Origin: an uncultured Chloroflexia bacterium
GTDB lineage: Bacteria > Chloroflexota > Anaerolineae > CG2-30-64-16
NCBI GenBank assembly: GCA_963810095.1
Contig: CAWEMM010000002.1
Location: 1-64,000, forward strand
Direction of reading: 5' to 3'
Length of the DNA: 64,000 nt
Shown here piece by piece: positions 1 through 64,000 of this stretch. The translations under genes were made by a program, and so were the position numbers. The notes below the pieces were generated by a model. That model was given only the letters and a program-made list of their open reading frames with translations, did no database searches and was not told where the DNA came from. How positions within the stretch are numbered: the first letter of the stretch is position 1; every line of letters starts with the position of its first letter.

Positions 1-134
1 AGTGTCGTCGACTTGCCCGCGCCGTTGGCGCCGATCAGCGAGACGATCTCGCCCTGCTCGACGTTGAAGGAAACCCCTTGCAGGGCGTGGATGGCGCCGT
101 AGTAAACGTTAAGGTCATTGACGTCGAGTAACAT
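1..134 (-). CDS. livF: Branched-chain amino acid ABC transporter ATP-binding protein LivF (5' part; runs off window)
   Basis: Manual translation from ATG 134: MLLDVNDLNVYYGAIHALQGVSFNVEQGEIVSLIGANGAGKSTT (Walker A); directly follows livG. Confidence 0.9.
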   Translation of the reverse strand, partial: MLLDVNDLNVYYGAIHALQGVSFNVEQGEIVSLIGANGAGKSTT

Positions 135-135
135 C

Positions 136-934
136 TTAGTCCTTCCTGACGACGCCGGCTTTGGCGATGGCGCCCCGGCCCAGGTAGGCCTCGATCACCT
201 GCGGGTTGTCCTGGATCTCCTTCGGCGTGCCCCGCGCGATGACCTGCCCGAAGTCCATCACCGTCAAGCGCTCACAGATGTTCATGACAAGCCGCATCTG
301 GTGCTCGATCAGCAGGATCGTCAGGTTGAAGCGATCCCGGATGAAGTGGATCAGCTCCATCAGGCGGCCGATCTCGTTCGGATTCATGCCCGCGGCCGGC
401 TCGTCGAGCAGCAGCAGTTTCGGATTACTCGCCAGCGCACGGGCGATCTCCAGCCGGCGCTGCTCGCCGTAAGGCAGGTTCTTGGCGATTTCATCCTGCC
501 GGTTGTGCAGGTTGAAGACGGCCAGGAATTCCTGCGTGCGGTCGGTCAGCTCGCGTTCCAGACGGTCAAAGGAGCGCGGCGCGCATGACGCTTGCACCGA
601 CCCCATAGCCCGCGTGGTGGTGGTACGCGATGCGCACGTTGTCCAGCACGGTCAGGTTGGGGAACAGGCGGATGTTCTGGAAGGTGCGGGCAATGCCCAT
701 CTGGGTGACTTCGTGCGGCGCCTGCCCCGCGATGTTGTGCTCTTGGTACAGGATTTCCCCGCGGGTGGGCGTGTAGATGCCGGTGATCATGTTGAAGACC
801 GTGGTCTTGCCCGCGCCGTTGGGCCCGATCAAGCCCACCAGTTCGCCCGGATACACGTCGAGCTCGAAGTTGGACACGGCGCGCAACCCGCCGAAGACCT
901 TGTCCAGGTTTTTGATTTGCAGAAGCGGGTCCAT
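136..934 (-). CDS. livG: Branched-chain amino acid ABC transporter ATP-binding protein LivG (frameshift near 580-600, probably a sequencing error)
   Basis: N-half MDPLLQIKNL..GPNGAGKTT in ORF 566..1063; C-half LPYGEQRRLEIARALA..LLLDEPAAG in ORF 136..606. Confidence 0.9.
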
Positions 935-2274
935 TAGTGCGCCTCCACTTCCGGCCCGGTCGCGGCAACGATGGGCGCCTCCGGGGTCGATGCGGCCGAT
1001 TTGCCGGGCCCCCCGCCGAGCTTGCTGCTCAGCGGCCACTTCTTTGGTTTCAGGAAGCCCCACTCACGCCCGCCGAGCAGGCCCTGCTGGCGCAGCAGCA
1101 TGATCAGAAGCAGCGCAAGGGCGTAGATGACAAAGCGCCACCCTTCGCCGCCCTGCGGCAAGAGCGTTGGCAGCAGGTAGAAGAGCACGATGCCCCAGAT
1201 GATGCTGCCCAGCACCGTGCCCGTGACGCTGCCCAGGCCGCCGAACACGACGATGATCAACGGATCGAAGGCCTTCACGAAGTTGAATGTCGACGGGTGC
1301 AGGAAACCTTCCTGGTGGGCGAACAGCGAGCCCGCCAGCCCGGCGAAGAAGCTGCCGATGACAAACGTCAAGGTCTTGTATTGGGTCGTGTCGACGCCCA
1401 TGGACTTCGCCGCGATTTCGTCCTCGCGGACCGAGATGATGGCCCGGCCGTGGCTCGAGTCCAGCAGGTTCCGCGTCACGATGAGCACCGCGAGCAGGAA
1501 GAAGAAGACCCAGAACCAGTTGGTGATCGTCGGGATGCCGACCATCCCGCGCGAGCCCTTCATCTCGGGGAAGAGCTTGTCGGAGTTGTTGGCTGCCACC
1601 CAGACGACCATGGTGAGGCCCAGGGTTGCGATGCCGAAGTAGTCGCCGCCGAGCTTGAGCACGGGCTGGCCGAACAGGTATGCGATGAGCGCCGACACGC
1701 TGGCGGCACAGATCGTCGCCAGAAAGAACACCAGCTGCATGCTGAAGTCTGGCGGCAGCGCGCCGAGAATCGCATTGACCGGCGAGGTAAGCACGCGGGT
1801 GGCCAGTCCGCTGATGACGATGGCGACCCCTGTTGAGAGCAGGTACAGGGTAAAGCGCGACATCTCGTCCATGAACGATAGCTTGGCACGGATCAGCCTG
1901 CTCACCAGCGAGTAGAACACAGCCAGCAGGATGACGGCCAGCAGCACAAAGAGCAGGCCCGAGCTGTTGCCGTTTGCCCAGCGATAGGTGATGTCTGCCG
2001 CAGTGTAGGCGCCGATCGCGTAGAGGCCCCATTGGCCCAGCGAAAACTGGCCGTTGAAGCCATAGATCAGGTTGAGGCCGAGTGCGACGATCGCCATGAC
2101 GCCGGATGACAGGAAAATGCGCTGAGCAAAGGCGCCGCTGATCGTGCTGATAAACGGGATATTGGTGTTTCCCAGAGCGAAGAACGCCTGCACCAGCAGG
2201 TACACGGCGACCGCGCCGAGCCAGAATCCAAGGCTCTGCCCGAGAAAGATCCGCTTTCCGAAGAACTGCTTCAT
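934..2274 (-). CDS. livM: Branched-chain amino acid ABC transporter permease LivM
   Basis: Polytopic membrane protein; GLNLIYGFNGQFSLG, GDYFGIATLG, REDEIAAKSMG motifs. Confidence 0.9.
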   Translation of the reverse strand: MKQFFGKRIFLGQSLGFWLGAVAVYLLVQAFFALGNTNIPFISTISGAFAQRIFLSSGVMAIVALGLNLIYGFNGQFSLGQWGLYAIGAYTAADITYRWANGNSSGLLFVLLAVILLAVFYSLVSRLIRAKLSFMDEMSRFTLYLLSTGVAIVISGLATRVLTSPVNAILGALPPDFSMQLVFFLATICAASVSALIAYLFGQPVLKLGGDYFGIATLGLTMVVWVAANNSDKLFPEMKGSRGMVGIPTITNWFWVFFFLLAVLIVTRNLLDSSHGRAIISVREDEIAAKSMGVDTTQYKTLTFVIGSFFAGLAGSLFAHQEGFLHPSTFNFVKAFDPLIIVVFGGLGSVTGTVLGSIIWGIVLFYLLPTLLPQGGEGWRFVIYALALLLIMLLRQQGLLGGREWGFLKPKKWPLSSKLGGGPGKSAASTPEAPIVAATGPEVEAH

Positions 2275-2284
2275 GCCTACCCCC

Positions 2285-3391
2285 TCAGACCTTGTCGCTC
2301 TGCGGCTCGCCGAACAGGCCTTGCGGCCGGACGAGGAGGACGATGATCAGGATCCCGAAGGCAATGGCATCACGAAGCGTCGACGACAACGCATGCGCGC
2401 TCAGCGCTTCAGCCTGGCCGATGATCAGGCCGCCGACAAACGCGCCGGGGATGCTGCCAATGCCGCCCAGCACTGCGGCCACAAAGGCCTTAAGGCCGGG
2501 CATGATGCCCATAAAGGTATAGATCTGCGGATAGGCGATCGCATACAAGACGCTGGCTACCGCGGCGAGCGCTGCGCCGAGAACGAAGGTGAACGTGATG
2601 ACGCCGTCCACGTTGATGCCCATCAGTCGGGCGGTCGGCTTGTCGAACGAGGAGGCGCGCATCGCCTTGCCCATCTTGGTCTTCAAGACGATCCATTGCA
2701 GGAGCAGTAAGGCCACGATCGCGGTGGCGACGACGATCAGAGTGATATTGGATATACGCACGCCCCCGATCTCCCAGCTAGTGGCGGCAAGCGGCCGCGT
2801 GTAGGACACGTAGTTGGAAGTAAACACGAAGGGCAGCGCACCATAGTATTCCAGGAAGAAGGAGACGCCGATAGCGGTAATGAGTGCGGCAATGCGGGGC
2901 GCATTGCGAAGCGGCTTGTACGCGACCCGCTCGATCGTCGCGGCCATGATCCCGCAGACGAGCATGGACAGCGCGACCACCAGCAGCGTACCCAAGGCCG
3001 AGGAAAGCCAGCCGGGCAACTGTCCGAAGATCAGCTCGGGCAGCTTGTTGACGCTGTAACGGGTGATCGCGTAGTAACTGACAAACGCGCCGACCATGAA
3101 AATGTCGCCGTGTGCGAAGTTGATCAAGCGGACAATGCCGTAGACCATCGTGTAACCCAGGGCGATCAGCGCGTACATGAAGCCGAGCTGGAATCCGTTG
3201 ATGACCTGTTCGACGAACAGGATGGGATTGGCGACGAGGCTGCGAGCCAGAATGATCACCGCGCCGATCCCGAGCATAGCCAGGAAGGCCCATCCCAAAC
3301 CTGAGCGGGCCAGGCGAGACGATAGGGGAACGCCGGAAGCGCTGGCCCCGGGTCCGCCTTGTGGGACGGACTTTTGCATTGATGTACCCAT
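2285..3391 (-). CDS. livH: Branched-chain amino acid ABC transporter permease LivH
   Basis: YALIALGYTMVYGIVRLINFAHG and KAFVAAVLGGIGSIPGA motifs; start 3391 chosen from the GAGGTG RBS. Confidence 0.9.
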   Translation of the reverse strand: MGTSMQKSVPQGGPGASASGVPLSSRLARSGLGWAFLAMLGIGAVIILARSLVANPILFVEQVINGFQLGFMYALIALGYTMVYGIVRLINFAHGDIFMVGAFVSYYAITRYSVNKLPELIFGQLPGWLSSALGTLLVVALSMLVCGIMAATIERVAYKPLRNAPRIAALITAIGVSFFLEYYGALPFVFTSNYVSYTRPLAATSWEIGGVRISNITLIVVATAIVALLLLQWIVLKTKMGKAMRASSFDKPTARLMGINVDGVITFTFVLGAALAAVASVLYAIAYPQIYTFMGIMPGLKAFVAAVLGGIGSIPGAFVGGLIIGQAEALSAHALSSTLRDAIAFGILIIVLLVRPQGLFGEPQSDKV

Positions 3392-3596
3392 ACCTGCACC
3401 TCGCGGTACGTCTGCGTTTGGCGACTGTCGGCGGCAGGTTGCCGCCGGCGTGTCAGCTGCCGACACGGATGCCTTTGGCTGGCATGCCGCCTGATAGCAA
3501 ACCGCCTGTAGGGGCGGACGAGACCGCTGCATGTTGCGGCGGCCTCGCCCACCCACACAGGCGGGCTAGGTCAAGCCTTCGTCAAACCGTGGTGCG

Positions 3597-4745
3597 TCAC
3601 GGAGCGACGAACTTCACGAACTCGGTCTTCCCACCGGTGACGGCCGTGATGGCCGCAGCCTTGATGGGATCGCCGTTCTTGTCCATGGTGATCTTGCCAG
3701 AGACGCCTTCGAAGTTGATGTTCTGCATGGCATCCTTGACCACCGACGGATCCGCGGTCTTCGCATTCTGGATCGAGTTGAAGAGGATGTTGGCCGCGTC
3801 GTAGGCGAGAACGGCGAGCGCGTCAGGCGCCGCGCCGTACTTCTCGGTGTAGGTCTTGATGAAGTTCTGCACCACCGGGCGAGGATCCGCCGGCGAGTAG
3901 TGGTTCGAGAAGAAGCCGCCGTCGAGGGCCTGGAGGTCCAGCTCGGGCGAGTCCCAACCATCGCCGCCCATCATGGGGGCGGTGATGCCGCGCTCGCGCG
4001 CCTGCTTGCCGATGAGGCTGACCTTGTTGTAGTAATCGGGCAGGAACATGACGTCGACATTCGCGTCCTTGACCTTGGAGAGCAGCACGCTGAAGTCGGT
4101 GTCGTCCTTGTTGTAGGCCTCGTACACCTTGACGGTGCCGCCCATCTTCTCGTAGGCCTTCTTGATGTATTCGCCGAGGCCGCGGACGTAGTCGTTGCCT
4201 TGATCATACAGGATGGCCGCGGTCTTCAGGCCCTTGTCCTTGTACGCAAAGGAGGCCAGCACGTCGCCCTGGAAGGGATCCAGGAAGCATGCGCGGAAGG
4301 TGTACGGTTTGTGGTTCCCATTCGCATCCACCGTCACGGCCGGGTTGGTCGAGGTGGGGCTGATCTGGAGCACCTTCTTGGCGTTGGCCACTTCAGACAC
4401 CGGGATCGAGGCGCTCGAGCAAACCTCGCCGATGATGAAGCCGACCTTGTCCTGTTCGATGACCTTGGTGGCCTGGTTCCGGGCTTCCTGTGCATCGCAG
4501 CGCGAATCGCCGCTGACGGTTTCGATCTTGTTGCCGAGCAGGCCGCCCTTGGCGTTCCATTCCTCGACGGCCAGATCGACGCCCTGCTTGCTGGACTTGC
4601 CGAAGGTGGCAACGTCACCCGTCATGGGGAAGAGCTCGGCCACTTTGACCTTCTGGCTGGCGGCTGGGGCTGCGCCCGGGGCCGCGGACGAGGTCATGAC
4701 GATGGCCAAGAGAAGCAGGACGCTGACGACTTTAAGAGCACGCAT
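3597..4745 (-). CDS. livK: Branched-chain amino acid ABC transporter substrate-binding protein (LivJ/LivK family)
   Basis: Signal peptide, GEVCSSAS and GGDGWD motifs, AGGAGG RBS, first gene of the liv operon. Confidence 0.85.
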   Translation of the reverse strand: MRALKVVSVLLLLAIVMTSSAAPGAAPAASQKVKVAELFPMTGDVATFGKSSKQGVDLAVEEWNAKGGLLGNKIETVSGDSRCDAQEARNQATKVIEQDKVGFIIGEVCSSASIPVSEVANAKKVLQISPTSTNPAVTVDANGNHKPYTFRACFLDPFQGDVLASFAYKDKGLKTAAILYDQGNDYVRGLGEYIKKAYEKMGGTVKVYEAYNKDDTDFSVLLSKVKDANVDVMFLPDYYNKVSLIGKQARERGITAPMMGGDGWDSPELDLQALDGGFFSNHYSPADPRPVVQNFIKTYTEKYGAAPDALAVLAYDAANILFNSIQNAKTADPSVVKDAMQNINFEGVSGKITMDKNGDPIKAAAITAVTGGKTEFVKFVAP

Positions 4746-5037
4746 AGAAATCTCCTCCTGATGAACTTGGGGCTGTAGAGATGATGTGAGCTATGACCAG
4801 TGGCAAGGCGTGGGCCCCGGCTTCACGCACGTGTGGCGCCCGGGTACACAGTTCTGCCCTGGGGCGGCTTCGCAATGTATGTGCGAACGGGTTTCACCTC
4901 CCTGGTATCGAATAAACAACTGTCCAGACCCTGTTGGGTTTTCCCCTATTCGAGCGGCATTGCATCCGTCCGATAGATCTGGTCGACACGAGGCTACTAG
5001 GAGGACAGTCATCTGGCCTACAGATGAACTGCCGTGG

Positions 5038-5066
5038 ATTATAATGACTACCTGCGGGGCTGTCAA
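5038..5066 (-). promoter_or_regulatory. Consensus sigma70 promoter for the liv operon
   Basis: Minus strand TTGACA-17 nt-TATAAT, exact consensus. Confidence 0.8.
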
Positions 5067-5071
5067 GCAGC

Positions 5072-5100
5072 TTGACAGAGATAAAGGCTGGTTCTATAAT
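5072..5100 (+). promoter_or_regulatory. Consensus sigma70 promoter, divergent from the liv promoter
   Basis: TTGACA-gagataaaggctggttc (17 nt)-TATAAT, exact consensus. Confidence 0.8.
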
Positions 5101-5217
5101 CGCACCATCTCTCGCGGCGGCTCGGCCCGCTGGATATTTCTGCCCTCATTTCCCTCGGTTGGGAACAGATGGCGTCCTGCGGGATGCACCTTCGCTTCGA
5201 AAGGAGCCCTTGGCATT

Positions 5218-5617
5218 ATGCAGCGTCCGTTCTTATATCGCCGGCCGGTCATCAGCCTGATCCTCATTCTGCAGGTCATTCCCCTCTTGCTGTTCACGTC
5301 CGACGTGTATGCGCCCGGCTCGCAGGAGTGGTGGCTGCCTGCCATGCTCACGGTCATGGCACTGGTCGGAGTGGTGAACATTTTGCTGCGAGGGGGAAGC
5401 CAACTCTGGCCGTGGCTCCTGATCGTCGTTCGTCCAGGGTGTCAACATCATCTCGCGCTTGATGCTGGTCTGGCCGCAGGCTTCCGTCTCGGTGGGCGGC
5501 ACGACAGTGCTGAAGCCCGGGTACATCGCTGCCACCGCCGTCGCACTCCTGTTGTCTTTCTTCATGCTGTGGTACACGGAAAAGCCGGCGGTCCGTGAGG
5601 GCCTGCTGCGCGGCTAA
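5218..5617 (+). CDS. Small membrane protein of unknown function, about 4 TM (frameshift near 5430)
   Basis: AAGGAG RBS; MQRPFLYRRPVISLILILQVIPLLLF... continues in another frame as FVQGVNIISRLMLVW...LLRG*. Confidence 0.6.
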
Positions 5618-5624
5618 ACCCAGT

Positions 5625-5680
5625 CGTTAAACACAAAGACACCAGGACGCTTAAGCGTCCTGGTGTCTTTGTGTTTAACG
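5625..5680. repeat. Perfect 56-bp palindrome, member of the AACACAAAG 9-nt-periodic REP-like family
   Basis: cgttaaacacaaagacaccaggacgctt|aagcgtcctggtgtctttgtgtttaacg, between convergent genes. Confidence 0.9.
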
Positions 5681-5686
5681 GACAAC

Positions 5687-6127
5687 TCACGCCGTGGGCG
5701 GTTCTTCCACCGGCGGCGCGGCGACCGGTATCTGCTCGCCCGGCTCCGGCCGGTTTGCGCCGAAGGGGTCCTGCGCGGCCTCGCCCTGCATCACCAGTTC
5801 GCCGTGGAAGTGCGCGCCCTCGTCGAGCAGGAACGTCTGGACGTTGATAATCCCCCAGAGCCGGCCGCCCTCCAGCAACTCGACGCGGTCGGCCGTGATG
5901 TTCCCCTTGTAAGCGCCCGCAACGGACACGGTCTTGGCTCTGATGTCTGCCATGACCCGGGCGCCTTCGCTGATGAGCACGTTGCCCAACGTCTCGATCA
6001 TCCCGCCCTCGACTGCGCCGTCGAGTCGTACACTGCCCTCGCAACGAAGCCGGCCGTCAAACGACGCGCGCGGGCCAATGATGACGTCGATCTGATCCGG
6101 CGCAGGCCGGGAATTGCGCTTGAACAA
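5687..6127 (-). CDS. Bactofilin (polymer-forming cytoskeletal protein, CcmA family)
   Basis: Beta-helix pattern IIGPRASFDGRL..VRLDGAVEG..LISEGARVMADI..LDEGAHFHGE; GGAGG RBS, TTG start. Confidence 0.85.
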   Translation of the reverse strand: MFKRNSRPAPDQIDVIIGPRASFDGRLRCEGSVRLDGAVEGGMIETLGNVLISEGARVMADIRAKTVSVAGAYKGNITADRVELLEGGRLWGIINVQTFLLDEGAHFHGELVMQGEAAQDPFGANRPEPGEQIPVAAPPVEEPPTA

Positions 6128-6184
6128 GGTATCCCTCCGATTTGCGAAACCCGGTGTCTCCGAAGAAACCCAGTTACCGTATGA

Positions 6185-6634
6185 CTACTCTTGCGCTCTG
6201 GCCTTCTCGATGGCTTGCTTTTCTTCGTCCGTCAGCGCGTAGACCGAGTCCCACCCGATCAGCGGTTTGCCGTACACCCGGGTGACATCCCTGCTGTGGA
6301 GGCTGCTGACCACGAAGCCGTTGCCCTCGCCGTCGGCCAGCGCCAGCGCAAAGCTTTGATCCCCGCCGGCATCACGGAAAGGGTTGAAGCGCAAGAAGCC
6401 CACCCGCTGCATGTGGCGCCGGCCCGAGCGTTCGAGGGAGCGGGCGAGCGCATCCACCTCGCGTACACACTCGGAGGTCTCGCGCACCTCGCGCACGTGC
6501 GCTTCCAGCACTTCCTGCAGGCTGCCCCCGTCCGTCCCCTGGGTCAGCGCCTGGTAGCGTTGTTCGACCGTGCGCAGCCGCACCGCGAGCCAGGCCACTG
6601 CACCCAGCGCGACGAGCGACAGCACGCCGAGCAC
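6185..6634 (-). CDS. DUF4446-like membrane-anchored protein (true start probably about 6683 with an indel)
   Basis: N-terminal TM; RFNPFRDAGGDQSFALAL..G.VVSSLHSR..RVYGKP..EEKQAI motif. Confidence 0.75.
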   Translation of the reverse strand: MLGVLSLVALGAVAWLAVRLRTVEQRYQALTQGTDGGSLQEVLEAHVREVRETSECVREVDALARSLERSGRRHMQRVGFLRFNPFRDAGGDQSFALALADGEGNGFVVSSLHSRDVTRVYGKPLIGWDSVYALTDEEKQAIEKARAQE

Positions 6635-6684
6635 CGGGACAATCCAGCCGATGTTCCATGTCAGCCAACCCCCCGCGACCCATC

Positions 6685-7662
6685 CTACACCTTTGCCTTT
6701 TCCATCAGGTCGCCGATGGACTTGCCCAGGTGGATGCGGGTGATCACGTCGGCGAGCAGCTGGGCGATCGACACGACGGTGATCTTAGGGTGGTTGCGGA
6801 TGGCTTCGGGCTGGCAGATCGTGTCGGAGATCACCAGCCCCTTGATGCGCGGGTCTTCGAGGCGCTTGAGCGCCGAGTCGAGCAGGACGCCGTGCGTGAT
6901 CGCCAGGTAAGCTTCCTCGCGCGCGCCCGCCTTGTACAGCGCTTCGAGCTCATCCAGCACGCTGCCGCCGGCAATGACGTCGTCGATGATAATCGGCATC
7001 TTGCCGACAATGTCGCCGACCACGTGAGATGCCTTGACTTTTTCCTCGCTCTCCCGGCGTTTGTGCATCACGACCAGGGGCAAGTTCAGCGCTTCCGCGT
7101 AACGCCCGGCAAACTTGGCCCGGCCAACATCCGGCGAGACGATCGCCGCGTCCGCGAATTCCGGCCTGTTGAAGTATTCCGCCAGGGCAGGCAGGGCGCT
7201 GAGCGGGTCGACCGGAACGTCGAAGAACCCTTGCGTTGCCGGGGCGTGCACGTCGAAGTAGATGACGCGTCCCACGCCCATCGATTCGAGCATGGTCGCG
7301 ACGACCTTGGCACTGATCGCTTCGCGCCCGTTTGCCATGCGCTCCTGCCGCCCGTACGGGTAGTAGGGGATGACGGCCGTGATCTCATGCGCGGATGCCC
7401 GGCGAAACGCGTCGATGTAGAGCATGAGCTCCATCAGGTTGTCATTGACGGGGCGCGAGCAGGGCTGGATGAGGAACACGTCCTGATCGCGGACAACTTC
7501 GTTGATCATGACGTGGATTTCGCTGTCGTTCAACTTGGTTGTCTTGCAACTGCCTAGAGGCGTCTCGATGCCAAGTTGAAGCCCGGCAAGCTCGGCCACG
7601 GCCTCTGCCAATGGTACGTTGGCAGACCCCGAAAAAATACGAAGTGGGTGATGTGCTCCCAT
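6685..7662 (-). CDS. prs: Ribose-phosphate pyrophosphokinase
   Basis: [22 protein letters not shown] and [14 protein letters not shown]-binding motifs. Confidence 0.92.
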
Positions 7663-7831
7663 GAGGACCTCCGCAAGCCGGCAAAGAGATCCGGCTTGCC
7701 TGTATAAGAGTGACTATGATAGCATGCACGACCGTTGCCGCCAAACCAGGCCATGATTCTTGGGACGGTTCGTGTCTTGTATTTCAGCGTTACCGCGGCG
7801 GCTGCCCGCGTAAAGACCGAAGGAGAAAGCC

Positions 7832-8455
7832 GTGCAGAAATTGCTCGTAGCGACGCATAACCAGGGCAAGGTGCGCGAATACCGCGAACTGCTCGCCGGA
7901 TTGCCGCTCGAAGTGACCTATCTCGACGCCGAGGGCATCACCTTCGAAGTCGAAGAGACGGGGGCTACGTTGGCAGAAAACGCCGTGCTGAAGGCGACGA
8001 CGTATGCACAGCTCAGCGGCCTGTGGACGTGGGCCGACGATTCGGGTCTCCTGGTCGACGCGCTGGGCGGCGCACCCGGCGTCTATTCTGCCCGGTATGC
8101 CGGCGAGGGCGCGACGGATGCCGATCGCTATCGCAAGCTGCTCGACGCGCTGACCGCCGTGCCCTGGGAGCGACGTACGGCGCGTTTCCGTTGTACCGTG
8201 GCGCTGGCGACGCCGCAGGGCCAAGTCCGCACGGCGGAAGGGGCGTGCGAAGGGCGCATCGCATTCGGTCCCGTCGGTGACAACGGCTTCGGCTATGACC
8301 CCGTGTTCTACATGCCCGACCACGGCTTGACGATGGCGCAGCTGCCCCCCGAACTCAAGAACCAGGTCAGTCACCGAGCGAGGGCCTCGCAGGCCGCGCT
8401 CGGATTGCTCGAAGGCATGCTGGCAGGGGCAGGCCGAGAAGAGGCGTCTACCTGA
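7832..8455 (+). CDS. rdgB: XTP/dITP diphosphatase (Ham1/RdgB family)
   Basis: ATHNQGKVRE, ADDSGL, PGVYSARY, GFGYDPVF and SHR motifs. Confidence 0.93.
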   Translation: MQKLLVATHNQGKVREYRELLAGLPLEVTYLDAEGITFEVEETGATLAENAVLKATTYAQLSGLWTWADDSGLLVDALGGAPGVYSARYAGEGATDADRYRKLLDALTAVPWERRTARFRCTVALATPQGQVRTAEGACEGRIAFGPVGDNGFGYDPVFYMPDHGLTMAQLPPELKNQVSHRARASQAALGLLEGMLAGAGREEAST

Positions 8456-9209
8456 GCCGCTCCAGGAATGCTTGCACCGCGGCCCCGACCGGCTCGGGCT
8501 GCTGGATGGCGGCCATGTGTCCCGCATCCGGAAGGATCACCAGCTCGGACCCGGCGATCTGGTCGTGCAAAGACTGGCTGAGCTTCAGGGGCGTCATTAC
8601 ATCTGCGCTGCCGCAGACGATCAGCGTGGGGAGCTCGATCCGAGCGACGTCGGCGCGGCGGTCGAACGTGTCACAGGCCACGAAATCCGCATGCAGCACC
8701 TCTGGCGGCACCTCGCGCAGCCGGCGCGCGCCCAGCCTGAGCAGGTTCGGGTCGGCCCAGTCACCGTACATCCATCGCACCAGCAGATCGACCGTTCCAT
8801 CGCGGTCGTTCAGCACGCCCGCCAGCAGCTGGGGCGCCACCCGCAGCCGCGCGCCCGTGCTCACCAGGACAAGGCCCGCCAGCCCGCCGGGGTGGCGCAA
8901 CGCATACTCGACGGCGACTGCGCCGCCCATCGAGTGCCCGGCTAGCACGAACTTCGGCAGCCCCAGGTCGTCGGCCCAGCGCCTGACGGCTTCGGCGTAG
9001 TCAGCAACCGCGGTGAACCCGACCCCGGCGCTCTTGCCGTGTCCGGGCAGGTCCAGCGCATAAACCCGGTGGCCCGGCAGTCGCCGCAGGTTGGCCGGCC
9101 AGTGCATCAGGTCGCCGCCTGCGCCGTGAACCAGCACCAGCGGGGGGCCGCCCGGGTTCGCGCCCCCGGCGTATTCCTTATGGTAGAGGCTCGCGGGCTT
9201 CGTGTTCAT
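8448..9209 (-). CDS. Alpha/beta fold hydrolase
   Basis: HGAGG, DLPGHGKS, GHSMGG nucleophile elbow, D and GH catalytic residues. Confidence 0.88.
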   Translation of the reverse strand: MNTKPASLYHKEYAGGANPGGPPLVLVHGAGGDLMHWPANLRRLPGHRVYALDLPGHGKSAGVGFTAVADYAEAVRRWADDLGLPKFVLAGHSMGGAVAVEYALRHPGGLAGLVLVSTGARLRVAPQLLAGVLNDRDGTVDLLVRWMYGDWADPNLLRLGARRLREVPPEVLHADFVACDTFDRRADVARIELPTLIVCGSADVMTPLKLSQSLHDQIAGSELVILPDAGHMAAIQQPEPVGAAVQAFLERLR

Positions 9210-9754
9210 CCCCGGCCCTCGCCCCCGTCTGTCCCGGCGTCTCCGCCCGCACGGCCCGCACCACCGTGTTCTAACCCTTCGTGTCCCAGCGCAGCCTTCA
9301 GCTCGTCATACGTTTCTTCAAGCGTCTGGGGGATGACGCGCGTATCGGCGAAAAGCGGCATGAAGTTAGTGTCGCCTGCCCAGCGCGGGACGGCATGGAG
9401 GTGGACGTGATCCTTCACGCCCGCGCCCGCAACCTTACCGATATTCCCCCCGACGTTGAAGCCTTCCGGATGCCAGGCGCGCCGCAGCGCGGCGAGCCCG
9501 CGCGTCAACAACCCCATCAACTCCGCCATTTCCTCGGCCGAGAGCAACTCGAGCGTGTCGACGTGGCGGTAGGGCACGGACATGAAGTGGCCGTTGTTAT
9601 ACGGGTAGCGGTTAAGCACGAGAAAGGCGTGGCGCCCTCGCTGCAAGATGAGTGCCGCGCGGTCGTCCATCTCCAGCATCTCACAGAAGATGCACCCGTC
9701 CTGCTTTGCGCTCCGGATGTACTCCATCCGCCACGGGGTAAAGAGATAGTCCAT
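9206..9754 (-). CDS. HIT family protein (Ap4A hydrolase/phosphorylase-like)
   Basis: PWRMEYI, CIFC, LNRYPYNNGH, HVHLHAVPRW.GD.NFM. Confidence 0.88.
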   Translation of the reverse strand: MDYLFTPWRMEYIRSAKQDGCIFCEMLEMDDRAALILQRGRHAFLVLNRYPYNNGHFMSVPYRHVDTLELLSAEEMAELMGLLTRGLAALRRAWHPEGFNVGGNIGKVAGAGVKDHVHLHAVPRWAGDTNFMPLFADTRVIPQTLEETYDELKAALGHEGLEHGGAGRAGGDAGTDGGEGRG

Positions 9755-9870
9755 CGGTTTTTCCTTAGCCACAGAGGACCCGGAAGACGCCGAGATCTGT
9801 TTGAGAGGTGCAGCAAATGCCCCTGGCAAGGCCGTCTCTGCGCTCTCCTTGTCCTCTGTGGCAGAAAGAA

Positions 9871-11916
<2,046 letters not shown>

Positions 11917-12045
11917 AATAAACTCTCCAGGTGTTGGTTCGCAAACGAAGCCAGTGTAGCACTGTCACGCGAAGTGCGTCAACGGCACGCGTCATACAGT
12001 TCAGGCAGTGCCGCCTGGAATTTCGCGCAACGCCAGGCGTTTTGG

Positions 12046-12128
12046 AACGCGAAGACGCGAAGGTGGACGAAGATCACGAAGCGCGAAGTCCGCGAAGAAC
12101 GTGCACCAGCGCGCTTCGTGGCTTCGTG
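12046..12128. repeat. Degenerate 9-nt-periodic palindromic element (CGCGAAGAC variant)
   Basis: aacgcgaagacgcgaag...cacgaagcgcgaag...cttcgtggcttcgtg. Confidence 0.6.
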
Positions 12129-12215
12129 TGCCAACCCGGTTCGCACAAACGCTTGAACCGCCCGTGGCGTTGGGCCGGGTGGTTCGGCGCCCGTTAGGTG
12201 TGTTACACTCGTCCC

Positions 12216-13021
12216 ATGACAGAGTTGACTGCCGAATCGATCGCATGCGCTTTGAGCACCCGTCGCCTGGGACGGCCGGCCCTGGTCTTCGACCGCATAG
12301 GTTCGACGAACGACGTTGCGCGTCAGCGGGCCGAGGAAGGCGCGGGCGACGGCCTGCTCGTCATCGCCGAGGAGCAGACCGCCGGCCGGGGGCGCCTGGA
12401 GCGCCGCTGGTGGGCGCCCCCCGGCACGTGTCTGTTGATGAGCCTGCTGCTTGCCCCGCGACGACCGGCCGGAGCGTGCCTCTCCATCGTGCGGGCCAGC
12501 TGACCATGTGCCTTGGTTTGGGCGCGGTTGAAGGGATTGCGGAGGTGACGGGCCTTGCAGCCCGCCTGAAGTGGCCGAACGACGTGCTGATTCGCGGACG
12601 CAAGCTCGGCGGGATGCTGACGGAGCTGAACACGGACGACGGCCAACTCAAGTATGCGGTCGTGGGGCTGGGGCTGAACGTCAATCTCGATTTCACTGCC
12701 GAGGGGACGCCCCCCGAGCTCTTGGCCGCTGCCGCGAGCCTCGGGCAAGAGGCGGGCCGGTCCGTGCCGCGCCTGCCCCTTCTCGCATCGATCCTGGCCC
12801 ACACTGAACACTGGTATGATCGTGTCCTCGCCGGCGAGTCGCCCCACGCGGCCTGGGCGCAGCATCTCGACACGCTGGACCAACGGGTGCGCGTTACGCT
12901 GGTATCTGAGACCATCGAGGGCGTCGCCACGGGCGTCTCTCCCGAGGGCGCGCTCCTCGTCGGGGACGACTCGGGCACGACCCACACCATCTGGAGCGGC
13001 GACGTTATCACAGTGCGCTAG
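12216..13021 (+). CDS. birA: Biotin--[acetyl-CoA-carboxylase] ligase (frameshift near 12480)
   Basis: IGSTND and EEQTAGRGR..W in ORF 12198..12503; LKWPNDVL..RKLGGML..VGLGLNV in ORF 12008..13021; no N-terminal HTH. Confidence 0.88.
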
Positions 13022-13040
13022 CTACTTCGTCGCTTAATAG

Positions 13041-13083
13041 GAAAGGCCCCTCTCAGGTTTGCGCTTGAGAGGGGCCTTTCTTC
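13041..13083. terminator. Intrinsic terminator between convergent birA and cytochrome genes
   Basis: gaaaggcccctctca...tgagaggggcctttc inverted repeat. Confidence 0.7.
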
Positions 13084-13091
13084 GAATGTGT

Positions 13092-15284
13092 CTACTGCTG
13101 CGGCTTATGGCATGCCTGGCAGGTGTCGCTGGTTCGACCAGCATGGTCGGCCGGGGCCGGCTTCAGCCCGCCATTGGGATTGTGGCACACGAGGCAGTCG
13201 CTGCGTCCGACCAAGTCGTGGGGGATGGTCGGGGCGGCGACGGCGCCGCCGCTGGCCGCGGGGGTGCCGGCAGGCGTGGCGGCAGGCGTTGCGGCCGAGC
13301 CGGCCGCCTGGTGGCAGCCCTGGCAGGTGTCGCTGGTTCGACCGGCGTGATCGGCCGGAGCCGGCTTCAGCCCGGCCGTCGGATCATGACATGCGACGCA
13401 GTTCTCGCGTCCGGCCACCTCGTGCGGGATGCCCGGCGCGTTCGATGCACCTGCGCTCGGGGTCGTCTCGGCTTCCGGCGTCGTCTCTGAGGTCGGCTCA
13501 GGCGTGGCGGCTGCAGCGCCGGGCTTGTGGCAGTTGGCGCACATGTCCGGGGTGAAGGCGGTATGGTTCTGGGGGAACGGCACGGCCTTGTCGGTAGCGT
13601 GGCACGCCAGGCACTCGCCCATCCCCTCGAGTTGGTGCGGGATGGTCGGCGGGGGCACAGGGGTTGCCTCGCCCGCTGCGGCCGGCACGCCGGGGACGTG
13701 ACAGCTGACGCAGAGGTCGCTCGAGAATGCGGCATGGTTTGCCGGGTACGGGACGACCTTGTCTGCCCCGTGGCAGACCTTGCAGTCGGTGGTCGCGCTG
13801 ACGGGGTGCGGGATCGGGTTGGGCGCGCCCGTCGAAGGCTTCCTGGCCGGGGCCGAGAGCTCGCGGATTTCAGGCGCGTTCAGCCCGGCGAACTTCCATT
13901 CCGTTGCGTGGCACGCGCTGTTCGAGCAGAAGCTGGAGTTGTCGCTCCCACCCGGGTTCGTCACGGTGTGACAGGTGGCGCACGTCGCGTCGAAGTTGTA
14001 GCGATGCTCGGCCAGCCATGTCGTCGACTTGTGCGTGTCCGGCTCATTGCCGGGCGCGACCGAAGAAATGGGCTGGAGCGTCTGCCCCGGGCCTGCCTGC
14101 TGTGGAATCGTGTGGCAAAGGTTACATTCGAGCCGGATCGCCTCATTCTCCGAGCTCAGGTGCTTGCCGTCATGGCAGCGGAAGCAACCGGGGAAGTCCT
14201 TGTGCCCGACATTGTTGTTGTGGCTCTCCCACGTCACATTCATGAAGGGAAATTGTGTTTTGTCGAAGATGTCCTGCAGTACGCTCACGGCCGTCTTGAC
14301 GTCCGCCTCGCGCTGCGCGTAGATTTCGGGCTGCTCGTTCTTGTAGTAGTCCTCGATCGCCGCAATCGCCGCGGCCGCCTCGTCCTCAGTCGCGTACTGC
14401 TTCTCAAGCGTCTTGACGCCCTGGTCTTTGATGTACGGCAGGTTCGGCAAGGTTCCCTGCGTCAGTGCTTCGTCGATCACTTCGCCTGGCCGGCGGAAGT
14501 TGTGCGACGCCCGGTTGTGGCAGTCGACGCAGTCCATCTTGCGCTTTTCGTAGGTCGCCAGCTCCTCGGGAGTCAGCTTGCTGTCGACGGACATGTATTC
14601 GGTGACCTTGCCGTTGTATTCAGCCGAGACCCACGGGATATCCTGGCGCTTCTCGTCCGTTGCGATGTAGTAGACCGGGTTGTCGATGTGCCAGTGAATG
14701 CCCCGTCCGAAACCTTCAGCCTCCGTTCCGCCGCCCGTATGCACGTTCAGCGCCGTCTGAGTGAGGCTGTTGTCCTGGTCGGTGCCGTATTCATTCTTGA
14801 CAATCACCCGGTCGCCATAGACCTTCTGCGGCCAGTGGCACTGCTCGCAGACCACCTCGACGGGCCGCAGGCTTGTGATCGGCGAGGGAATGGGTTTCTC
14901 GTACTGCCCGGTCGGATAGACCCACAGGTAGCGGGCATTGGCCAGTTTGGCCTTGATCGCCGCCACCGCCCCCGGGCCGATATGGCAGGTGCCGCACTCG
15001 GCGCGGGCATGAGCCGAGTTCTCATAGGCCGTGTGCTCGGGCGCCATGACGTGACACATCGAGCAGAAAGCACTCGATTCGGTCCAGTGCAGGAACTCGG
15101 TCGAAGCAATGAAGAAGATAAGCAGGAAGCCGACGCCGGCCAGCGCCGCCAGCACATAGGGCCACCGTTTGCGGCGGGCGCGGGTCGGAGCGGCCTCGAC
15201 GGGGGCGTCGACCAACGCCTCGCTGGCATCCTGGGGCGCAGCGTCAGGCGTGCCCGGCGGCTCGGGGAGAGGGGAACCGGTCAT
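13092..15284 (-). CDS. Membrane-anchored multiheme cytochrome c: NapC/NirT-type N-terminus plus four tandem diheme modules (15 CxxCH + 1 CX4CH)
   Basis: Single TM then TES..FCxxCH (NapC/NirT); hemes counted in the translation; C-terminal IPH..CxxCH..H..CxxCH units separated by Pro/Ala/Thr linkers. Confidence 0.9.
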   Translation of the reverse strand: MTGSPLPEPPGTPDAAPQDASEALVDAPVEAAPTRARRKRWPYVLAALAGVGFLLIFFIASTEFLHWTESSAFCSMCHVMAPEHTAYENSAHARAECGTCHIGPGAVAAIKAKLANARYLWVYPTGQYEKPIPSPITSLRPVEVVCEQCHWPQKVYGDRVIVKNEYGTDQDNSLTQTALNVHTGGGTEAEGFGRGIHWHIDNPVYYIATDEKRQDIPWVSAEYNGKVTEYMSVDSKLTPEELATYEKRKMDCVDCHNRASHNFRRPGEVIDEALTQGTLPNLPYIKDQGVKTLEKQYATEDEAAAAIAAIEDYYKNEQPEIYAQREADVKTAVSVLQDIFDKTQFPFMNVTWESHNNNVGHKDFPGCFRCHDGKHLSSENEAIRLECNLCHTIPQQAGPGQTLQPISSVAPGNEPDTHKSTTWLAEHRYNFDATCATCHTVTNPGGSDNSSFCSNSACHATEWKFAGLNAPEIRELSAPARKPSTGAPNPIPHPVSATTDCKVCHGADKVVPYPANHAAFSSDLCVSCHVPGVPAAAGEATPVPPPTIPHQLEGMGECLACHATDKAVPFPQNHTAFTPDMCANCHKPGAAAATPEPTSETTPEAETTPSAGASNAPGIPHEVAGRENCVACHDPTAGLKPAPADHAGRTSDTCQGCHQAAGSAATPAATPAGTPAASGGAVAAPTIPHDLVGRSDCLVCHNPNGGLKPAPADHAGRTSDTCQACHKPQQ

Positions 15285-15384
15285 ATCTTTTCCTCCAAGG
15301 GTGAACGGAACGTAGAGCGCGAGATCAACCTGGACAAGAACAACCTGTTAGTGAGCGAAATCCAACTTCAATGAGGATGCCGGG

Positions 15385-15413
15385 AGTATACTCCTCTCGC
15401 CAAGAAGTGTCAA
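15385..15413 (-). promoter_or_regulatory. Sigma70-type promoter of the 16-heme cytochrome
   Basis: Minus strand TTGACA-17 nt-TATACT. Confidence 0.65.
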
Positions 15414-15451
15414 AGTGTGTCTAAACGCACAATTAACAGCTGAAGCGCGGG

Positions 15452-16144
15452 CTAGGGTTTGTCTTTGGGTTCGGCCTCGCCGACGACGGCGGCCACGGCA
15501 CGTTCCCAGGAATCCGCCTCCGCGGGGGTCACGGGCTCAGAGCGGAAGCGATAATCGTGCTTGCGGATCAACTCGTCGAGCTCGGCGCGCAGCCGGGACC
15601 ACGCGTCTGCTTGCCAGGCCGCGAGCAGCCGCACGGCGGATGAACCGGCCTGGCCCAAGGCGAGCTGGAAATGCGGCAGGCAGATGCCGCCCGCCTGCTT
15701 GTAGGCTTCGGCAAGGGCCGCGTCGTCCATGTGGCTGATGAGCACCTTGACCTCGCGCTGTTCCGCGTCGCGCTCGAGCAGGCAGGCCGGGCAGGTCGCC
15801 GTCGGAGCGAGCGCACGGGACAGGTCGGGCTGGCCGCGGCCGAACAGCCGCGCCGGGGCATTGCCGTTGGCCTCCAGCGCCTTGATCAGGGTGTTGACAA
15901 CGTCTCGATAGATGATGGCCGTGCCGAGCACCGCGCCGCGTTCACCCGCCAGCCGCCAAGCGTGCGTGTAGCACAACCCCCGGGCGTTCCGCAGCGCCTC
16001 GCGCAGCTTCACGTCGGTCACACCCTCGTAGATGAGGGCGTGGATGTAGCTGTCGCTGGCCCCGCGGGCAAGACGACAAATCGCACAGCCCTCGGCCTGG
16101 AACGCCTCGAGCAGCTCGTGGTACAGCACGTCTTTCTCGGCCAT
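15452..16144 (-). CDS. DUF6062-like protein with two internal CxxC...CxxH repeats (putative Zn-binding)
   Basis: GCAIC..GLCYTH and TCPAC..GICLPH; LIRKHDYR motif; ATG at 16144. Confidence 0.7.
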   Translation of the reverse strand: MAEKDVLYHELLEAFQAEGCAICRLARGASDSYIHALIYEGVTDVKLREALRNARGLCYTHAWRLAGERGAVLGTAIIYRDVVNTLIKALEANGNAPARLFGRGQPDLSRALAPTATCPACLLERDAEQREVKVLISHMDDAALAEAYKQAGGICLPHFQLALGQAGSSAVRLLAAWQADAWSRLRAELDELIRKHDYRFRSEPVTPAEADSWERAVAAVVGEAEPKDKP

Positions 16145-16155
16145 AGCAGAAGCGT

Positions 16156-17820
<1,665 letters not shown>

Positions 17821-17844
17821 AGCGCGCAATTCGAGGCGCACTCG

Positions 17845-19980
17845 TTATCGCTGGCGGAGCAGCCGCGCCGAGTTGCCGAGGATGCCCAGGTCAGGAATCG
17901 ACTGTGCGGCGGCCGCAAGCACCGGCGGCAGGATCCCAACCGCGGCCAGCGACACGCCGATGATGTTGTAGACGGTCGTGAACACCAGGTTCATCTTCAC
18001 CACCCGCATCGTTCGGCGGGCAATCCGGAACAGTTCGGGCGCCAGGCGCCAATCCTCGCGCATGAGCGAGACGTGTGCGGCTTCGACTGCCACCGCCGCG
18101 CCGGCCACGGCCATCGCGACGCCCACATTGGCCTGGGCCAGGGCGGGTGCGTCGTTCACGCCGTCGCCGATCATGACGACCGTCTTGCCCTGTGCCTGGT
18201 ACTCGCGCACGATGCGAATCTTGTCCTCTGGCAGCAGGTTCGCCCGGCAGGCGATGCCGAGCTCCGCCGCGAGTGCGGAGGCCGTCCGCTCGTTGTCCCC
18301 GGTCAGCAGCTCGATGTGCTTGATGCCCATCTCGCGCAACTCGGCCAGCGCATCGGGCACCTCGCTTCGCATGGTGTCGGCAGCCGAGAGGACGCCGGCG
18401 GGCCGGCCGTCGACGGCGACGTAGAGCGCGGTGTTGCCGTTACGGGTGATGTCGGGCCAGTCCAAGGCTTCCCCGATTGAAATTGACGCCGGAGCCAGCG
18501 CAATCACCGGCGTCTGCGCCACCACGAATGCCCGGTTCCCCACTACCACGGCCCTGCCGTCGATCAGCGCGCGGACGCCCTGGCCGGGCAGAGCTTCGAA
18601 CGATTCAGGTTCCAGCAGCGCCACGCTGTGCCGGAGTGCGGCGTCACGAACGGCCTGTGCCAGCGGGTGCTCGGAGTAACGTTCGGCCGACGCGGCCAAA
18701 GAGAGCACGTCGTCGCGACTGAAGCGGCCATTCGCCGGAATGACCTCCGCAATGCGCGGCTGGCCGAGCGTGAGCGTGCCGGTCTTGTCGATCAACAGGA
18801 CGTCGGCCTTGGCGAGCGTCTCGATGTATTGGCCGCCCTTGATCAGCAGCCCTCGTCGGGCGGCCGCGCCGATCGAGGCGAGCATGGCGATGGGCGTGGC
18901 GAGCGCAAATGAGCAAGAGCAGGCGACGACGAGCACCGCGGCCGCGGCCAGCGGGTTGCGCGAGATGATCAGGGTGAGCGCGGCAATGCCGGCAATAATG
19001 GGCAGATAGATCGCGGCAAAACGGTCGGCGGCCGTCTGCACCGGGCCCCGGTGCGCCTCCGCCTCCTCGACCATGCGCACGACCTTCCCGAAGGTCGCGT
19101 CGCGGCCCACCTTCGTCGCGCGCACCCGCAGGTGGCCGAGTTCGGCAATGGTCGCCGCATAGACCTGGCTTCCGGGGCCGGCATCGACCGGCAGCGGCTC
19201 GCCCGTGATGGCGGCCTGGTTGATGCTTGCGCGGCCGTCCAGTACTTCGCCGTCGACCGGAATCTGCTCGCCGGGCCGGACGATCACCGTCTCGCCCACT
19301 CGCACCTCGTCCGCCCGGATTTCGATCTCCTCGCCTTCTCGCACTACACGAGCCGTGACGGGCGCCAGCGCTGCCAGGTCTTTGACCGCCCGGCGCGCAC
19401 GCTCTGTCGTGAAGCGCTCGACGGTGTCGCCGACGTGCATCAGGAAGACCACCATGAGCGCGGTGACCCACTGCCCGACGGCAAGCGCGGCGATGACGCC
19501 CAGGGTCATCAGGTGGTGCGCCGTAATCTGGCGGCGCAGGGTCGCACGCCAGACGTTCCGGAAGGCCGTGAACCCGGCCGCGACGACGAGTGCGATGCCG
19601 ATGGGCAGCGGAACTGCGGCATTCAGGCGCTCGAAGAGGCCGAGCAACTCGCCGCCGACCACCATGAAAAGGACGAACGCGACGACCGCGACGAGCAGCA
19701 GGCCGATGCGCCGGCCGAAAGCGCGTTCCTCCGCAGAGCTCACGGGTTCCGCGGGACCGGCCGTGTCAGGAACTCGGTAGCCCGCGCCGGCAACCGCCTT
19801 GCGAATATCTTCGAGGGCGACGCGGCCGGGGTCCAGCTCGACCGTCGCGCGCTCCGACGCCAGGTAGACCTCGACATGCTGCACGCCGGGCAAGCCCGCA
19901 ATGGCATGACGGACGTGCTGCGTGCATTCGGCGCAGTCCATGCCCTGCACCGGGACTTCAAGCGTTGTTGTCTGCGACAT
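17845..19980 (-). CDS. Heavy-metal-translocating P1B-type ATPase with CSC transmembrane motif and N-terminal HMA domain
   Basis: GMDCAEC HMA, TGE, VACSCSFALATP, DKTGTLT, SEHPLA, GDGVNDAPALA. Confidence 0.92.
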   Translation of the reverse strand: MSQTTTLEVPVQGMDCAECTQHVRHAIAGLPGVQHVEVYLASERATVELDPGRVALEDIRKAVAGAGYRVPDTAGPAEPVSSAEERAFGRRIGLLLVAVVAFVLFMVVGGELLGLFERLNAAVPLPIGIALVVAAGFTAFRNVWRATLRRQITAHHLMTLGVIAALAVGQWVTALMVVFLMHVGDTVERFTTERARRAVKDLAALAPVTARVVREGEEIEIRADEVRVGETVIVRPGEQIPVDGEVLDGRASINQAAITGEPLPVDAGPGSQVYAATIAELGHLRVRATKVGRDATFGKVVRMVEEAEAHRGPVQTAADRFAAIYLPIIAGIAALTLIISRNPLAAAAVLVVACSCSFALATPIAMLASIGAAARRGLLIKGGQYIETLAKADVLLIDKTGTLTLGQPRIAEVIPANGRFSRDDVLSLAASAERYSEHPLAQAVRDAALRHSVALLEPESFEALPGQGVRALIDGRAVVVGNRAFVVAQTPVIALAPASISIGEALDWPDITRNGNTALYVAVDGRPAGVLSAADTMRSEVPDALAELREMGIKHIELLTGDNERTASALAAELGIACRANLLPEDKIRIVREYQAQGKTVVMIGDGVNDAPALAQANVGVAMAVAGAAVAVEAAHVSLMREDWRLAPELFRIARRTMRVVKMNLVFTTVYNIIGVSLAAVGILPPVLAAAAQSIPDLGILGNSARLLRQR

Positions 19981-20025
19981 AGAGTTATTATACCACAGCG
20001 TATACAAAAGCCGGCGAATCGGGGC

Positions 20026-20057
20026 AAAAAAAGGAAGGGCCCCGGAGGGCCCTTCCC
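20026..20057 (-). terminator. Intrinsic terminator after the decaheme cytochrome
   Basis: Minus strand GGAAGGGCC...GGCCCTTCC hairpin followed by T7. Confidence 0.8.
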
Positions 20058-20105
20058 GACTATTGGAGCCTGGCGGGTCTCGACAACCCGCCAGGCTTAC
20101 GCCTC

Positions 20106-22562
20106 TTACTGGCCGAACAGCGCCATGACCTCGTTGATCTTGTCCATCAACGTCTGGGTCGGGTTCTTGCCGGCCTCGACCAGGTAGCCGCCCATCTGGA
20201 AGTGCTGATTCAGCATCCGGAGGGTGCCTGCCTCGTCCGCGTTAATTGCCTGCGCGCGGTGGCAGCCGCCACACGCCCGCTCGGCCGGACCGACCACGTA
20301 GGACGGCACGTTCGAGATGGCGCGGTCTGCGCTCTCATTGGTCGCCGAGGCCGACAGCAGGCCCGGCAGCGACGCCGACTGGCTCGGCGCGTTGTACATG
20401 CCCTTCACATGGCACGCTTCGCAGTCCGTAATGCCATGAGTCGGGAACGGCATGCCCGTGTGTTCCTCGTACTTCAGCGCCTGAACCGGATCGTCAAAGC
20501 TGACGTTCGGCAGATCGAAGTACTGCATGGAGTGGACCGCATGCACGTACGAGTCCAGCGAGCGTGACTGCATCTCGAGATGCGAGCCGCCAGCCTTGAC
20601 GATGTGGCACATCCGGCAAGCGGTGGTGTTGCCACCGTACGACGGATTGTGGAATGTCGTGGCAAGCGCGGCGTGGCAGTTGTCGCACTTCTCGGTTTCG
20701 ACGATCGGGCTGAACGCCGAGTCGTCGAAGGCAGCCGTCTTCAGGTCGACCGTGCGGGTGGCGGCGTTGACCGCAACCTGCTGGCCGTCATTGTTGACAG
20801 CGTTCGAAAGGATGCCCACCTCAGCCCGCTTCACCGAGCCGTCCTTCATCTGGGGAGCCCAGGTGCTGAGGTCCGCGACCGCTTCCCACTGGCCCGCACC
20901 CGTCGACTTGATGGCCAGGCGGGGGTTGGCAACCTTGTCGCCCAAGGCGGCTTCGAGGTTCCGAGCGTCGCTCGCATCCATCTTGCCGTCCTTGTTGTCG
21001 TCGAAGGTGCGCTCGTGCGGCCCATAGAGGAAGTCCTTCGTGTCCCAGCCGTAGAGCCCGACCAGGACCGTCGGGGTGATGTTCTTGGTAACGTCGATGT
21101 CCTTGAAGTCGGACTTGGCGTTGGCTTTGAACCCGATGGTCAGCTTATTGTCGGCGAACTTGACAGATTCGACCGTCACGGACACGGCGTCAGAGTACTT
21201 GATGCCCGCGGCGTTGTAGATCTGCTTATCGTACCCGGTATGGATCTTGTCGAATCCAGGCGCCATGCCGCCGGAAGCCTTGTGGCAGGTGCTGCACTGC
21301 ATCGACGGATCGGCGTTGTCCGCCCAGTTGATCTTCGGGTGGGTGGCCGGGAGGATGGTGTTAAGCGCAAACTCGGTCGTGTCGTAGGCCGGCTCTTCGC
21401 CTTCCTTTGCCTCCGCCTTGGCGCCCGTCACGGGGTGGCAGCTCTTGCAGGTCGCGCCGACCATGTTCGCGTCGGTCAGGACCTTATCGAGCTTGCCCTC
21501 GTGGCAGGTGACGCAGTTGGCCATCGACTGCGGGTAGGGGAATTCCATGGCGTGCGACATGTGAACGTCGTTCATGACGCTCGGGTTGTAGGCCATGGCC
21601 TTCTTTTGGTCCTCGGTCAGCATCGCAAGCGCCTTCTCCTCGTCGGGTTCGGCAAGGAACTTGGCTGCGAGCTCAGGATCGTTGACCAACAGCTGCCATT
21701 CGTAGTGCCCGCCCTCGGCATTGTCGATGTGGCAGACCTTGCAGGTCATGAAGTCGGTCTTGGGATCGCCGTTGACTTCGGCGTAGATGTAACCGTGCTT
21801 GAGGTACGGGTCGGTGTGGCACTTCACGCAGCCTGCGTTGTTCGCCGACGACTCGTAGTTGACCGCACCGGTGGTGAGCAGCGCGGCGAACGGGTACTTG
21901 TTCTGGCGCACGCGGGTGCCCGGGATGGTGGCCTGGGTCTCATCGCGGCCGTACACGGCCAGGACGCCCGGGGTGTTGCTGATGTCGGTGTAGTCGACGA
22001 AGTTCTTGTCGTCCTTCGCCAACTCGGTCAAGGTGCTGGTGACCCCGCCCTTGCCGTCCGACGTGATCTTGCCCTTGAGGGACAAGCGGTCGCGAGCCGG
22101 CTCGAACTGGAACTTGCCGTCCTTGAACGGCACCCAGTAGATCGAGAGCTCGTCGGCCTTGGCCGGATCGAAGGGCTGACCATTCAGCATCATGTTGAAG
22201 GTGATGGTGGTGGTGTCCGGATTGGCCTTGAACGCGTACTTCACGTCCGTGACCTTCAGGGCGCCGTCCTGGTACAGTTGATCGTAATACTGCTGGTGGG
22301 TGGCGCCAGTGGTCTTGTGACAGATCTGGCAGGTCTCGACGGTTGCCCCGGCGTTTGGCTGCGCTGCGGTCTGCTGCGTGGCAGCCTTCGGTGCCACGGT
22401 GGCCTTCGGCGCAGCGGCGGGCGCGGCGGTCGCAGCAGGTGCGGGCGTCGCCGTTGCGGTCTGCGCGTTGTTGCCGGCAGCCGAGACCTGCAGGGCCGCG
22501 AACAGGGCCACGAGCAGCGCGACGGCTGCCAGGACCAAGAGATACTTCTTAGAAAGCTTCAT
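20106..22562 (-). CDS. Secreted decaheme cytochrome c, MtrC/OmcA-family-like
   Basis: 10 CxxCH as 2x(1 heme + heme-free domain + 4 hemes); YPQSMANCVTCH and IVETEKCDNCH motifs; Sec signal without lipobox; GGAG RBS. Confidence 0.85.
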   Translation of the reverse strand: MKLSKKYLLVLAAVALLVALFAALQVSAAGNNAQTATATPAPAATAAPAAAPKATVAPKAATQQTAAQPNAGATVETCQICHKTTGATHQQYYDQLYQDGALKVTDVKYAFKANPDTTTITFNMMLNGQPFDPAKADELSIYWVPFKDGKFQFEPARDRLSLKGKITSDGKGGVTSTLTELAKDDKNFVDYTDISNTPGVLAVYGRDETQATIPGTRVRQNKYPFAALLTTGAVNYESSANNAGCVKCHTDPYLKHGYIYAEVNGDPKTDFMTCKVCHIDNAEGGHYEWQLLVNDPELAAKFLAEPDEEKALAMLTEDQKKAMAYNPSVMNDVHMSHAMEFPYPQSMANCVTCHEGKLDKVLTDANMVGATCKSCHPVTGAKAEAKEGEEPAYDTTEFALNTILPATHPKINWADNADPSMQCSTCHKASGGMAPGFDKIHTGYDKQIYNAAGIKYSDAVSVTVESVKFADNKLTIGFKANAKSDFKDIDVTKNITPTVLVGLYGWDTKDFLYGPHERTFDDNKDGKMDASDARNLEAALGDKVANPRLAIKSTGAGQWEAVADLSTWAPQMKDGSVKRAEVGILSNAVNNDGQQVAVNAATRTVDLKTAAFDDSAFSPIVETEKCDNCHAALATTFHNPSYGGNTTACRMCHIVKAGGSHLEMQSRSLDSYVHAVHSMQYFDLPNVSFDDPVQALKYEEHTGMPFPTHGITDCEACHVKGMYNAPSQSASLPGLLSASATNESADRAISNVPSYVVGPAERACGGCHRAQAINADEAGTLRMLNQHFQMGGYLVEAGKNPTQTLMDKINEVMALFGQ

Positions 22563-22909
22563 CGCTCCTCCATAGGCGATTGGTGGGAAAGACAACTACG
22601 TAGATTTGGGGACAGTATGAATCGTCGAACGTGTAGCAGGTACCTCCGTTCTACTAAAGTCCCAGCGTCAGGCGAGCCGGCGGTGTTCGGGCAGGAGGGT
22701 CTTCGGGTAGGACCGCCTGCGCAAACCGGTCTTTAGTTCCCGGAGCCTCCCAGGTGAGTGAACTGCACCGGGGAGCACGAAAGGGGAAACGAGCCGCGGC
22801 TTGCACCGAGGCCTATGGGCTGGTTTTGTGATATTACACCCAATCCACGGCCGTCCACATGATCTGTATCATATTGCACTAAATGCATGTGACAAAAGTA
22901 GCTGACAAC

Positions 22910-22944
22910 AAAAAAGAAACCGGGGGCCGTCAAGGCCCCCGGTT
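22910..22944 (-). terminator. Intrinsic terminator after the 755-aa cytochrome
   Basis: Minus strand aaccgggggcc-ttgac-ggcccccggtt followed by TCTTTTTT. Confidence 0.8.
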
Positions 22945-22989
22945 ATCGTAGTGGAGGGGCGGGTTAGGGGCCCGCCCCCGGTGTCGAAG

Positions 22990-25257
22990 TTATTTACTCG
23001 CGGCCGGCCGGGTCAGACCGGTCAGGTCGACCTTGGCGCCGCCAGCCTTCAGGTCTTCGAGCGAGTCGTACATGAACTGCGCTGCGTAGGCCAGGTTGTG
23101 GGCGTAGAGGCCGGGGTCCTTCTGCGAGTACTGGTAGTTGTACGCCGCCTTCAGCAGGCGGGGCGTGAACTTGGAGTAGGCCGGTTCGTCCTTGTCGACC
23201 TTGCCGTTGCCGTTGAGGTCTTCGTAGAAGTACGGGTAGGCATTGGCATCGTAGACGATGGCGGCCTTGGCGACGTTCTTCGCGTAGTCCTGGATGCCGG
23301 CGTACAGCTTCTCCTGGAGCGTCGTGATCTCGCCCTGCGCGCCTTCTTTGGTGTCCTTGTCACCGTCGAGGTCGGCCGCGGTCATGCGGATTTCCTCAGG
23401 TGACTTGACGCCGGCGTGGCAGGTCACGCACTTGTCGAACTGCAGGCCCAACTCGTGGGTGTTGTGGCAGCCGGTGCAGTTGTCGAACGGCGCCGGGTGC
23501 ATGTGGCGGCCCACGTAGTCCTTGCCGGTGTACTGGTATGCGCCCTGCGCATCGTTGCCGAACAGCGACGCGCCTGCCGCGAAGTAATGGACGTTCTGGA
23601 AGCGCAAGCCCTTCTCAGGCGTCTTGTCGGCTTCGGCGTTGCCCAGGCTCAGGTTGACCGACTGGGTCGACGCGCGGCCCTGGTGGCACTCGAGGCACAG
23701 GTTTGCCGGGACCGGGTCGGTGTAGGCGCCCTTGTCGTCCTTCGCGCTGAAGCTCACGGTCTTGCCGCTCGGGAACGGAACGCCCTTGACCGGGTACAGC
23801 GTGTACTTCTCCAGGTCGTTGTGGCAGGTCGAGCAGGCGAGGCCGTTCGCCGGCTCGGCTGCGGTCGTGCCCACGGTCTGCACCGAGCCGCTGGAAGTCA
23901 CCGCGACCGTGCCATTGTTGTGAATGAACTCGGGCAGGCCGGTGGCCGAGTGGCACTTGGCGCAGCCCGCCGGAACCTCACCCTCGGCGTCCCAATCGCG
24001 GAACGCCATCGAGGTGCCGTCGAAGTGACCGACGTCGTTGCGGACGGCCTTCGCCAGATCCACCGGCTTGGCGATCTTGGTGTTCAGGTCCGCAATCGAG
24101 TCGTGCATTAGCTGGATAATGTACTTCGCGTTGTGTGCGAAGGCGCCCGGGTCCTTGCCGGCCACCTGGTAGTTGTAGGCGGCCTTCAGGAGGCGGGGGG
24201 TCCAGGTCGAGTAAGACTTCTCGCCCTGGTCCAGCTTGCCGTTCGCATTGGCGTCGGCAAAGAAGTACGGGTAGGTGTTGGCATCGTAGCCGATGTCGAC
24301 CTTGGCGACTTCCTTGGCGTACGCCTTGATAGCCGTGAGCAGCATAGCTTGCACGCCGGCGTACTCCGCCTGGATGCCTTCCTTAACATCGCCGTTGCCG
24401 TTGTAGTCCACCAGCGAGCCGTTCATGCGGATCTTGGCCAGATCCTCGACGGTCTTGACGCCCTGGTGGCAGGTGCCGCACTGGTCGATGTTGAGTTGGG
24501 TCGCATGCTGATCGTGGCAGCCCATGCAGGTATTGAACGGCGCCGGATGCTGGAACTTGCCATCGTAGCTCTGGCCGTCGTACTCGTAGCCGCCCTTGAC
24601 GAGCGTGCCGTACTGGGTGGCCGCAGCCGCGAAGTAGTGGACGTTGCGGAAGCCGAAGGTGCTGGTCACGGTCTTGCCGTTGGTCGTGGTCACGACCGGC
24701 TTGACAACCGTATCGAGGTCCTTGACCGGGTCCAGCTTAAAGGTGCCCGTGATCTGGTTGTTGACGCTGACGGTCGACTCGCGGCCCTGGTGACACTCCA
24801 TGCAGCGTGCTTCGGCGCCGAGGCCGGTGAGTGTAATGCCGGAGGGGAAGGTGACGGTATCATGCTGCGCGGCTGCCTTGTTGTGGCAGGCGACGCAGTC
24901 GATCACCGTGTTGTTGGCGGCGGGCTTATCGACCTTGCCGGCCGCGCTGCCGTCCGCGCCCAGGAAATCCTCGAAGCCGCCCGAGCTATGGCACTTGGCG
25001 CAGCCCACCTCGACTTCGCCGGCCTGGTCCCAGTGGCGGAAGGCCTCTGCCTTCGCGTCGGCGTGGCCAGACTTCTGCCAGACTTCCAGGAACGGAACGG
25101 TGGGGCTGACGGTGTTGACTGCGGGTGCGGGCTTCGGCGTGGGTGTCGCCGTTTGGTTCGAGGGCGCTGCCCCAGGTTCGGCATAGGCTACAGCGAACAC
25201 GCCGAGCATGAGCGCGAACACGGCCAGGGCAACGGCCAGTTTCGTCCAGTGCTTCAT
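22990..25257 (-). CDS. Secreted decaheme cytochrome c made of two tandem 5-heme repeats, polyheme OmcB/OmcC-like
   Basis: 10 CxxCH; duplicated AFRxWD..CAKCHS, CxECHQGR, HYFAA and RLLKAAYNYQ..KDPG..AHN blocks; signal peptide cleaved at AYA|E; AAGGAGG RBS. Confidence 0.88.
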   Translation of the reverse strand: MKHWTKLAVALAVFALMLGVFAVAYAEPGAAPSNQTATPTPKPAPAVNTVSPTVPFLEVWQKSGHADAKAEAFRHWDQAGEVEVGCAKCHSSGGFEDFLGADGSAAGKVDKPAANNTVIDCVACHNKAAAQHDTVTFPSGITLTGLGAEARCMECHQGRESTVSVNNQITGTFKLDPVKDLDTVVKPVVTTTNGKTVTSTFGFRNVHYFAAAATQYGTLVKGGYEYDGQSYDGKFQHPAPFNTCMGCHDQHATQLNIDQCGTCHQGVKTVEDLAKIRMNGSLVDYNGNGDVKEGIQAEYAGVQAMLLTAIKAYAKEVAKVDIGYDANTYPYFFADANANGKLDQGEKSYSTWTPRLLKAAYNYQVAGKDPGAFAHNAKYIIQLMHDSIADLNTKIAKPVDLAKAVRNDVGHFDGTSMAFRDWDAEGEVPAGCAKCHSATGLPEFIHNNGTVAVTSSGSVQTVGTTAAEPANGLACSTCHNDLEKYTLYPVKGVPFPSGKTVSFSAKDDKGAYTDPVPANLCLECHQGRASTQSVNLSLGNAEADKTPEKGLRFQNVHYFAAGASLFGNDAQGAYQYTGKDYVGRHMHPAPFDNCTGCHNTHELGLQFDKCVTCHAGVKSPEEIRMTAADLDGDKDTKEGAQGEITTLQEKLYAGIQDYAKNVAKAAIVYDANAYPYFYEDLNGNGKVDKDEPAYSKFTPRLLKAAYNYQYSQKDPGLYAHNLAYAAQFMYDSLEDLKAGGAKVDLTGLTRPAASK

Positions 25258-25686
25258 GGTTCCTCCTTGGATGAAGCGGTGAATCGGTCACAAATTGGAT
25301 TCGACGGTCTGGAAAAGCACCGGGTGATCGCTGAGCGGACACCTCCTTCTTATCCGAGGGTCGCCAACTGCGCAGCAACAACGCGCCTGGGACGGGCGAC
25401 GATGCGCAGGGACCTCTACACGTGGAAGACTGGCAATTCTTGGTTGGCAAGTGTGCCTGGGTAGCACTATGGAGTGCCGGGCACGGTCATGGAACGTGGC
25501 AAATGCTACACCATCTCACGTGGAATTACAAACCGCGGAAGTCTCCCAGCGTCGCCGTACGAGCGTCCCGCGAACGCCAGGTATGAGCAAAATCATTCCC
25601 GCGCAACCCCGATTCCGGTAGAATGGATTGGTTGCGGTCGTGACAGCGTGTGCGCGGCCGAACTCTTAAGGATGGTAAGGGGCGGG

Positions 25687-27723
25687 ATGCGAATCGCTCT
25701 GGGCATCGACACCGGCGGCACCTATACGGATGCGGTATTTGTTACCTATCCTGACGGCCAGGTGGTTGCAGCGGCGAAAGCCCTTACAACCCGGCACGAC
25801 CTCGCCCAAGGCATTGCGGAGGCGATAGGCGCCGTCTTTGCGTCGGCAGCAAGCGAAGGCCCGGGAGTCACACCGGACGACATCGCGCTCGTCGCACTTT
25901 CGACCACCCTCGCGACGAATACGCTCGCCGAAGGCCAGCGCGGCCGGGTGGCCCTGCTCCTGCTCGGCTACGATGTAGAACTCATGCGCGAGTTTGGGTT
26001 CGAGCGCGAGCTCGCCACGAGCGACGTCGTCTATATCGCCGGCGGACATGATGGACTGGGGAACGAGGTTGCGGCGCTGGACGAAGCCGCGGCCCGCCAA
26101 GCCATCCTGGCGCGGCGGGACAAGGTCGAGGCATTCGCCGTTTCCGGCTATTTCAGCGTGCGCAACCCCTCGCACGAGCTGCGCGTCAAGCGGCTGGCAG
26201 AGGAACTTAGTGGCCTGCCGGTGACCTGCGGCCACGAACTGACCAGCCAACTCAACGCTGTGCGGCGGGCAACGACGGTCGCGCTCAACGCCCACCTGAT
26301 CGCTCCGCTGCGCGAACTGCTCGAGGCCGTGCAAGACACCCTGCGGCGTGAGCGCATCCACGCGCCGCTGATGGTGGTCAAGGGCGACGGCTCGCTGGTG
26401 GCGGCCGAGTTCGCCATGCACCGGCCCATCGAGACGATCCTGTCGGGCCCGGCAGCCAGCGTCATCGGTGCGTGGCATCTCGCCGGACGCCAGGACGTGT
26501 GGACGGTCGACGTGGGCGGCACGACGACGGACATTGCCGCCCTGCGCGGCGGCTGGCCGGTCCTTAATGTCGACGGCGCGCGTGTCGGCGGCTGGCGCAC
26601 GATGATCGAGGCCGTGGACGTGCTGACGACCGGGCTGGGGGGCGACAGCCACGTGCGGGTCGGGCGCGGCCTCGGCGGTCACGAGCTGCAAATCGGTCCC
26701 CGCCGGGCGACGCCGCTCTGCATGCTGGCGGCCGAGCATCCCGTGGTTGTGGACGTGCTGGGAGAGGTCGCGGCGTCGCCACCCGCACGTTGGGACGACG
26801 GCCTGGTCGAGTTTCTTGCGCCGGGGCGCCGGGGACGGGGCGGCGTAGATGCGGCTGCGCAGCGCCTCCTGGATCAGGTGTCGGCTGCGCCCGTGCAGGC
26901 GGCCAGCCTGGTCGAGCGCACCCGGGCGGGAGCCTTGGCGCGGCGCCAGGTGGAGGAGCTCGAGGAACGCGGGCTGCTGCGCCGTGCCGCATTCACACCC
27001 ACCGATGCCCTACACGTCCTCGGCACGTTTCAACGCTGGAACGTGGACGCGTCCCGTCTGGCCGCGACGGCCCTGGCTCGCCGTGCCGGCACGAGCGTCG
27101 ACGACCTATGTGCGGCGATTGTCATGCGGTTCTCGGAGCAGGTGGCCACTGAAGTCGTGAGCAAGGTGCTTGAAGACGAGGTCGGCCGGCCCGACTGGGG
27201 ACGGGAGCCGGTGGCCCGAGAGCTCCTGCGGCGCGCCCTGCGCGGTCCATTCGGGGACCTCGCCTGCGCGCTGACCCTGCAGCGCCCGTTGGTCGCAATC
27301 GGCGCGCCCGTAGCGGCCTATCTGCCCCAGGCCGCCGGCAACCTGCACACCGAGCTGATCATTCCCGAGCACGCCGACGTTGCCAATGCCGTGGGCGCGG
27401 TCTCGGGCAGCATCGTGCAGCGGGCGCGGGTGGTGGTGAACGTGCTGGGAGGCGACGGCAGCGTGCGAGTGCACGGCCTGCCCGACGGTCTAGCCGATTT
27501 TGTCGATCTCGAACTGGCCGTGCGGCACGCGGAACAGGTCATGCGGTCGCACCTCAGCCGGCTGGCGAGCAGCGCGGGGGCCGAGCACGTCGAACTCGCC
27601 ATGGTGCGCGAAGACCTGCGGGCCCCTGTAAACGGGACAGTCGACCAGGAAGTCTACCTCGGCAGTACACTGACGTTCACAGCCGCGGGCCGGCCCTCGC
27701 CCGCCCGCGTCGGCGAGGAGTGA
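25687..27723 (+). CDS. Hydantoinase/oxoprolinase family protein
   Basis: LGIDTGGTYTDA, STTLATN, ETILSGPAAS, DVGGTTTDIA, GLGGDS, TPTDA, VANAVGA. Confidence 0.88.
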   Translation: MRIALGIDTGGTYTDAVFVTYPDGQVVAAAKALTTRHDLAQGIAEAIGAVFASAASEGPGVTPDDIALVALSTTLATNTLAEGQRGRVALLLLGYDVELMREFGFERELATSDVVYIAGGHDGLGNEVAALDEAAARQAILARRDKVEAFAVSGYFSVRNPSHELRVKRLAEELSGLPVTCGHELTSQLNAVRRATTVALNAHLIAPLRELLEAVQDTLRRERIHAPLMVVKGDGSLVAAEFAMHRPIETILSGPAASVIGAWHLAGRQDVWTVDVGGTTTDIAALRGGWPVLNVDGARVGGWRTMIEAVDVLTTGLGGDSHVRVGRGLGGHELQIGPRRATPLCMLAAEHPVVVDVLGEVAASPPARWDDGLVEFLAPGRRGRGGVDAAAQRLLDQVSAAPVQAASLVERTRAGALARRQVEELEERGLLRRAAFTPTDALHVLGTFQRWNVDASRLAATALARRAGTSVDDLCAAIVMRFSEQVATEVVSKVLEDEVGRPDWGREPVARELLRRALRGPFGDLACALTLQRPLVAIGAPVAAYLPQAAGNLHTELIIPEHADVANAVGAVSGSIVQRARVVVNVLGGDGSVRVHGLPDGLADFVDLELAVRHAEQVMRSHLSRLASSAGAEHVELAMVREDLRAPVNGTVDQEVYLGSTLTFTAAGRPSPARVGEE

Positions 27724-27729
27724 GAGGAC

Positions 27730-28017
27730 ATGCAGATACGCGTCTACGCAACCCTCCGTGAGTTGATGGGCTCGTCGAGGCTGGAGGTGCCGGTCGGCGC
27801 CGGAACGACGGCCGGCGACGTGCTCGCGACGCTTACGCACGCGCACCCTGCGTTGGGACCCAAGCTGTGGGACGGGAATCAAAAGCTGACGGGGTTCGTG
27901 ACGATACTGTTGAACGGCCGCTCGATCGAGTATCTGCAAGGGCTTCAAACGCCTGTCACCGAGGCCGATGTGATCTCGTTGTTCCCGCCGGTGGGCGGCG
28001 GCAGCAGGGGTTGCTAA
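27730..28017 (+). CDS. Ubiquitin-like MoaD/ThiS/SAMP family protein with a short extension after the GG motif
   Basis: VYATLRE..ILLNGR..ISLFPPVGGG-SRGC*; GAGGA RBS. Confidence 0.85.
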   Translation: MQIRVYATLRELMGSSRLEVPVGAGTTAGDVLATLTHAHPALGPKLWDGNQKLTGFVTILLNGRSIEYLQGLQTPVTEADVISLFPPVGGGSRGC

Positions 28018-28030
28018 CCGCAGGGGGCAT

Positions 28031-28096
28031 GTGCGCGGCGGGTCGACGGCGGTGCAACCCGGCGCGTGCGCAGCGGGTCGACGGCGGTGCAACCCG
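28031..28096. repeat. 31-bp tandem direct repeat (period 35)
   Basis: gtgcgc[g/a]gcgggtcgacggcggtgcaacccg occurs twice. Confidence 0.75.
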
Positions 28097-28495
28097 TTGC
28101 CGGTTGATTGCGTATCTGATACAGGTTCGCTGTACTGGCGCGGCGTAGTGTTAGGGTCCGGAAGCATCTGAAGTACAGACTGAGGCGTTACTTTTGCTGA
28201 AGGTGTTACGAGCGGGCGTTCGTTTTCCTCGCGGCACTTCTCCTTCTCCAGGGCCTCCAGGGGGTCATCTTCACGGTCAGCCATAAGGGTTTGCGCCACG
28301 ACGCGGCAGGGCGGCGGATGTCGCGCCGCGCCATGCGTTGTCAGCTTCGCGGCGCGTCTGCAACACCGGCTTACGTCATTTTGTGCCAGCTTTGATACGG
28401 GAACTCGTGCAGCATCTGCATAAAATATATCATATGTAACTTTCATTACCACTTACCAACGAATAGTTAGTACTGTGGTGAGAGAAAATAATAAT

Positions 28496-28524
28496 TTGAC
28501 ACGACTCCCATTTCGTTGTATGCT
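28496..28524 (+). promoter_or_regulatory. Sigma70-type promoter of peptide ABC operon 1
   Basis: TTGACA-17 nt-TATGCT preceded by an AT-rich tract. Confidence 0.65.
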
Positions 28525-28730
28525 CGCTCTTCGGCGCAGTAAAGGTCCGTACTTCGCCCTCATTTCGCGGTGGCGTCTCCGGGTGTTGTGTATCGTAAGC
28601 CTCGGCCGGCGAGACTCGGCATGTGATGAGACGCGATTCATCTTGTGGACAGCCCGGCGGAGAGATGTCCGGCCAGCCGGTTTTCTGTCTTTTGTCGTTC
28701 CACATTTCTAGGTTCTCTCAGGAGGAGACA

Positions 28731-30704
28731 ATGTCCGTCAAGAAGCTGTCGGCTCTGCTCGCGGTCCTCGTGATCGCCAGCATGATGCTGACCGCCTGCC
28801 CGGCTCCGCAAGCTCAGACAGTCGAGAAGGTCGTTACCTCTGTTGTGACCGAGCAGGTCAAGGTTGTCGAGACCCAGGTCGTCGAAAAGCCGGTCGAGGT
28901 CGAGAAGGTTGTGACCAAGGAAGTGGAGAAGGTTGTCGAGAAGGCGACTGAGGATTACACCACTCCGCACCCGATCCTGAGCGACGTCCGCGTCCGCCAG
29001 GCCATCGCCTACTGCACCAACCGTCCTGATCTGATCGCTTCCGTCTATCCCTTCATCACCGATGAAGAGAAGTCCAAGCTGCTGATGGATACCTTCCTGC
29101 CCAAGACCCACTGGGCGTACAAGGGCGGGTATCAGGATTACCCGTTTGACAAGGCCAAGGGCGGCGCACTGCTCGACGAGGCCGGCTGGAAGCTCAAGGA
29201 AGGCGACACCTTCCGCACGAACGACAAGGGTGAGACGCTGGCCCTGAAGTTCACCACCACGAACGCACAGTTCCGCCAGACATGGAGCGCGGTCATGGTG
29301 CAGAACATGCAGGACTGCGGCATTCAGATGATCGCTCAGTACGTGCCGGCGTCCTGGTGGTTCGGCGACACGACGGGCCTGGCCCGCCGCGACTACGAGT
29401 TGGGCGCGTACGCCTGGGTCGGCGAGTCCGATCCGAAGGGCCGCACCCTCTATGCGTGTGACCAGATCCCGCTTCCGAGCAATAACTGGGAAGGCCAGAA
29501 CAGCATGGGTTGGTGCAACGAGACCGCCTCGAAGGCGATCATCCTGGCCAACAACACCCTTGACCGCGATGCGCGCATCACGGCATACGACACCGTCCAG
29601 AAGGAATTCGCCAAGGACATGGTGTCGCTGCCCGTGTTCCAGCGCCTCGAGGGCGAAGCCTGGAATCCCAACCTGGAGGGCATCAAGACCTCCCCGACCG
29701 AATACGCGATCGTGAGCGCGGGCGGTTGGAAGCTGGCCGACGGCGGCGACACTGCAGTCATCGGCTTCTCGCAGGAACCTGCCTCCATGTTCGACCTGGT
29801 CGAATCTGCGGCCGCGACCCGCCAGGCATACTACCTGGGCGTGTCCAACGTCAACACCCAGTTCGACTATGACTACCAGCCTGGCATCCAGGACCCGCTC
29901 AGCACGATCGAGAACGGCCTCTCCAAGAATGTGGACGTCGAGGTCAAGGCCGGCGACAAGGTCTACGATTCGAAGGGCGAGGCAGTAGAGCTGGCCAAGG
30001 GCATCAAGGTCTTCGATGCGACCGGCAACGAGGTCGAGTTCGACGGCACGACCCCGATCAAGATGAAGCAATTGACGTCCGAGTACAAGTTCAAGCCGTT
30101 CACCTGGAGCGACGGGACCAAGGGCTCGGTGGCCGACCTGCTGTTGGGCCACAAGATCGACTGCGACAAGGATTCCGGCAGCACCTCCTTCGAGGTCTGC
30201 AACCAGATCGCCGAGGTCACGCCCGGAACCGGAACTGACCTGAGCTACACGATCAAATGGCTGCCCGGCTCGCAGTACTCGCTGTACTTCCTGTCGCAGT
30301 TCCATATCTATCCCAGCTTCCAGAAACTGGCCGACGGCCGCATGCTGGCCGACGTGCCGGCGAAGGAATGGGCCACGCTGCCCGAGATCGCCGAGAGCCC
30401 GCTGAGCATGGCGCCGTTCGTTCTGACCGACTGGAAGAAGGGCGAGAGCATGACCTTCACCCGGAATGAGTACTACGAGCCCAAGCCGGCGCTGAAGACC
30501 ATCGTCATCCAGTTCTTCCCCGACAGCCAGACCGCCGTTGCGGCGCTGCTGGGCGGCGACGTGGATTACCTCGAAAAGTCGACCCTCGGGGCCGGCGCAG
30601 AACTGCAGACCGTGCTCGACGCCCAGAAGGAAGGCAAGCTCAAGGTTGACTTGATCGCCAGCCCCACCTGGGAGCACGTCGACATGAACCTGTTCACGAA
30701 GTAA
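28731..30704 (+). CDS. Peptide/nickel (family 5) ABC substrate-binding lipoprotein, circularly permuted, copy 1
   Basis: Lipobox LTAC, VEKVVT stalk, SBP_bac_5 motifs in swapped order; AGGAGG RBS. Confidence 0.9.
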   Translation: MSVKKLSALLAVLVIASMMLTACPAPQAQTVEKVVTSVVTEQVKVVETQVVEKPVEVEKVVTKEVEKVVEKATEDYTTPHPILSDVRVRQAIAYCTNRPDLIASVYPFITDEEKSKLLMDTFLPKTHWAYKGGYQDYPFDKAKGGALLDEAGWKLKEGDTFRTNDKGETLALKFTTTNAQFRQTWSAVMVQNMQDCGIQMIAQYVPASWWFGDTTGLARRDYELGAYAWVGESDPKGRTLYACDQIPLPSNNWEGQNSMGWCNETASKAIILANNTLDRDARITAYDTVQKEFAKDMVSLPVFQRLEGEAWNPNLEGIKTSPTEYAIVSAGGWKLADGGDTAVIGFSQEPASMFDLVESAAATRQAYYLGVSNVNTQFDYDYQPGIQDPLSTIENGLSKNVDVEVKAGDKVYDSKGEAVELAKGIKVFDATGNEVEFDGTTPIKMKQLTSEYKFKPFTWSDGTKGSVADLLLGHKIDCDKDSGSTSFEVCNQIAEVTPGTGTDLSYTIKWLPGSQYSLYFLSQFHIYPSFQKLADGRMLADVPAKEWATLPEIAESPLSMAPFVLTDWKKGESMTFTRNEYYEPKPALKTIVIQFFPDSQTAVAALLGGDVDYLEKSTLGAGAELQTVLDAQKEGKLKVDLIASPTWEHVDMNLFTK

Positions 30705-30883
30705 CATTCGAAGAGACCCGGTTGCTGCGTCCTCACTGTCCTGCACAGTGGCAGGGTGCTGAGGCGCAGCCCCGGGTGTGGATCGACAGTAAGCGGGCGG
30801 GCTGCACGACTTGGTCGTCGCCCGCCCGTCGTGCACTTATCCGGGGGTGGCGGCGCGCCGGCCCACCCGACCGGCCTCACCCA

Positions 30884-30950
30884 TGAGGAGCGCCTCGACC
30901 GTGAGGACTTCCTCATCGATGAGGACTGCCTCAAGAATGAGGATTGCATG
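30884..30950 (+). repeat. 18-bp tandem repeats (TGAGGA..CCTC); the last unit is the permease RBS and ATG
   Basis: tgaggagcgcctcgaccg / tgaggacttcctcatcga / tgaggactgcctcaagaa / tgaggattgcatg. Confidence 0.7.
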
Positions 30951-32156
30951 ACTAACTACCTCATCCGCCGCGTATTTCAGATGGCGCTGGTCGTCTTCTT
31001 GGCGGCAGTTTTCGTTTACTTTCTGTTCAATATCTCGCCAGGTGGGCCGCTGGCAGGGATCCAGCAGCAGCAGCGGCGCATTACGCGCCAGGACCTGGCG
31101 CGGCTGCGCGCGCAGTACGAGCTGGACCTGTACTGGCCGGTGCGCTTCAGCCGCTGGCTGATCGGTGTGCCCAACGGCCCAATCACCGTCGGCGGCCGCG
31201 AGCTGTTCAAGGACACCCCCGTCGGCTGCTACCTGCCGCGCTACGAGGGCAACAGCGGCGGCTTGCAGCCGAAGGTGGTCGGGTGTGACGACTACGTCTA
31301 TTTGAGCGAGCTGCCCCAGTTGCACCCCGCGCTGCTTTCCAGCGATGGCATCCTGCGTGGGGATTTCGGCTTGTCGACGGTTATCGCGCGCTCGCGCCCG
31401 GTCAGCGGCCTGATTGCCAGCCGCATCGGGCCGACTCTGCTCCTGATGACCATTGCGCTGCTCCTATCGCTGCTGCTGGGCGTGCCGATTGGCATTTACA
31501 GCGCGGTCAAGCAGTACTCGAAGTTCGACTATTTCTTCACGGCGTTTGCCTTCGTGGGTTCGGCCATGCCGACGTTCTTCTTTGCGCTGCTGCTGATCCT
31601 GGTGTTCTCGGTGTTCCCGGTGTTCCTGGTCGACACGATGCCCTGGATCCCGCGGCTGCCGCCCGGGCTGCAACAGGCTGTAAGGCCATACGAGGTCGCC
31701 TCGTGGCTGCCCAAGATCCAGCCCGGCACGCCGCTTGACCGGTTCTTGCACCTGCTAATGCCGGTGGCGGTGCTGACGTTCTTCACCATGGCGCCGTGGA
31801 GCCGCTTCGTGCGCTCGTCGATGCTGGAAGTGATGCGGCAGGACTACGTGCGGACGGCGCGGGCGAAAGGGCTCTACGAGCGGGTCGTGATCATGAAGCA
31901 CGCGCTGCGCAATGCGCTCATCCCGTTCGTAACGATCGTGGTGCTGGCGCTGCCGGGCTTGTTTGCCGGTGCCATCATTACGGAGACCGTGTTTGCCTGG
32001 CCGGGCATGGGGCGGCTGTACTACGATGCTTTGCAGCGCAGTGACTGGAACGTCGCCCTGGCATTGATCTTCATCACGGCCCTGCTGACGGTCGTGGCGA
32101 CGCTGATCGGCGACATCCTGTACACGGTTGTCGACCCTCGCATTAAGTTCTCCTAG
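30948..32156 (+). CDS. Peptide ABC transporter permease (OppB/DppB family), operon 1
   Basis: MTNYLIRR, GDFGLS, RSSMLEVMRQDYVRTARAKG EAA loop, DPRI terminus. Confidence 0.92.
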   Translation: MTNYLIRRVFQMALVVFLAAVFVYFLFNISPGGPLAGIQQQQRRITRQDLARLRAQYELDLYWPVRFSRWLIGVPNGPITVGGRELFKDTPVGCYLPRYEGNSGGLQPKVVGCDDYVYLSELPQLHPALLSSDGILRGDFGLSTVIARSRPVSGLIASRIGPTLLLMTIALLLSLLLGVPIGIYSAVKQYSKFDYFFTAFAFVGSAMPTFFFALLLILVFSVFPVFLVDTMPWIPRLPPGLQQAVRPYEVASWLPKIQPGTPLDRFLHLLMPVAVLTFFTMAPWSRFVRSSMLEVMRQDYVRTARAKGLYERVVIMKHALRNALIPFVTIVVLALPGLFAGAIITETVFAWPGMGRLYYDALQRSDWNVALALIFITALLTVVATLIGDILYTVVDPRIKFS

Positions 32157-32223
32157 GAGAACGGATCTCGCAGGCGTGAACGAGCGTAGGCGAGAACCTA
32201 TCGGCTGACGCCGGAGTTTGAGT

Positions 32224-33234
32224 ATGACAACAACAACCAGGACGGCTCGCACCATCGGGCCGACCAGTCGAGCCGAAGACGCGACCCAGGAGAGCCAAGT
32301 CAAGGTCGTCTTCCGGCGCTTTCGCCGCCACCGCCTTGCCGTGATCTCGGCGATCTTGCTGCTCGTGATCTTTGTCGCGTCGCTGCTGGCACCGCTGATC
32401 ACGACGTTCCCGCGAGATGCGGTCGACGTGTCGACGTCCGCTCGCCCCGCGCCGCCCGGCACGGTCGCCAGGGACGGACGGGTGCACCTGTTGGGGGTCG
32501 ACCATCTCGGCCGCGATCTGTATACGCGCGTGCTCTACGCGGCGCGCGTCTCGCTGACGATCGCCGTGCTCGTCGTGCTGTTGAGCGAGTCGTTCGGAAC
32601 CATGTTGGGCGCGATCGCCGGGTATTACGGCGGGCGGACGGATGTCCTCCTGTCGCGCATCAACGAGTTCATGTTGACAATCCCGCAGCTGCCGATCCTG
32701 CTGATCATCTCGGCGATCCTGCTGAAACGCGACGTAGTGCTGCCACTGCCGGGGTTCTTCAACAAGTTCCTGAGCGCGCTGATGTTGGCGCCCGAGCGCG
32801 AAGCGCAGAAGGTGGTCGTGCTGGTGCTGATCCTGGTGATCTTCGGCTGGCTGGGCTCGTTCCGCCTGATGCGCGGCATGGCGCTGACGCTGTCGAAGCA
32901 GGACTTCGTCGAGGCGCTGCGGGCGGCCGGGGCCAGCGATGCCCGGATCATCTTCCGGCACATCATCCCCAACGGGCTGGCGCCGATCCTCGTGAATGCG
33001 AGCCTGAGCCTGGGTGCGGTGATCGTGCTGGAATCGGCGCTGAGCTTTTTGGGGCTGGGGGTGCAAGACCCGACGCCGACATGGGGCAACATGCTGGACT
33101 TTGCGCGGTCGTACATGTTCAAGCACCCGTGGCTGCCGTTGGTGCCGGGGATTCCGCTGGTGATCGTGGCGATGGGGTTCAACTTCATCGGCGACGGGCT
33201 GCGCGATGCGCTGGACCCGCGGCTGAAGCGCTAG
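32224..33234 (+). CDS. Peptide ABC transporter permease (OppC/DppC family), operon 1
   Basis: LLGVDHLGRD, FVEALRAAGA, ESALSFLGLG, GDGLRDALDPR. Confidence 0.92.
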   Translation: MTTTTRTARTIGPTSRAEDATQESQVKVVFRRFRRHRLAVISAILLLVIFVASLLAPLITTFPRDAVDVSTSARPAPPGTVARDGRVHLLGVDHLGRDLYTRVLYAARVSLTIAVLVVLLSESFGTMLGAIAGYYGGRTDVLLSRINEFMLTIPQLPILLIISAILLKRDVVLPLPGFFNKFLSALMLAPEREAQKVVVLVLILVIFGWLGSFRLMRGMALTLSKQDFVEALRAAGASDARIIFRHIIPNGLAPILVNASLSLGAVIVLESALSFLGLGVQDPTPTWGNMLDFARSYMFKHPWLPLVPGIPLVIVAMGFNFIGDGLRDALDPRLKR

Positions 33235-33245
33235 CGGCCGGAGCG

Positions 33246-33309
33246 AACCACAAAGACACCAAGCCACGCAGCGGGCACAAAGGCTCGTTGGCCTTGGTGT
33301 CTTTGTGGT
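33246..33309. repeat. 9-nt-periodic palindromic element
   Basis: aaccacaaagacaccaag...cttggtgtctttgtggt. Confidence 0.85.
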
Positions 33310-33361
33310 CAATTGTGGACCGGGAGCTCTCCTTGAAAGCGCAATAAGGTAGACAAGACGT

Positions 33362-34472
33362 ATGCCAGAGACTAAGGACCTGCAGGACCAGAAGATACTG
33401 ATCGAGGTGCGGAACCTGAAGACGCACTTTTTCACCGAGGACGGGGTGGTCCAGGCGGTGAACGGGGTGGACTTCACGATCCGTGAGGGGGAAGTGATGG
33501 GGTTGGTGGGCGAGTCGGGCTCGGGGAAGAGCGTGACGAGCCTGTCGATCATGCGGTTATTGGGGGGTAGCGGGAAGATCGTGGACGGGGCGGTGGTGTA
33601 CAAGGGCCGCGACCTGGCACAGTTGTCCGAAGAAGCGATGGTGAAGATCCGGGGCAACGAGCTGTCGATGATCTTTCAGCAGCCGACGAGCTGCCTGAAC
33701 CCGGTGTTTCAGATTGGGGCGCAGGTGGCGGAGGTGATGGAGATCCACCAGGGGATGGGGCGGGAAGAGGCGTGGGCGCAGGCGGTGGAGATGTTCCGCA
33801 AGGTGGGGATCCCGGACCCGGAGCGGCGGGCGAAGAGTTTTCCGCACGAGATTTCGGGGGGCCAGGCGCAGCGGGTGATGATTGCGATGGCGCTGGCGAC
33901 GGTGCCGGACCTGTTGATTGCGGACGAGCCGACGACGGCGCTGGACGTGACGATCCAGGCGCAGATTCTGGACCTGATGCGGCGGCTGCGGACGGAGACG
34001 GGGACGGCGATTCTGCTGATCACGCACGACATGGGCGTGATTGCGGAGATGTGCGACCACGTGGCGGTGATGTATGCGGGGCAGATCGTGGAGTACACGG
34101 ACGTGGCGACGCTGTTCGAGACGCAGCTGCACCCGTACACGGAGGGGCTGCTGGCGGCGATTCCGGTGTTAGGGGAAGTGCGGGATACGCTGGCGGTGAT
34201 TCCGGGGAGCGTGCCGAACCTGATCAACCTGCCGGGGGGGTGCAAGTTCCACCCGCGGTGTCCGTATGCGAAGGAGATCTGCACGGGGGTGACGCCGGGG
34301 CTGCAGGAAGTGGCGCCGGGGCACAAGGTGCGCTGCTACATGCGGTTTCCGGAGACGGCGGCGCTGTGGGCGGGGGTGGGCAAGGCGGACTGGCACTTCT
34401 TTGGCGACGAGGTGTTGGCGCCGGCGCCGGTCGCGGCGGCCGACCGCCGGTGGCGGCGAGGAGGTGCGCTGA
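33362..34472 (+). CDS. Peptide ABC ATP-binding protein (OppD/DppD family), operon 1; indels near the 3' end
   Basis: [29 protein letters not shown]-terminal Cys cluster; end inferred from the intact copy 40538..41650. Confidence 0.9.
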
Positions 34473-35507
34473 TGCCGGGGATCGCGACGAGCCAGAAGGA
34501 CTTATTGGTGGTGGACAACCTGCAGAAGTATTTTCCGGTGCGCAGCGGGCTGTTCCAGAAGGTGACGGCGTGGGTGCAGGCGGTGGACGGGGTGAGTTTC
34601 CGGGTGCGGGAGGGGGAGACGTTCGGGCTGGTGGGAGAGTCGGGGTGTGGGAAGACGACGATCGGGCGGACGGTGCTGCGGCTGACGCCGAACACGGGCG
34701 GGCCAGGTGTATTTTGATGGGGAGGATGTGTTTGCGAAGCGGGGTGCGGAGCTGAAGGGGTTGCGGCGGAACATGCAGATCGTGTTCCAGGACCCGTACA
34801 GTTCGTTGGACCCGCGCATGCCGGTGGGGGAGATCATCGGGGAGGGGTTGCAGATCCACGGGATCGGGAATGCGAAGGAGCGGGCGGAGATCGTGACGGA
34901 GATGCTGGCGAAGGTGGGGTTGAACCCGTACCATGCGCGGCGCTATCCGCACGAGTTCAGCGGTGGGCAGCGGCAGCGGATCGGGATTGCGCGGGCGTTG
35001 GCGCTGAAGCCGAAGTTCATCGTGTGCGACGAGCCGGTGTCGGCGTTGGACGTGTCGATCCAGTCGCAGGTGTTGAACCTGTTGAACAAGCTGCAGGCGG
35101 AATTTGGGCTGACGTACCTGTTCATTGCGCACAATCTGTCGGTGGTGGAGCACATCTCGGACCGGATCGGGGTGATGTATCTGGGGAAGATGGTGGAGAT
35201 CACGGGGCGGGAGGAGCTGTACCGGCAGCCGCTGCACCCGTACACGCAGGCGCTGTTGAGTGCGATCCCGACGCCGCACCCGAACATGAAGCGGGAGCGC
35301 ATCGTGTTGACAGGGGATGTGCCGAGTCCGCTCAATCCGCCGACGGGGTGCCGGTTCCACCCGCGCTGTCCGCTGGCGGTGGATCTGTGCAAGCAGGTGG
35401 AGCCGGCGTTCGAGCAGAAGGCGGCGGATCACTGGGTGGCCTGTCACCTGGTGCCGGCTTCTGGCGTCACCGCCAAACCGGGGAAGAACGGCGCCAGCGA
35501 GCCTTAG
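34472..35507 (+). CDS. Peptide ABC ATP-binding protein (OppF/DppF family), operon 1; 1-nt insertion near 34700
   Basis: [27 protein letters not shown]; nearly identical to 41650..42669. Confidence 0.9.
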
Positions 35508-35668
35508 GCAGCAAAGGGAGTAGGGCGCTAACATAAAACTGGTCCTTCCCGTAGCAAGGGTCCTATTGGGCTGGAATGAGAAATCATTCCAGCCCTTTTT
35601 ATTTGTGTAACCAACGGTATATCACAGAATCTTGTGTAAGAGCAGTGCGTTGCCAATGTCTTATCGAC

Positions 35669-35697
35669 TTGACATCCTCTCACCGCCATGCTATTGT
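35669..35697 (+). promoter_or_regulatory. Sigma70-type promoter of peptide ABC operon 2
   Basis: TTGACA-17 nt-TATTGT with extended -10 TG. Confidence 0.6.
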
Positions 35698-35966
35698 TAC
35701 GTATCTCTGGCACAGAGGAAGCACCTCTTGCTTCTTTACCCGGAAAAGTGCCTCCGGGGCTATGACCCACGTCCGGGGGTCTTCAGCCACGATCGAACAT
35801 TGCCTTATCAAAGGAGGTGATGGCTCGACCTGACAGGAAGTAGCCCGTCTTGCGACGTCAAATTGCCCAACCTATCCAGACAAGCGAGTGGACACGCGTT
35901 ACCCGACGCGTGCCGAAGAGTTGTTCTTCCGTTTTTCATCCCACATCCATCTCTCAGGAGGAGAAA

Positions 35967-37938
<1,972 letters not shown>

Positions 37939-37947
37939 TATTACGAG

Positions 37948-37976
37948 CGTAGGGGCGGCCTGCCGGCGCCCCTACG
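37948..37976. repeat. GTAG-type REP-like palindrome
   Basis: cGTAGGGGCG-gcctgccgg-CGCCCCTACg just after the SBP stop codon. Confidence 0.6.
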
Positions 37977-38117
37977 TAGAGAAGAGCACATGACACGGGC
38001 GGGCCCCTCTCACCAGGGATGAGCCCGCCCGTGTTTCACATAACAGCCAATCCGGTCCGGTTCGGCCTCCAACGAAGTGGGGGCCTCGAGCGTCACGAGC
38101 CTCAAGCGTGAGGGCAT

Positions 38118-39329
38118 ATGACTAATTACCTCATCCGCCGCGTGTTTCAGATGGCCATCGTCGTCTTTCTTGCGGCGCTGTTCGTCTATTTCCTATTCAA
38201 CATTTCGCCGGGCGGGCCGCTGGCGGGCATCCAGCAGCAGCAGCGCCGCATCACACGTGAGGACCTGGCGCGGCTGCGGGCAGGGTACGAGCTGGACCTG
38301 TACTGGCCGGTGCGCTTCAGCCGCTGGCTGATCGGCGTGCCCAACGGCCCAATTACCGTCGGCGGCCGCGAGCTGTTCAAGGACACTCCGGTCGGCTGCT
38401 ACCTGCCGCGTTATGAGGCGAGCAGCACCAGCAGCCTGCAGCCGAAGGTGGTCGGCTGCGACGACTACGTCTATTTGGCTGAAATGCCCAAGCTGCACCC
38501 GGCCATTACCTCGAGCAAGGGCATCCTCCGGGGCGATTTTGGCCTCTCGACCGTGATCCTACGCTCTCGGCCGGTTAGTGATCTGATTAAGAGCCGCATT
38601 TGGGCAACGCTCGAGCTGATGACCATTTCGCTGCTCCTCTCGCTGCTGCTGGGCGTGCCGATTGGCATTTACAGCGCGGTCAAGCAGTACTCGAAGTTCG
38701 ACTATTTCTTCACCGCGTTTGCGTTCGTGGGCTCGGCCATGCCGACGTTCTTCTTTGCGCTGCTGCTGATCCTGGTGTTTTCGGTGTTCCCGGTGTTCCT
38801 GGTCGATACGGTGCCGTGGATCCCGCGGCTGCCGCCCGGGCTGCAGCAGGCGGTGCGGCCGTATGAGGTCGCCTCGTGGCTGCCCAAGATCCAGCCCGGC
38901 ACGCCGGTCGACCGTGTGCTGCACTTGCTGATGCCGGTGGCGGTGCTGACGTTCTTCACCATGGCGCCGTGGAGCCGCTTCGTGCGCTCGTCGATGCTGG
39001 AAGTGATGCGGCAGGATTACGTGCGGACGGCGCGAGCCAAGGGGCTGTACGAGCGGGTCGTGATCATGAAGCACGCGCTGCGCAATGCGCTGATCCCGTT
39101 CGTAACGATCGTCGTATTGGCGATCCCCGGGCTATTCGCCGGGGCCATCATTACGGAGACGGTATTTGCCTGGCCGGGCATGGGGCGGCTGTACTACGAC
39201 GCTTTGCAGCGCAGCGACTGGAACGTCGCCCTGGCATTGATCTTCATCACGGCGTTGCTGACCGTCCTGGCCACCCTGCTTGGCGACATCCTGTACACGG
39301 TTGTCGACCCGCGCATTAAGTTCTCATGA
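38118..39329 (+). CDS. Peptide ABC permease (OppB/DppB family), operon 2
   Basis: Paralog of 30948..32156 with the same motifs. Confidence 0.92.
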   Translation: MTNYLIRRVFQMAIVVFLAALFVYFLFNISPGGPLAGIQQQQRRITREDLARLRAGYELDLYWPVRFSRWLIGVPNGPITVGGRELFKDTPVGCYLPRYEASSTSSLQPKVVGCDDYVYLAEMPKLHPAITSSKGILRGDFGLSTVILRSRPVSDLIKSRIWATLELMTISLLLSLLLGVPIGIYSAVKQYSKFDYFFTAFAFVGSAMPTFFFALLLILVFSVFPVFLVDTVPWIPRLPPGLQQAVRPYEVASWLPKIQPGTPVDRVLHLLMPVAVLTFFTMAPWSRFVRSSMLEVMRQDYVRTARAKGLYERVVIMKHALRNALIPFVTIVVLAIPGLFAGAIITETVFAWPGMGRLYYDALQRSDWNVALALIFITALLTVLATLLGDILYTVVDPRIKFS

Positions 39330-39403
39330 GAGCCGTTCTCGATGAGTACCGTTCTCGTAAGGTCCGAACGCCCGCGCCGTTGCGCATATAAGGAGTCATA
39401 ACC

Positions 39404-40406
39404 ATGACCGCATCAGCCAGAACGATCGGGCCGGCCAACCGGGCGGAGGACGCGACGCAGGAGAGCCAACTCAAGATCGTCTTCCGGCGCTTTCGCCGCC
39501 ACCGCCTCGCCGTCGTCTCGTCCATCGCATTGCTGGCGATCTTCGTCGCGTCGCTGTTGGCGCCGCATTATTACGACGTTCCCGCGCGATGCCATCGACG
39601 TATCGACCTCCGCCCGCCCCGCGCCGCCCGGCGCGCTCGCCAAGGACGGACAGGTTCACATTCTCGGCGTGGATCACCTCGGCCGCGATCTGTATACGCG
39701 CGTGCTATACGCGGCGCGCGTGTCGTTGACGATCGCGGTGCTGGTGGTGCTGATCAGCGAGTCGTTCGGCACGATGCTCGGCGCAATTGCCGGATATTAC
39801 GGCGGGCGAACCGACATGCTGCTGTCGCGCATCAACGAGTTCATGCTGACCATCCCCGACCTGCCGATCCTGCTGATCATCTCGGCGATCCTGCTGAAAC
39901 GCGACGTAGTGCTGCCGCTGCCGGGGTTCTTCAACAAGTTCCTGAGCGCGCTGATGCTGGCGCCCGAGCGCGAGGCGCAGAAGGTGGTCGTGCTGGTGCT
40001 GATCCTGGTGATCTTCGGCTGGCTGGGCTCGTTCCGCCTGATGCGCGGCATGGCGCTGACGCTGTCGAAGCAGGACTTCGTCGAGGCGCTGCGGGCGGCC
40101 GGGGCCAGCGATGCCCGGATCATCTTCCGGCACATCATCCCCAACGGGCTGGCGCCGATCCTCGTGCATGCCAGTCTCCAACTCGGGGCAATTATCGTGC
40201 TGGAATCGGCGTTGAGCTTTTTGGGGCTGGGGGTGCAAGACCCGACGCCGACATGGGGCAACATGCTGGACTTTGCGCGGTCGTACATGTTCAAGCACCC
40301 GTGGCTGCCGTTGGTGCCGGGGATTCCGCTGGTGATCGTGGCGATGGGGTTCAACTTCATCGGCGACGGGCTGCGCGATGCGCTGGACCCGCGGCTGAAG
40401 CGCTAG
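39404..40406 (+). CDS. Peptide ABC permease (OppC/DppC family), operon 2 (frameshift near 39568)
   Basis: Paralog of 32224..33234; AAGGAG RBS. Confidence 0.88.
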
Positions 40407-40420
40407 CGGCCGCCTGAGGA

Positions 40421-40497
40421 CGAACCACAAAGACACCAAGCCACGCAGGGGCACAAAGGCTTCGTTGGACTTGGTGTCTTTAGGCCTTTGTGGTTCG
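40421..40497. repeat. 9-nt-periodic palindromic element
   Basis: cgaaccacaaagacaccaag...cttggtgtctttaggcctttgtggttcg. Confidence 0.85.
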
Positions 40498-40537
40498 GAA
40501 GCTCTCCCTTGAGAGCGCAGTAAGGTAGACAAGACGT

Positions 40538-41650
40538 ATGCCAGAGACTAAGGACCTGCAGGACCAGAAGATACTGATCGAGGTGCGGAACCTGAAGACG
40601 CACTTTTTCACCGAGGACGGGGTGGTCCAGGCGGTGAACGGGGTGGACTTCACGATCCGTGAGGGGGAAGTGATGGGGTTGGTGGGCGAGTCGGGCTCGG
40701 GGAAGAGCGTGACGAGCCTGTCGATCATGCGGTTATTGGGGGGTAGCGGGAAGATCGTGGACGGGGCGGTGGTGTACAAAGGCCGCGACCTGGCACAGTT
40801 GTCCGAAGAAGCGATGGTGAAGATCCGGGGCAACGAGCTGTCGATGATCTTCCAGCAGCCGACGAGCTGCCTGAACCCGGTGTTTCAGATTGGGGCGCAG
40901 GTGGCGGAGGTGATGGAGATCCACCAGGGGATGGGGCGGGAAGAGGCGTGGGCGCAGGCGGTGGAGATGTTCCGCAAGGTGGGGATCCCGGACCCGGAGC
41001 GGCGGGCGAAGAGTTTTCCGCACGAGATATCGGGGGGCCAGGCGCAGCGGGTGATGATTGCGATGGCGCTGGCGACGGTGCCGGACCTGTTGATTGCGGA
41101 CGAGCCGACGACGGCGCTGGACGTGACGATCCAGGCGCAGATTCTGGACCTGATGCGGCGGCTGCGGACGGAGACGGGGACGGCGATTCTGCTGATCACG
41201 CACGACATGGGCGTGATTGCGGAGATGTGCGACCACGTGGCGGTGATGTATGCGGGGCAGATCGTGGAGTACACGGACGTGGCGACGCTGTTCGAGACGC
41301 AGCTGCACCCGTACACGGAGGGGCTGCTGGCGGCGATTCCGGTGTTAGGGGAAGTGCGGGATACGCTGGCGGTGATTCCGGGGAGCGTGCCGAACCTGAT
41401 CAACCTGCCGGGGGGGTGCAAGTTCCACCCGCGGTGTCCGTATGCGAAGGAGATCTGCACGGGGGTGACGCCGGGGCTGCAGGAAGTGGCGCCGGGGCAC
41501 AAGGTGCGCTGCTACATGCGGTTTCCGGAGACGGCGGCGCTGTGGGCGGGGGTGGGCAAGGCGGACTGGCACTTCTTTGGCGACGAGGTGTTGGCGCCGG
41601 CGCCGGTCGCGGCGGCCGAGCCGCCGGTGGCGGCGGAGGAGGTGCGCTGA
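40538..41650 (+). CDS. Peptide ABC ATP-binding protein (OppD/DppD family), operon 2
   Basis: Intact 370-aa ORF with Walker A/B, HPYT and Cys cluster. Confidence 0.93.
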
Positions 41651-42669
41651 TGCCGGGGATCGCGACGAGCCAGAAGGACTTATTGGTGGTGGACAACCTG
41701 CAGAAGTATTTTCCGGTGCGCAGCGGGCTGTTCCAGAAGGTGACGGCGTGGGTGCAGGCGGTGGACGGGGTGAGTTTCCGGGTGCGGGAGGGGGAGACGT
41801 TCGGGCTGGTGGGAGAGTCGGGGTGTGGGAAGACGACGATCGGGCGGACGGTGCTGCGGCTGACGCCGAACACGGGCGGCCAGGTGTATTTTGATGGGGA
41901 GGATGTGTTTGCGAAGCGGGGTGCGGAGCTGAAGGGGCTGCGGCGGAACATGCAGATCGTGTTCCAGGACCCGTACAGTTCGTTGGACCCGCGCATGCCG
42001 GTGGGGGAGATCATCGGGGAGGGGTTGCAGATCCACGGGATCGGGAATGCGAAGGAGCGGGCAGAGATCGTGACGGAGATGCTGGCGAAGGTGGGGTTGA
42101 ACCCGTACCATGCGCGGCGCTATCCGCACGAGTTCAGCGGTGGGCAGCGGCAGCGGATCGGGATTGCGCGGGCGTTGGCGCTGAAGCCGAAGTTCATCGT
42201 GTGCGACGAGCCGGTGTCGGCGTTGGACGTGTCGATCCAGTCGCAGGTGTTGAACCTGTTGAACAAGCTGCAGGCGGAATTTGGGCTGACGTACCTGTTC
42301 ATTGCGCACAATCTGTCGGTGGTGGAGCACATCTCGGACCGGATCGGGGTGATGTATCTGGGCAAGATGGTGGAGATCACGGGGCGGGAGGAGCTGTACC
42401 GGCAGCCGCTGCACCCGTACACGCAGGCGCTGTTGAGTGCGATCCCGACACCGCACCCGAACATGAAGCGGGAGCGCATCGTGCTGACAGGGGATGTGCC
42501 GAGTCCGCTCAATCCGCCGACGGGGTGCCGGTTCCACCCGCGCTGTCCGCTGGCGGTGGATCTGTGCAAGCAGGTGGAGCCGGCGTTCGAGCAGAAGGCG
42601 GCGGACCACTGGGTGGCCTGTCACCTGGTGCCGGCTTCTGGCGTCACCGCCAAACCGGGGAAGAACTAA
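41650..42669 (+). CDS. Peptide ABC ATP-binding protein (OppF/DppF family), operon 2
   Basis: TGATG overlap start MPGIATSQ; Walker motifs. Confidence 0.93.
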
Positions 42670-42682
42670 CGGCCGCCCTCTC

Positions 42683-42761
42683 AACACAAAGGCACGAAAG
42701 CACAGAGACATGATTATCGCTGACCCTGTCAGCCGTCCTTGTGCCTTCGTGTCTTTGTGTT
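42683..42761. repeat. 9-nt-periodic palindromic element
   Basis: aacacaaaggcacgaaagcacagag...cttgtgccttcgtgtctttgtgtt. Confidence 0.85.
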
Positions 42762-42808
42762 TACAATCCCCCTTGGACTTCCAGCTAACCTGAGTCCTCG
42801 GAGAACCC

Positions 42809-44113
42809 ATGTCATCACCTAACTCGCAGCCAGATGCGCCGCAAGAACCCGCCGATCCCCCGGCCGCGGCCGAGTCATTGACAGCCAGCATCCGCAAGTT
42901 ACCGCGCAACGTTTGGGCCGTCAGCCTGACCAGCTTTTTGATGGACGTCTCGAGCGAGATGGTCATCAACCTGTTGCCGCTGTTTCTTGCTAACGTGCTC
43001 GGCGTCAGGACCAGCATCATCGGCGTGATCGAGGGTGTTGCCGAGGCAGTTGCCAGCATCCTTAAGCTCTTCTCCGGCTGGCTCTCTGATCGCCTGGGAG
43101 CCCGGAAGTGGCTGGCCGTGGTCGGCTATGGTATCTCCGCGTTGTCGAAGCCGTTCTTCTATTTCGCGACGACATGGGAAGCGATTGCCGCGGCACGGTG
43201 GGCCGACCGCGTGGGCAAGGGCATCCGCACTGCGCCCCGCGACGCGCTGGTGGCCGATTCCATCGACGAGAAGCGCCGCGGTCTCGCCTTCGGCTTTCAC
43301 CGGGCGGCCGACACCGCCGGCGCGATGTTGGGCCTGCTGATCGCCTTCGGGATCGTCTGGGCAGCACAGCGCGCAGCTGTCACGCTGAGTGCCAATGTCT
43401 TCCACGTCATCGTCCTCGTCAGCGTCGTCCCTGCGCTGCTCGCGGTCGTGTCACTTGCCTTCCTCGCGCGCGACGTCCCCGTCAAGGGCCGGCGATCCGC
43501 CCCAAAGTTTGCGCTGCGCAGCCTCGGCAAGCCGTTCCTGGTCTTTATGCTGATCGTGGGCATCTTCGACCTGGGGAACTCGTCCGATGCCTTCCTTGTG
43601 CTGCGCGCCCAGGACGCGGGTGCGAGCGTTGCGGGCATCCTCCTGATGCTGATCACGTTCAATTTCATCTATACGCTGATCTCCACGCCGGCCGGCGCGT
43701 TGTCTGACCGCATTGGCCGCCGGGGGATTATTATTGGCGGCTGGGTCGCCTACGCCGTCATCTATCTGGGCTTTGGCCTCGCGCGCACTCCGACTCAAAT
43801 CTGGGTCCTCTACGCGCTCTACGGACTTTACTACGGCTCGGCCTACGGCACGGCCAAAGCGTTGGTCGCCGACCTGGTGCCGGCCGAGCTGCGCGGCACG
43901 GCGTACGGGACGTATAACGCAATCCTGGGCATCCTGGACTTCCCCGCCTCGGCCATTGCCGGCATTCTCTGGCAAGGTGTGGGCAACTGGTCGGGACTCG
44001 GCGCGGCCGCGCCCTTCATCTTCGGCGGCGTTCTGGCGCTGCTCGCGGCCGTGCTGTTGGCCCTATCAGGCATTGGACGGGCGCCCGCGTCTACCGCCAC
44101 CGCGCACTCCTAG
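42809..44113 (+). CDS. MFS transporter
   Basis: About 12 TM; GWLSDRLGARK and GALSDRIGRR motif A; DRVGKGIRTAPRDAL. Confidence 0.9.
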   Translation: MSSPNSQPDAPQEPADPPAAAESLTASIRKLPRNVWAVSLTSFLMDVSSEMVINLLPLFLANVLGVRTSIIGVIEGVAEAVASILKLFSGWLSDRLGARKWLAVVGYGISALSKPFFYFATTWEAIAAARWADRVGKGIRTAPRDALVADSIDEKRRGLAFGFHRAADTAGAMLGLLIAFGIVWAAQRAAVTLSANVFHVIVLVSVVPALLAVVSLAFLARDVPVKGRRSAPKFALRSLGKPFLVFMLIVGIFDLGNSSDAFLVLRAQDAGASVAGILLMLITFNFIYTLISTPAGALSDRIGRRGIIIGGWVAYAVIYLGFGLARTPTQIWVLYALYGLYYGSAYGTAKALVADLVPAELRGTAYGTYNAILGILDFPASAIAGILWQGVGNWSGLGAAAPFIFGGVLALLAAVLLALSGIGRAPASTATAHS

Positions 44114-44244
44114 CCGAGTTTTACCTGGCTGGTTTCCCCGTCCCGGGCTCCGCTGCCGGCCTCCGCGCGCCGCCTGCGCGGCCCTTGAATGCGGCTTGCA
44201 CACTACCGGCCAAACTAATTGCGTTTTCCCCATTTCAGGTTCAC

Positions 44245-44274
44245 TTGACACTCGAATACCCCCTGTGCTATCAT
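44245..44274 (+). promoter_or_regulatory. Sigma70-type promoter of peptide ABC operon 3
   Basis: TTGACA-18 nt-TATCAT with extended -10 TG. Confidence 0.6.
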
Positions 44275-44319
44275 CACGCCACTCCAGTCATAGATCCCCG
44301 GTCCGGTCGGAGGAGTTGG

Positions 44320-45348
44320 ATGAGTAGATTACTCGAGGTGAAGGGGCTCGAAACCCGCTTCTTCACCCAGGACGGTGTCGTCCGAGCCGTCAATGGCATC
44401 TCCTATCATCTTGACGAAGGCGAAACGCTGGCGATTGTAGGAGAGAGTGGTTGCGGTAAAAGTGTAGGTGTGATGTCCCTGCTGCGGCTGATTCCGATGC
44501 CGCCGGGGAAGGTGACGGCTGGTCAGGTGTGGTTTGGCACCGGGGATGACCGCAAGGACCTGCTCAAGCTCTCGGATGACGAGATCCGGCAGGTGCGCGG
44601 CAATCGCATCGCGATGATTTTCCAAGACCCCATGACCTCCCTCAATCCCGTTCTCACGATCGGTTTCCAGATTTCCGAAGCGCTGATGTTGCACTTGGGC
44701 ATGGACAAAGAGAAGGCCCGCAAGCGCAGCGTCGAACTGCTGGAACTGGTCGGCATTCCCCACGCGGCTGACCGGCTTGACGACTACCCGCATCAGTTCT
44801 CCGGCGGCATGCGCCAGCGCGTAATGATCGCGATGGGGCTAAGCTGCAACCCCCAGTTGCTGATTGCAGACGAGCCGACAACCGCGCTCGACGTAACGAT
44901 CCAGGCACAGATTGCGGACCTGGTCAAGCGCCTGCGCGATGAGATCGGCATGGCTATTATCTGGATTACACACGACCTGGGCGTCGTGGCAGGGTTGGCG
45001 GATCGAGTGATCGTTATGTATGCGGGTTTCATCGTAGAGGAAGCCCAAGTCAAGGAATTATACGCAAATCCGCGCCACCCCTACACCCTCGGCCTGCTTG
45101 GGTCGCTGCCACGCCTGGACGTCGGGCGTGCTCACCGCCTGACATCCATCGAGGGCCTGCCGCCCGACCTGATCGACTTGCCCAAAGGCTGCCCCTTCTA
45201 CGCCCGTTGCAAGTACCGCATCGACATCTGTGCCACCGACAACCCGCGTCTGGAGCCGGTCGCTCCCGGGCATAAAGTCGCATGCCATCGCGAGGTCACT
45301 AAGGACACGCCGCCCACAGTCGAGATTGAAGGGGAGCTTGTGGCATGA
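44320..45348 (+). CDS. oppD: Oligopeptide ABC ATP-binding protein OppD
   Basis: [30 protein letters not shown]; GGAGGAG RBS. Confidence 0.9.
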
Positions 45349-46346
45349 CGACACCCAACAACCACAGCGGCAAGAGCGCTCTCGTGCATGTCCGTGGGCT
45401 GAAGATGTATTTCCCGATCCGCCGCGGCGTGATGCAGCGTCATGTGGGCGATGTCAAGGCGGTCGACGGTATTGATTTCGACATCTTTGCCGGCGAGACG
45501 CTCGGCCTGGTCGGCGAATCCGGCTGCGGCAAGTCGACCACGGGCCGCGCGATCCTCCAGCTGTACCGGCCGACCGGCGGGGAGGTCGATTTCGGGGGCA
45601 AAGATCTGACCAAGCTTAAGGGCGAGGACCTCCGCAAGCAGCGGCGGCAGATGCAGATGATCTTCCAGGACCCCTACGCCTCGCTGAACCCGCGCATGAC
45701 CGTCGGCAGTATCGTGGCCGAACCACTGGAAGTTCACAACATCGGAACCAAGTCGGAACGCCTCGCACGCGTGCGGCAGCTTCTGGAGATCGTCGGCCTT
45801 AACCCCTACTTCATCAACCGCTATCCGCACGAGTTCTCGGGCGGTCAGCGCCAGCGCATCGGCGTTGCACGGGCGCTGGCGGTTAACCCCTCGTTTATCG
45901 TCTGCGACGAGCCGATCTCGGCCCTCGACGTGTCGATCCAGGCGCAGGTCATCAACCTGCTGGAAGACCTGCAAGCGCAGTTTGACCTCACGTACCTGTT
46001 CATCGCCCACGATCTTTCCGTGGTCCGCCACATCTCGGACCGCATCGCAGTCATGTACCTTGGGAAGATCATGGAGATCGCGGATCGCGACGGGCTCTAC
46101 GCGAACCCGATGCACCCCTATACCCAGGCGCTTCTGTCCGCAGTGCCCATCCCTGATCCCGTCATCGAAGAGAAGCGGAAGCGCATTATCCTCGAGGGCG
46201 ACGTGCCCTCGCCGGCAAATCCGCCCAAGGGCTGCAACTTTTGCACCCGCTGCCCGAAGGCCATGGATGTCTGCCGCGAGCAGGAGCCGGTCTTCAAGGA
46301 TTACGGAGACGGCCACTACGCCGCGTGTTGGCTCTACCCACAATGA
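45345..46346 (+). CDS. oppF: Oligopeptide ABC ATP-binding protein OppF
   Basis: [32 protein letters not shown]. Confidence 0.9.
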
Positions 46347-46513
46347 AAGGGGGTGGTTAGCAACACTGAAACAGCCTTTCGGGTAAAGGACGCGCCGCGG
46401 GTTGGCGGGGCCAGGAGGCTGGCCGGCGCCGGTCTGCAGGCGAAGCCAGTTTTTTGGCTGTCCGATAGTTATGGTCCGGTCGCACAGCAACACCGCATCT
46501 CTTAGGAGGAGAC

Positions 46514-48355
46514 ATGTCACTCAAGAAGTGGTCCTTCATGCTCGGCATCCTCGTCGTCGCCAGCATGATCCTGACGGCCTGCCCTGCGCCCCAGGCGCAG
46601 GTGGTCGAGAAGGTCGTGACGCAGGTCGTCGAGAAGCAGGTCGTCCAGACCCAGGTCGTGGAGAAGGTCCAGACCCAGGTTGTGGAAAAAGAGGTTCAGA
46701 AAGAGGTCCAGGTCGTTGCGACCCCGACCCCGCTGCCCGAGGAAAAGAAGCTCCGCATCAACCTCGGCACCTATCCTGACATGGTCGACCCGCAGAAGAG
46801 CTCGTTCGTCAACGAGATCGCGCACCTGCGCCTCATGTACGACGGCCTCACCCGCCTTGACAAGGACCTGAAGACGGTCCCCGCTTCGGCCAAGGAATGG
46901 AAGTACAACGAGGACGCGACCGAGCTGACCTTCACCCTGCAAGATGGGCTGAAGTACTCGGACGGCACCCCGCTGAATGCGGCTCGCTTTGCCTACTCCA
47001 TCAAGCGCAACATCAACCCTGAAACCGCCGGCGAGTATGCTCAGATCACCGACGAGATCAAGGGCGCGCCGGAATGGCGCGGTTGCGGCGACGACGCAGC
47101 GAAGTGCGAAGAGGCGATGAAGGCCCTCGACGCCAGCATCCAGCCGCTCCATGCGGATGGACAGCCCTGCGCGGCCGAAGACACCTACGCCGATGAGGCC
47201 TGCAACACCCTCAAGCTGACGTTCTCCAAGCCGGCCCCGTACTTCCACACCGTCATGTCGCTGTGGGTCACCTACCCGGCCAAGGAAGAGAACATCACCC
47301 AGGGCGGCGAGAACTGGTGGAACAGCTCGAAGTGGCAGGTTGGTAACGGCCCCTTCGTCCTCCAGAACCTCGAACCGTTCGTCCGCGGGTACTTCACCCC
47401 GAACGCCAACTACTGGGGCGACAAGGCGAAGGTTAACATCGAGTTCTCCTACATCACCGATACGGCTGTCGCCTTCGAAGCCTACAAGAACAACGAATTC
47501 GACATCATCCCGGCCGGCGCTGAGGACCTCGAAGTCATCAAGGCTGACCCAACCCTCAGCAAGGAACTCAACACCTACCCCGGCTCCTGCACGTTCGCCG
47601 TCATGTTCCATCAGTTGAAGGAACCGTTCACCGATCAGAAGGTGCGCGAAGCCTTCGCCATGGGCCTGGACCGCGAGGCCTGGGTGCGCGACGTGTTGGC
47701 CGGCCTCGGCTCGCCGACCCTCACCTGGATCCCGCCCGGGTTCCCTGGCTACGACAAGGAAGAGAACCGCTGGGGCTTCGATGCCGAGGCGGCTAAGAAG
47801 GCTCTTGCCGAGTCTTCGTACGGCAGCGCGGACAAGCTCCCGCCCATCACCCTGACCTTCAGCGACACGCCTCGTAACCGCAAGCGCAACGAATGGCTGG
47901 CCCAGATGTGGAAGACCTCGCTGGGTGTCGATCTGAAGCTGGACCCGGTTGAGTCCACGACCTACACCGCCCTGACCAAGGACATCAAGACCGCGCCGCA
48001 GACCTTCATCCTTGGCTGGTGCGCAGACTACCCGGATCCGCAGAACTGGCTGAGCGTCTACTGGAAGACCGGCGCGTTCGGCGAGCGCATCGGCTACTCG
48101 AATAAGGACCTGGACGCCCTGCTCGACAAGGCCGACGTCGAACTCGACCCGACCAAGCGCATGGAGCTCTATGCCCAGGCGCAGAAGCTGCTGACCGATG
48201 GCGCCCCGGTGGCGTTCATGTACAACAACGTGAACAACTACCTGGTCAAGCCGTGGGTTACGGGCATCGTCACGACCCCGCAGGACTCGGAATTCCCGGG
48301 TGCGGTTGGCGGCGTGACGGGCATCGACATCGACCTGGCTTCTCGCCAGCAGTAA
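46514..48355 (+). CDS. oppA: Oligopeptide ABC substrate-binding lipoprotein OppA (canonical domain order)
   Basis: Lipobox LTAC; motifs in normal order: DPQ, YSDGTPL, GNGPF, PFTDQKVREAF, WCADYPDP. Confidence 0.9.
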   Translation: MSLKKWSFMLGILVVASMILTACPAPQAQVVEKVVTQVVEKQVVQTQVVEKVQTQVVEKEVQKEVQVVATPTPLPEEKKLRINLGTYPDMVDPQKSSFVNEIAHLRLMYDGLTRLDKDLKTVPASAKEWKYNEDATELTFTLQDGLKYSDGTPLNAARFAYSIKRNINPETAGEYAQITDEIKGAPEWRGCGDDAAKCEEAMKALDASIQPLHADGQPCAAEDTYADEACNTLKLTFSKPAPYFHTVMSLWVTYPAKEENITQGGENWWNSSKWQVGNGPFVLQNLEPFVRGYFTPNANYWGDKAKVNIEFSYITDTAVAFEAYKNNEFDIIPAGAEDLEVIKADPTLSKELNTYPGSCTFAVMFHQLKEPFTDQKVREAFAMGLDREAWVRDVLAGLGSPTLTWIPPGFPGYDKEENRWGFDAEAAKKALAESSYGSADKLPPITLTFSDTPRNRKRNEWLAQMWKTSLGVDLKLDPVESTTYTALTKDIKTAPQTFILGWCADYPDPQNWLSVYWKTGAFGERIGYSNKDLDALLDKADVELDPTKRMELYAQAQKLLTDGAPVAFMYNNVNNYLVKPWVTGIVTTPQDSEFPGAVGGVTGIDIDLASRQQ

Positions 48356-48483
48356 AGACTACCTGAACGGGAGTCAGGGTCCGGTTTCTGGCTCCCGTCC
48401 TGGCCCCTACTCAGGGGCGTAAATATGATGTCGGGCCGGTTCCCCTCGGAACCGGCCCGGCGTGCCAAGGGAGGGCCGGTGGC

Positions 48484-49479
48484 ATGACCACCTACGTCAT
48501 TCGACGTCTTCTGTATATGATCCCTACGTTGTTCTTCGTCGCGCTCATCACGTTCGTGCTGATGCATGCGGCGCCTGGCGGGCCATGGGACCGCGATCTG
48601 GAAGCGCGACAGGTAGACAAGACGACGCAGACATTGCTGAGCAAGCGTTTCGGCCTGGACAAGCCGCTTTTCTTAACACGAGCGGCGGCAATCCCTTGGA
48701 CAGCCAGTTCTTCAGCTATATTGGCGGCGTCGTGCGCGGCGACCTCGGGCCCTTCGTACCGCCAGCGTGGGCTAGACGTGCAGGACATCCTTTTCAAGCC
48801 GCCCGAAGGCAAGCCTTTCTGGTACAGCAAATTCGGCTACTCCGTACGCCTCGGCATTCTGGCCGTATTCCTGGCCTGCCTGTTTGGCATCCCATTAGGC
48901 ATTCTGGGTGCCTTGAAACGTAATACTTTCTGGGATTATGTCTCCCTCCTCATTTCGACCATTGGGGTATCTGTGCCCAACTTCGTGCTCGCAATCTTCT
49001 TTATCATCATCTTCGCGAGCAAGCTGAAGTTGGTCAAGATCGTGCAGCAGAACTGGAACAGCCCTGGCGCCTGGCTTGTGCCCGCCGTGATCCTGGGGTT
49101 CGGCACGTTTGCTTACATCACTCGCCTGACGCGCTCGTCTATGCTCGAGGTGATGCAGCAGGACTATGTGCGGACGGCGCGGGCGAAGGGGCTGGCCGAG
49201 CGTGTGGTGATCTTGCGCCATATGCTTCGTAACGCCTTGATCCCGGTCGTGACGATCTTAGGGCCTGCTCTTGCCGGTCTGGTCGTCGGCTCGTTCATCA
49301 TCGAGCAGATGTTCGCCTTCCCGGGCAGCGGTCGAGCGTTCGTGCTTTCGATTCAGCAGCGCGATTATTCGATGATTATGGGGACCACCCTGATCTATGC
49401 GATCCTGATCGCCTTTGCGAATCTGTCGGTGGATGTGGTATACGGCTTCCTTGATCCACGGATCAAGGTGGGAGACTGA
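48484..49479 (+). CDS. oppB: Oligopeptide ABC permease OppB (two compensating indels about 48675-48750)
   Basis: APGGPW, RSSMLEV..DYVRTARAKG, DPRI; the expected QFFSYIGGVVRGDLG lies in an alternate frame. Confidence 0.88.
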   Translation: MTTYVIRRLLYMIPTLFFVALITFVLMHAAPGGPWDRDLEARQVDKTTQTLLSKRFGLDKPLFLTRAAAIPWTASSSAILAASCAATSGPSYRQRGLDVQDILFKPPEGKPFWYSKFGYSVRLGILAVFLACLFGIPLGILGALKRNTFWDYVSLLISTIGVSVPNFVLAIFFIIIFASKLKLVKIVQQNWNSPGAWLVPAVILGFGTFAYITRLTRSSMLEVMQQDYVRTARAKGLAERVVILRHMLRNALIPVVTILGPALAGLVVGSFIIEQMFAFPGSGRAFVLSIQQRDYSMIMGTTLIYAILIAFANLSVDVVYGFLDPRIKVGD

Positions 49480-49480
49480 A

Positions 49481-50472
49481 ATGACTGCGCAATCGACCAC
49501 CGGGAATAAGTCCTTCGTCATTCCGACGACGATCACCCGCCCACCGCGATCACTATGGGGCGACGCCTGGCACCGGCTTGCCAAGAATAAGGCCGCGATC
49601 GCGGGCGCGGTCGTGATCATCATCTTCGGGTTTATCGCGATCTTTGCGCCGTTGCTGGCGCCCCACAGCCCCTTGCAGATCTACCCGGGCAGCCGTTACC
49701 TGCCTCCCGCCTGGGAGACCTCCGGTCCCACAGGCAAACCCGGTAGCTCCCAGTTCCTGCTGGGCACAGACAGCATCGGCCGCGATGTGTTTAGCCGCCT
49801 GCTCTATGGTGCCGCGTGTCCATGGTGGTCGGCCTGGTGCCAACCATCATCATCCTGGTCCTGGGCATTTCGATGGGCCTGATTGCGGGTTTTGCAGGTG
49901 GCGGACTCGACAACCTGCTGATGCGTATCACCGACATCATCTACGCGTTCCCCGACCTCCTTTTCTTCGTCATCGTGATGGCAGCTCTGCGTGAAACGGC
50001 CATCGGCCAGGCGCTAAACGGTTTGCTGCTGCTCTTCGTGGCGTTGTCGATCGTCAGCTGGGTGGGTTTGGCCCGTCTTGTGCGTGGGTCCGCGCTCTCG
50101 CTCAAACAAAAGGAGTTTGTCGAGGCGGGCAAGATGATCGGCGCGCCGAGCAGCCGTATCATGCTGAAGCACTTGCTGCCGAACAGCCTCGGGCCGATCA
50201 TCGTCTTCACGGCATTCCTTATCCCGCGGATGATCATCACCGAGGCGATTCTCGGCTACCTGGGCTTGGGCCTCAGACCCTCCACCGACCCCAGTGCACC
50301 GTTTATCACCAGCTGGGGCTCCTTGCTGCTGGACGGTCAATCCGCGATCAACGCGCAGCCCTGGCTGCTGCTGGCGCCGGCGCTCTGCGTAGCGCTCGTC
50401 GTGTTGGCCTTCAACTACCTCGGCGACGGTTTGCGCGACGCGCTTGATCCGCGCCTGGCGGGCACCGAATAG
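49481..50472 (+). CDS. oppC: Oligopeptide ABC permease OppC (frameshift near 49815)
   Basis: LLGTDSIGRD in ORF 49415..49882; EFVEAG and GDGLRDALDPR in ORF 49816..50472. Confidence 0.88.
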
Positions 50473-50492
50473 CGCAACCGGTTCAATGAAGA

Positions 50493-50537
50493 TAAAACAG
50501 GCCCCGTGGCTGACAGTGTCACGGGGCCTGTTGTTTA
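50493..50537. terminator. Bidirectional intrinsic terminator
   Basis: taaaacaggccccgtg...cacggggcctgttgttta between convergent genes. Confidence 0.75.
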
Positions 50538-50559
50538 ATAGAATGAGATACGAAGAGTG

Positions 50560-51744
50560 CTAGCGCCCGTCCTTCGAGTTGCGTGCCGGTGCCGATTTGC
50601 GCCACGCACGCAGCGCGTCGCGCAGGTCTACCCCCGTTGACGGCTGTGCCCCCGCACGGAGCGAACGGATATACTCGACAAGTGTGTGCGGCGCTTCGCT
50701 CGTGGGCGAGGGCTTGATGGTCGGGCTGGGCTCGGGGGTGTGCGTGACCCGGCGGGTGCGCGTGGGCAACGGAATCACCGGCGTCGCGCTCGCCTCCGGC
50801 GTTTCCGTCAGCGTGGGTCGAGGCGTCTGCGACGGCTGGCCGGTCTTCGTGGCTCCGGGCGTCGAGCTGGGCTGCACCGTGGCCGTCTTCGTGGGCTCAG
50901 GCGTTTCGCTCGGCGATACTGTCCGCGTCAGCGTAGGCTTTACGCGGGTGGCGGTCGGCGCGACGGGCGCGGTCGAGGTAGCCGAAGGCATCACCGTCGG
51001 CGCACGCGGGGTTGCAGTTGGCGGCGCGGGTGCGGCCGGTGTTGCCGTAGGTTCCGGCGGACTTGCGACCGTGGGGCTGGCGGGCAGCCCGCTGACCGGC
51101 GTCACGGCTCGGGTGGGCCCGTTGCTGCTCGTGGGCTTGGCGCGGGTCGCGGTGGGGGCAGGCTGCTGGGTCTCCAGGAGATCCTCGACCGTCCGCGTCC
51201 AGAAGATCGCCCGGTCGAAAGCGTCCGTCGGCTCGGGCGTGCTGCGCCACCGGATCGTCGGGCTGGGCGCGGGGGTCGCAACCACGAAAACCGTGGCCCG
51301 CTCCTCAAATGTGGGCGAAGGTGAGGCCGTCCGCGTGGACGTCGTCAGCACGGCCGGAACGGCGGTGGCGGTCAGGCCCGGCCGGTTCGTCGGCCGCAGC
51401 GGGCTAATCGGCGACGCGAAGTAAGTCGTGCCCGCCAGCAGCATTAAGGCGACACCGGCCCCCACCTGGCGCCAGATGGGCGGCACGAGGAAGCGCCGCC
51501 GCGCCCTTTGCTCGGCCAGGGCAGCGTGCATCCGTTCGCGCCCGGCAACCCGGGCGGCCATCGATAGTGTCGGCCACCGAGATGTGCGCAGGCGGTACGC
51601 GGTTTCGAGAAGCGGAGCAAGCTCCGTTTCGTACTGCGGGTATCGGTCCAGAACCTGGAGCGGGGTAAGCCCATCCTCGATGTCTTCGAGGGCCTGGCCC
51701 AGCGCTTCGTCCAGGGAGCGAGCCGCGCGCGGCGAAGGGGTCAC
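50560..51744 (-). CDS. Putative anti-sigma factor: short cytoplasmic domain, one TM, long Pro/Thr-rich external tail
   Basis: 4-nt overlap with the ECF sigma gene; N-terminal LDRYP..ELAPLLETA helix domain; TM VGAGVALMLLAG; PT repeats. Confidence 0.65.
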   Translation of the reverse strand: MTPSPRAARSLDEALGQALEDIEDGLTPLQVLDRYPQYETELAPLLETAYRLRTSRWPTLSMAARVAGRERMHAALAEQRARRRFLVPPIWRQVGAGVALMLLAGTTYFASPISPLRPTNRPGLTATAVPAVLTTSTRTASPSPTFEERATVFVVATPAPSPTIRWRSTPEPTDAFDRAIFWTRTVEDLLETQQPAPTATRAKPTSSNGPTRAVTPVSGLPASPTVASPPEPTATPAAPAPPTATPRAPTVMPSATSTAPVAPTATRVKPTLTRTVSPSETPEPTKTATVQPSSTPGATKTGQPSQTPRPTLTETPEASATPVIPLPTRTRRVTHTPEPSPTIKPSPTSEAPHTLVEYIRSLRAGAQPSTGVDLRDALRAWRKSAPARNSKDGR

Positions 51745-52319
51745 CGAATGGCCTCCATGTCCAGAATGCGACGTAGGTTGGCGATGGCCCGGTGCTGGAG
51801 CGCCTTGATTGCGCCCGTCGTCTTCCCCATGATCTCCGCAACCTCGTTTACACTAAACTCGTCGCCGAAGCGATAAAGGAGCACCGCCTGTTGCTCCGAG
51901 CCCAACTTGCGCATCGCGTCCAACAACTCGCGGCTGTTCTCGGATGCCGCGGTGTGCATGAATGGTTCCGGCCGACGGTCCGCCAGGTTGGGCTGGTCGT
52001 CGATGTCCTGGTGGTCGCGATGCTTCTGCTTGCGGTACTGGTCCGTCAGCAGGTTGCCCGCGACCCGATAGACGAATGCCGAGAACGATGCCACGGGCCG
52101 CGACCCATTCACCTTGAAGCGCGGCAGGTTCTGCAGCAGGCGCACAAAGACATCTGCCGTCAGATCTTCGGCCAGTTCTCGCTGGCCGAGCCGCGCGTAA
52201 AGGTATCTGAAGACGCGATCCGCGTATAGATTGTAGAGCCGATCATAGGCTGCTGACTCGCCTGCTCGTGCTGCTTGCAGCAGTGCGAGCATGTCAGCGT
52301 CGCTGCAGACGTCTTGCAT
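51741..52319 (-). CDS. ECF sigma-70 factor
   Basis: LYNLYADRVFRY, AEDLTADVF (region 2); EVAEIMGKTTGAIKALQHRA (region 4). Confidence 0.92.
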   Translation of the reverse strand: MQDVCSDADMLALLQAARAGESAAYDRLYNLYADRVFRYLYARLGQRELAEDLTADVFVRLLQNLPRFKVNGSRPVASFSAFVYRVAGNLLTDQYRKQKHRDHQDIDDQPNLADRRPEPFMHTAASENSRELLDAMRKLGSEQQAVLLYRFGDEFSVNEVAEIMGKTTGAIKALQHRAIANLRRILDMEAIR

Positions 52320-52432
52320 CGGTTCTCGCTATGGGCAAACGTTCGAAGATATCGAAGGATACGTTCAGGTCTGGCGCCGCATGTTGCCGATTCGCCGGTG
52401 CTGACGGCAAAGGCAGCATGCAGCGCCGGTGG

Positions 52433-53767
52433 TTAAGACGCACTGACACCACTCATGTACTGTTCGATTTGGGGCAGTGCGAGCAGCTTCTCGCGGAAGA
52501 AGTTGTTGACTACATTAATGACACGTTGGCGGGCGGCCTCGGTTTCGGCGCTGAGCGCTTCGCCCGTGGTCTCCTTTGACACCATGTCACGGAGGATGAG
52601 CAGCTGTTTCACGATCTCGCTCTCAGCCGCGCCCTCCAGCACATCGATCACGTCCAGGATCAGTTGGTTGGTCTGGCCCACCACCTGGTCCATCGACATC
52701 GCGCTGTCCGGGTCGCACGCCTCGTCGATGGCCCGCAGCAGGGACCACACCTGGTACAGCAGCGTGGCCGGCTCGTCGAATAGCTCGCGGACGAACGCGG
52801 CTTCTGCGTGGCGGCCGGTGAGGCGGAAGATGTTGTACATCCGCTTTGCGGCTTTGCCGTAGTTGAGATCCTTGGTCAGGTACTTCTTAACCTCATGCTC
52901 CATCAGGGAAACATACTCGTCGAGCGAGTCGGCCGATACGTGGCGCACCAGCTTGGAAAAGATCGGGATGGAGTCTGCGTTGAGATAGACTTCCTGGAAA
53001 TACGGATCCAGGTAACCGTCGAGCGGCGTGATCGAGCCGTCTGGCGCTTCCCACGTCGCATCGAGCACGTTGGAGGCCTTCGCCAGCCGGTTGCGCACGG
53101 GATCGGCGATGAGCCAGTCCAACTTCAGCCAGCCCGGGTCGATGGCCACTTCGTCCCATCGCAGCGTCACCTGCGTGCCGTCGTCGCGCACCCCTTGCAT
53201 TTCGCCGGCGAGCAGCGCCGGGACGTGCCAGGAGAGCGATGTGCCCGCGTTGTAGTGCCAGCCGCGTGCGGTCACATTGAACGGCGCGCACCCGAACCGC
53301 ACCTCGACCAACTGGTACGTGGGCCCTTTGATCGTGTTGAGGGCTTTTTCGCGGATGACCTCGGCCAGAATCCGGCACGCTTCTTCCTTCGTCGCCGCCC
53401 GCACGTTCACCCGCTCGAAGTAGTCGCAATCGCCGGGGTAGGTTTGGATTTTATTCTGGGCGGACGAGCCGGCCAGGGCCAGCGCGGTCTCGACTACGCC
53501 GGGTGTGTCGGGCAACTCGACGATGTGCCCCACCTGGCGGAAATAGGCCAGCTCGCGGGGGTTGAAGTCGAGCATGACGATGCGGTGGCCGAACACGCCG
53601 TCCACGTCGTCGATTTCCACGTCATCATAGGCCTTCCAGGCCGCGATCTTCGTCATCCATTGCAGCGCGTCCGCCTCGTCCATCTCGACGCCCAGGCGCC
53701 GCGCGGATTCCACGATCACACTCAACTGTTCAGCCGGATTTACACGTGGGTCATAACTCATCGTCAT
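52433..53767 (-). CDS. Uncharacterised protein with a Pol-beta-superfamily nucleotidyltransferase motif
   Basis: LAGS-x10-DCD plus a candidate third Asp (KLDW); helical C-terminus. Confidence 0.7.
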   Translation of the reverse strand: MTMSYDPRVNPAEQLSVIVESARRLGVEMDEADALQWMTKIAAWKAYDDVEIDDVDGVFGHRIVMLDFNPRELAYFRQVGHIVELPDTPGVVETALALAGSSAQNKIQTYPGDCDYFERVNVRAATKEEACRILAEVIREKALNTIKGPTYQLVEVRFGCAPFNVTARGWHYNAGTSLSWHVPALLAGEMQGVRDDGTQVTLRWDEVAIDPGWLKLDWLIADPVRNRLAKASNVLDATWEAPDGSITPLDGYLDPYFQEVYLNADSIPIFSKLVRHVSADSLDEYVSLMEHEVKKYLTKDLNYGKAAKRMYNIFRLTGRHAEAAFVRELFDEPATLLYQVWSLLRAIDEACDPDSAMSMDQVVGQTNQLILDVIDVLEGAAESEIVKQLLILRDMVSKETTGEALSAETEAARQRVINVVNNFFREKLLALPQIEQYMSGVSAS

Positions 53768-54362
53768 CCTCCGTCCGGCCGCGCCCTTGTGGTGCGAGGG
53801 CGGGCGATGTCAGGGGTAGGGTGGCTTCTTCGAGCATGGCGCTCATCAGGCTGGCTTGATCGATGGCGTCGGCAAGGGCGTTGTGCGTCAGCGACGGCGG
53901 GCCCCCGAAGTGGGCGGCGACGTGCTTGAGTGAGGTCTCCGTCCATCGGGCGCCTGTTCTGCCGGCATAAAACGACTTGATGTCGAGTGCGTTGTGGCCG
54001 AAGGGGTTGTAACCCAGGAATCGATGAAAGTAATCGTTGATGAACATCCAGTCGAACGGCGCATTGAATCCTACGAACACGGGCGGCCGGCCCGCGGGCG
54101 CCACGGTCTGCAGCCAGCCTGCAAAATCCAGCATGGCTTCGGCCGGCGGCAGCCCCTCCTCCGTCAGCCGTTCGAGATCCAGCCCCGTGACTGCGAGCGC
54201 ATCGGGTACGACGTCGGGGCTCAGCGGCTGGAGTTCCACGTAGAACGTCAGCGATGGATCTGCGACGACGCACGCGCCAATTGAAAGCAGAGAATAGCGG
54301 CCGGGGTACGGCCCTGCAGTCTCTACGTCGACGGAAATGAGGAAATCGTCCGGTGTCTTCAT
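53751..54362 (-). CDS. DEDDh 3'-5' exonuclease (Rv2179c/Cap18-like)
   Basis: SVDVET (ExoI), FNAPFD (ExoII), HNALADA (ExoIII). Confidence 0.88.
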   Translation of the reverse strand: MKTPDDFLISVDVETAGPYPGRYSLLSIGACVVADPSLTFYVELQPLSPDVVPDALAVTGLDLERLTEEGLPPAEAMLDFAGWLQTVAPAGRPPVFVGFNAPFDWMFINDYFHRFLGYNPFGHNALDIKSFYAGRTGARWTETSLKHVAAHFGGPPSLTHNALADAIDQASLMSAMLEEATLPLTSPALAPQGRGRTEDDDEL

Positions 54363-54485
54363 CAGCAAGAGCGACGTAAAGGCCGCTCACGTATTATAAC
54401 CGGAGTCGGGTGATTCGCAAAGGTTGCGCGCGGTCGTTAGTTTATTTGGTCACGAAGGGGAGGAACACATTTTATTTTAGCGGAC

Positions 54486-54524
54486 ACGAGCAAACCCGTC
54501 TCCGCCGGAGACGGGTTTGCTCGT
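54486..54524 (-). terminator. Strong hairpin immediately after the oxidoreductase operon
   Basis: acgagcaaacccgtctcc-gcc-ggagacgggtttgctcgt perfect 18-bp stem; no adjacent U tract. Confidence 0.55.
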
Positions 54525-54528
54525 CTGC

Positions 54529-55728
54529 TTACTTCAGTTTCTCCATGCCCTTGAACTCGCGGTAGGGTGACAAGATCGCAAGCGTTTCCCTGTCGTCCTC
54601 CGTCATGCGCCGCTGCACCATGCGCGTGAGCAGCTCACCTAGCCCCGGCCCGAGCATGAAGCCCTGGCCGCACATGCCCACGGCCTGGATAAACCCCTCG
54701 ACCTCGCGCGCCCAGCCGACCAGGGGCGAGCCGTCCGGCGTCATCGGGTAGAGCCCACGCCAGGTGCGCCGCACCCGGATATTGGCCAACCGGGGCATCA
54801 GGTCGATCATACGCCGGCTGATGGTGGGCAGGAAGTCGCTGGTCTCGCGCTTGTCCGTGCCCCAAATGCTGGGACTGGGCGTGATGCAGAAGATGATCTG
54901 CCCGGTGTAGTGCTGGTAGAAGTAGTAGTTCGTCGAGCCGGGCGCGGGCCGGATGTCGACGACCATGGGGTTGAGGAAGCGCCCGACGGGTTCCGTGATG
55001 GCGGCTTCGTGCGAGTCGGGGCGGACCGGCGCAGACAGCCCGACGAGCCGGGCTACTTCGTCTGCCTCGGCGCCCGCAGCATTGATGACCACGTCCGCAC
55101 CGTACCGGCCGTGCGGGGTCTGAACGCCCACGACCTTGCCGCCTTCCACGTCGATAGCGGTAAGCGGCTCGTTGAAGCGGAACTCCGCCCCGCAGGCCCG
55201 GGCGTGATCGTAGAACGCATGCAGCGTCAGCAGCGTCGAGCAGTGGCCGTCGTCGGGCGAAAAGGTACCGCCGGTCAGGTGCGAGTCGTCCCGCGATTCG
55301 CGGTTCAGGTCCGGCAGCAGGTCGAGCATCTGCTCGCGGTCCAGCCAGTCGATGTTGAGCCCGTACTGCTGCTGCACGACCAACAGCTCTTTGAGGATCC
55401 GCTCCTCCCGCTCGCGGTAAGCCACGAACACATAGCCGCCGGTGTTCCACTCGATATCGTCGCCGTAGACCTGGCGCCACGACTTGAGGATTTCGAGCGT
55501 GCGGAGGTTCAGCCGGATCTTGGCCGGGTCGGAGTGGGTGGCGCGCACCCCGCCGATCGCCGCCTTGTTGGAACCCTGGCCCGGGCTCGGCCGGCCGTCG
55601 AGCACGAGGGTGCGGACGCCGGCACTGGCGAGAGCGAAGGCAGTGGGAACGCCGACGCTTCCCGCCCCCGCAATGATCACGTCGTAGTGTTTTGGCGTCT
55701 GCGCGGCCGTCAGCGTCGCTGCGTTCAT
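54529..55728 (-). CDS. FAD-dependent oxidoreductase, sarcosine oxidase beta / dye-linked proline dehydrogenase beta family
   Basis: IAGAGSVG FAD motif, WRGLYPMTPDG.P, GMCGQGFMLGP. Confidence 0.85.
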   Translation of the reverse strand: MNAATLTAAQTPKHYDVIIAGAGSVGVPTAFALASAGVRTLVLDGRPSPGQGSNKAAIGGVRATHSDPAKIRLNLRTLEILKSWRQVYGDDIEWNTGGYVFVAYREREERILKELLVVQQQYGLNIDWLDREQMLDLLPDLNRESRDDSHLTGGTFSPDDGHCSTLLTLHAFYDHARACGAEFRFNEPLTAIDVEGGKVVGVQTPHGRYGADVVINAAGAEADEVARLVGLSAPVRPDSHEAAITEPVGRFLNPMVVDIRPAPGSTNYYFYQHYTGQIIFCITPSPSIWGTDKRETSDFLPTISRRMIDLMPRLANIRVRRTWRGLYPMTPDGSPLVGWAREVEGFIQAVGMCGQGFMLGPGLGELLTRMVQRRMTEDDRETLAILSPYREFKGMEKLK

Positions 55729-57825
55729 CGCTCACCTCCCGTTGCGACGCCGGCAAAGACAGCCAGGGGCACTTCCATGAAGAGCGGGCGCTTTGTGCCG
55801 TCGACAACCTCCGGGTCGGGGATGCCTTCGTCGCGGAACAGGCGGCGGATCAGCGCCGAGCAGGTCTTCGAGCCGCACGAGCCCATCCCGGCCCGCGTGA
55901 CCGCCTTGATCTCGTTCACGTCGCGGTAGCCCTTGCGAATCAGCGTCCGGATCTCGCCGGCCGTAACCCGCTCGCAGCGGCAAACGACCACGTCGTCGGT
56001 CAGCCGCTCGACATAGTGGTCCATCGGCTCGGCCACCCACTCTTCCTGCACCTGGATGCCGGCGATCCGCTTCGCGACCGCGGCCGGCGCCTTCACCTGC
56101 ACCAGGACCGTCCGGTCATTGGCCTTGGCCGCCCGCACCCGGCTCACTTCCACGTTCCCCAACGCCTCGCCTGCAACGTCGAGCACGGTCACGCGTGTCG
56201 CCCGGCTTGATCGTCTCGCGCAGGAACTCGTAGGGGATCGTGACCGTGGGCGCGGCCGCATCCTTGCGGTAGTCCACCAAGCGTGATCGCCAGGCCAGGG
56301 CAGACGGTTACACACTTCTCGCACCCGATGCAGCGCTTGCCGAGCTGCTCGGCGATGAACTGCGGCACGTTTCGGATGTCGTTCTCGTCGATGAAGATGG
56401 CGCCCTGCGAGCAGACCGACGTGCACGGGTTGCACGGGATTTCCTGCTGGCAGTGGAATACGGGGAAAACATCCTCCTGTTTCCGCCGGAATGACCTCGG
56501 GCGCCACCTTGCCCGGCTTCGAGCGCAGGATTTCGGCCGTGCGGTACCAGTCGGGTGGGATTTGGTCCACGTCTAGGCCGAGCGCCCGGGCGATCTCCAG
56601 CCCCTTGATCTTGCCCGAGAACATGGCTGCAGACGCCTCGGCGATTTCTTCCGCATCCCCGGCCGCAAAGGCCGTCAGCCCGAAAGCCTGCGCCTTGGAA
56701 AAGAACTCGTCGACCGGATCGAGTCCCACTGCAATGAGCACGGTGTCGCACGCAAAGGACTTCTCGGTCCCGTGGATGGGGCGGAACTTCTCGTCCACCT
56801 GTGCGACGGTCACGGACTCGACACCGTCCGTCGCCGTTGGCGCTCAGGATGGTGTGCGACGTGTAGATGGGGACGCCCATGCGGTGCAGCTTGTCCTTGT
56901 GCACCTTGTAGCCGCCGCACTCGGGCAGCGCCTCGACCAGCCCCACCACCTGGATGCCCGCCTGGAGCGCGTGGTAGCCGGCGATCAGGCCGACATTGCC
57001 CCCGCCGACGATGAACAGCCGCTCGGCCGCCCGGACCAGGTCGCGATTGACCAGTGTCTGGAACGCGCCCGCCCCGTAGACGCCCGGCAAGGTGTTGCCG
57101 CGGAACGCCAGCGATTTCTCCCGCGCGCCCGCAGCCACCAACAACACCTGCGGCTTGACCAGTGCATACTGGTTACCACCCTTGAGCACGCCTACCTTGC
57201 GGTCGCTGAACACCGCCAGCGCCGTGCTGTTTAGCCAGACGTCGACTTCGGGGAGATCCCGTACCTGGGCTTCGAGCTTCGTCGCAATGTCGATGCCCCG
57301 CGTCCCGGCGTAGACGGCGTTGATCGACCCGAAGAAACGGTGCGTCTGCAGCACCAGCTTGCCGCCGAGGCGGTCTTTATCGTCGATCAGCAGGCAGCGG
57401 ACGCCGCGCTGGCCCAGTTGGATGGCCGCCGACATGCCGGCTGGCCCGCCGCCGATGATGAGCACGGGGACGTCGATTTCTTCGATCTCGCGCATTTCCG
57501 GCGCTGTGGCGACCTTGGGCAACTCGGGCAGCCGGTCTACCGGCTCGACCCGCATGCCGTCCGTGACCGGGGTCATGCACGATTTGACCGGCATGCCGTC
57601 GGCCAACACGAGACACTGGGCACACTGGCCGTTGGCACAGAAAATGCCTTGTGGTGAGCCATCCTTGGGATGATGTCCGAAGACCCGAACGCCATTCGCG
57701 AAGAGGGCGGAGGCGATGTTTTCGCCGGCGAGCGCTGCGAGTGCCTCGCCGTGCCAGAAAAATGTTACGCTCGGACGCGGCGCTGAAGACAAGATGGGGT
57801 GGGCTGAAATCCGATACTCGGCCAT
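55725..57825 (-). CDS. Fused 2Fe-2S / FAD-NAD(P) oxidoreductase / 4Fe-4S / BFD-like protein, sarcosine oxidase alpha / proline dehydrogenase partner (several indels)
   Basis: GIFCANGQCAQC, GGGPAG, GGGNVG; alternate-frame CQQEIPCNPC..C and CIGCEKC..C; CRCE..RAGMGSCGSKTC. Confidence 0.8.
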
Positions 57826-58048
57826 TGGCTCTCCTTTGAACCTGGAGGTACAAGTACGTTATATCACCGCGGGGCAGGAGCGTCTATGACCTCGCGCAGC
57901 TATGCGGCGGGCCGGCCCAGGCCGCAGGCCGGGGTGGACGAGGCGGATGGATCGGATCAGCGCCGGCAGGAACCGCCACGGTCGGCCGCATCCGCGTTCA
58001 TCTGGGTTGTATTCCGGCGCCGGGCGCCTCTGTGCTATACTCGGCCGC

Positions 58049-61000
58049 ATGAAAATCGTCGCTGACCTCCACATCCACTCCCATTACTCCCGGGCTACGA
58101 GTAAGAACCTCACTTTCGAACACCTGGCGCGCTGGGCGCAGCTGAAGGGCGTCCAGGTCGTCGGTACGGGCGACATTGGGCATCCCGGCTGGTTGCAGGA
58201 GATGCGCGACAAGCTCGTGCCGGCCGAGCCAGGGCTTTACCGCTTGAAGGACGAGTACGCGCATGAGGTGCAGCGGACCGTGCCGCCGGCGTGCCAGGGC
58301 ATCGTGCGGTTCCTGCTCGGCGGTGAGATCAGCAATATCTACAAGAAGGCGGGCGCCGACGGGCAGCCCCGCACGCGCAAGGTCCACAACGTCGTCTTTG
58401 CACCCGACCTCGACGCGGTAGCAGCTCTGCAAGCCCGGCTCGAAAAGATCGGCAACATCCGCTCGGACGGCCGCCCGATCTTGGGGCTCGACTCGCGCGA
58501 CCTGCTCGAAACGCTGCTCGAGGTCGACCCCGCTTGCCACCTGATCCCCGCGCACATCTGGACGCCGTGGTTCTCGCTGCTCGGGTCGAAGTCGGGCTTC
58601 GACCGCGTCGACGAATGTTTCGGCGACCTGACCTCTCACATCTTTGCGGTTGAGACCGGCCTGTCCTCAGATCCCCCGATGAACTGGCGCGTGTCGCAGC
58701 TCGATCGCTACACGCTTGTGTCCAATTCCGATGCGCATTCGCCGGAGAAGCTCGCACGCGAGGCGACGCTTTTCGACACGGAGTTGTCCTACCCGGCCAT
58801 CTTTGGCGCGCTTCAGACCGGCGACCCAGGCACCTACCGCGGCACGGTCGAGTTCTTCCCCGAGGAAGGGAAGTACCATCTGGACGGCCACCGGGCGTGC
58901 GGGATCGTGTGGGAGCCGGCGACGACGCGCGAGCACGGCGGCGCTTGCCCGGTCTGCGGCAAGGAAGTGACGATCGGGGTCATGCACCGTGTCGAAGAGC
59001 TTGCCGACCGCCCAGCGGGACGAGCGCCCTTGCGAACCTACCCCTTCAACAGTCTCATCCCGCTCGCGGAAGTTCTTGGCGAAGTGTTGGGCGTCGGCGC
59101 AGGCTCGGGGCGGGTGGAGCAGGAGATGCAGAAGCTGCTGGCCCGGCTCGGACCAGAGCTCGCATATCCTCCGAGAGGCCGGGCTCGAAGAGATCCGCCG
59201 GGCCGGTGGCGACCGGCTGGCCGAAGGTATTGAGCGTATGCGGCGGGGCGAGGTCGACGCGCAGGCGGGCTACGACGGCGAGTACGGGGCCATTCGTCTG
59301 TTCACCGCACGAGCCGCCGGCCATACGGTGCAGGGCGGCCTGTTCGCCGAAATCGAGACCCATGCCGGTCGGGCCTGAGCCCGCGGAGCCCGGCGCTCCT
59401 GTGCAAGCCCCGGCAGCGCCAGACGCCGACACGGCGCAGGAGGAGACCGCAGTCGGAGATGGGTGGCAGGCGTCGTTCTTCGACCTCGACGCCGGTTTGG
59501 AGCCGGAAGCGCCGGTCGCAGGGTCAGGCGGCTTCACCGTGCCCGTTGCGGCCCTGCTGGGCGGCCTGAACGAGGCACAGCGCGAGGCGGTGCAGTGCGT
59601 GGACCGCTCTGTCGTCATCTCGGCCGGCCCGGGCACCGGCAAAACCCGCACGCTCACCCACCGTATCGCTTTCCTCGTGCTGCAGCAAGGCGTTGCGCCC
59701 GAATCGATCCTGGCCATTACGTTTACGAACAAGGCGGCCGAGGAGATGGCCGAGCGGCTCGCCGCGCTGCTGGGCAAGCGCAGCGCCGGCATCACGGTCA
59801 AGACCTTCCATGCGTTCGGCGCATCCCTGCTGCGTGAGTACGGGCGGCTGCTCGGCATTGATCCGCGATTTCGTCATTTGCAGCGAAGAAGATCGAGGCG
59901 TGCTCCTGCGCTGGGCCTGCCCCCACTTGTCCCAGTCCGAGCTCCAAGCGACGCTCGACGCGATCGGCGAGGCGAAGAACCAACTGCTAAGGCCCGAGGA
60001 ACTGGAGCCGGAGCCGGCGGCCCGGTACTGCGGCGTACGAAACCGCGTTGGCGGGCAGTCATGCGCTGGATTTCGACGACCTGGTCGCCAAATGCGTGCG
60101 GCTGCTGGAAACCTGTCCTGACGTGTTGGCGGCCGTCCGGGCGCGCTACCGCTGGCTCTCCGTGGACGAGTACCAGGACGTCAACGCGGCGCAGGTGCGC
60201 CTGCTGGCGCTGCTGGCCCAGGGCGGGGCGAATCTGTGCGTCATTGGCGACCCCGACCAGGCCATCTACGGCTTTCGGGGCTCGGACCGCGGCTACTTCC
60301 TCGCCTTTCAGCAGGAGCATCCCGAAGCGGCAGCGCTGCATCTCTCGGAGAACTACCGATCGACGCAGGTGATCCTCGACGCGGCCGTGCAGGTCATCTC
60401 GGGTGAGACCGAGCACGTCTGGGCCGCGCGACCTGCGGGCGGTTCAGGCGTTTGCGGATTTCGCCGACCAGGTCAAGCTGGACGTCTACCACGGGCCCAC
60501 GGACCGCGCCGAGGCCGAGTACGTCGTGCACCAAATTGAGCAGATGGTGGGCGGCACCAGCTATTTCTCGCTGGACTCGGGCCGCGCCGCCGGCGACGTG
60601 CCCGAAATATCGCGGTCGTTCGCCGACTTTGCGGTGCTCTACCGGCTTGGAAGCCAGAGCCGGCTGCTGATCGAGGCGTTCGATCGTTCCGGCATTCCGT
60701 ATCAGACGGTCGGGCACGCGCCCTTGCACACGGAGCCGGACGTGCGCGCAGTTCTCGCTCACCTGTGGCTCCTGCAAAACCCGCTTTCGCGGCTGCACTG
60801 GCTTGCCGTGCTCGATGCCTCAAAGACGAGCGGCGCACCGGCCGCCGCCGACCGCATCCTGGCCCGTCTCGAAAGGGAGGAGAGCGGCAGGCGATCGTTG
60901 AGCCGTGCCCTGGCCGACGTGGCGAGCGATGCAGGCAGAGGCGCCGATGGGCAGCTCTTGCGGCTCAGCAAGCTCTATGGCGAGCTGCAGGGCCGGAGCA

Positions 61001-61514
61001 GCGTGACGCGGGCCGTCGAGCGGGTCTGGCAGTACCTGCAGGCCGAGCGGCCGGGGTTCGAGGCTCGGCACACGTCGACCAACTGCTGCGCCTGGCCGGC
61101 CCCTTCGGTGATGGCCTGCGCGACTTCCTCCTGGCCCTGGTGCTGCGCGCCGAGACCGACGCCTACGATCCCCGGGCCGACCGCGTGACGCTGATGACGC
61201 TGCATGCGGCGAAGGGGCTGGAGTTCCCCGTGGTCTTTATGGTGGGCTGCGAGGAAGGCTTGCTGCCCTACAGTCGCAAGGGCGAAACGCCGGACGTCGA
61301 CGAAGAGCGGCGACTGTTCTACGTGGGCATGACCCGGGCGGAGCAGAAACTGGTGCTTTGCCATGCCCGCAAGCGGTGGCTCTTCGGGCAAGCGATGGAG
61401 AACCCGGCGTCGCGCTTCCTCGACGATATCGAGGCAGCGCTCAAGGTGCTCAAGCAGATGGAGGCGCGGCGCAGAGAGCCCAAAGAGGGGCCTTCACAAC
61501 TGGCGTTGTTCTAG
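58049..61514 (+). CDS. Endonuclease Q-like PHP domain fused to a UvrD/PcrA helicase (several indels)
   Basis: DLHIHSHYS, IPAHIWTPW, SNSDAHS, GKYHLDGHRAC..CPVC; AGPGTGKT, ITFTNKAA, DEYQD, GDPDQAIYGFRG, ENYRS, TLHAAKGLEF, EERRLFYVGMTRA. Confidence 0.87.
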
Positions 61515-61529
61515 CGGGTAATCGGGCCT

Positions 61530-61593
61530 AAACACAAAGGCACAAGGACACGAGGAGAAGAACTGCTCGTCGTGTCCTTGTGCCTTTGTGTTT
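61530..61593. repeat. 9-nt-periodic palindromic element
   Basis: aaacacaaaggcacaaggacacgag...cgtgtccttgtgcctttgtgttt between convergent genes. Confidence 0.85.
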
Positions 61594-61602
61594 TGGTATG
61601 AC

Positions 61603-63055
61603 TTATCGCAGGGCCAGCGTGCTCACCGCCTGCTGTACCGCCTGGATGAACGGGAACTGCCAGAAGCCCAGGGCGATCGTTCCCGCTGCGGCCAGGACGA
61701 CCACCGCCCAGACCGGCCAGCCATTTTTGGGCAGGTCCGCGCCGGACGGTCGGGGCTCAGACATGAACATGGAGACGGTGACGCGCAGGTAGTAGAAGGC
61801 GGCGATGGCGCTGTTGATCACCGCGATGATCGCCAGCCAGACCATGCCGGACTGCACGGCCGCGCCGAACACGTACAGCTTGCCGAAGAACCCGGCGAGC
61901 GGCGGGATGCCGGTCAGCGCGAACATGAAGATCGCCATGAGCACGGCCAGCGCCGGCTGCCGGCTCGAAAGGCCCGCCATCCGCTCGATCGACACGTCGT
62001 TTTCCTCACGGCGCTGCACGGCCAGCAGCACCGCAAACGCGCCCAGATTCATGAAGGTGTAGACGAGCAGGTAATAGAGCGAGGCCTGCGCACCCTGTGC
62101 GGTGCCCGTGGCCAGCCCAACGAGAACATAGCCGGCCTGCGCGATGCTGGAATACGCTAGCATGCGCTTGAGGCTGGTCTGCCGCAGCGCGGCCAGGTTG
62201 CCGATTGTCATCGTGAGCACGGCCAACACCGCGAGGCCGATGAGCCAGGGCCGGTCGTAGCTGACAAACGATCCCAGCACGCGGATCAGCGAGGCGAACG
62301 CTGCGGTCTTGGTCGCGACGGACATGAACGCGGTCACGGACGTCGGCGCGCCCTGGTAAACGTCGGGGGTCCACTGGTGGAACGGCACCAGCGCGACCTT
62401 GAAGCCGTAGCCGACCAGCAAGAGCCCGATACCGATCGGCAGCAGCGGCGCAAAGGGCAGGGTCACCGACAAAGGCGCCATACCCTGGCTGATCTGGGTC
62501 AGGTTCGTCGTCCCGGTCGCCCCGTAGATCAGGGCGATGCCATAGAGGAAGAAGCCGCTGGCGAACGCGCCCAGCAGGAAGTATTTCAGCGATGCTTCGG
62601 CCGAGCGGGCGTCGCGCCGGTTGTAGCCGGAAAGGATGTACAGCGCGAGCGAGAAGATCTCCAGGCCGAGGAAGATGATCAGGAAGTCGTTCCCCTTCGC
62701 CATCGCGATCATGCCGGCGCTGGCCAGGAGGATGAGCGCATAGTACGGGCCGGGATGCCGCGTGAAATCTTCGGTGCGCTGGACGGCAAGCAGAATCGCC
62801 AACCCGGCCGCGATCAGACACCGCGGTGGCGGCGAAGAGTCCGAGCTCGTCTGCCAACGACATGCCCTGGAAGTCAGGTGAGGCCGGCCGCACAAGCCAC
62901 ATCTCGGCGCCGGCGGCAATCACTGCCACCAGGCTGAACCAGCCCAGGATGCGCTTGTTCTTGAGGATCACGTCTGCCAGCAGCAGGAGCAGCGATGCCA
63001 CGACCAGGATGACCTGCGGCATGATTGCCAGTATGTTCAACGTAGGAAAGTTCAT
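61603..63055 (-). CDS. nuoN: NADH-quinone oxidoreductase subunit N (frameshift near 62820)
   Basis: EASLKYFLLG, FKVALVPFHQWTPDVYQGAP, KRMLAYSSI, GIPPLAGFFGK. Confidence 0.93.
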
Positions 63056-63066
63056 CGCACTTGCCC

Positions 63067-64000
63067 CTACTTGTCGATCGTTGTACCGGCGCTCGTCAGG
63101 CCGGCGGGCGCCATGCTCACGGCGGGCGCTCGGCGGTTGACCGCGTCTGCCACCGCTTGAGCCGATGGGTTGATCTTGTCGAAGAACAGGTTCGGGAACA
63201 GGCCGATCACGAAGAACAGGATGATCAGCGGAACAAGCGTGATGACTTCACGCGGCCCCAGGTCGCGCACCTGCTGGTTTTCCGGCTTCGTGACGGGTCC
63301 GTGCAGCATGAGCCGGATGGCCCCCAGGAGGTACCAGGCGGCGACGATGATGCCCAGCGTGCCGAATACCGCAAAGACCGGGTTCGTCTGGAACGCGCCG
63401 AGCAGGATGTTGAACTCGCCGACGAACCCGTTCAGCCCGGGCAGGCCGACCGACGAGAGCGCCACAATGATGAACAGGAACCCGTAGACGGGGATCGTCT
63501 TCCACAAGCCCCCATATTCCGAGAGCAGCCGGGTGTGCCGCCGGTTGTACAGCATGCCGACCATGAGGAACAGGGCGCCGGTGCTCAACCCGTGGTTGAC
63601 CATCTGCAGCGTCGCGCCCGCGATGCCCTGGCTGTTCAGCGCCATAATGCCCAACATGACGAAGCCGAGGTGGGCCACCGACGAATAGGCGACGAGCGAT
63701 TTGACGTCTTTCTGCACGAGCGCCACCAGGCCGCCGTACAGGATGCCCACGATCGCAAGCGCCGCGATCCAAGGCGCAAAGGTTTGCGTGGCATCGGGGA
63801 AGAGCGGCAGGCAGAAGCGCACGAAGCCGTACGTGCCCATCTTCAGCAGGACGGCCGCCAGGATGACTGACCCACCCGTCGGCGCCGCCACGTGTGCGTC
63901 GGGCAGCCAGGTGTGAAACGGGAAGATCGGCACCTTGACCGCGAACGCCAAGGCAAAGGCCAGGAAGAGCCACGTCTGCGCACCGGCCGGGATGCGCTGA
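63067..64000 (-). CDS. nuoM: NADH-quinone oxidoreductase subunit M (3' part; starts beyond window)
   Basis: FAVKVPIFPFHTWLPDAH, LLKMGTYG, LVAYSSVAH, GLPGLNGFVGE. Confidence 0.95.
   Translation of the reverse strand, partial: QRIPAGAQTWLFLAFALAFAVKVPIFPFHTWLPDAHVAAPTGGSVILAAVLLKMGTYGFVRFCLPLFPDATQTFAPWIAALAIVGILYGGLVALVQKDVKSLVAYSSVAHLGFVMLGIMALNSQGIAGATLQMVNHGLSTGALFLMVGMLYNRRHTRLLSEYGGLWKTIPVYGFLFIIVALSSVGLPGLNGFVGEFNILLGAFQTNPVFAVFGTLGIIVAAWYLLGAIRLMLHGPVTKPENQQVRDLGPREVITLVPLIILFFVIGLFPNLFFDKINPSAQAVADAVNRRAPAVSMAPAGLTSAGTTIDK

Follow-up and report, generated by a model that had tools for sequence, protein, structure and literature searches.

Three minus-strand genes, termed A, E and F, lie close together in the window (the whole stretch of 64,000 nucleotides analysed), which comes from an uncultured bacterium of the Anaerolineae type (Chloroflexota). 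Their products are best read as accessory extracytoplasmic cytochromes of an outward electron route, a reading to which a probability of roughly 55% is assigned. The genes hold 36 haem c motifs (16, 10 and 10, respectively), a number far above chance; this total includes the single CX4CH motif of A, which otherwise has 15 CXXCH motifs. CXXCH is absent from the remaining 48 open reading frames (ORFs) of the window (at least 99 amino acids, greedy non-overlapping call). The genome (6.13 Mb, 88.5% complete) contains 15 ORFs with at least three haem motifs. The 12 outside this locus include an 18-haem protein and a fused cytochrome b-octahaem gene at C6:314917, outside the window, and haem maturation genes were found in the genome as well. 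The initial annotation had described three co-oriented large cytochromes within 12 kb with 36 haem motifs, which agrees with the minus-strand ORFs at these positions as long as the CX4CH motif is counted. Its interpretation as a whole is partly supported: the type of A, the fold of E and the lack of a porin stand, and the label of F and the idea of a three-gene set do not. The analysis established directly what the genes are, which folds their products have, how motifs and gene order are conserved, and that outer-membrane markers are lacking. The genes of the locus are:

13092..15284, minus strand: gene A, a cytochrome c of 730 amino acids with 15 CXXCH motifs and one CX4CH motif
15452..16150, minus strand: DUF6062 gene, 232 amino acids, Cys-rich, no signal peptide seen (Pfam PF19538, E 4.4e-19)
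16389..17681, minus strand: enolase gene, eno (TIGR01060, E 6.6e-201)
17845..19980, minus strand: P1B-type heavy-metal ATPase gene with N-terminal HMA domain (TIGR01525, E 9.3e-164; Pfam E1-E2_ATPase, Hydrolase and HMA)
20106..22562, minus strand: gene E, 818 amino acids from the ATG, ten CXXCH motifs; the longest ORF extends to 22595
22990..25257, minus strand: gene F, 755 amino acids, ten CXXCH motifs; signal peptide, Pro/Thr-rich linker and two tandem pentahaem modules

Profile and structure matches support the assignment of A as a membrane-anchored cytochrome of the NrfH/NapC type, in line with its earlier description as a TM-anchored NapC/NirT-type 16-haem protein. The protein appears to consist of a cytoplasmic N-terminus and one transmembrane (TM) helix, followed by an NrfH/NapC-type head and four two-haem units. 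The corresponding parts of the gene are:

15087..15164, minus strand: transmembrane segment at about residues 41-66; no Kyte-Doolittle window other than that at residues 40-66 exceeds 1.6
14832..15167, minus strand: NrfH/NapC-like head (residues 40-151) holding haem motifs 1 to 3; from profile matches
13095..13835, minus strand: C-terminal tail, residues 484-730, with four two-haem units; read from the translation

The head matches PF03264 with 40.6 bits (cut-off 24.1), and A is also matched by Paired_CXXCH_1 (three stretches) and Cytochrome_C7. Among PDB chains, NrfH (2j7a_C) aligns with residues 41-151 at E 3.7e-8. The NrfH model TIGR03153 is matched at E 6.6e-14 with 52.1 bits, below its cut-off of 134.2, and A also falls below the equivalog cut-offs for NapC/NirT (19.9 vs 310.6) and TorC (29.3 vs 478.2). 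The first haem motif, CSMCHVM, is of the NrfH-type form CXXCHxM, which in NrfH has a role at the quinol site. C74, C77, H78, M80 and K113 are invariant in all 31 aligned sequences, and the sole atypical motif is the CX4CH at residue 453. The tail units follow the pattern IPH..CxxCH..P.P..H..CxxCH, start at residues 491, 548, 619 and 687, and are joined by linkers rich in Pro, Ala, Thr and Glu. Homologues are numerous (E <= 0.001 for 7631 of 8000 scored); they carry 13-16 motifs and differ in the number of tail units, and A-like genes in distant genomes encode about 560-595 amino acids with 7 motifs.

The NapC/NirT/NrfH proteins, including NrfH (2J7A) and CymA, share with A the single N-terminal TM helix and the closely spaced haem motifs that follow it. 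They have four motifs in about 160-190 amino acids, whereas A has 16 in 730, with an insertion between motifs 3 and 4 and the tail of four two-haem units. ImcH, known here from its description, combines a NapC-like region with about seven motifs and is reported to have an atypical CX3CH beside the helix, unlike the CX2CH of the first motif of A (PMC6295460, partial text). A one-helix ImcH homologue is reported for Anaerolinea thermophila in the same partial text. No catalytic partner of the NrfA, NapAB or TorA type adjoins A, its neighbours being the DUF6062 gene and a biotin-ligase-like gene.

There is no beta-barrel porin gene near the cytochromes, as the initial annotation had stated. Its suggestion of a genome-wide look for MtrB-like porins leads to the same result: profile searches of the 88.5% complete genome with MtrB_PioB (PF11854), Omp85, LpxC and OEP (TolC-type) gave no match, and control genomes did match the outer-membrane models. 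This lack of outer-membrane markers fits what would be a single-membrane cell. No porin would then be needed, because there would be no second membrane to cross.

The outward route would start in the cytoplasmic membrane, where A would oxidise menaquinol at its NrfH-type first haem. Electrons would run along the eight-haem head of A and then along the four two-haem beads, which may reach into the cell wall on their flexible linkers. Exported F and E, carried on low-complexity N-terminal spacers, would accept these electrons and pass them to external acceptors (Fe(III)/Mn(IV) minerals, humics, electrodes or partner cells). In both E and F, a single hydrophobic segment at the N-terminus precedes a spacer rich in Pro, Ala and Thr. 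The surface location, the order of electron transfer between the proteins, the direction of flow and the substrate are inferred from these features. The putative arrangement would be assembled from known protein types. For Gram-positive iron reducers, a cytochrome chain from the membrane through the wall has been proposed (PMC6703420, partial text).

The predicted model of F (pLDDT 82.8) identifies it as a tandem duplication of a pentahaem module of the NrfA/OcwA/OmhA type, with halves that are 42% identical (E 8e-91). In VIA comparisons, residues 51-398 match OcwA with Z 12.4 (rmsd 3.8, 216 aligned), NrfA with 11.5 and 11.3, and OmhA with 11.1, and residues 408-741 match MccA with Z 7.1. The octahaem nitrite reductase (11.3) and HAO (6.3) are also matched. 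The similarity came from all-against-all VIA: Foldseek alone gave no match with E <= 0.001, and the sequence search of the PDB returned nothing useful, with no match to OcwA or OmhA. The initial annotation had called F an OmcB-like 2x5-haem protein. Judged by match names, no OmcB-named family or chain appears in the Pfam, NCBIfam, PDB sequence or fold searches, and the label finds no support in any of them. Of the combination of Shewanella-type and Geobacter-type modules proposed there, the Shewanella-type fold is retained, and the Geobacter-type module is replaced by what is rather a Thermincola/Carboxydothermus-type fold.

OcwA of Thermincola potens (6I5B) and OmhA of Carboxydothermus ferrireducens (6QVM) share the NrfA-type pentahaem core and helical bundle with F, and their hosts are single-membrane and porin-free. 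F would reach ten haems by tandem duplication, whereas the known proteins have 4+5 or 11 haems. The identity is only 14-19%, and F, known from sequence alone, comes from a Chloroflexota host as opposed to the Bacillota hosts of OcwA and OmhA. Homologues of F (E <= 0.001 for 4827 of 8000 scored) have a lipobox cysteine in 12 of 38 aligned sequences, and longer relatives carry Big_2 surface-type domains.

The fold class of F is common to the surface reductases of Gram-positive iron reducers and to catalytic enzymes of the N and S cycles. A fold match to such enzymes, which the initial annotation had named as a possible refutation, thus speaks neither for nor against its reading. It is improbable, though conceivable on these grounds, that A and F together act as a quinol-linked reductase or oxidase of a soluble N or S compound outside the membrane, with F as the catalytic protein and E unrelated. 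NrfA, the octahaem nitrite reductase, MccA and HAO are all among the fold matches of F, and the head of A resembles NrfH most, which in turn is the partner of NrfA. Yet F has no CXXCK motif, and Cytochrom_C552 (PF02335) is not among its Pfam matches. The genome has a separate true nrfA on contig C10 (Cytochrom_C552, E 2e-144), with its own four-haem ORF just before it, and F is therefore not the nitrite reductase. The top match of F, OcwA, has open haem sites and reduces nitrite and hydroxylamine in vitro, and it is described as a surface reductase of a Gram-positive iron reducer (PMC6703420, partial text). Five non-motif His residues are conserved in each half of F (invariant columns), ten for ten haems, a count that fits an all-bis-His arrangement and four bis-His haems plus a catalytic His equally. 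The lipid anchors, stalks and Big_2 domains of the homologues are typical of surface proteins and speak against a soluble-substrate enzyme.

The outward route gains further weight from the neighbourhood of F in other genomes. Of 41 related genomes, which are not independent samples, 17 have both F and a strong match to A; the two genes share one contig in 12 of these, at a distance of at most 8 kb in 11 of the 12. In a set of 50 E-bearing genomes, an A-like gene lies within 15 kb of F in 24 of the 31 with both. The linkage holds, through several rearrangements, for F sequences whose identity falls from 78% to about 50%. Judged from gene order, F and A are an evolutionarily linked pair.

In seven of ten more distant loci inspected (L098, L099, L101, L102, L104, L105 and L107), a NapC-like cytochrome, a 15-haem cytochrome and an FdnI-type cytochrome b, Pfam-checked in four of them, precede F. 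CcmH follows F in all three loci checked. The best explanation appears to be that the F-A pair is a trimmed form of a wider Anaerolineae operon comprising a multihaem cytochrome, a NapC-like 7-haem protein, the 15-haem protein, an FdnI-like cytochrome b and F. Partners with 10 to 15 haems and a cytochrome b would be unneeded for a soluble substrate, which also argues against a catalytic role in the N or S cycle. The distant Anaerolineae loci resemble the CbcL/Cbc-type modules of Geobacter in that multihaem cytochromes and a cytochrome b resembling FdnI/HydC stand before F. The window differs from them: the cytochrome b module is absent, and A alone would link F to the membrane.

E is the second candidate for the outer part of the route. 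The initial annotation had described it as an MtrC/OmcA-like decahaem protein, and an MtrC/OmcA/MtrF fold is supported by profile and model comparisons. From the N-terminus, E has a signal peptide, a Pro/Ala/Thr linker of 47 residues, one haem motif, a beta domain, five haems, a second beta domain and four haems. The motifs lie at residue 78, at residues 245, 274, 350, 372 and 423, and at residues 626, 649, 714 and 764 (1+5+4). E has ten CXXCH motifs, as does each of the 39 aligned members of its family. PF22113 is matched at E 5.8e-23 with 81.7 bits (cut-off 30) by both haem domains, domain II covering positions 5-166 of 176 and domain IV only positions 3-133. The predicted model has a pLDDT of 66 and is poor in the haem domains. 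It places strands at residues 102-231 and 460-606 and helical haem regions at residues 240-450 and 620-818. The best Foldseek matches of this model in the PDB are all MtrC, UndA, OmcA or MtrF (E 3e-11 to 6e-7, probability 1.0). VIA aligns it collinearly over 375-446 residues with Z 8.5-10.3 (MtrF, Z 10.3 over 375 residues), scores that exceed those of unrelated Ig-like matches by just 1-3 units. The NCBIfam model TIGR03507 (OmcA/MtrC) gave no match at E <= 0.01, and neither phmmer with E nor hmmsearch with the profile of its family retrieved an MtrC/OmcA chain from the PDB.

The decahaem proteins MtrC, OmcA, MtrF and UndA of Shewanella (PDB 4LM8, 4LMH, 3PMQ and 3UCP) likewise have ten CXXCH motifs and the order beta, haem, beta, haem. 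Their haems are divided 5+5 between domains II and IV, in contrast to the 1+5+4 of E. We infer that the extra N-terminal haem of E may be the fifth haem of domain IV, permuted; the 51-residue peptide of this region alone had no match in Pfam. Proteins of the MtrC/OmcA type have a conserved disulfide in beta-domain III. E lacks it, because all 20 of its cysteines sit in CXXCH motifs and none lies outside them. Redox-active disulfides are mentioned in PMC6703420 (partial text). E also differs from the Shewanella proteins in lacking a lipobox and MtrA/MtrB partners, and in being usually a stand-alone gene. No cysteine precedes its first haem motif, so a lipobox cysteine is missing. Homologues have a lipobox cysteine in 14 of 39 aligned sequences and a collagen-like Gly-X-Y stalk in 11 of 39.

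The branch of E counts 226 loci, mostly from Anaerolineae, in one scan of species-representative genomes. A tentative joint reading, possible with the odds somewhat against it, assigns E to a large branch of the MtrC fold in which ten haems are the strict rule. In this branch, domain IV would have lost its fifth haem to the N-terminus, and the protein would work in the absence of a porin, MtrA and the domain-III disulfide. A lipid anchor, a collagen-like stalk or a Pro/Ala/Thr spacer would fasten it to the single membrane. If this is true, the MtrC fold would be independent of outer-membrane conduits. Together with the F-A pair, it would mean that respiration of minerals or electrodes by way of wall-spanning cytochromes is common among filamentous Anaerolineae of sediments and sludge. 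The locus would present the Shewanella-type MtrC fold in a rearranged, porin-independent form. A description of the E family was not found in the literature on MtrC/OmcA in Chloroflexota/Anaerolineae, as represented by partial texts with most subscription journals outside their scope.

E is connected to the other two genes more loosely than these are to each other. Of 80 E loci, 4 have F at a distance of at most 10 kb, and in 40 of 52 loci of at least 12 kb, E is the sole ORF with at least three haem motifs within 10 kb. When the ORFs within 10 kb of E were clustered, no family recurred in more than 13 of the 80 loci. The co-occurrence of E and F is weak, F being present in 6 of 10 E-positive and 15 of 31 E-negative genomes among the 41 relatives. 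The initial annotation had pointed to co-occurrence and synteny; the linkage of F and A is upheld by them, and the membership of E in a conserved three-gene set is not. E is best explained as a separately transcribed, usually stand-alone gene that probably landed between F and A in the present lineage.

The sites around the genes include:

15385..15413, minus strand: promoter-like site upstream of A (TTGACA, 17 nt, TATACT), an 11/12 consensus match only
16321..16365, minus strand: terminator-like strong hairpin after eno
20032..20057, minus strand: terminator-like strong hairpin after E, stem of 11 bp (8 of them GC), T run
22868..22895, minus strand: promoter-like site upstream of E, a 10/12 consensus match
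22918..22944, minus strand: terminator-like strong hairpin after F, stem of 11 bp (9 of them GC), T run

Consensus counts for such promoters and terminators barely exceed those of shuffles. The sites are compatible with what may be separate transcription of A, E and F. Among sequencing runs, a search listed none of RNA that contains the region, and the DNA runs listed cover at most 0.23 of the sampled words. The earlier view that the genes have terminators of their own, with eno and an ATPase interspersed, and are not one operon is consistent with the hairpins after F, E and eno. The separate sites and the housekeeping genes in between would also be expected if A, E and F were neighbours by accident and served separate pathways with no common chain. 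E lies elsewhere in most genomes, and the 12 other ORFs with at least three haem motifs could include the true partners. Such an accident is unlikely all the same, given that F and A stay linked over the whole range of F identity described above and that four further loci (L018, L029, L062 and L069) have E together with F and an A-like gene.

The direction of flow in the outward route is not readable from sequence. Electrons from Fe(II), reduced humics, a cathode or a partner cell could instead run inward to the quinone pool or to an acceptor on the periplasmic side, an alternative of low probability. NrfH-type heads are known to oxidise quinol, which speaks against it; no observation made here favours uptake, and no Cyc2-type or other marker of iron oxidation came to notice in the window. 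Mtr-type and CbcL-type systems, on the other hand, occur in iron reducers and iron oxidisers alike (PMC6295460, partial text), and both directions are seen within the phylum, as set out below.

Sediments, aquifers, digesters and electrode biofilms all harbour abundant Anaerolineae. To our knowledge, Ardenticatena maritima 110S is the only Chloroflexota isolate with demonstrated extracellular electron transfer. It is reported to produce anodic and cathodic currents (PMC5808234, partial text), and the latter would be in keeping with inward flow. Multihaem cytochromes of Anaerolineales that lack porin-cytochrome complexes are described in print (PMC7399161; bioRxiv 10.1101/2021.08.23.457424; partial texts). 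The general idea of Anaerolineae with multihaem cytochromes and no porin is thus already published. The present locus has in common with the systems of these partial texts the phylum, a presumed single membrane and proposed multihaem cytochromes at the surface. It differs from Ardenticatena, in which the protein studied is the seven-haem ARMA_0580 according to the same partial source. No MtrC-fold, OcwA-type or NapC-with-tail protein is named in the parts of this Ardenticatena/Anaerolineales literature that were available. For the outward route, the locus offers three concrete, highly conserved candidates: a putative membrane entry point, a wall-crossing wire and a surface end. Database relatives number more than 1000 for each of A, E and F. 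The value of the locus is that of a well-defined target set rather than of a discovery.

The genes between the cytochromes recur to different extents. The DUF6062 gene, which is not in the list of interspersed genes given by the initial annotation, stands directly upstream of A here and in eight related loci (L001, L002, L003, L006, L007, L008, L009 and L018); an atlas search with it returned DUF6062 clusters only. The P1B-type ATPase gene is also located between F and eno in L006, L007 and L008, with a partial copy in L009. Enolase is kept between F and A across the loci of the family and has two paralogues in the genome, the second copy, at C8, being 72% identical.

Between positions 13092 and 25257 of the window lie six minus-strand genes, transcribed in the order F, E, ATPase, eno, DUF6062 and A, of which F, E and A encode multihaem cytochromes.

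Genes of the cytochrome locus, in order of transcription
22990-25257, minus strand: F, cytochrome of 755 aa with 10 CXXCH motifs
20106-22562, minus strand: E, cytochrome of 818 aa with 10 CXXCH motifs
17845-19980, minus strand: P1B heavy-metal ATPase
16389-17681, minus strand: eno, enolase
15452-16150, minus strand: DUF6062 gene
13092-15284, minus strand: A, cytochrome of 730 aa with 15 CXXCH motifs and one CX4CH motif

The 36 haem motifs counted in the initial annotation are correct, provided that the CX4CH of A is included. No CXXCH was found in the other 48 open reading frames (ORFs) called in the window, and only 15 ORFs with at least three motifs occur genome-wide (6.13 Mb, 16 contigs, 65% G+C). 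In GC3 (0.83-0.88), A, E and F are similar to neighbouring genes; therefore, the three bear no mark of recent acquisition. Consensus matching, with counts barely above those of shuffled sequences, placed terminator-like hairpins 3′ of F, E and eno and promoter-like sites 5′ of E and A, in agreement with the earlier caveat that the cluster is not one operon.

A 136-nt direct repeat (16156-16291 and 16312-16447; 96% identical, 156-nt spacing) is located just downstream of eno, with the second copy overlapping the final 59 nt of the gene. Each copy contains a long hairpin, that of the second being the one found by the terminator scan. As the ~70-nt hairpin part recurs elsewhere in the genome in about nine weaker copies (74-79% identity), it looks like a dispersed REP-like hairpin element. 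Elsewhere in the window, at 28623-39329, peptide/nickel-type ABC transporter genes (SBP_bac_5 plus permeases) form two sets within ~10 kb; their substrate-binding-protein ORFs cover only parts of the Pfam profile.

The A protein begins with a 40-residue cytoplasmic start, followed by a single hydrophobic segment (residues 40-66). Its head matches the Pfam NapC/NirT N-terminal region at 40.6 bits (cut-off 24.1), and residues 41-151 match the solved NrfH 2j7a_C (E-value 3.7e-8), so that its description as NapC/NirT-type holds as membership of the NapC/NirT/NrfH superfamily. A is not an equivalog of NrfH, NapC, TorC or CymA; the match of the head to the NCBIfam NrfH model (E-value 6.6e-14) falls far under the equivalog cut-off. 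The first haem motif is CSMCHVM, and C74, C77, H78, M80 and K113 are invariant in a 31-sequence alignment. In NrfH, the signature CXXCHxM marks the haem that lies at the menaquinol site. After eight motifs, one of them the CX4CH, the tail (residues 484-730) consists of four units of the form IPH..CxxCH..P.P..H..CxxCH, each offering two extra histidines for its two haems and joined by linkers rich in Pro, Ala, Thr and Glu. Homologues vary mainly in the number of these units, carrying 13, 15 or 16 motifs. We read A as a putative membrane-anchored quinol dehydrogenase with a beads-on-a-string haem tail. A one-helix homologue of ImcH has been reported in Anaerolinea thermophila (PMC6295460).

For E, the earlier MtrC/OmcA-like label was upheld at the level of fold. 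The Pfam model of MtrC/MtrF domains II/IV matches the protein twice (whole-protein E-value 5.8e-23), covering positions 5-166 of the 176-position profile in domain II and 3-133 in domain IV. An AlphaFold model from 39 sequences (pLDDT 66) is confident in the beta domains (102-231 and 460-606). Its haem regions are poor, as a model without haems would lead one to expect. The best Foldseek matches in the PDB are all MtrC, UndA, OmcA or MtrF (E-values 3e-11 to 6e-7, probability 1.0). Alignment with VIA-align is collinear over 375-446 residues, with Z scores of 8.5-10.3 (MtrF 3pmq 10.3, rmsd 7.3) that are only slightly above unrelated Ig-like rows at ~7. Sequence searches of the PDB found no solved relative, and E does not reach the NCBIfam OmcA/MtrC model (E-value 0.01); the JGI pipeline labels its relatives “OmcA/MtrC family”.

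Unlike the Shewanella proteins, E has a 1+5+4 haem layout, in which an invariant motif (C78..H82) precedes domain I, and is without MtrAB. All 20 of its cysteines lie within haem motifs, so it has neither a lipobox nor a domain-III disulfide. Its N-terminus instead consists of a hydrophobic segment of the signal type, after which comes a Pro/Ala/Thr spacer of 47 residues. Of the 39 aligned family members, 14 carry a lipobox cysteine in its place and 11 a collagen-like Gly-X-Y run; from these variants, the predicted design common to the family is “tether plus spacer”, with interchangeable parts.

The two halves of F are 42% identical to each other (E-value 8e-91), and its structure model is good (pLDDT 82.8, pTM 0.74). 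Foldseek gave no match at an E-value of 0.001 or lower, the weak top rows being OmhA, OcwA and NrfA. In an all-against-all VIA search, residues 51-398 matched OcwA 6i5b_B (Z 12.4, rmsd 3.8, 216 aligned), NrfA 6v0a (11.5), octahaem nitrite reductase 8rv0 (11.3), NrfA 1qdb (11.3) and OmhA 6qvm (11.1), and residues 408-741 matched MccA 4rkm (7.1). We read F as two tandem NrfA-type pentahaem modules; the “OmcB-like” assignment found support in no search by sequence or fold.

OcwA, which is of the same fold class as F, is a Thermincola surface reductase with two open haem sites that slowly reduces nitrite (PMC6703420). Fold is therefore unable to choose between a wire end and an enzyme. That A and F form an enzyme for soluble nitrogen or sulfur compounds would suit the nitrite reductases and MccA among these matches, and is nonetheless unlikely: F lacks a CXXCK motif and does not match Cytochrom_C552, and a true NrfA, preceded by a four-haem ORF, is encoded elsewhere in the genome. 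A lipobox in 12 of 38 aligned F homologues and Big_2 domains in longer relatives are hints of a surface location.

The genome (88.5% complete, 4.8% contamination) contains cytochrome c maturation genes. It gave no match to Omp85/BamA, LpxC or TolC-type OEP, searches that were positive in diderm control genomes, nor to MtrB_PioB, a model that stayed below cut-off in every control. As absence of evidence in an incomplete genome, the missing outer-membrane markers fit a single-membrane envelope, which the literature assumes for the Chloroflexota phylum (PMC5808234, PMC7399161).

The best-supported reading, to which we give a probability of roughly 0.55, is an outward electron route through A and then F and/or E. 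Quinol would be oxidised at the NrfH-type head of A, and electrons would hop along its tail across the wall space to F and/or E. These two, which spacers would hold at the wall or outside it, would hand the electrons on to acceptors that are insoluble or extracellular. Beyond the likeness of A to a quinol dehydrogenase, we infer each step from the folds, the tethers, gene linkage and the missing outer membrane. The same chain might run inwards; Ardenticatena maritima is described as giving both anodic and cathodic currents (PMC5808234). With a head of the NrfH type in A, the inward direction seems improbable.

The grouping of the three genes was compared across genomes. Among 41 related genomes, including this one, E is present in 10, F in 21 and A in 27 (24 strong and head-covering). 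A strong A occurs in 17 of 21 F-positive versus 7 of 20 F-negative genomes and in 9 of 10 E-positive versus 15 of 31 E-negative ones, and F in 6 of 10 E-positive versus 15 of 31 E-negative ones; as related genomes are not independent, these counts are descriptions rather than tests. Of the 17 genomes with F and a strong A, 12 have the two genes on one contig, in 11 of them at most 8 kb apart. E stands between them only here and in G016, a related genome. The order in inspected loci is F-[E]-[ATPase]-eno-[phosphoglycerate-mutase-like]-DUF6062-[aldo-keto reductase]-A. In a second set of 50 further E-bearing genomes (two identical to first-set genomes), 36 carry F and 40 an A-like gene; 31 have both, and in 24 of these the two are at most 15 kb apart.

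Seven of ten distant loci (L098, L099, L101, L102, L104, L105, L107) hold a compact operon whose genes partly overlap: a 7- to 12-haem cytochrome, a NapC-like 7-haem cytochrome, a 15-haem cytochrome, an FdnI/HydC-like cytochrome b (Pfam-checked in L098, L099, L104 and L105) and F. L099 differs in its upstream part, and the ORF calls of L104 are fragmented. CcmH follows F in all three loci checked (L098, L102, L105), with a thioredoxin-like gene in L102 and L105; in L103, a 15-motif A comes immediately after F. Given these longer operons, the F-A pair of the window appears to be a shortened version of a quinol-to-multihaem module that is widespread, with the head and part of the wire fused in A.

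A scan of species-representative genomes for E gave 226 loci. Of the best 80, 64 carry Chloroflexota-type labels; the rest, e.g., Planctomycetota or archaea, may be binning errors or transfers. Another ORF with at least three haem motifs lies within 10 kb of E in only 12 of 52 loci of at least 12 kb, F is near E in four of the best 80 (L018, L029, L062, L069), and no family of neighbouring genes is shared by more than 13 of them. From these surroundings, E appears usually to be an orphan, monocistronic gene, and its position between F and A a lineage-specific arrangement recurring in a few other genomes. Of the proposed three-gene set, the F-A link is supported, with E mostly apart. That A, E and F are unrelated neighbours would agree with the scattered E loci, and is given little credence beside the repeated closeness of F and A.

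Close relatives of the three proteins come almost only from MAGs labelled Anaerolineae, Anaerolineales, Caldilineaceae or Chloroflexota. A bioRxiv survey describes Anaerolineae as rich in multihaem cytochromes, possibly used for extracellular electron delivery (10.1101/2021.08.23.457424). That Anaerolineales have multihaem cytochromes but no porins to go with them has also been remarked on in print (PMC7399161). The present finding is a variation on known protein kinds; a literature search outside most subscription journals found no published description of an MtrC-fold family in Chloroflexota, a doubled OcwA-type protein, or a NapC head with a two-haem string.

The interspersed genes have features of their own. 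Enolase is encoded by two genes in this genome (72% identical), the second at G000:C8:117721-119034 (L108:3721-5034). Related genomes keep the window's copy between F and A; a phosphoglycerate-mutase-like gene comes after the C8 copy, and likewise after the cluster copy of G016. The DUF6062 protein is cytoplasmic and Cys-rich (two CxxC motifs, Cys-x-x-His and Cys-x-Pro-His). Its gene lies directly upstream of A here and in eight related loci, with a promoter-like site in between, and an atlas search found the family in Chloroflexota, Thermomicrobiota and Bacillota. Copper and zinc pumps usually carry the motif CPC; the P1B ATPase, between E and eno, has “ACSCSF” at this position. Its gene also lies between F and eno in L006, L007 and L008, with a partial copy in L009.

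Other multihaem loci occur in the same genome. At G000:C6:313777-316602 (L010), a 9-haem gene is followed by a fused FdnI-like cytochrome b and 8-haem protein. This arrangement is similar to CbcL with its parts the other way round, and the tail of the fused protein resembles the two-haem units of A (47% identity). A 407-aa protein with 18 CXXCH is encoded at C6:334192-335415 (L011). At G000:C14:45812-46714 (L013), a 7-haem cytochrome, a 4Fe-4S protein and an NrfD-like membrane protein follow one another, likely another quinol-linked module.

In two larger Anaerolineae genomes, L029 (G049:C3) and L062 (G070:C9) are multihaem islands of ~14-16 kb with a 5- to 8-haem protein, an A-like gene, F, a 14-haem protein, E and a 7-haem protein; the three families are best studied together at these two loci. 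A 7-haem protein of ~710-730 aa lies near E in six of the 80 loci (e.g., L060:7442-9571, L062:15467-17647, L093:3555-5756). Set beside the description of Ardenticatena ARMA_0580 (74 kDa, seven haems; PMC5808234), it recalls that protein by size and haem number only.
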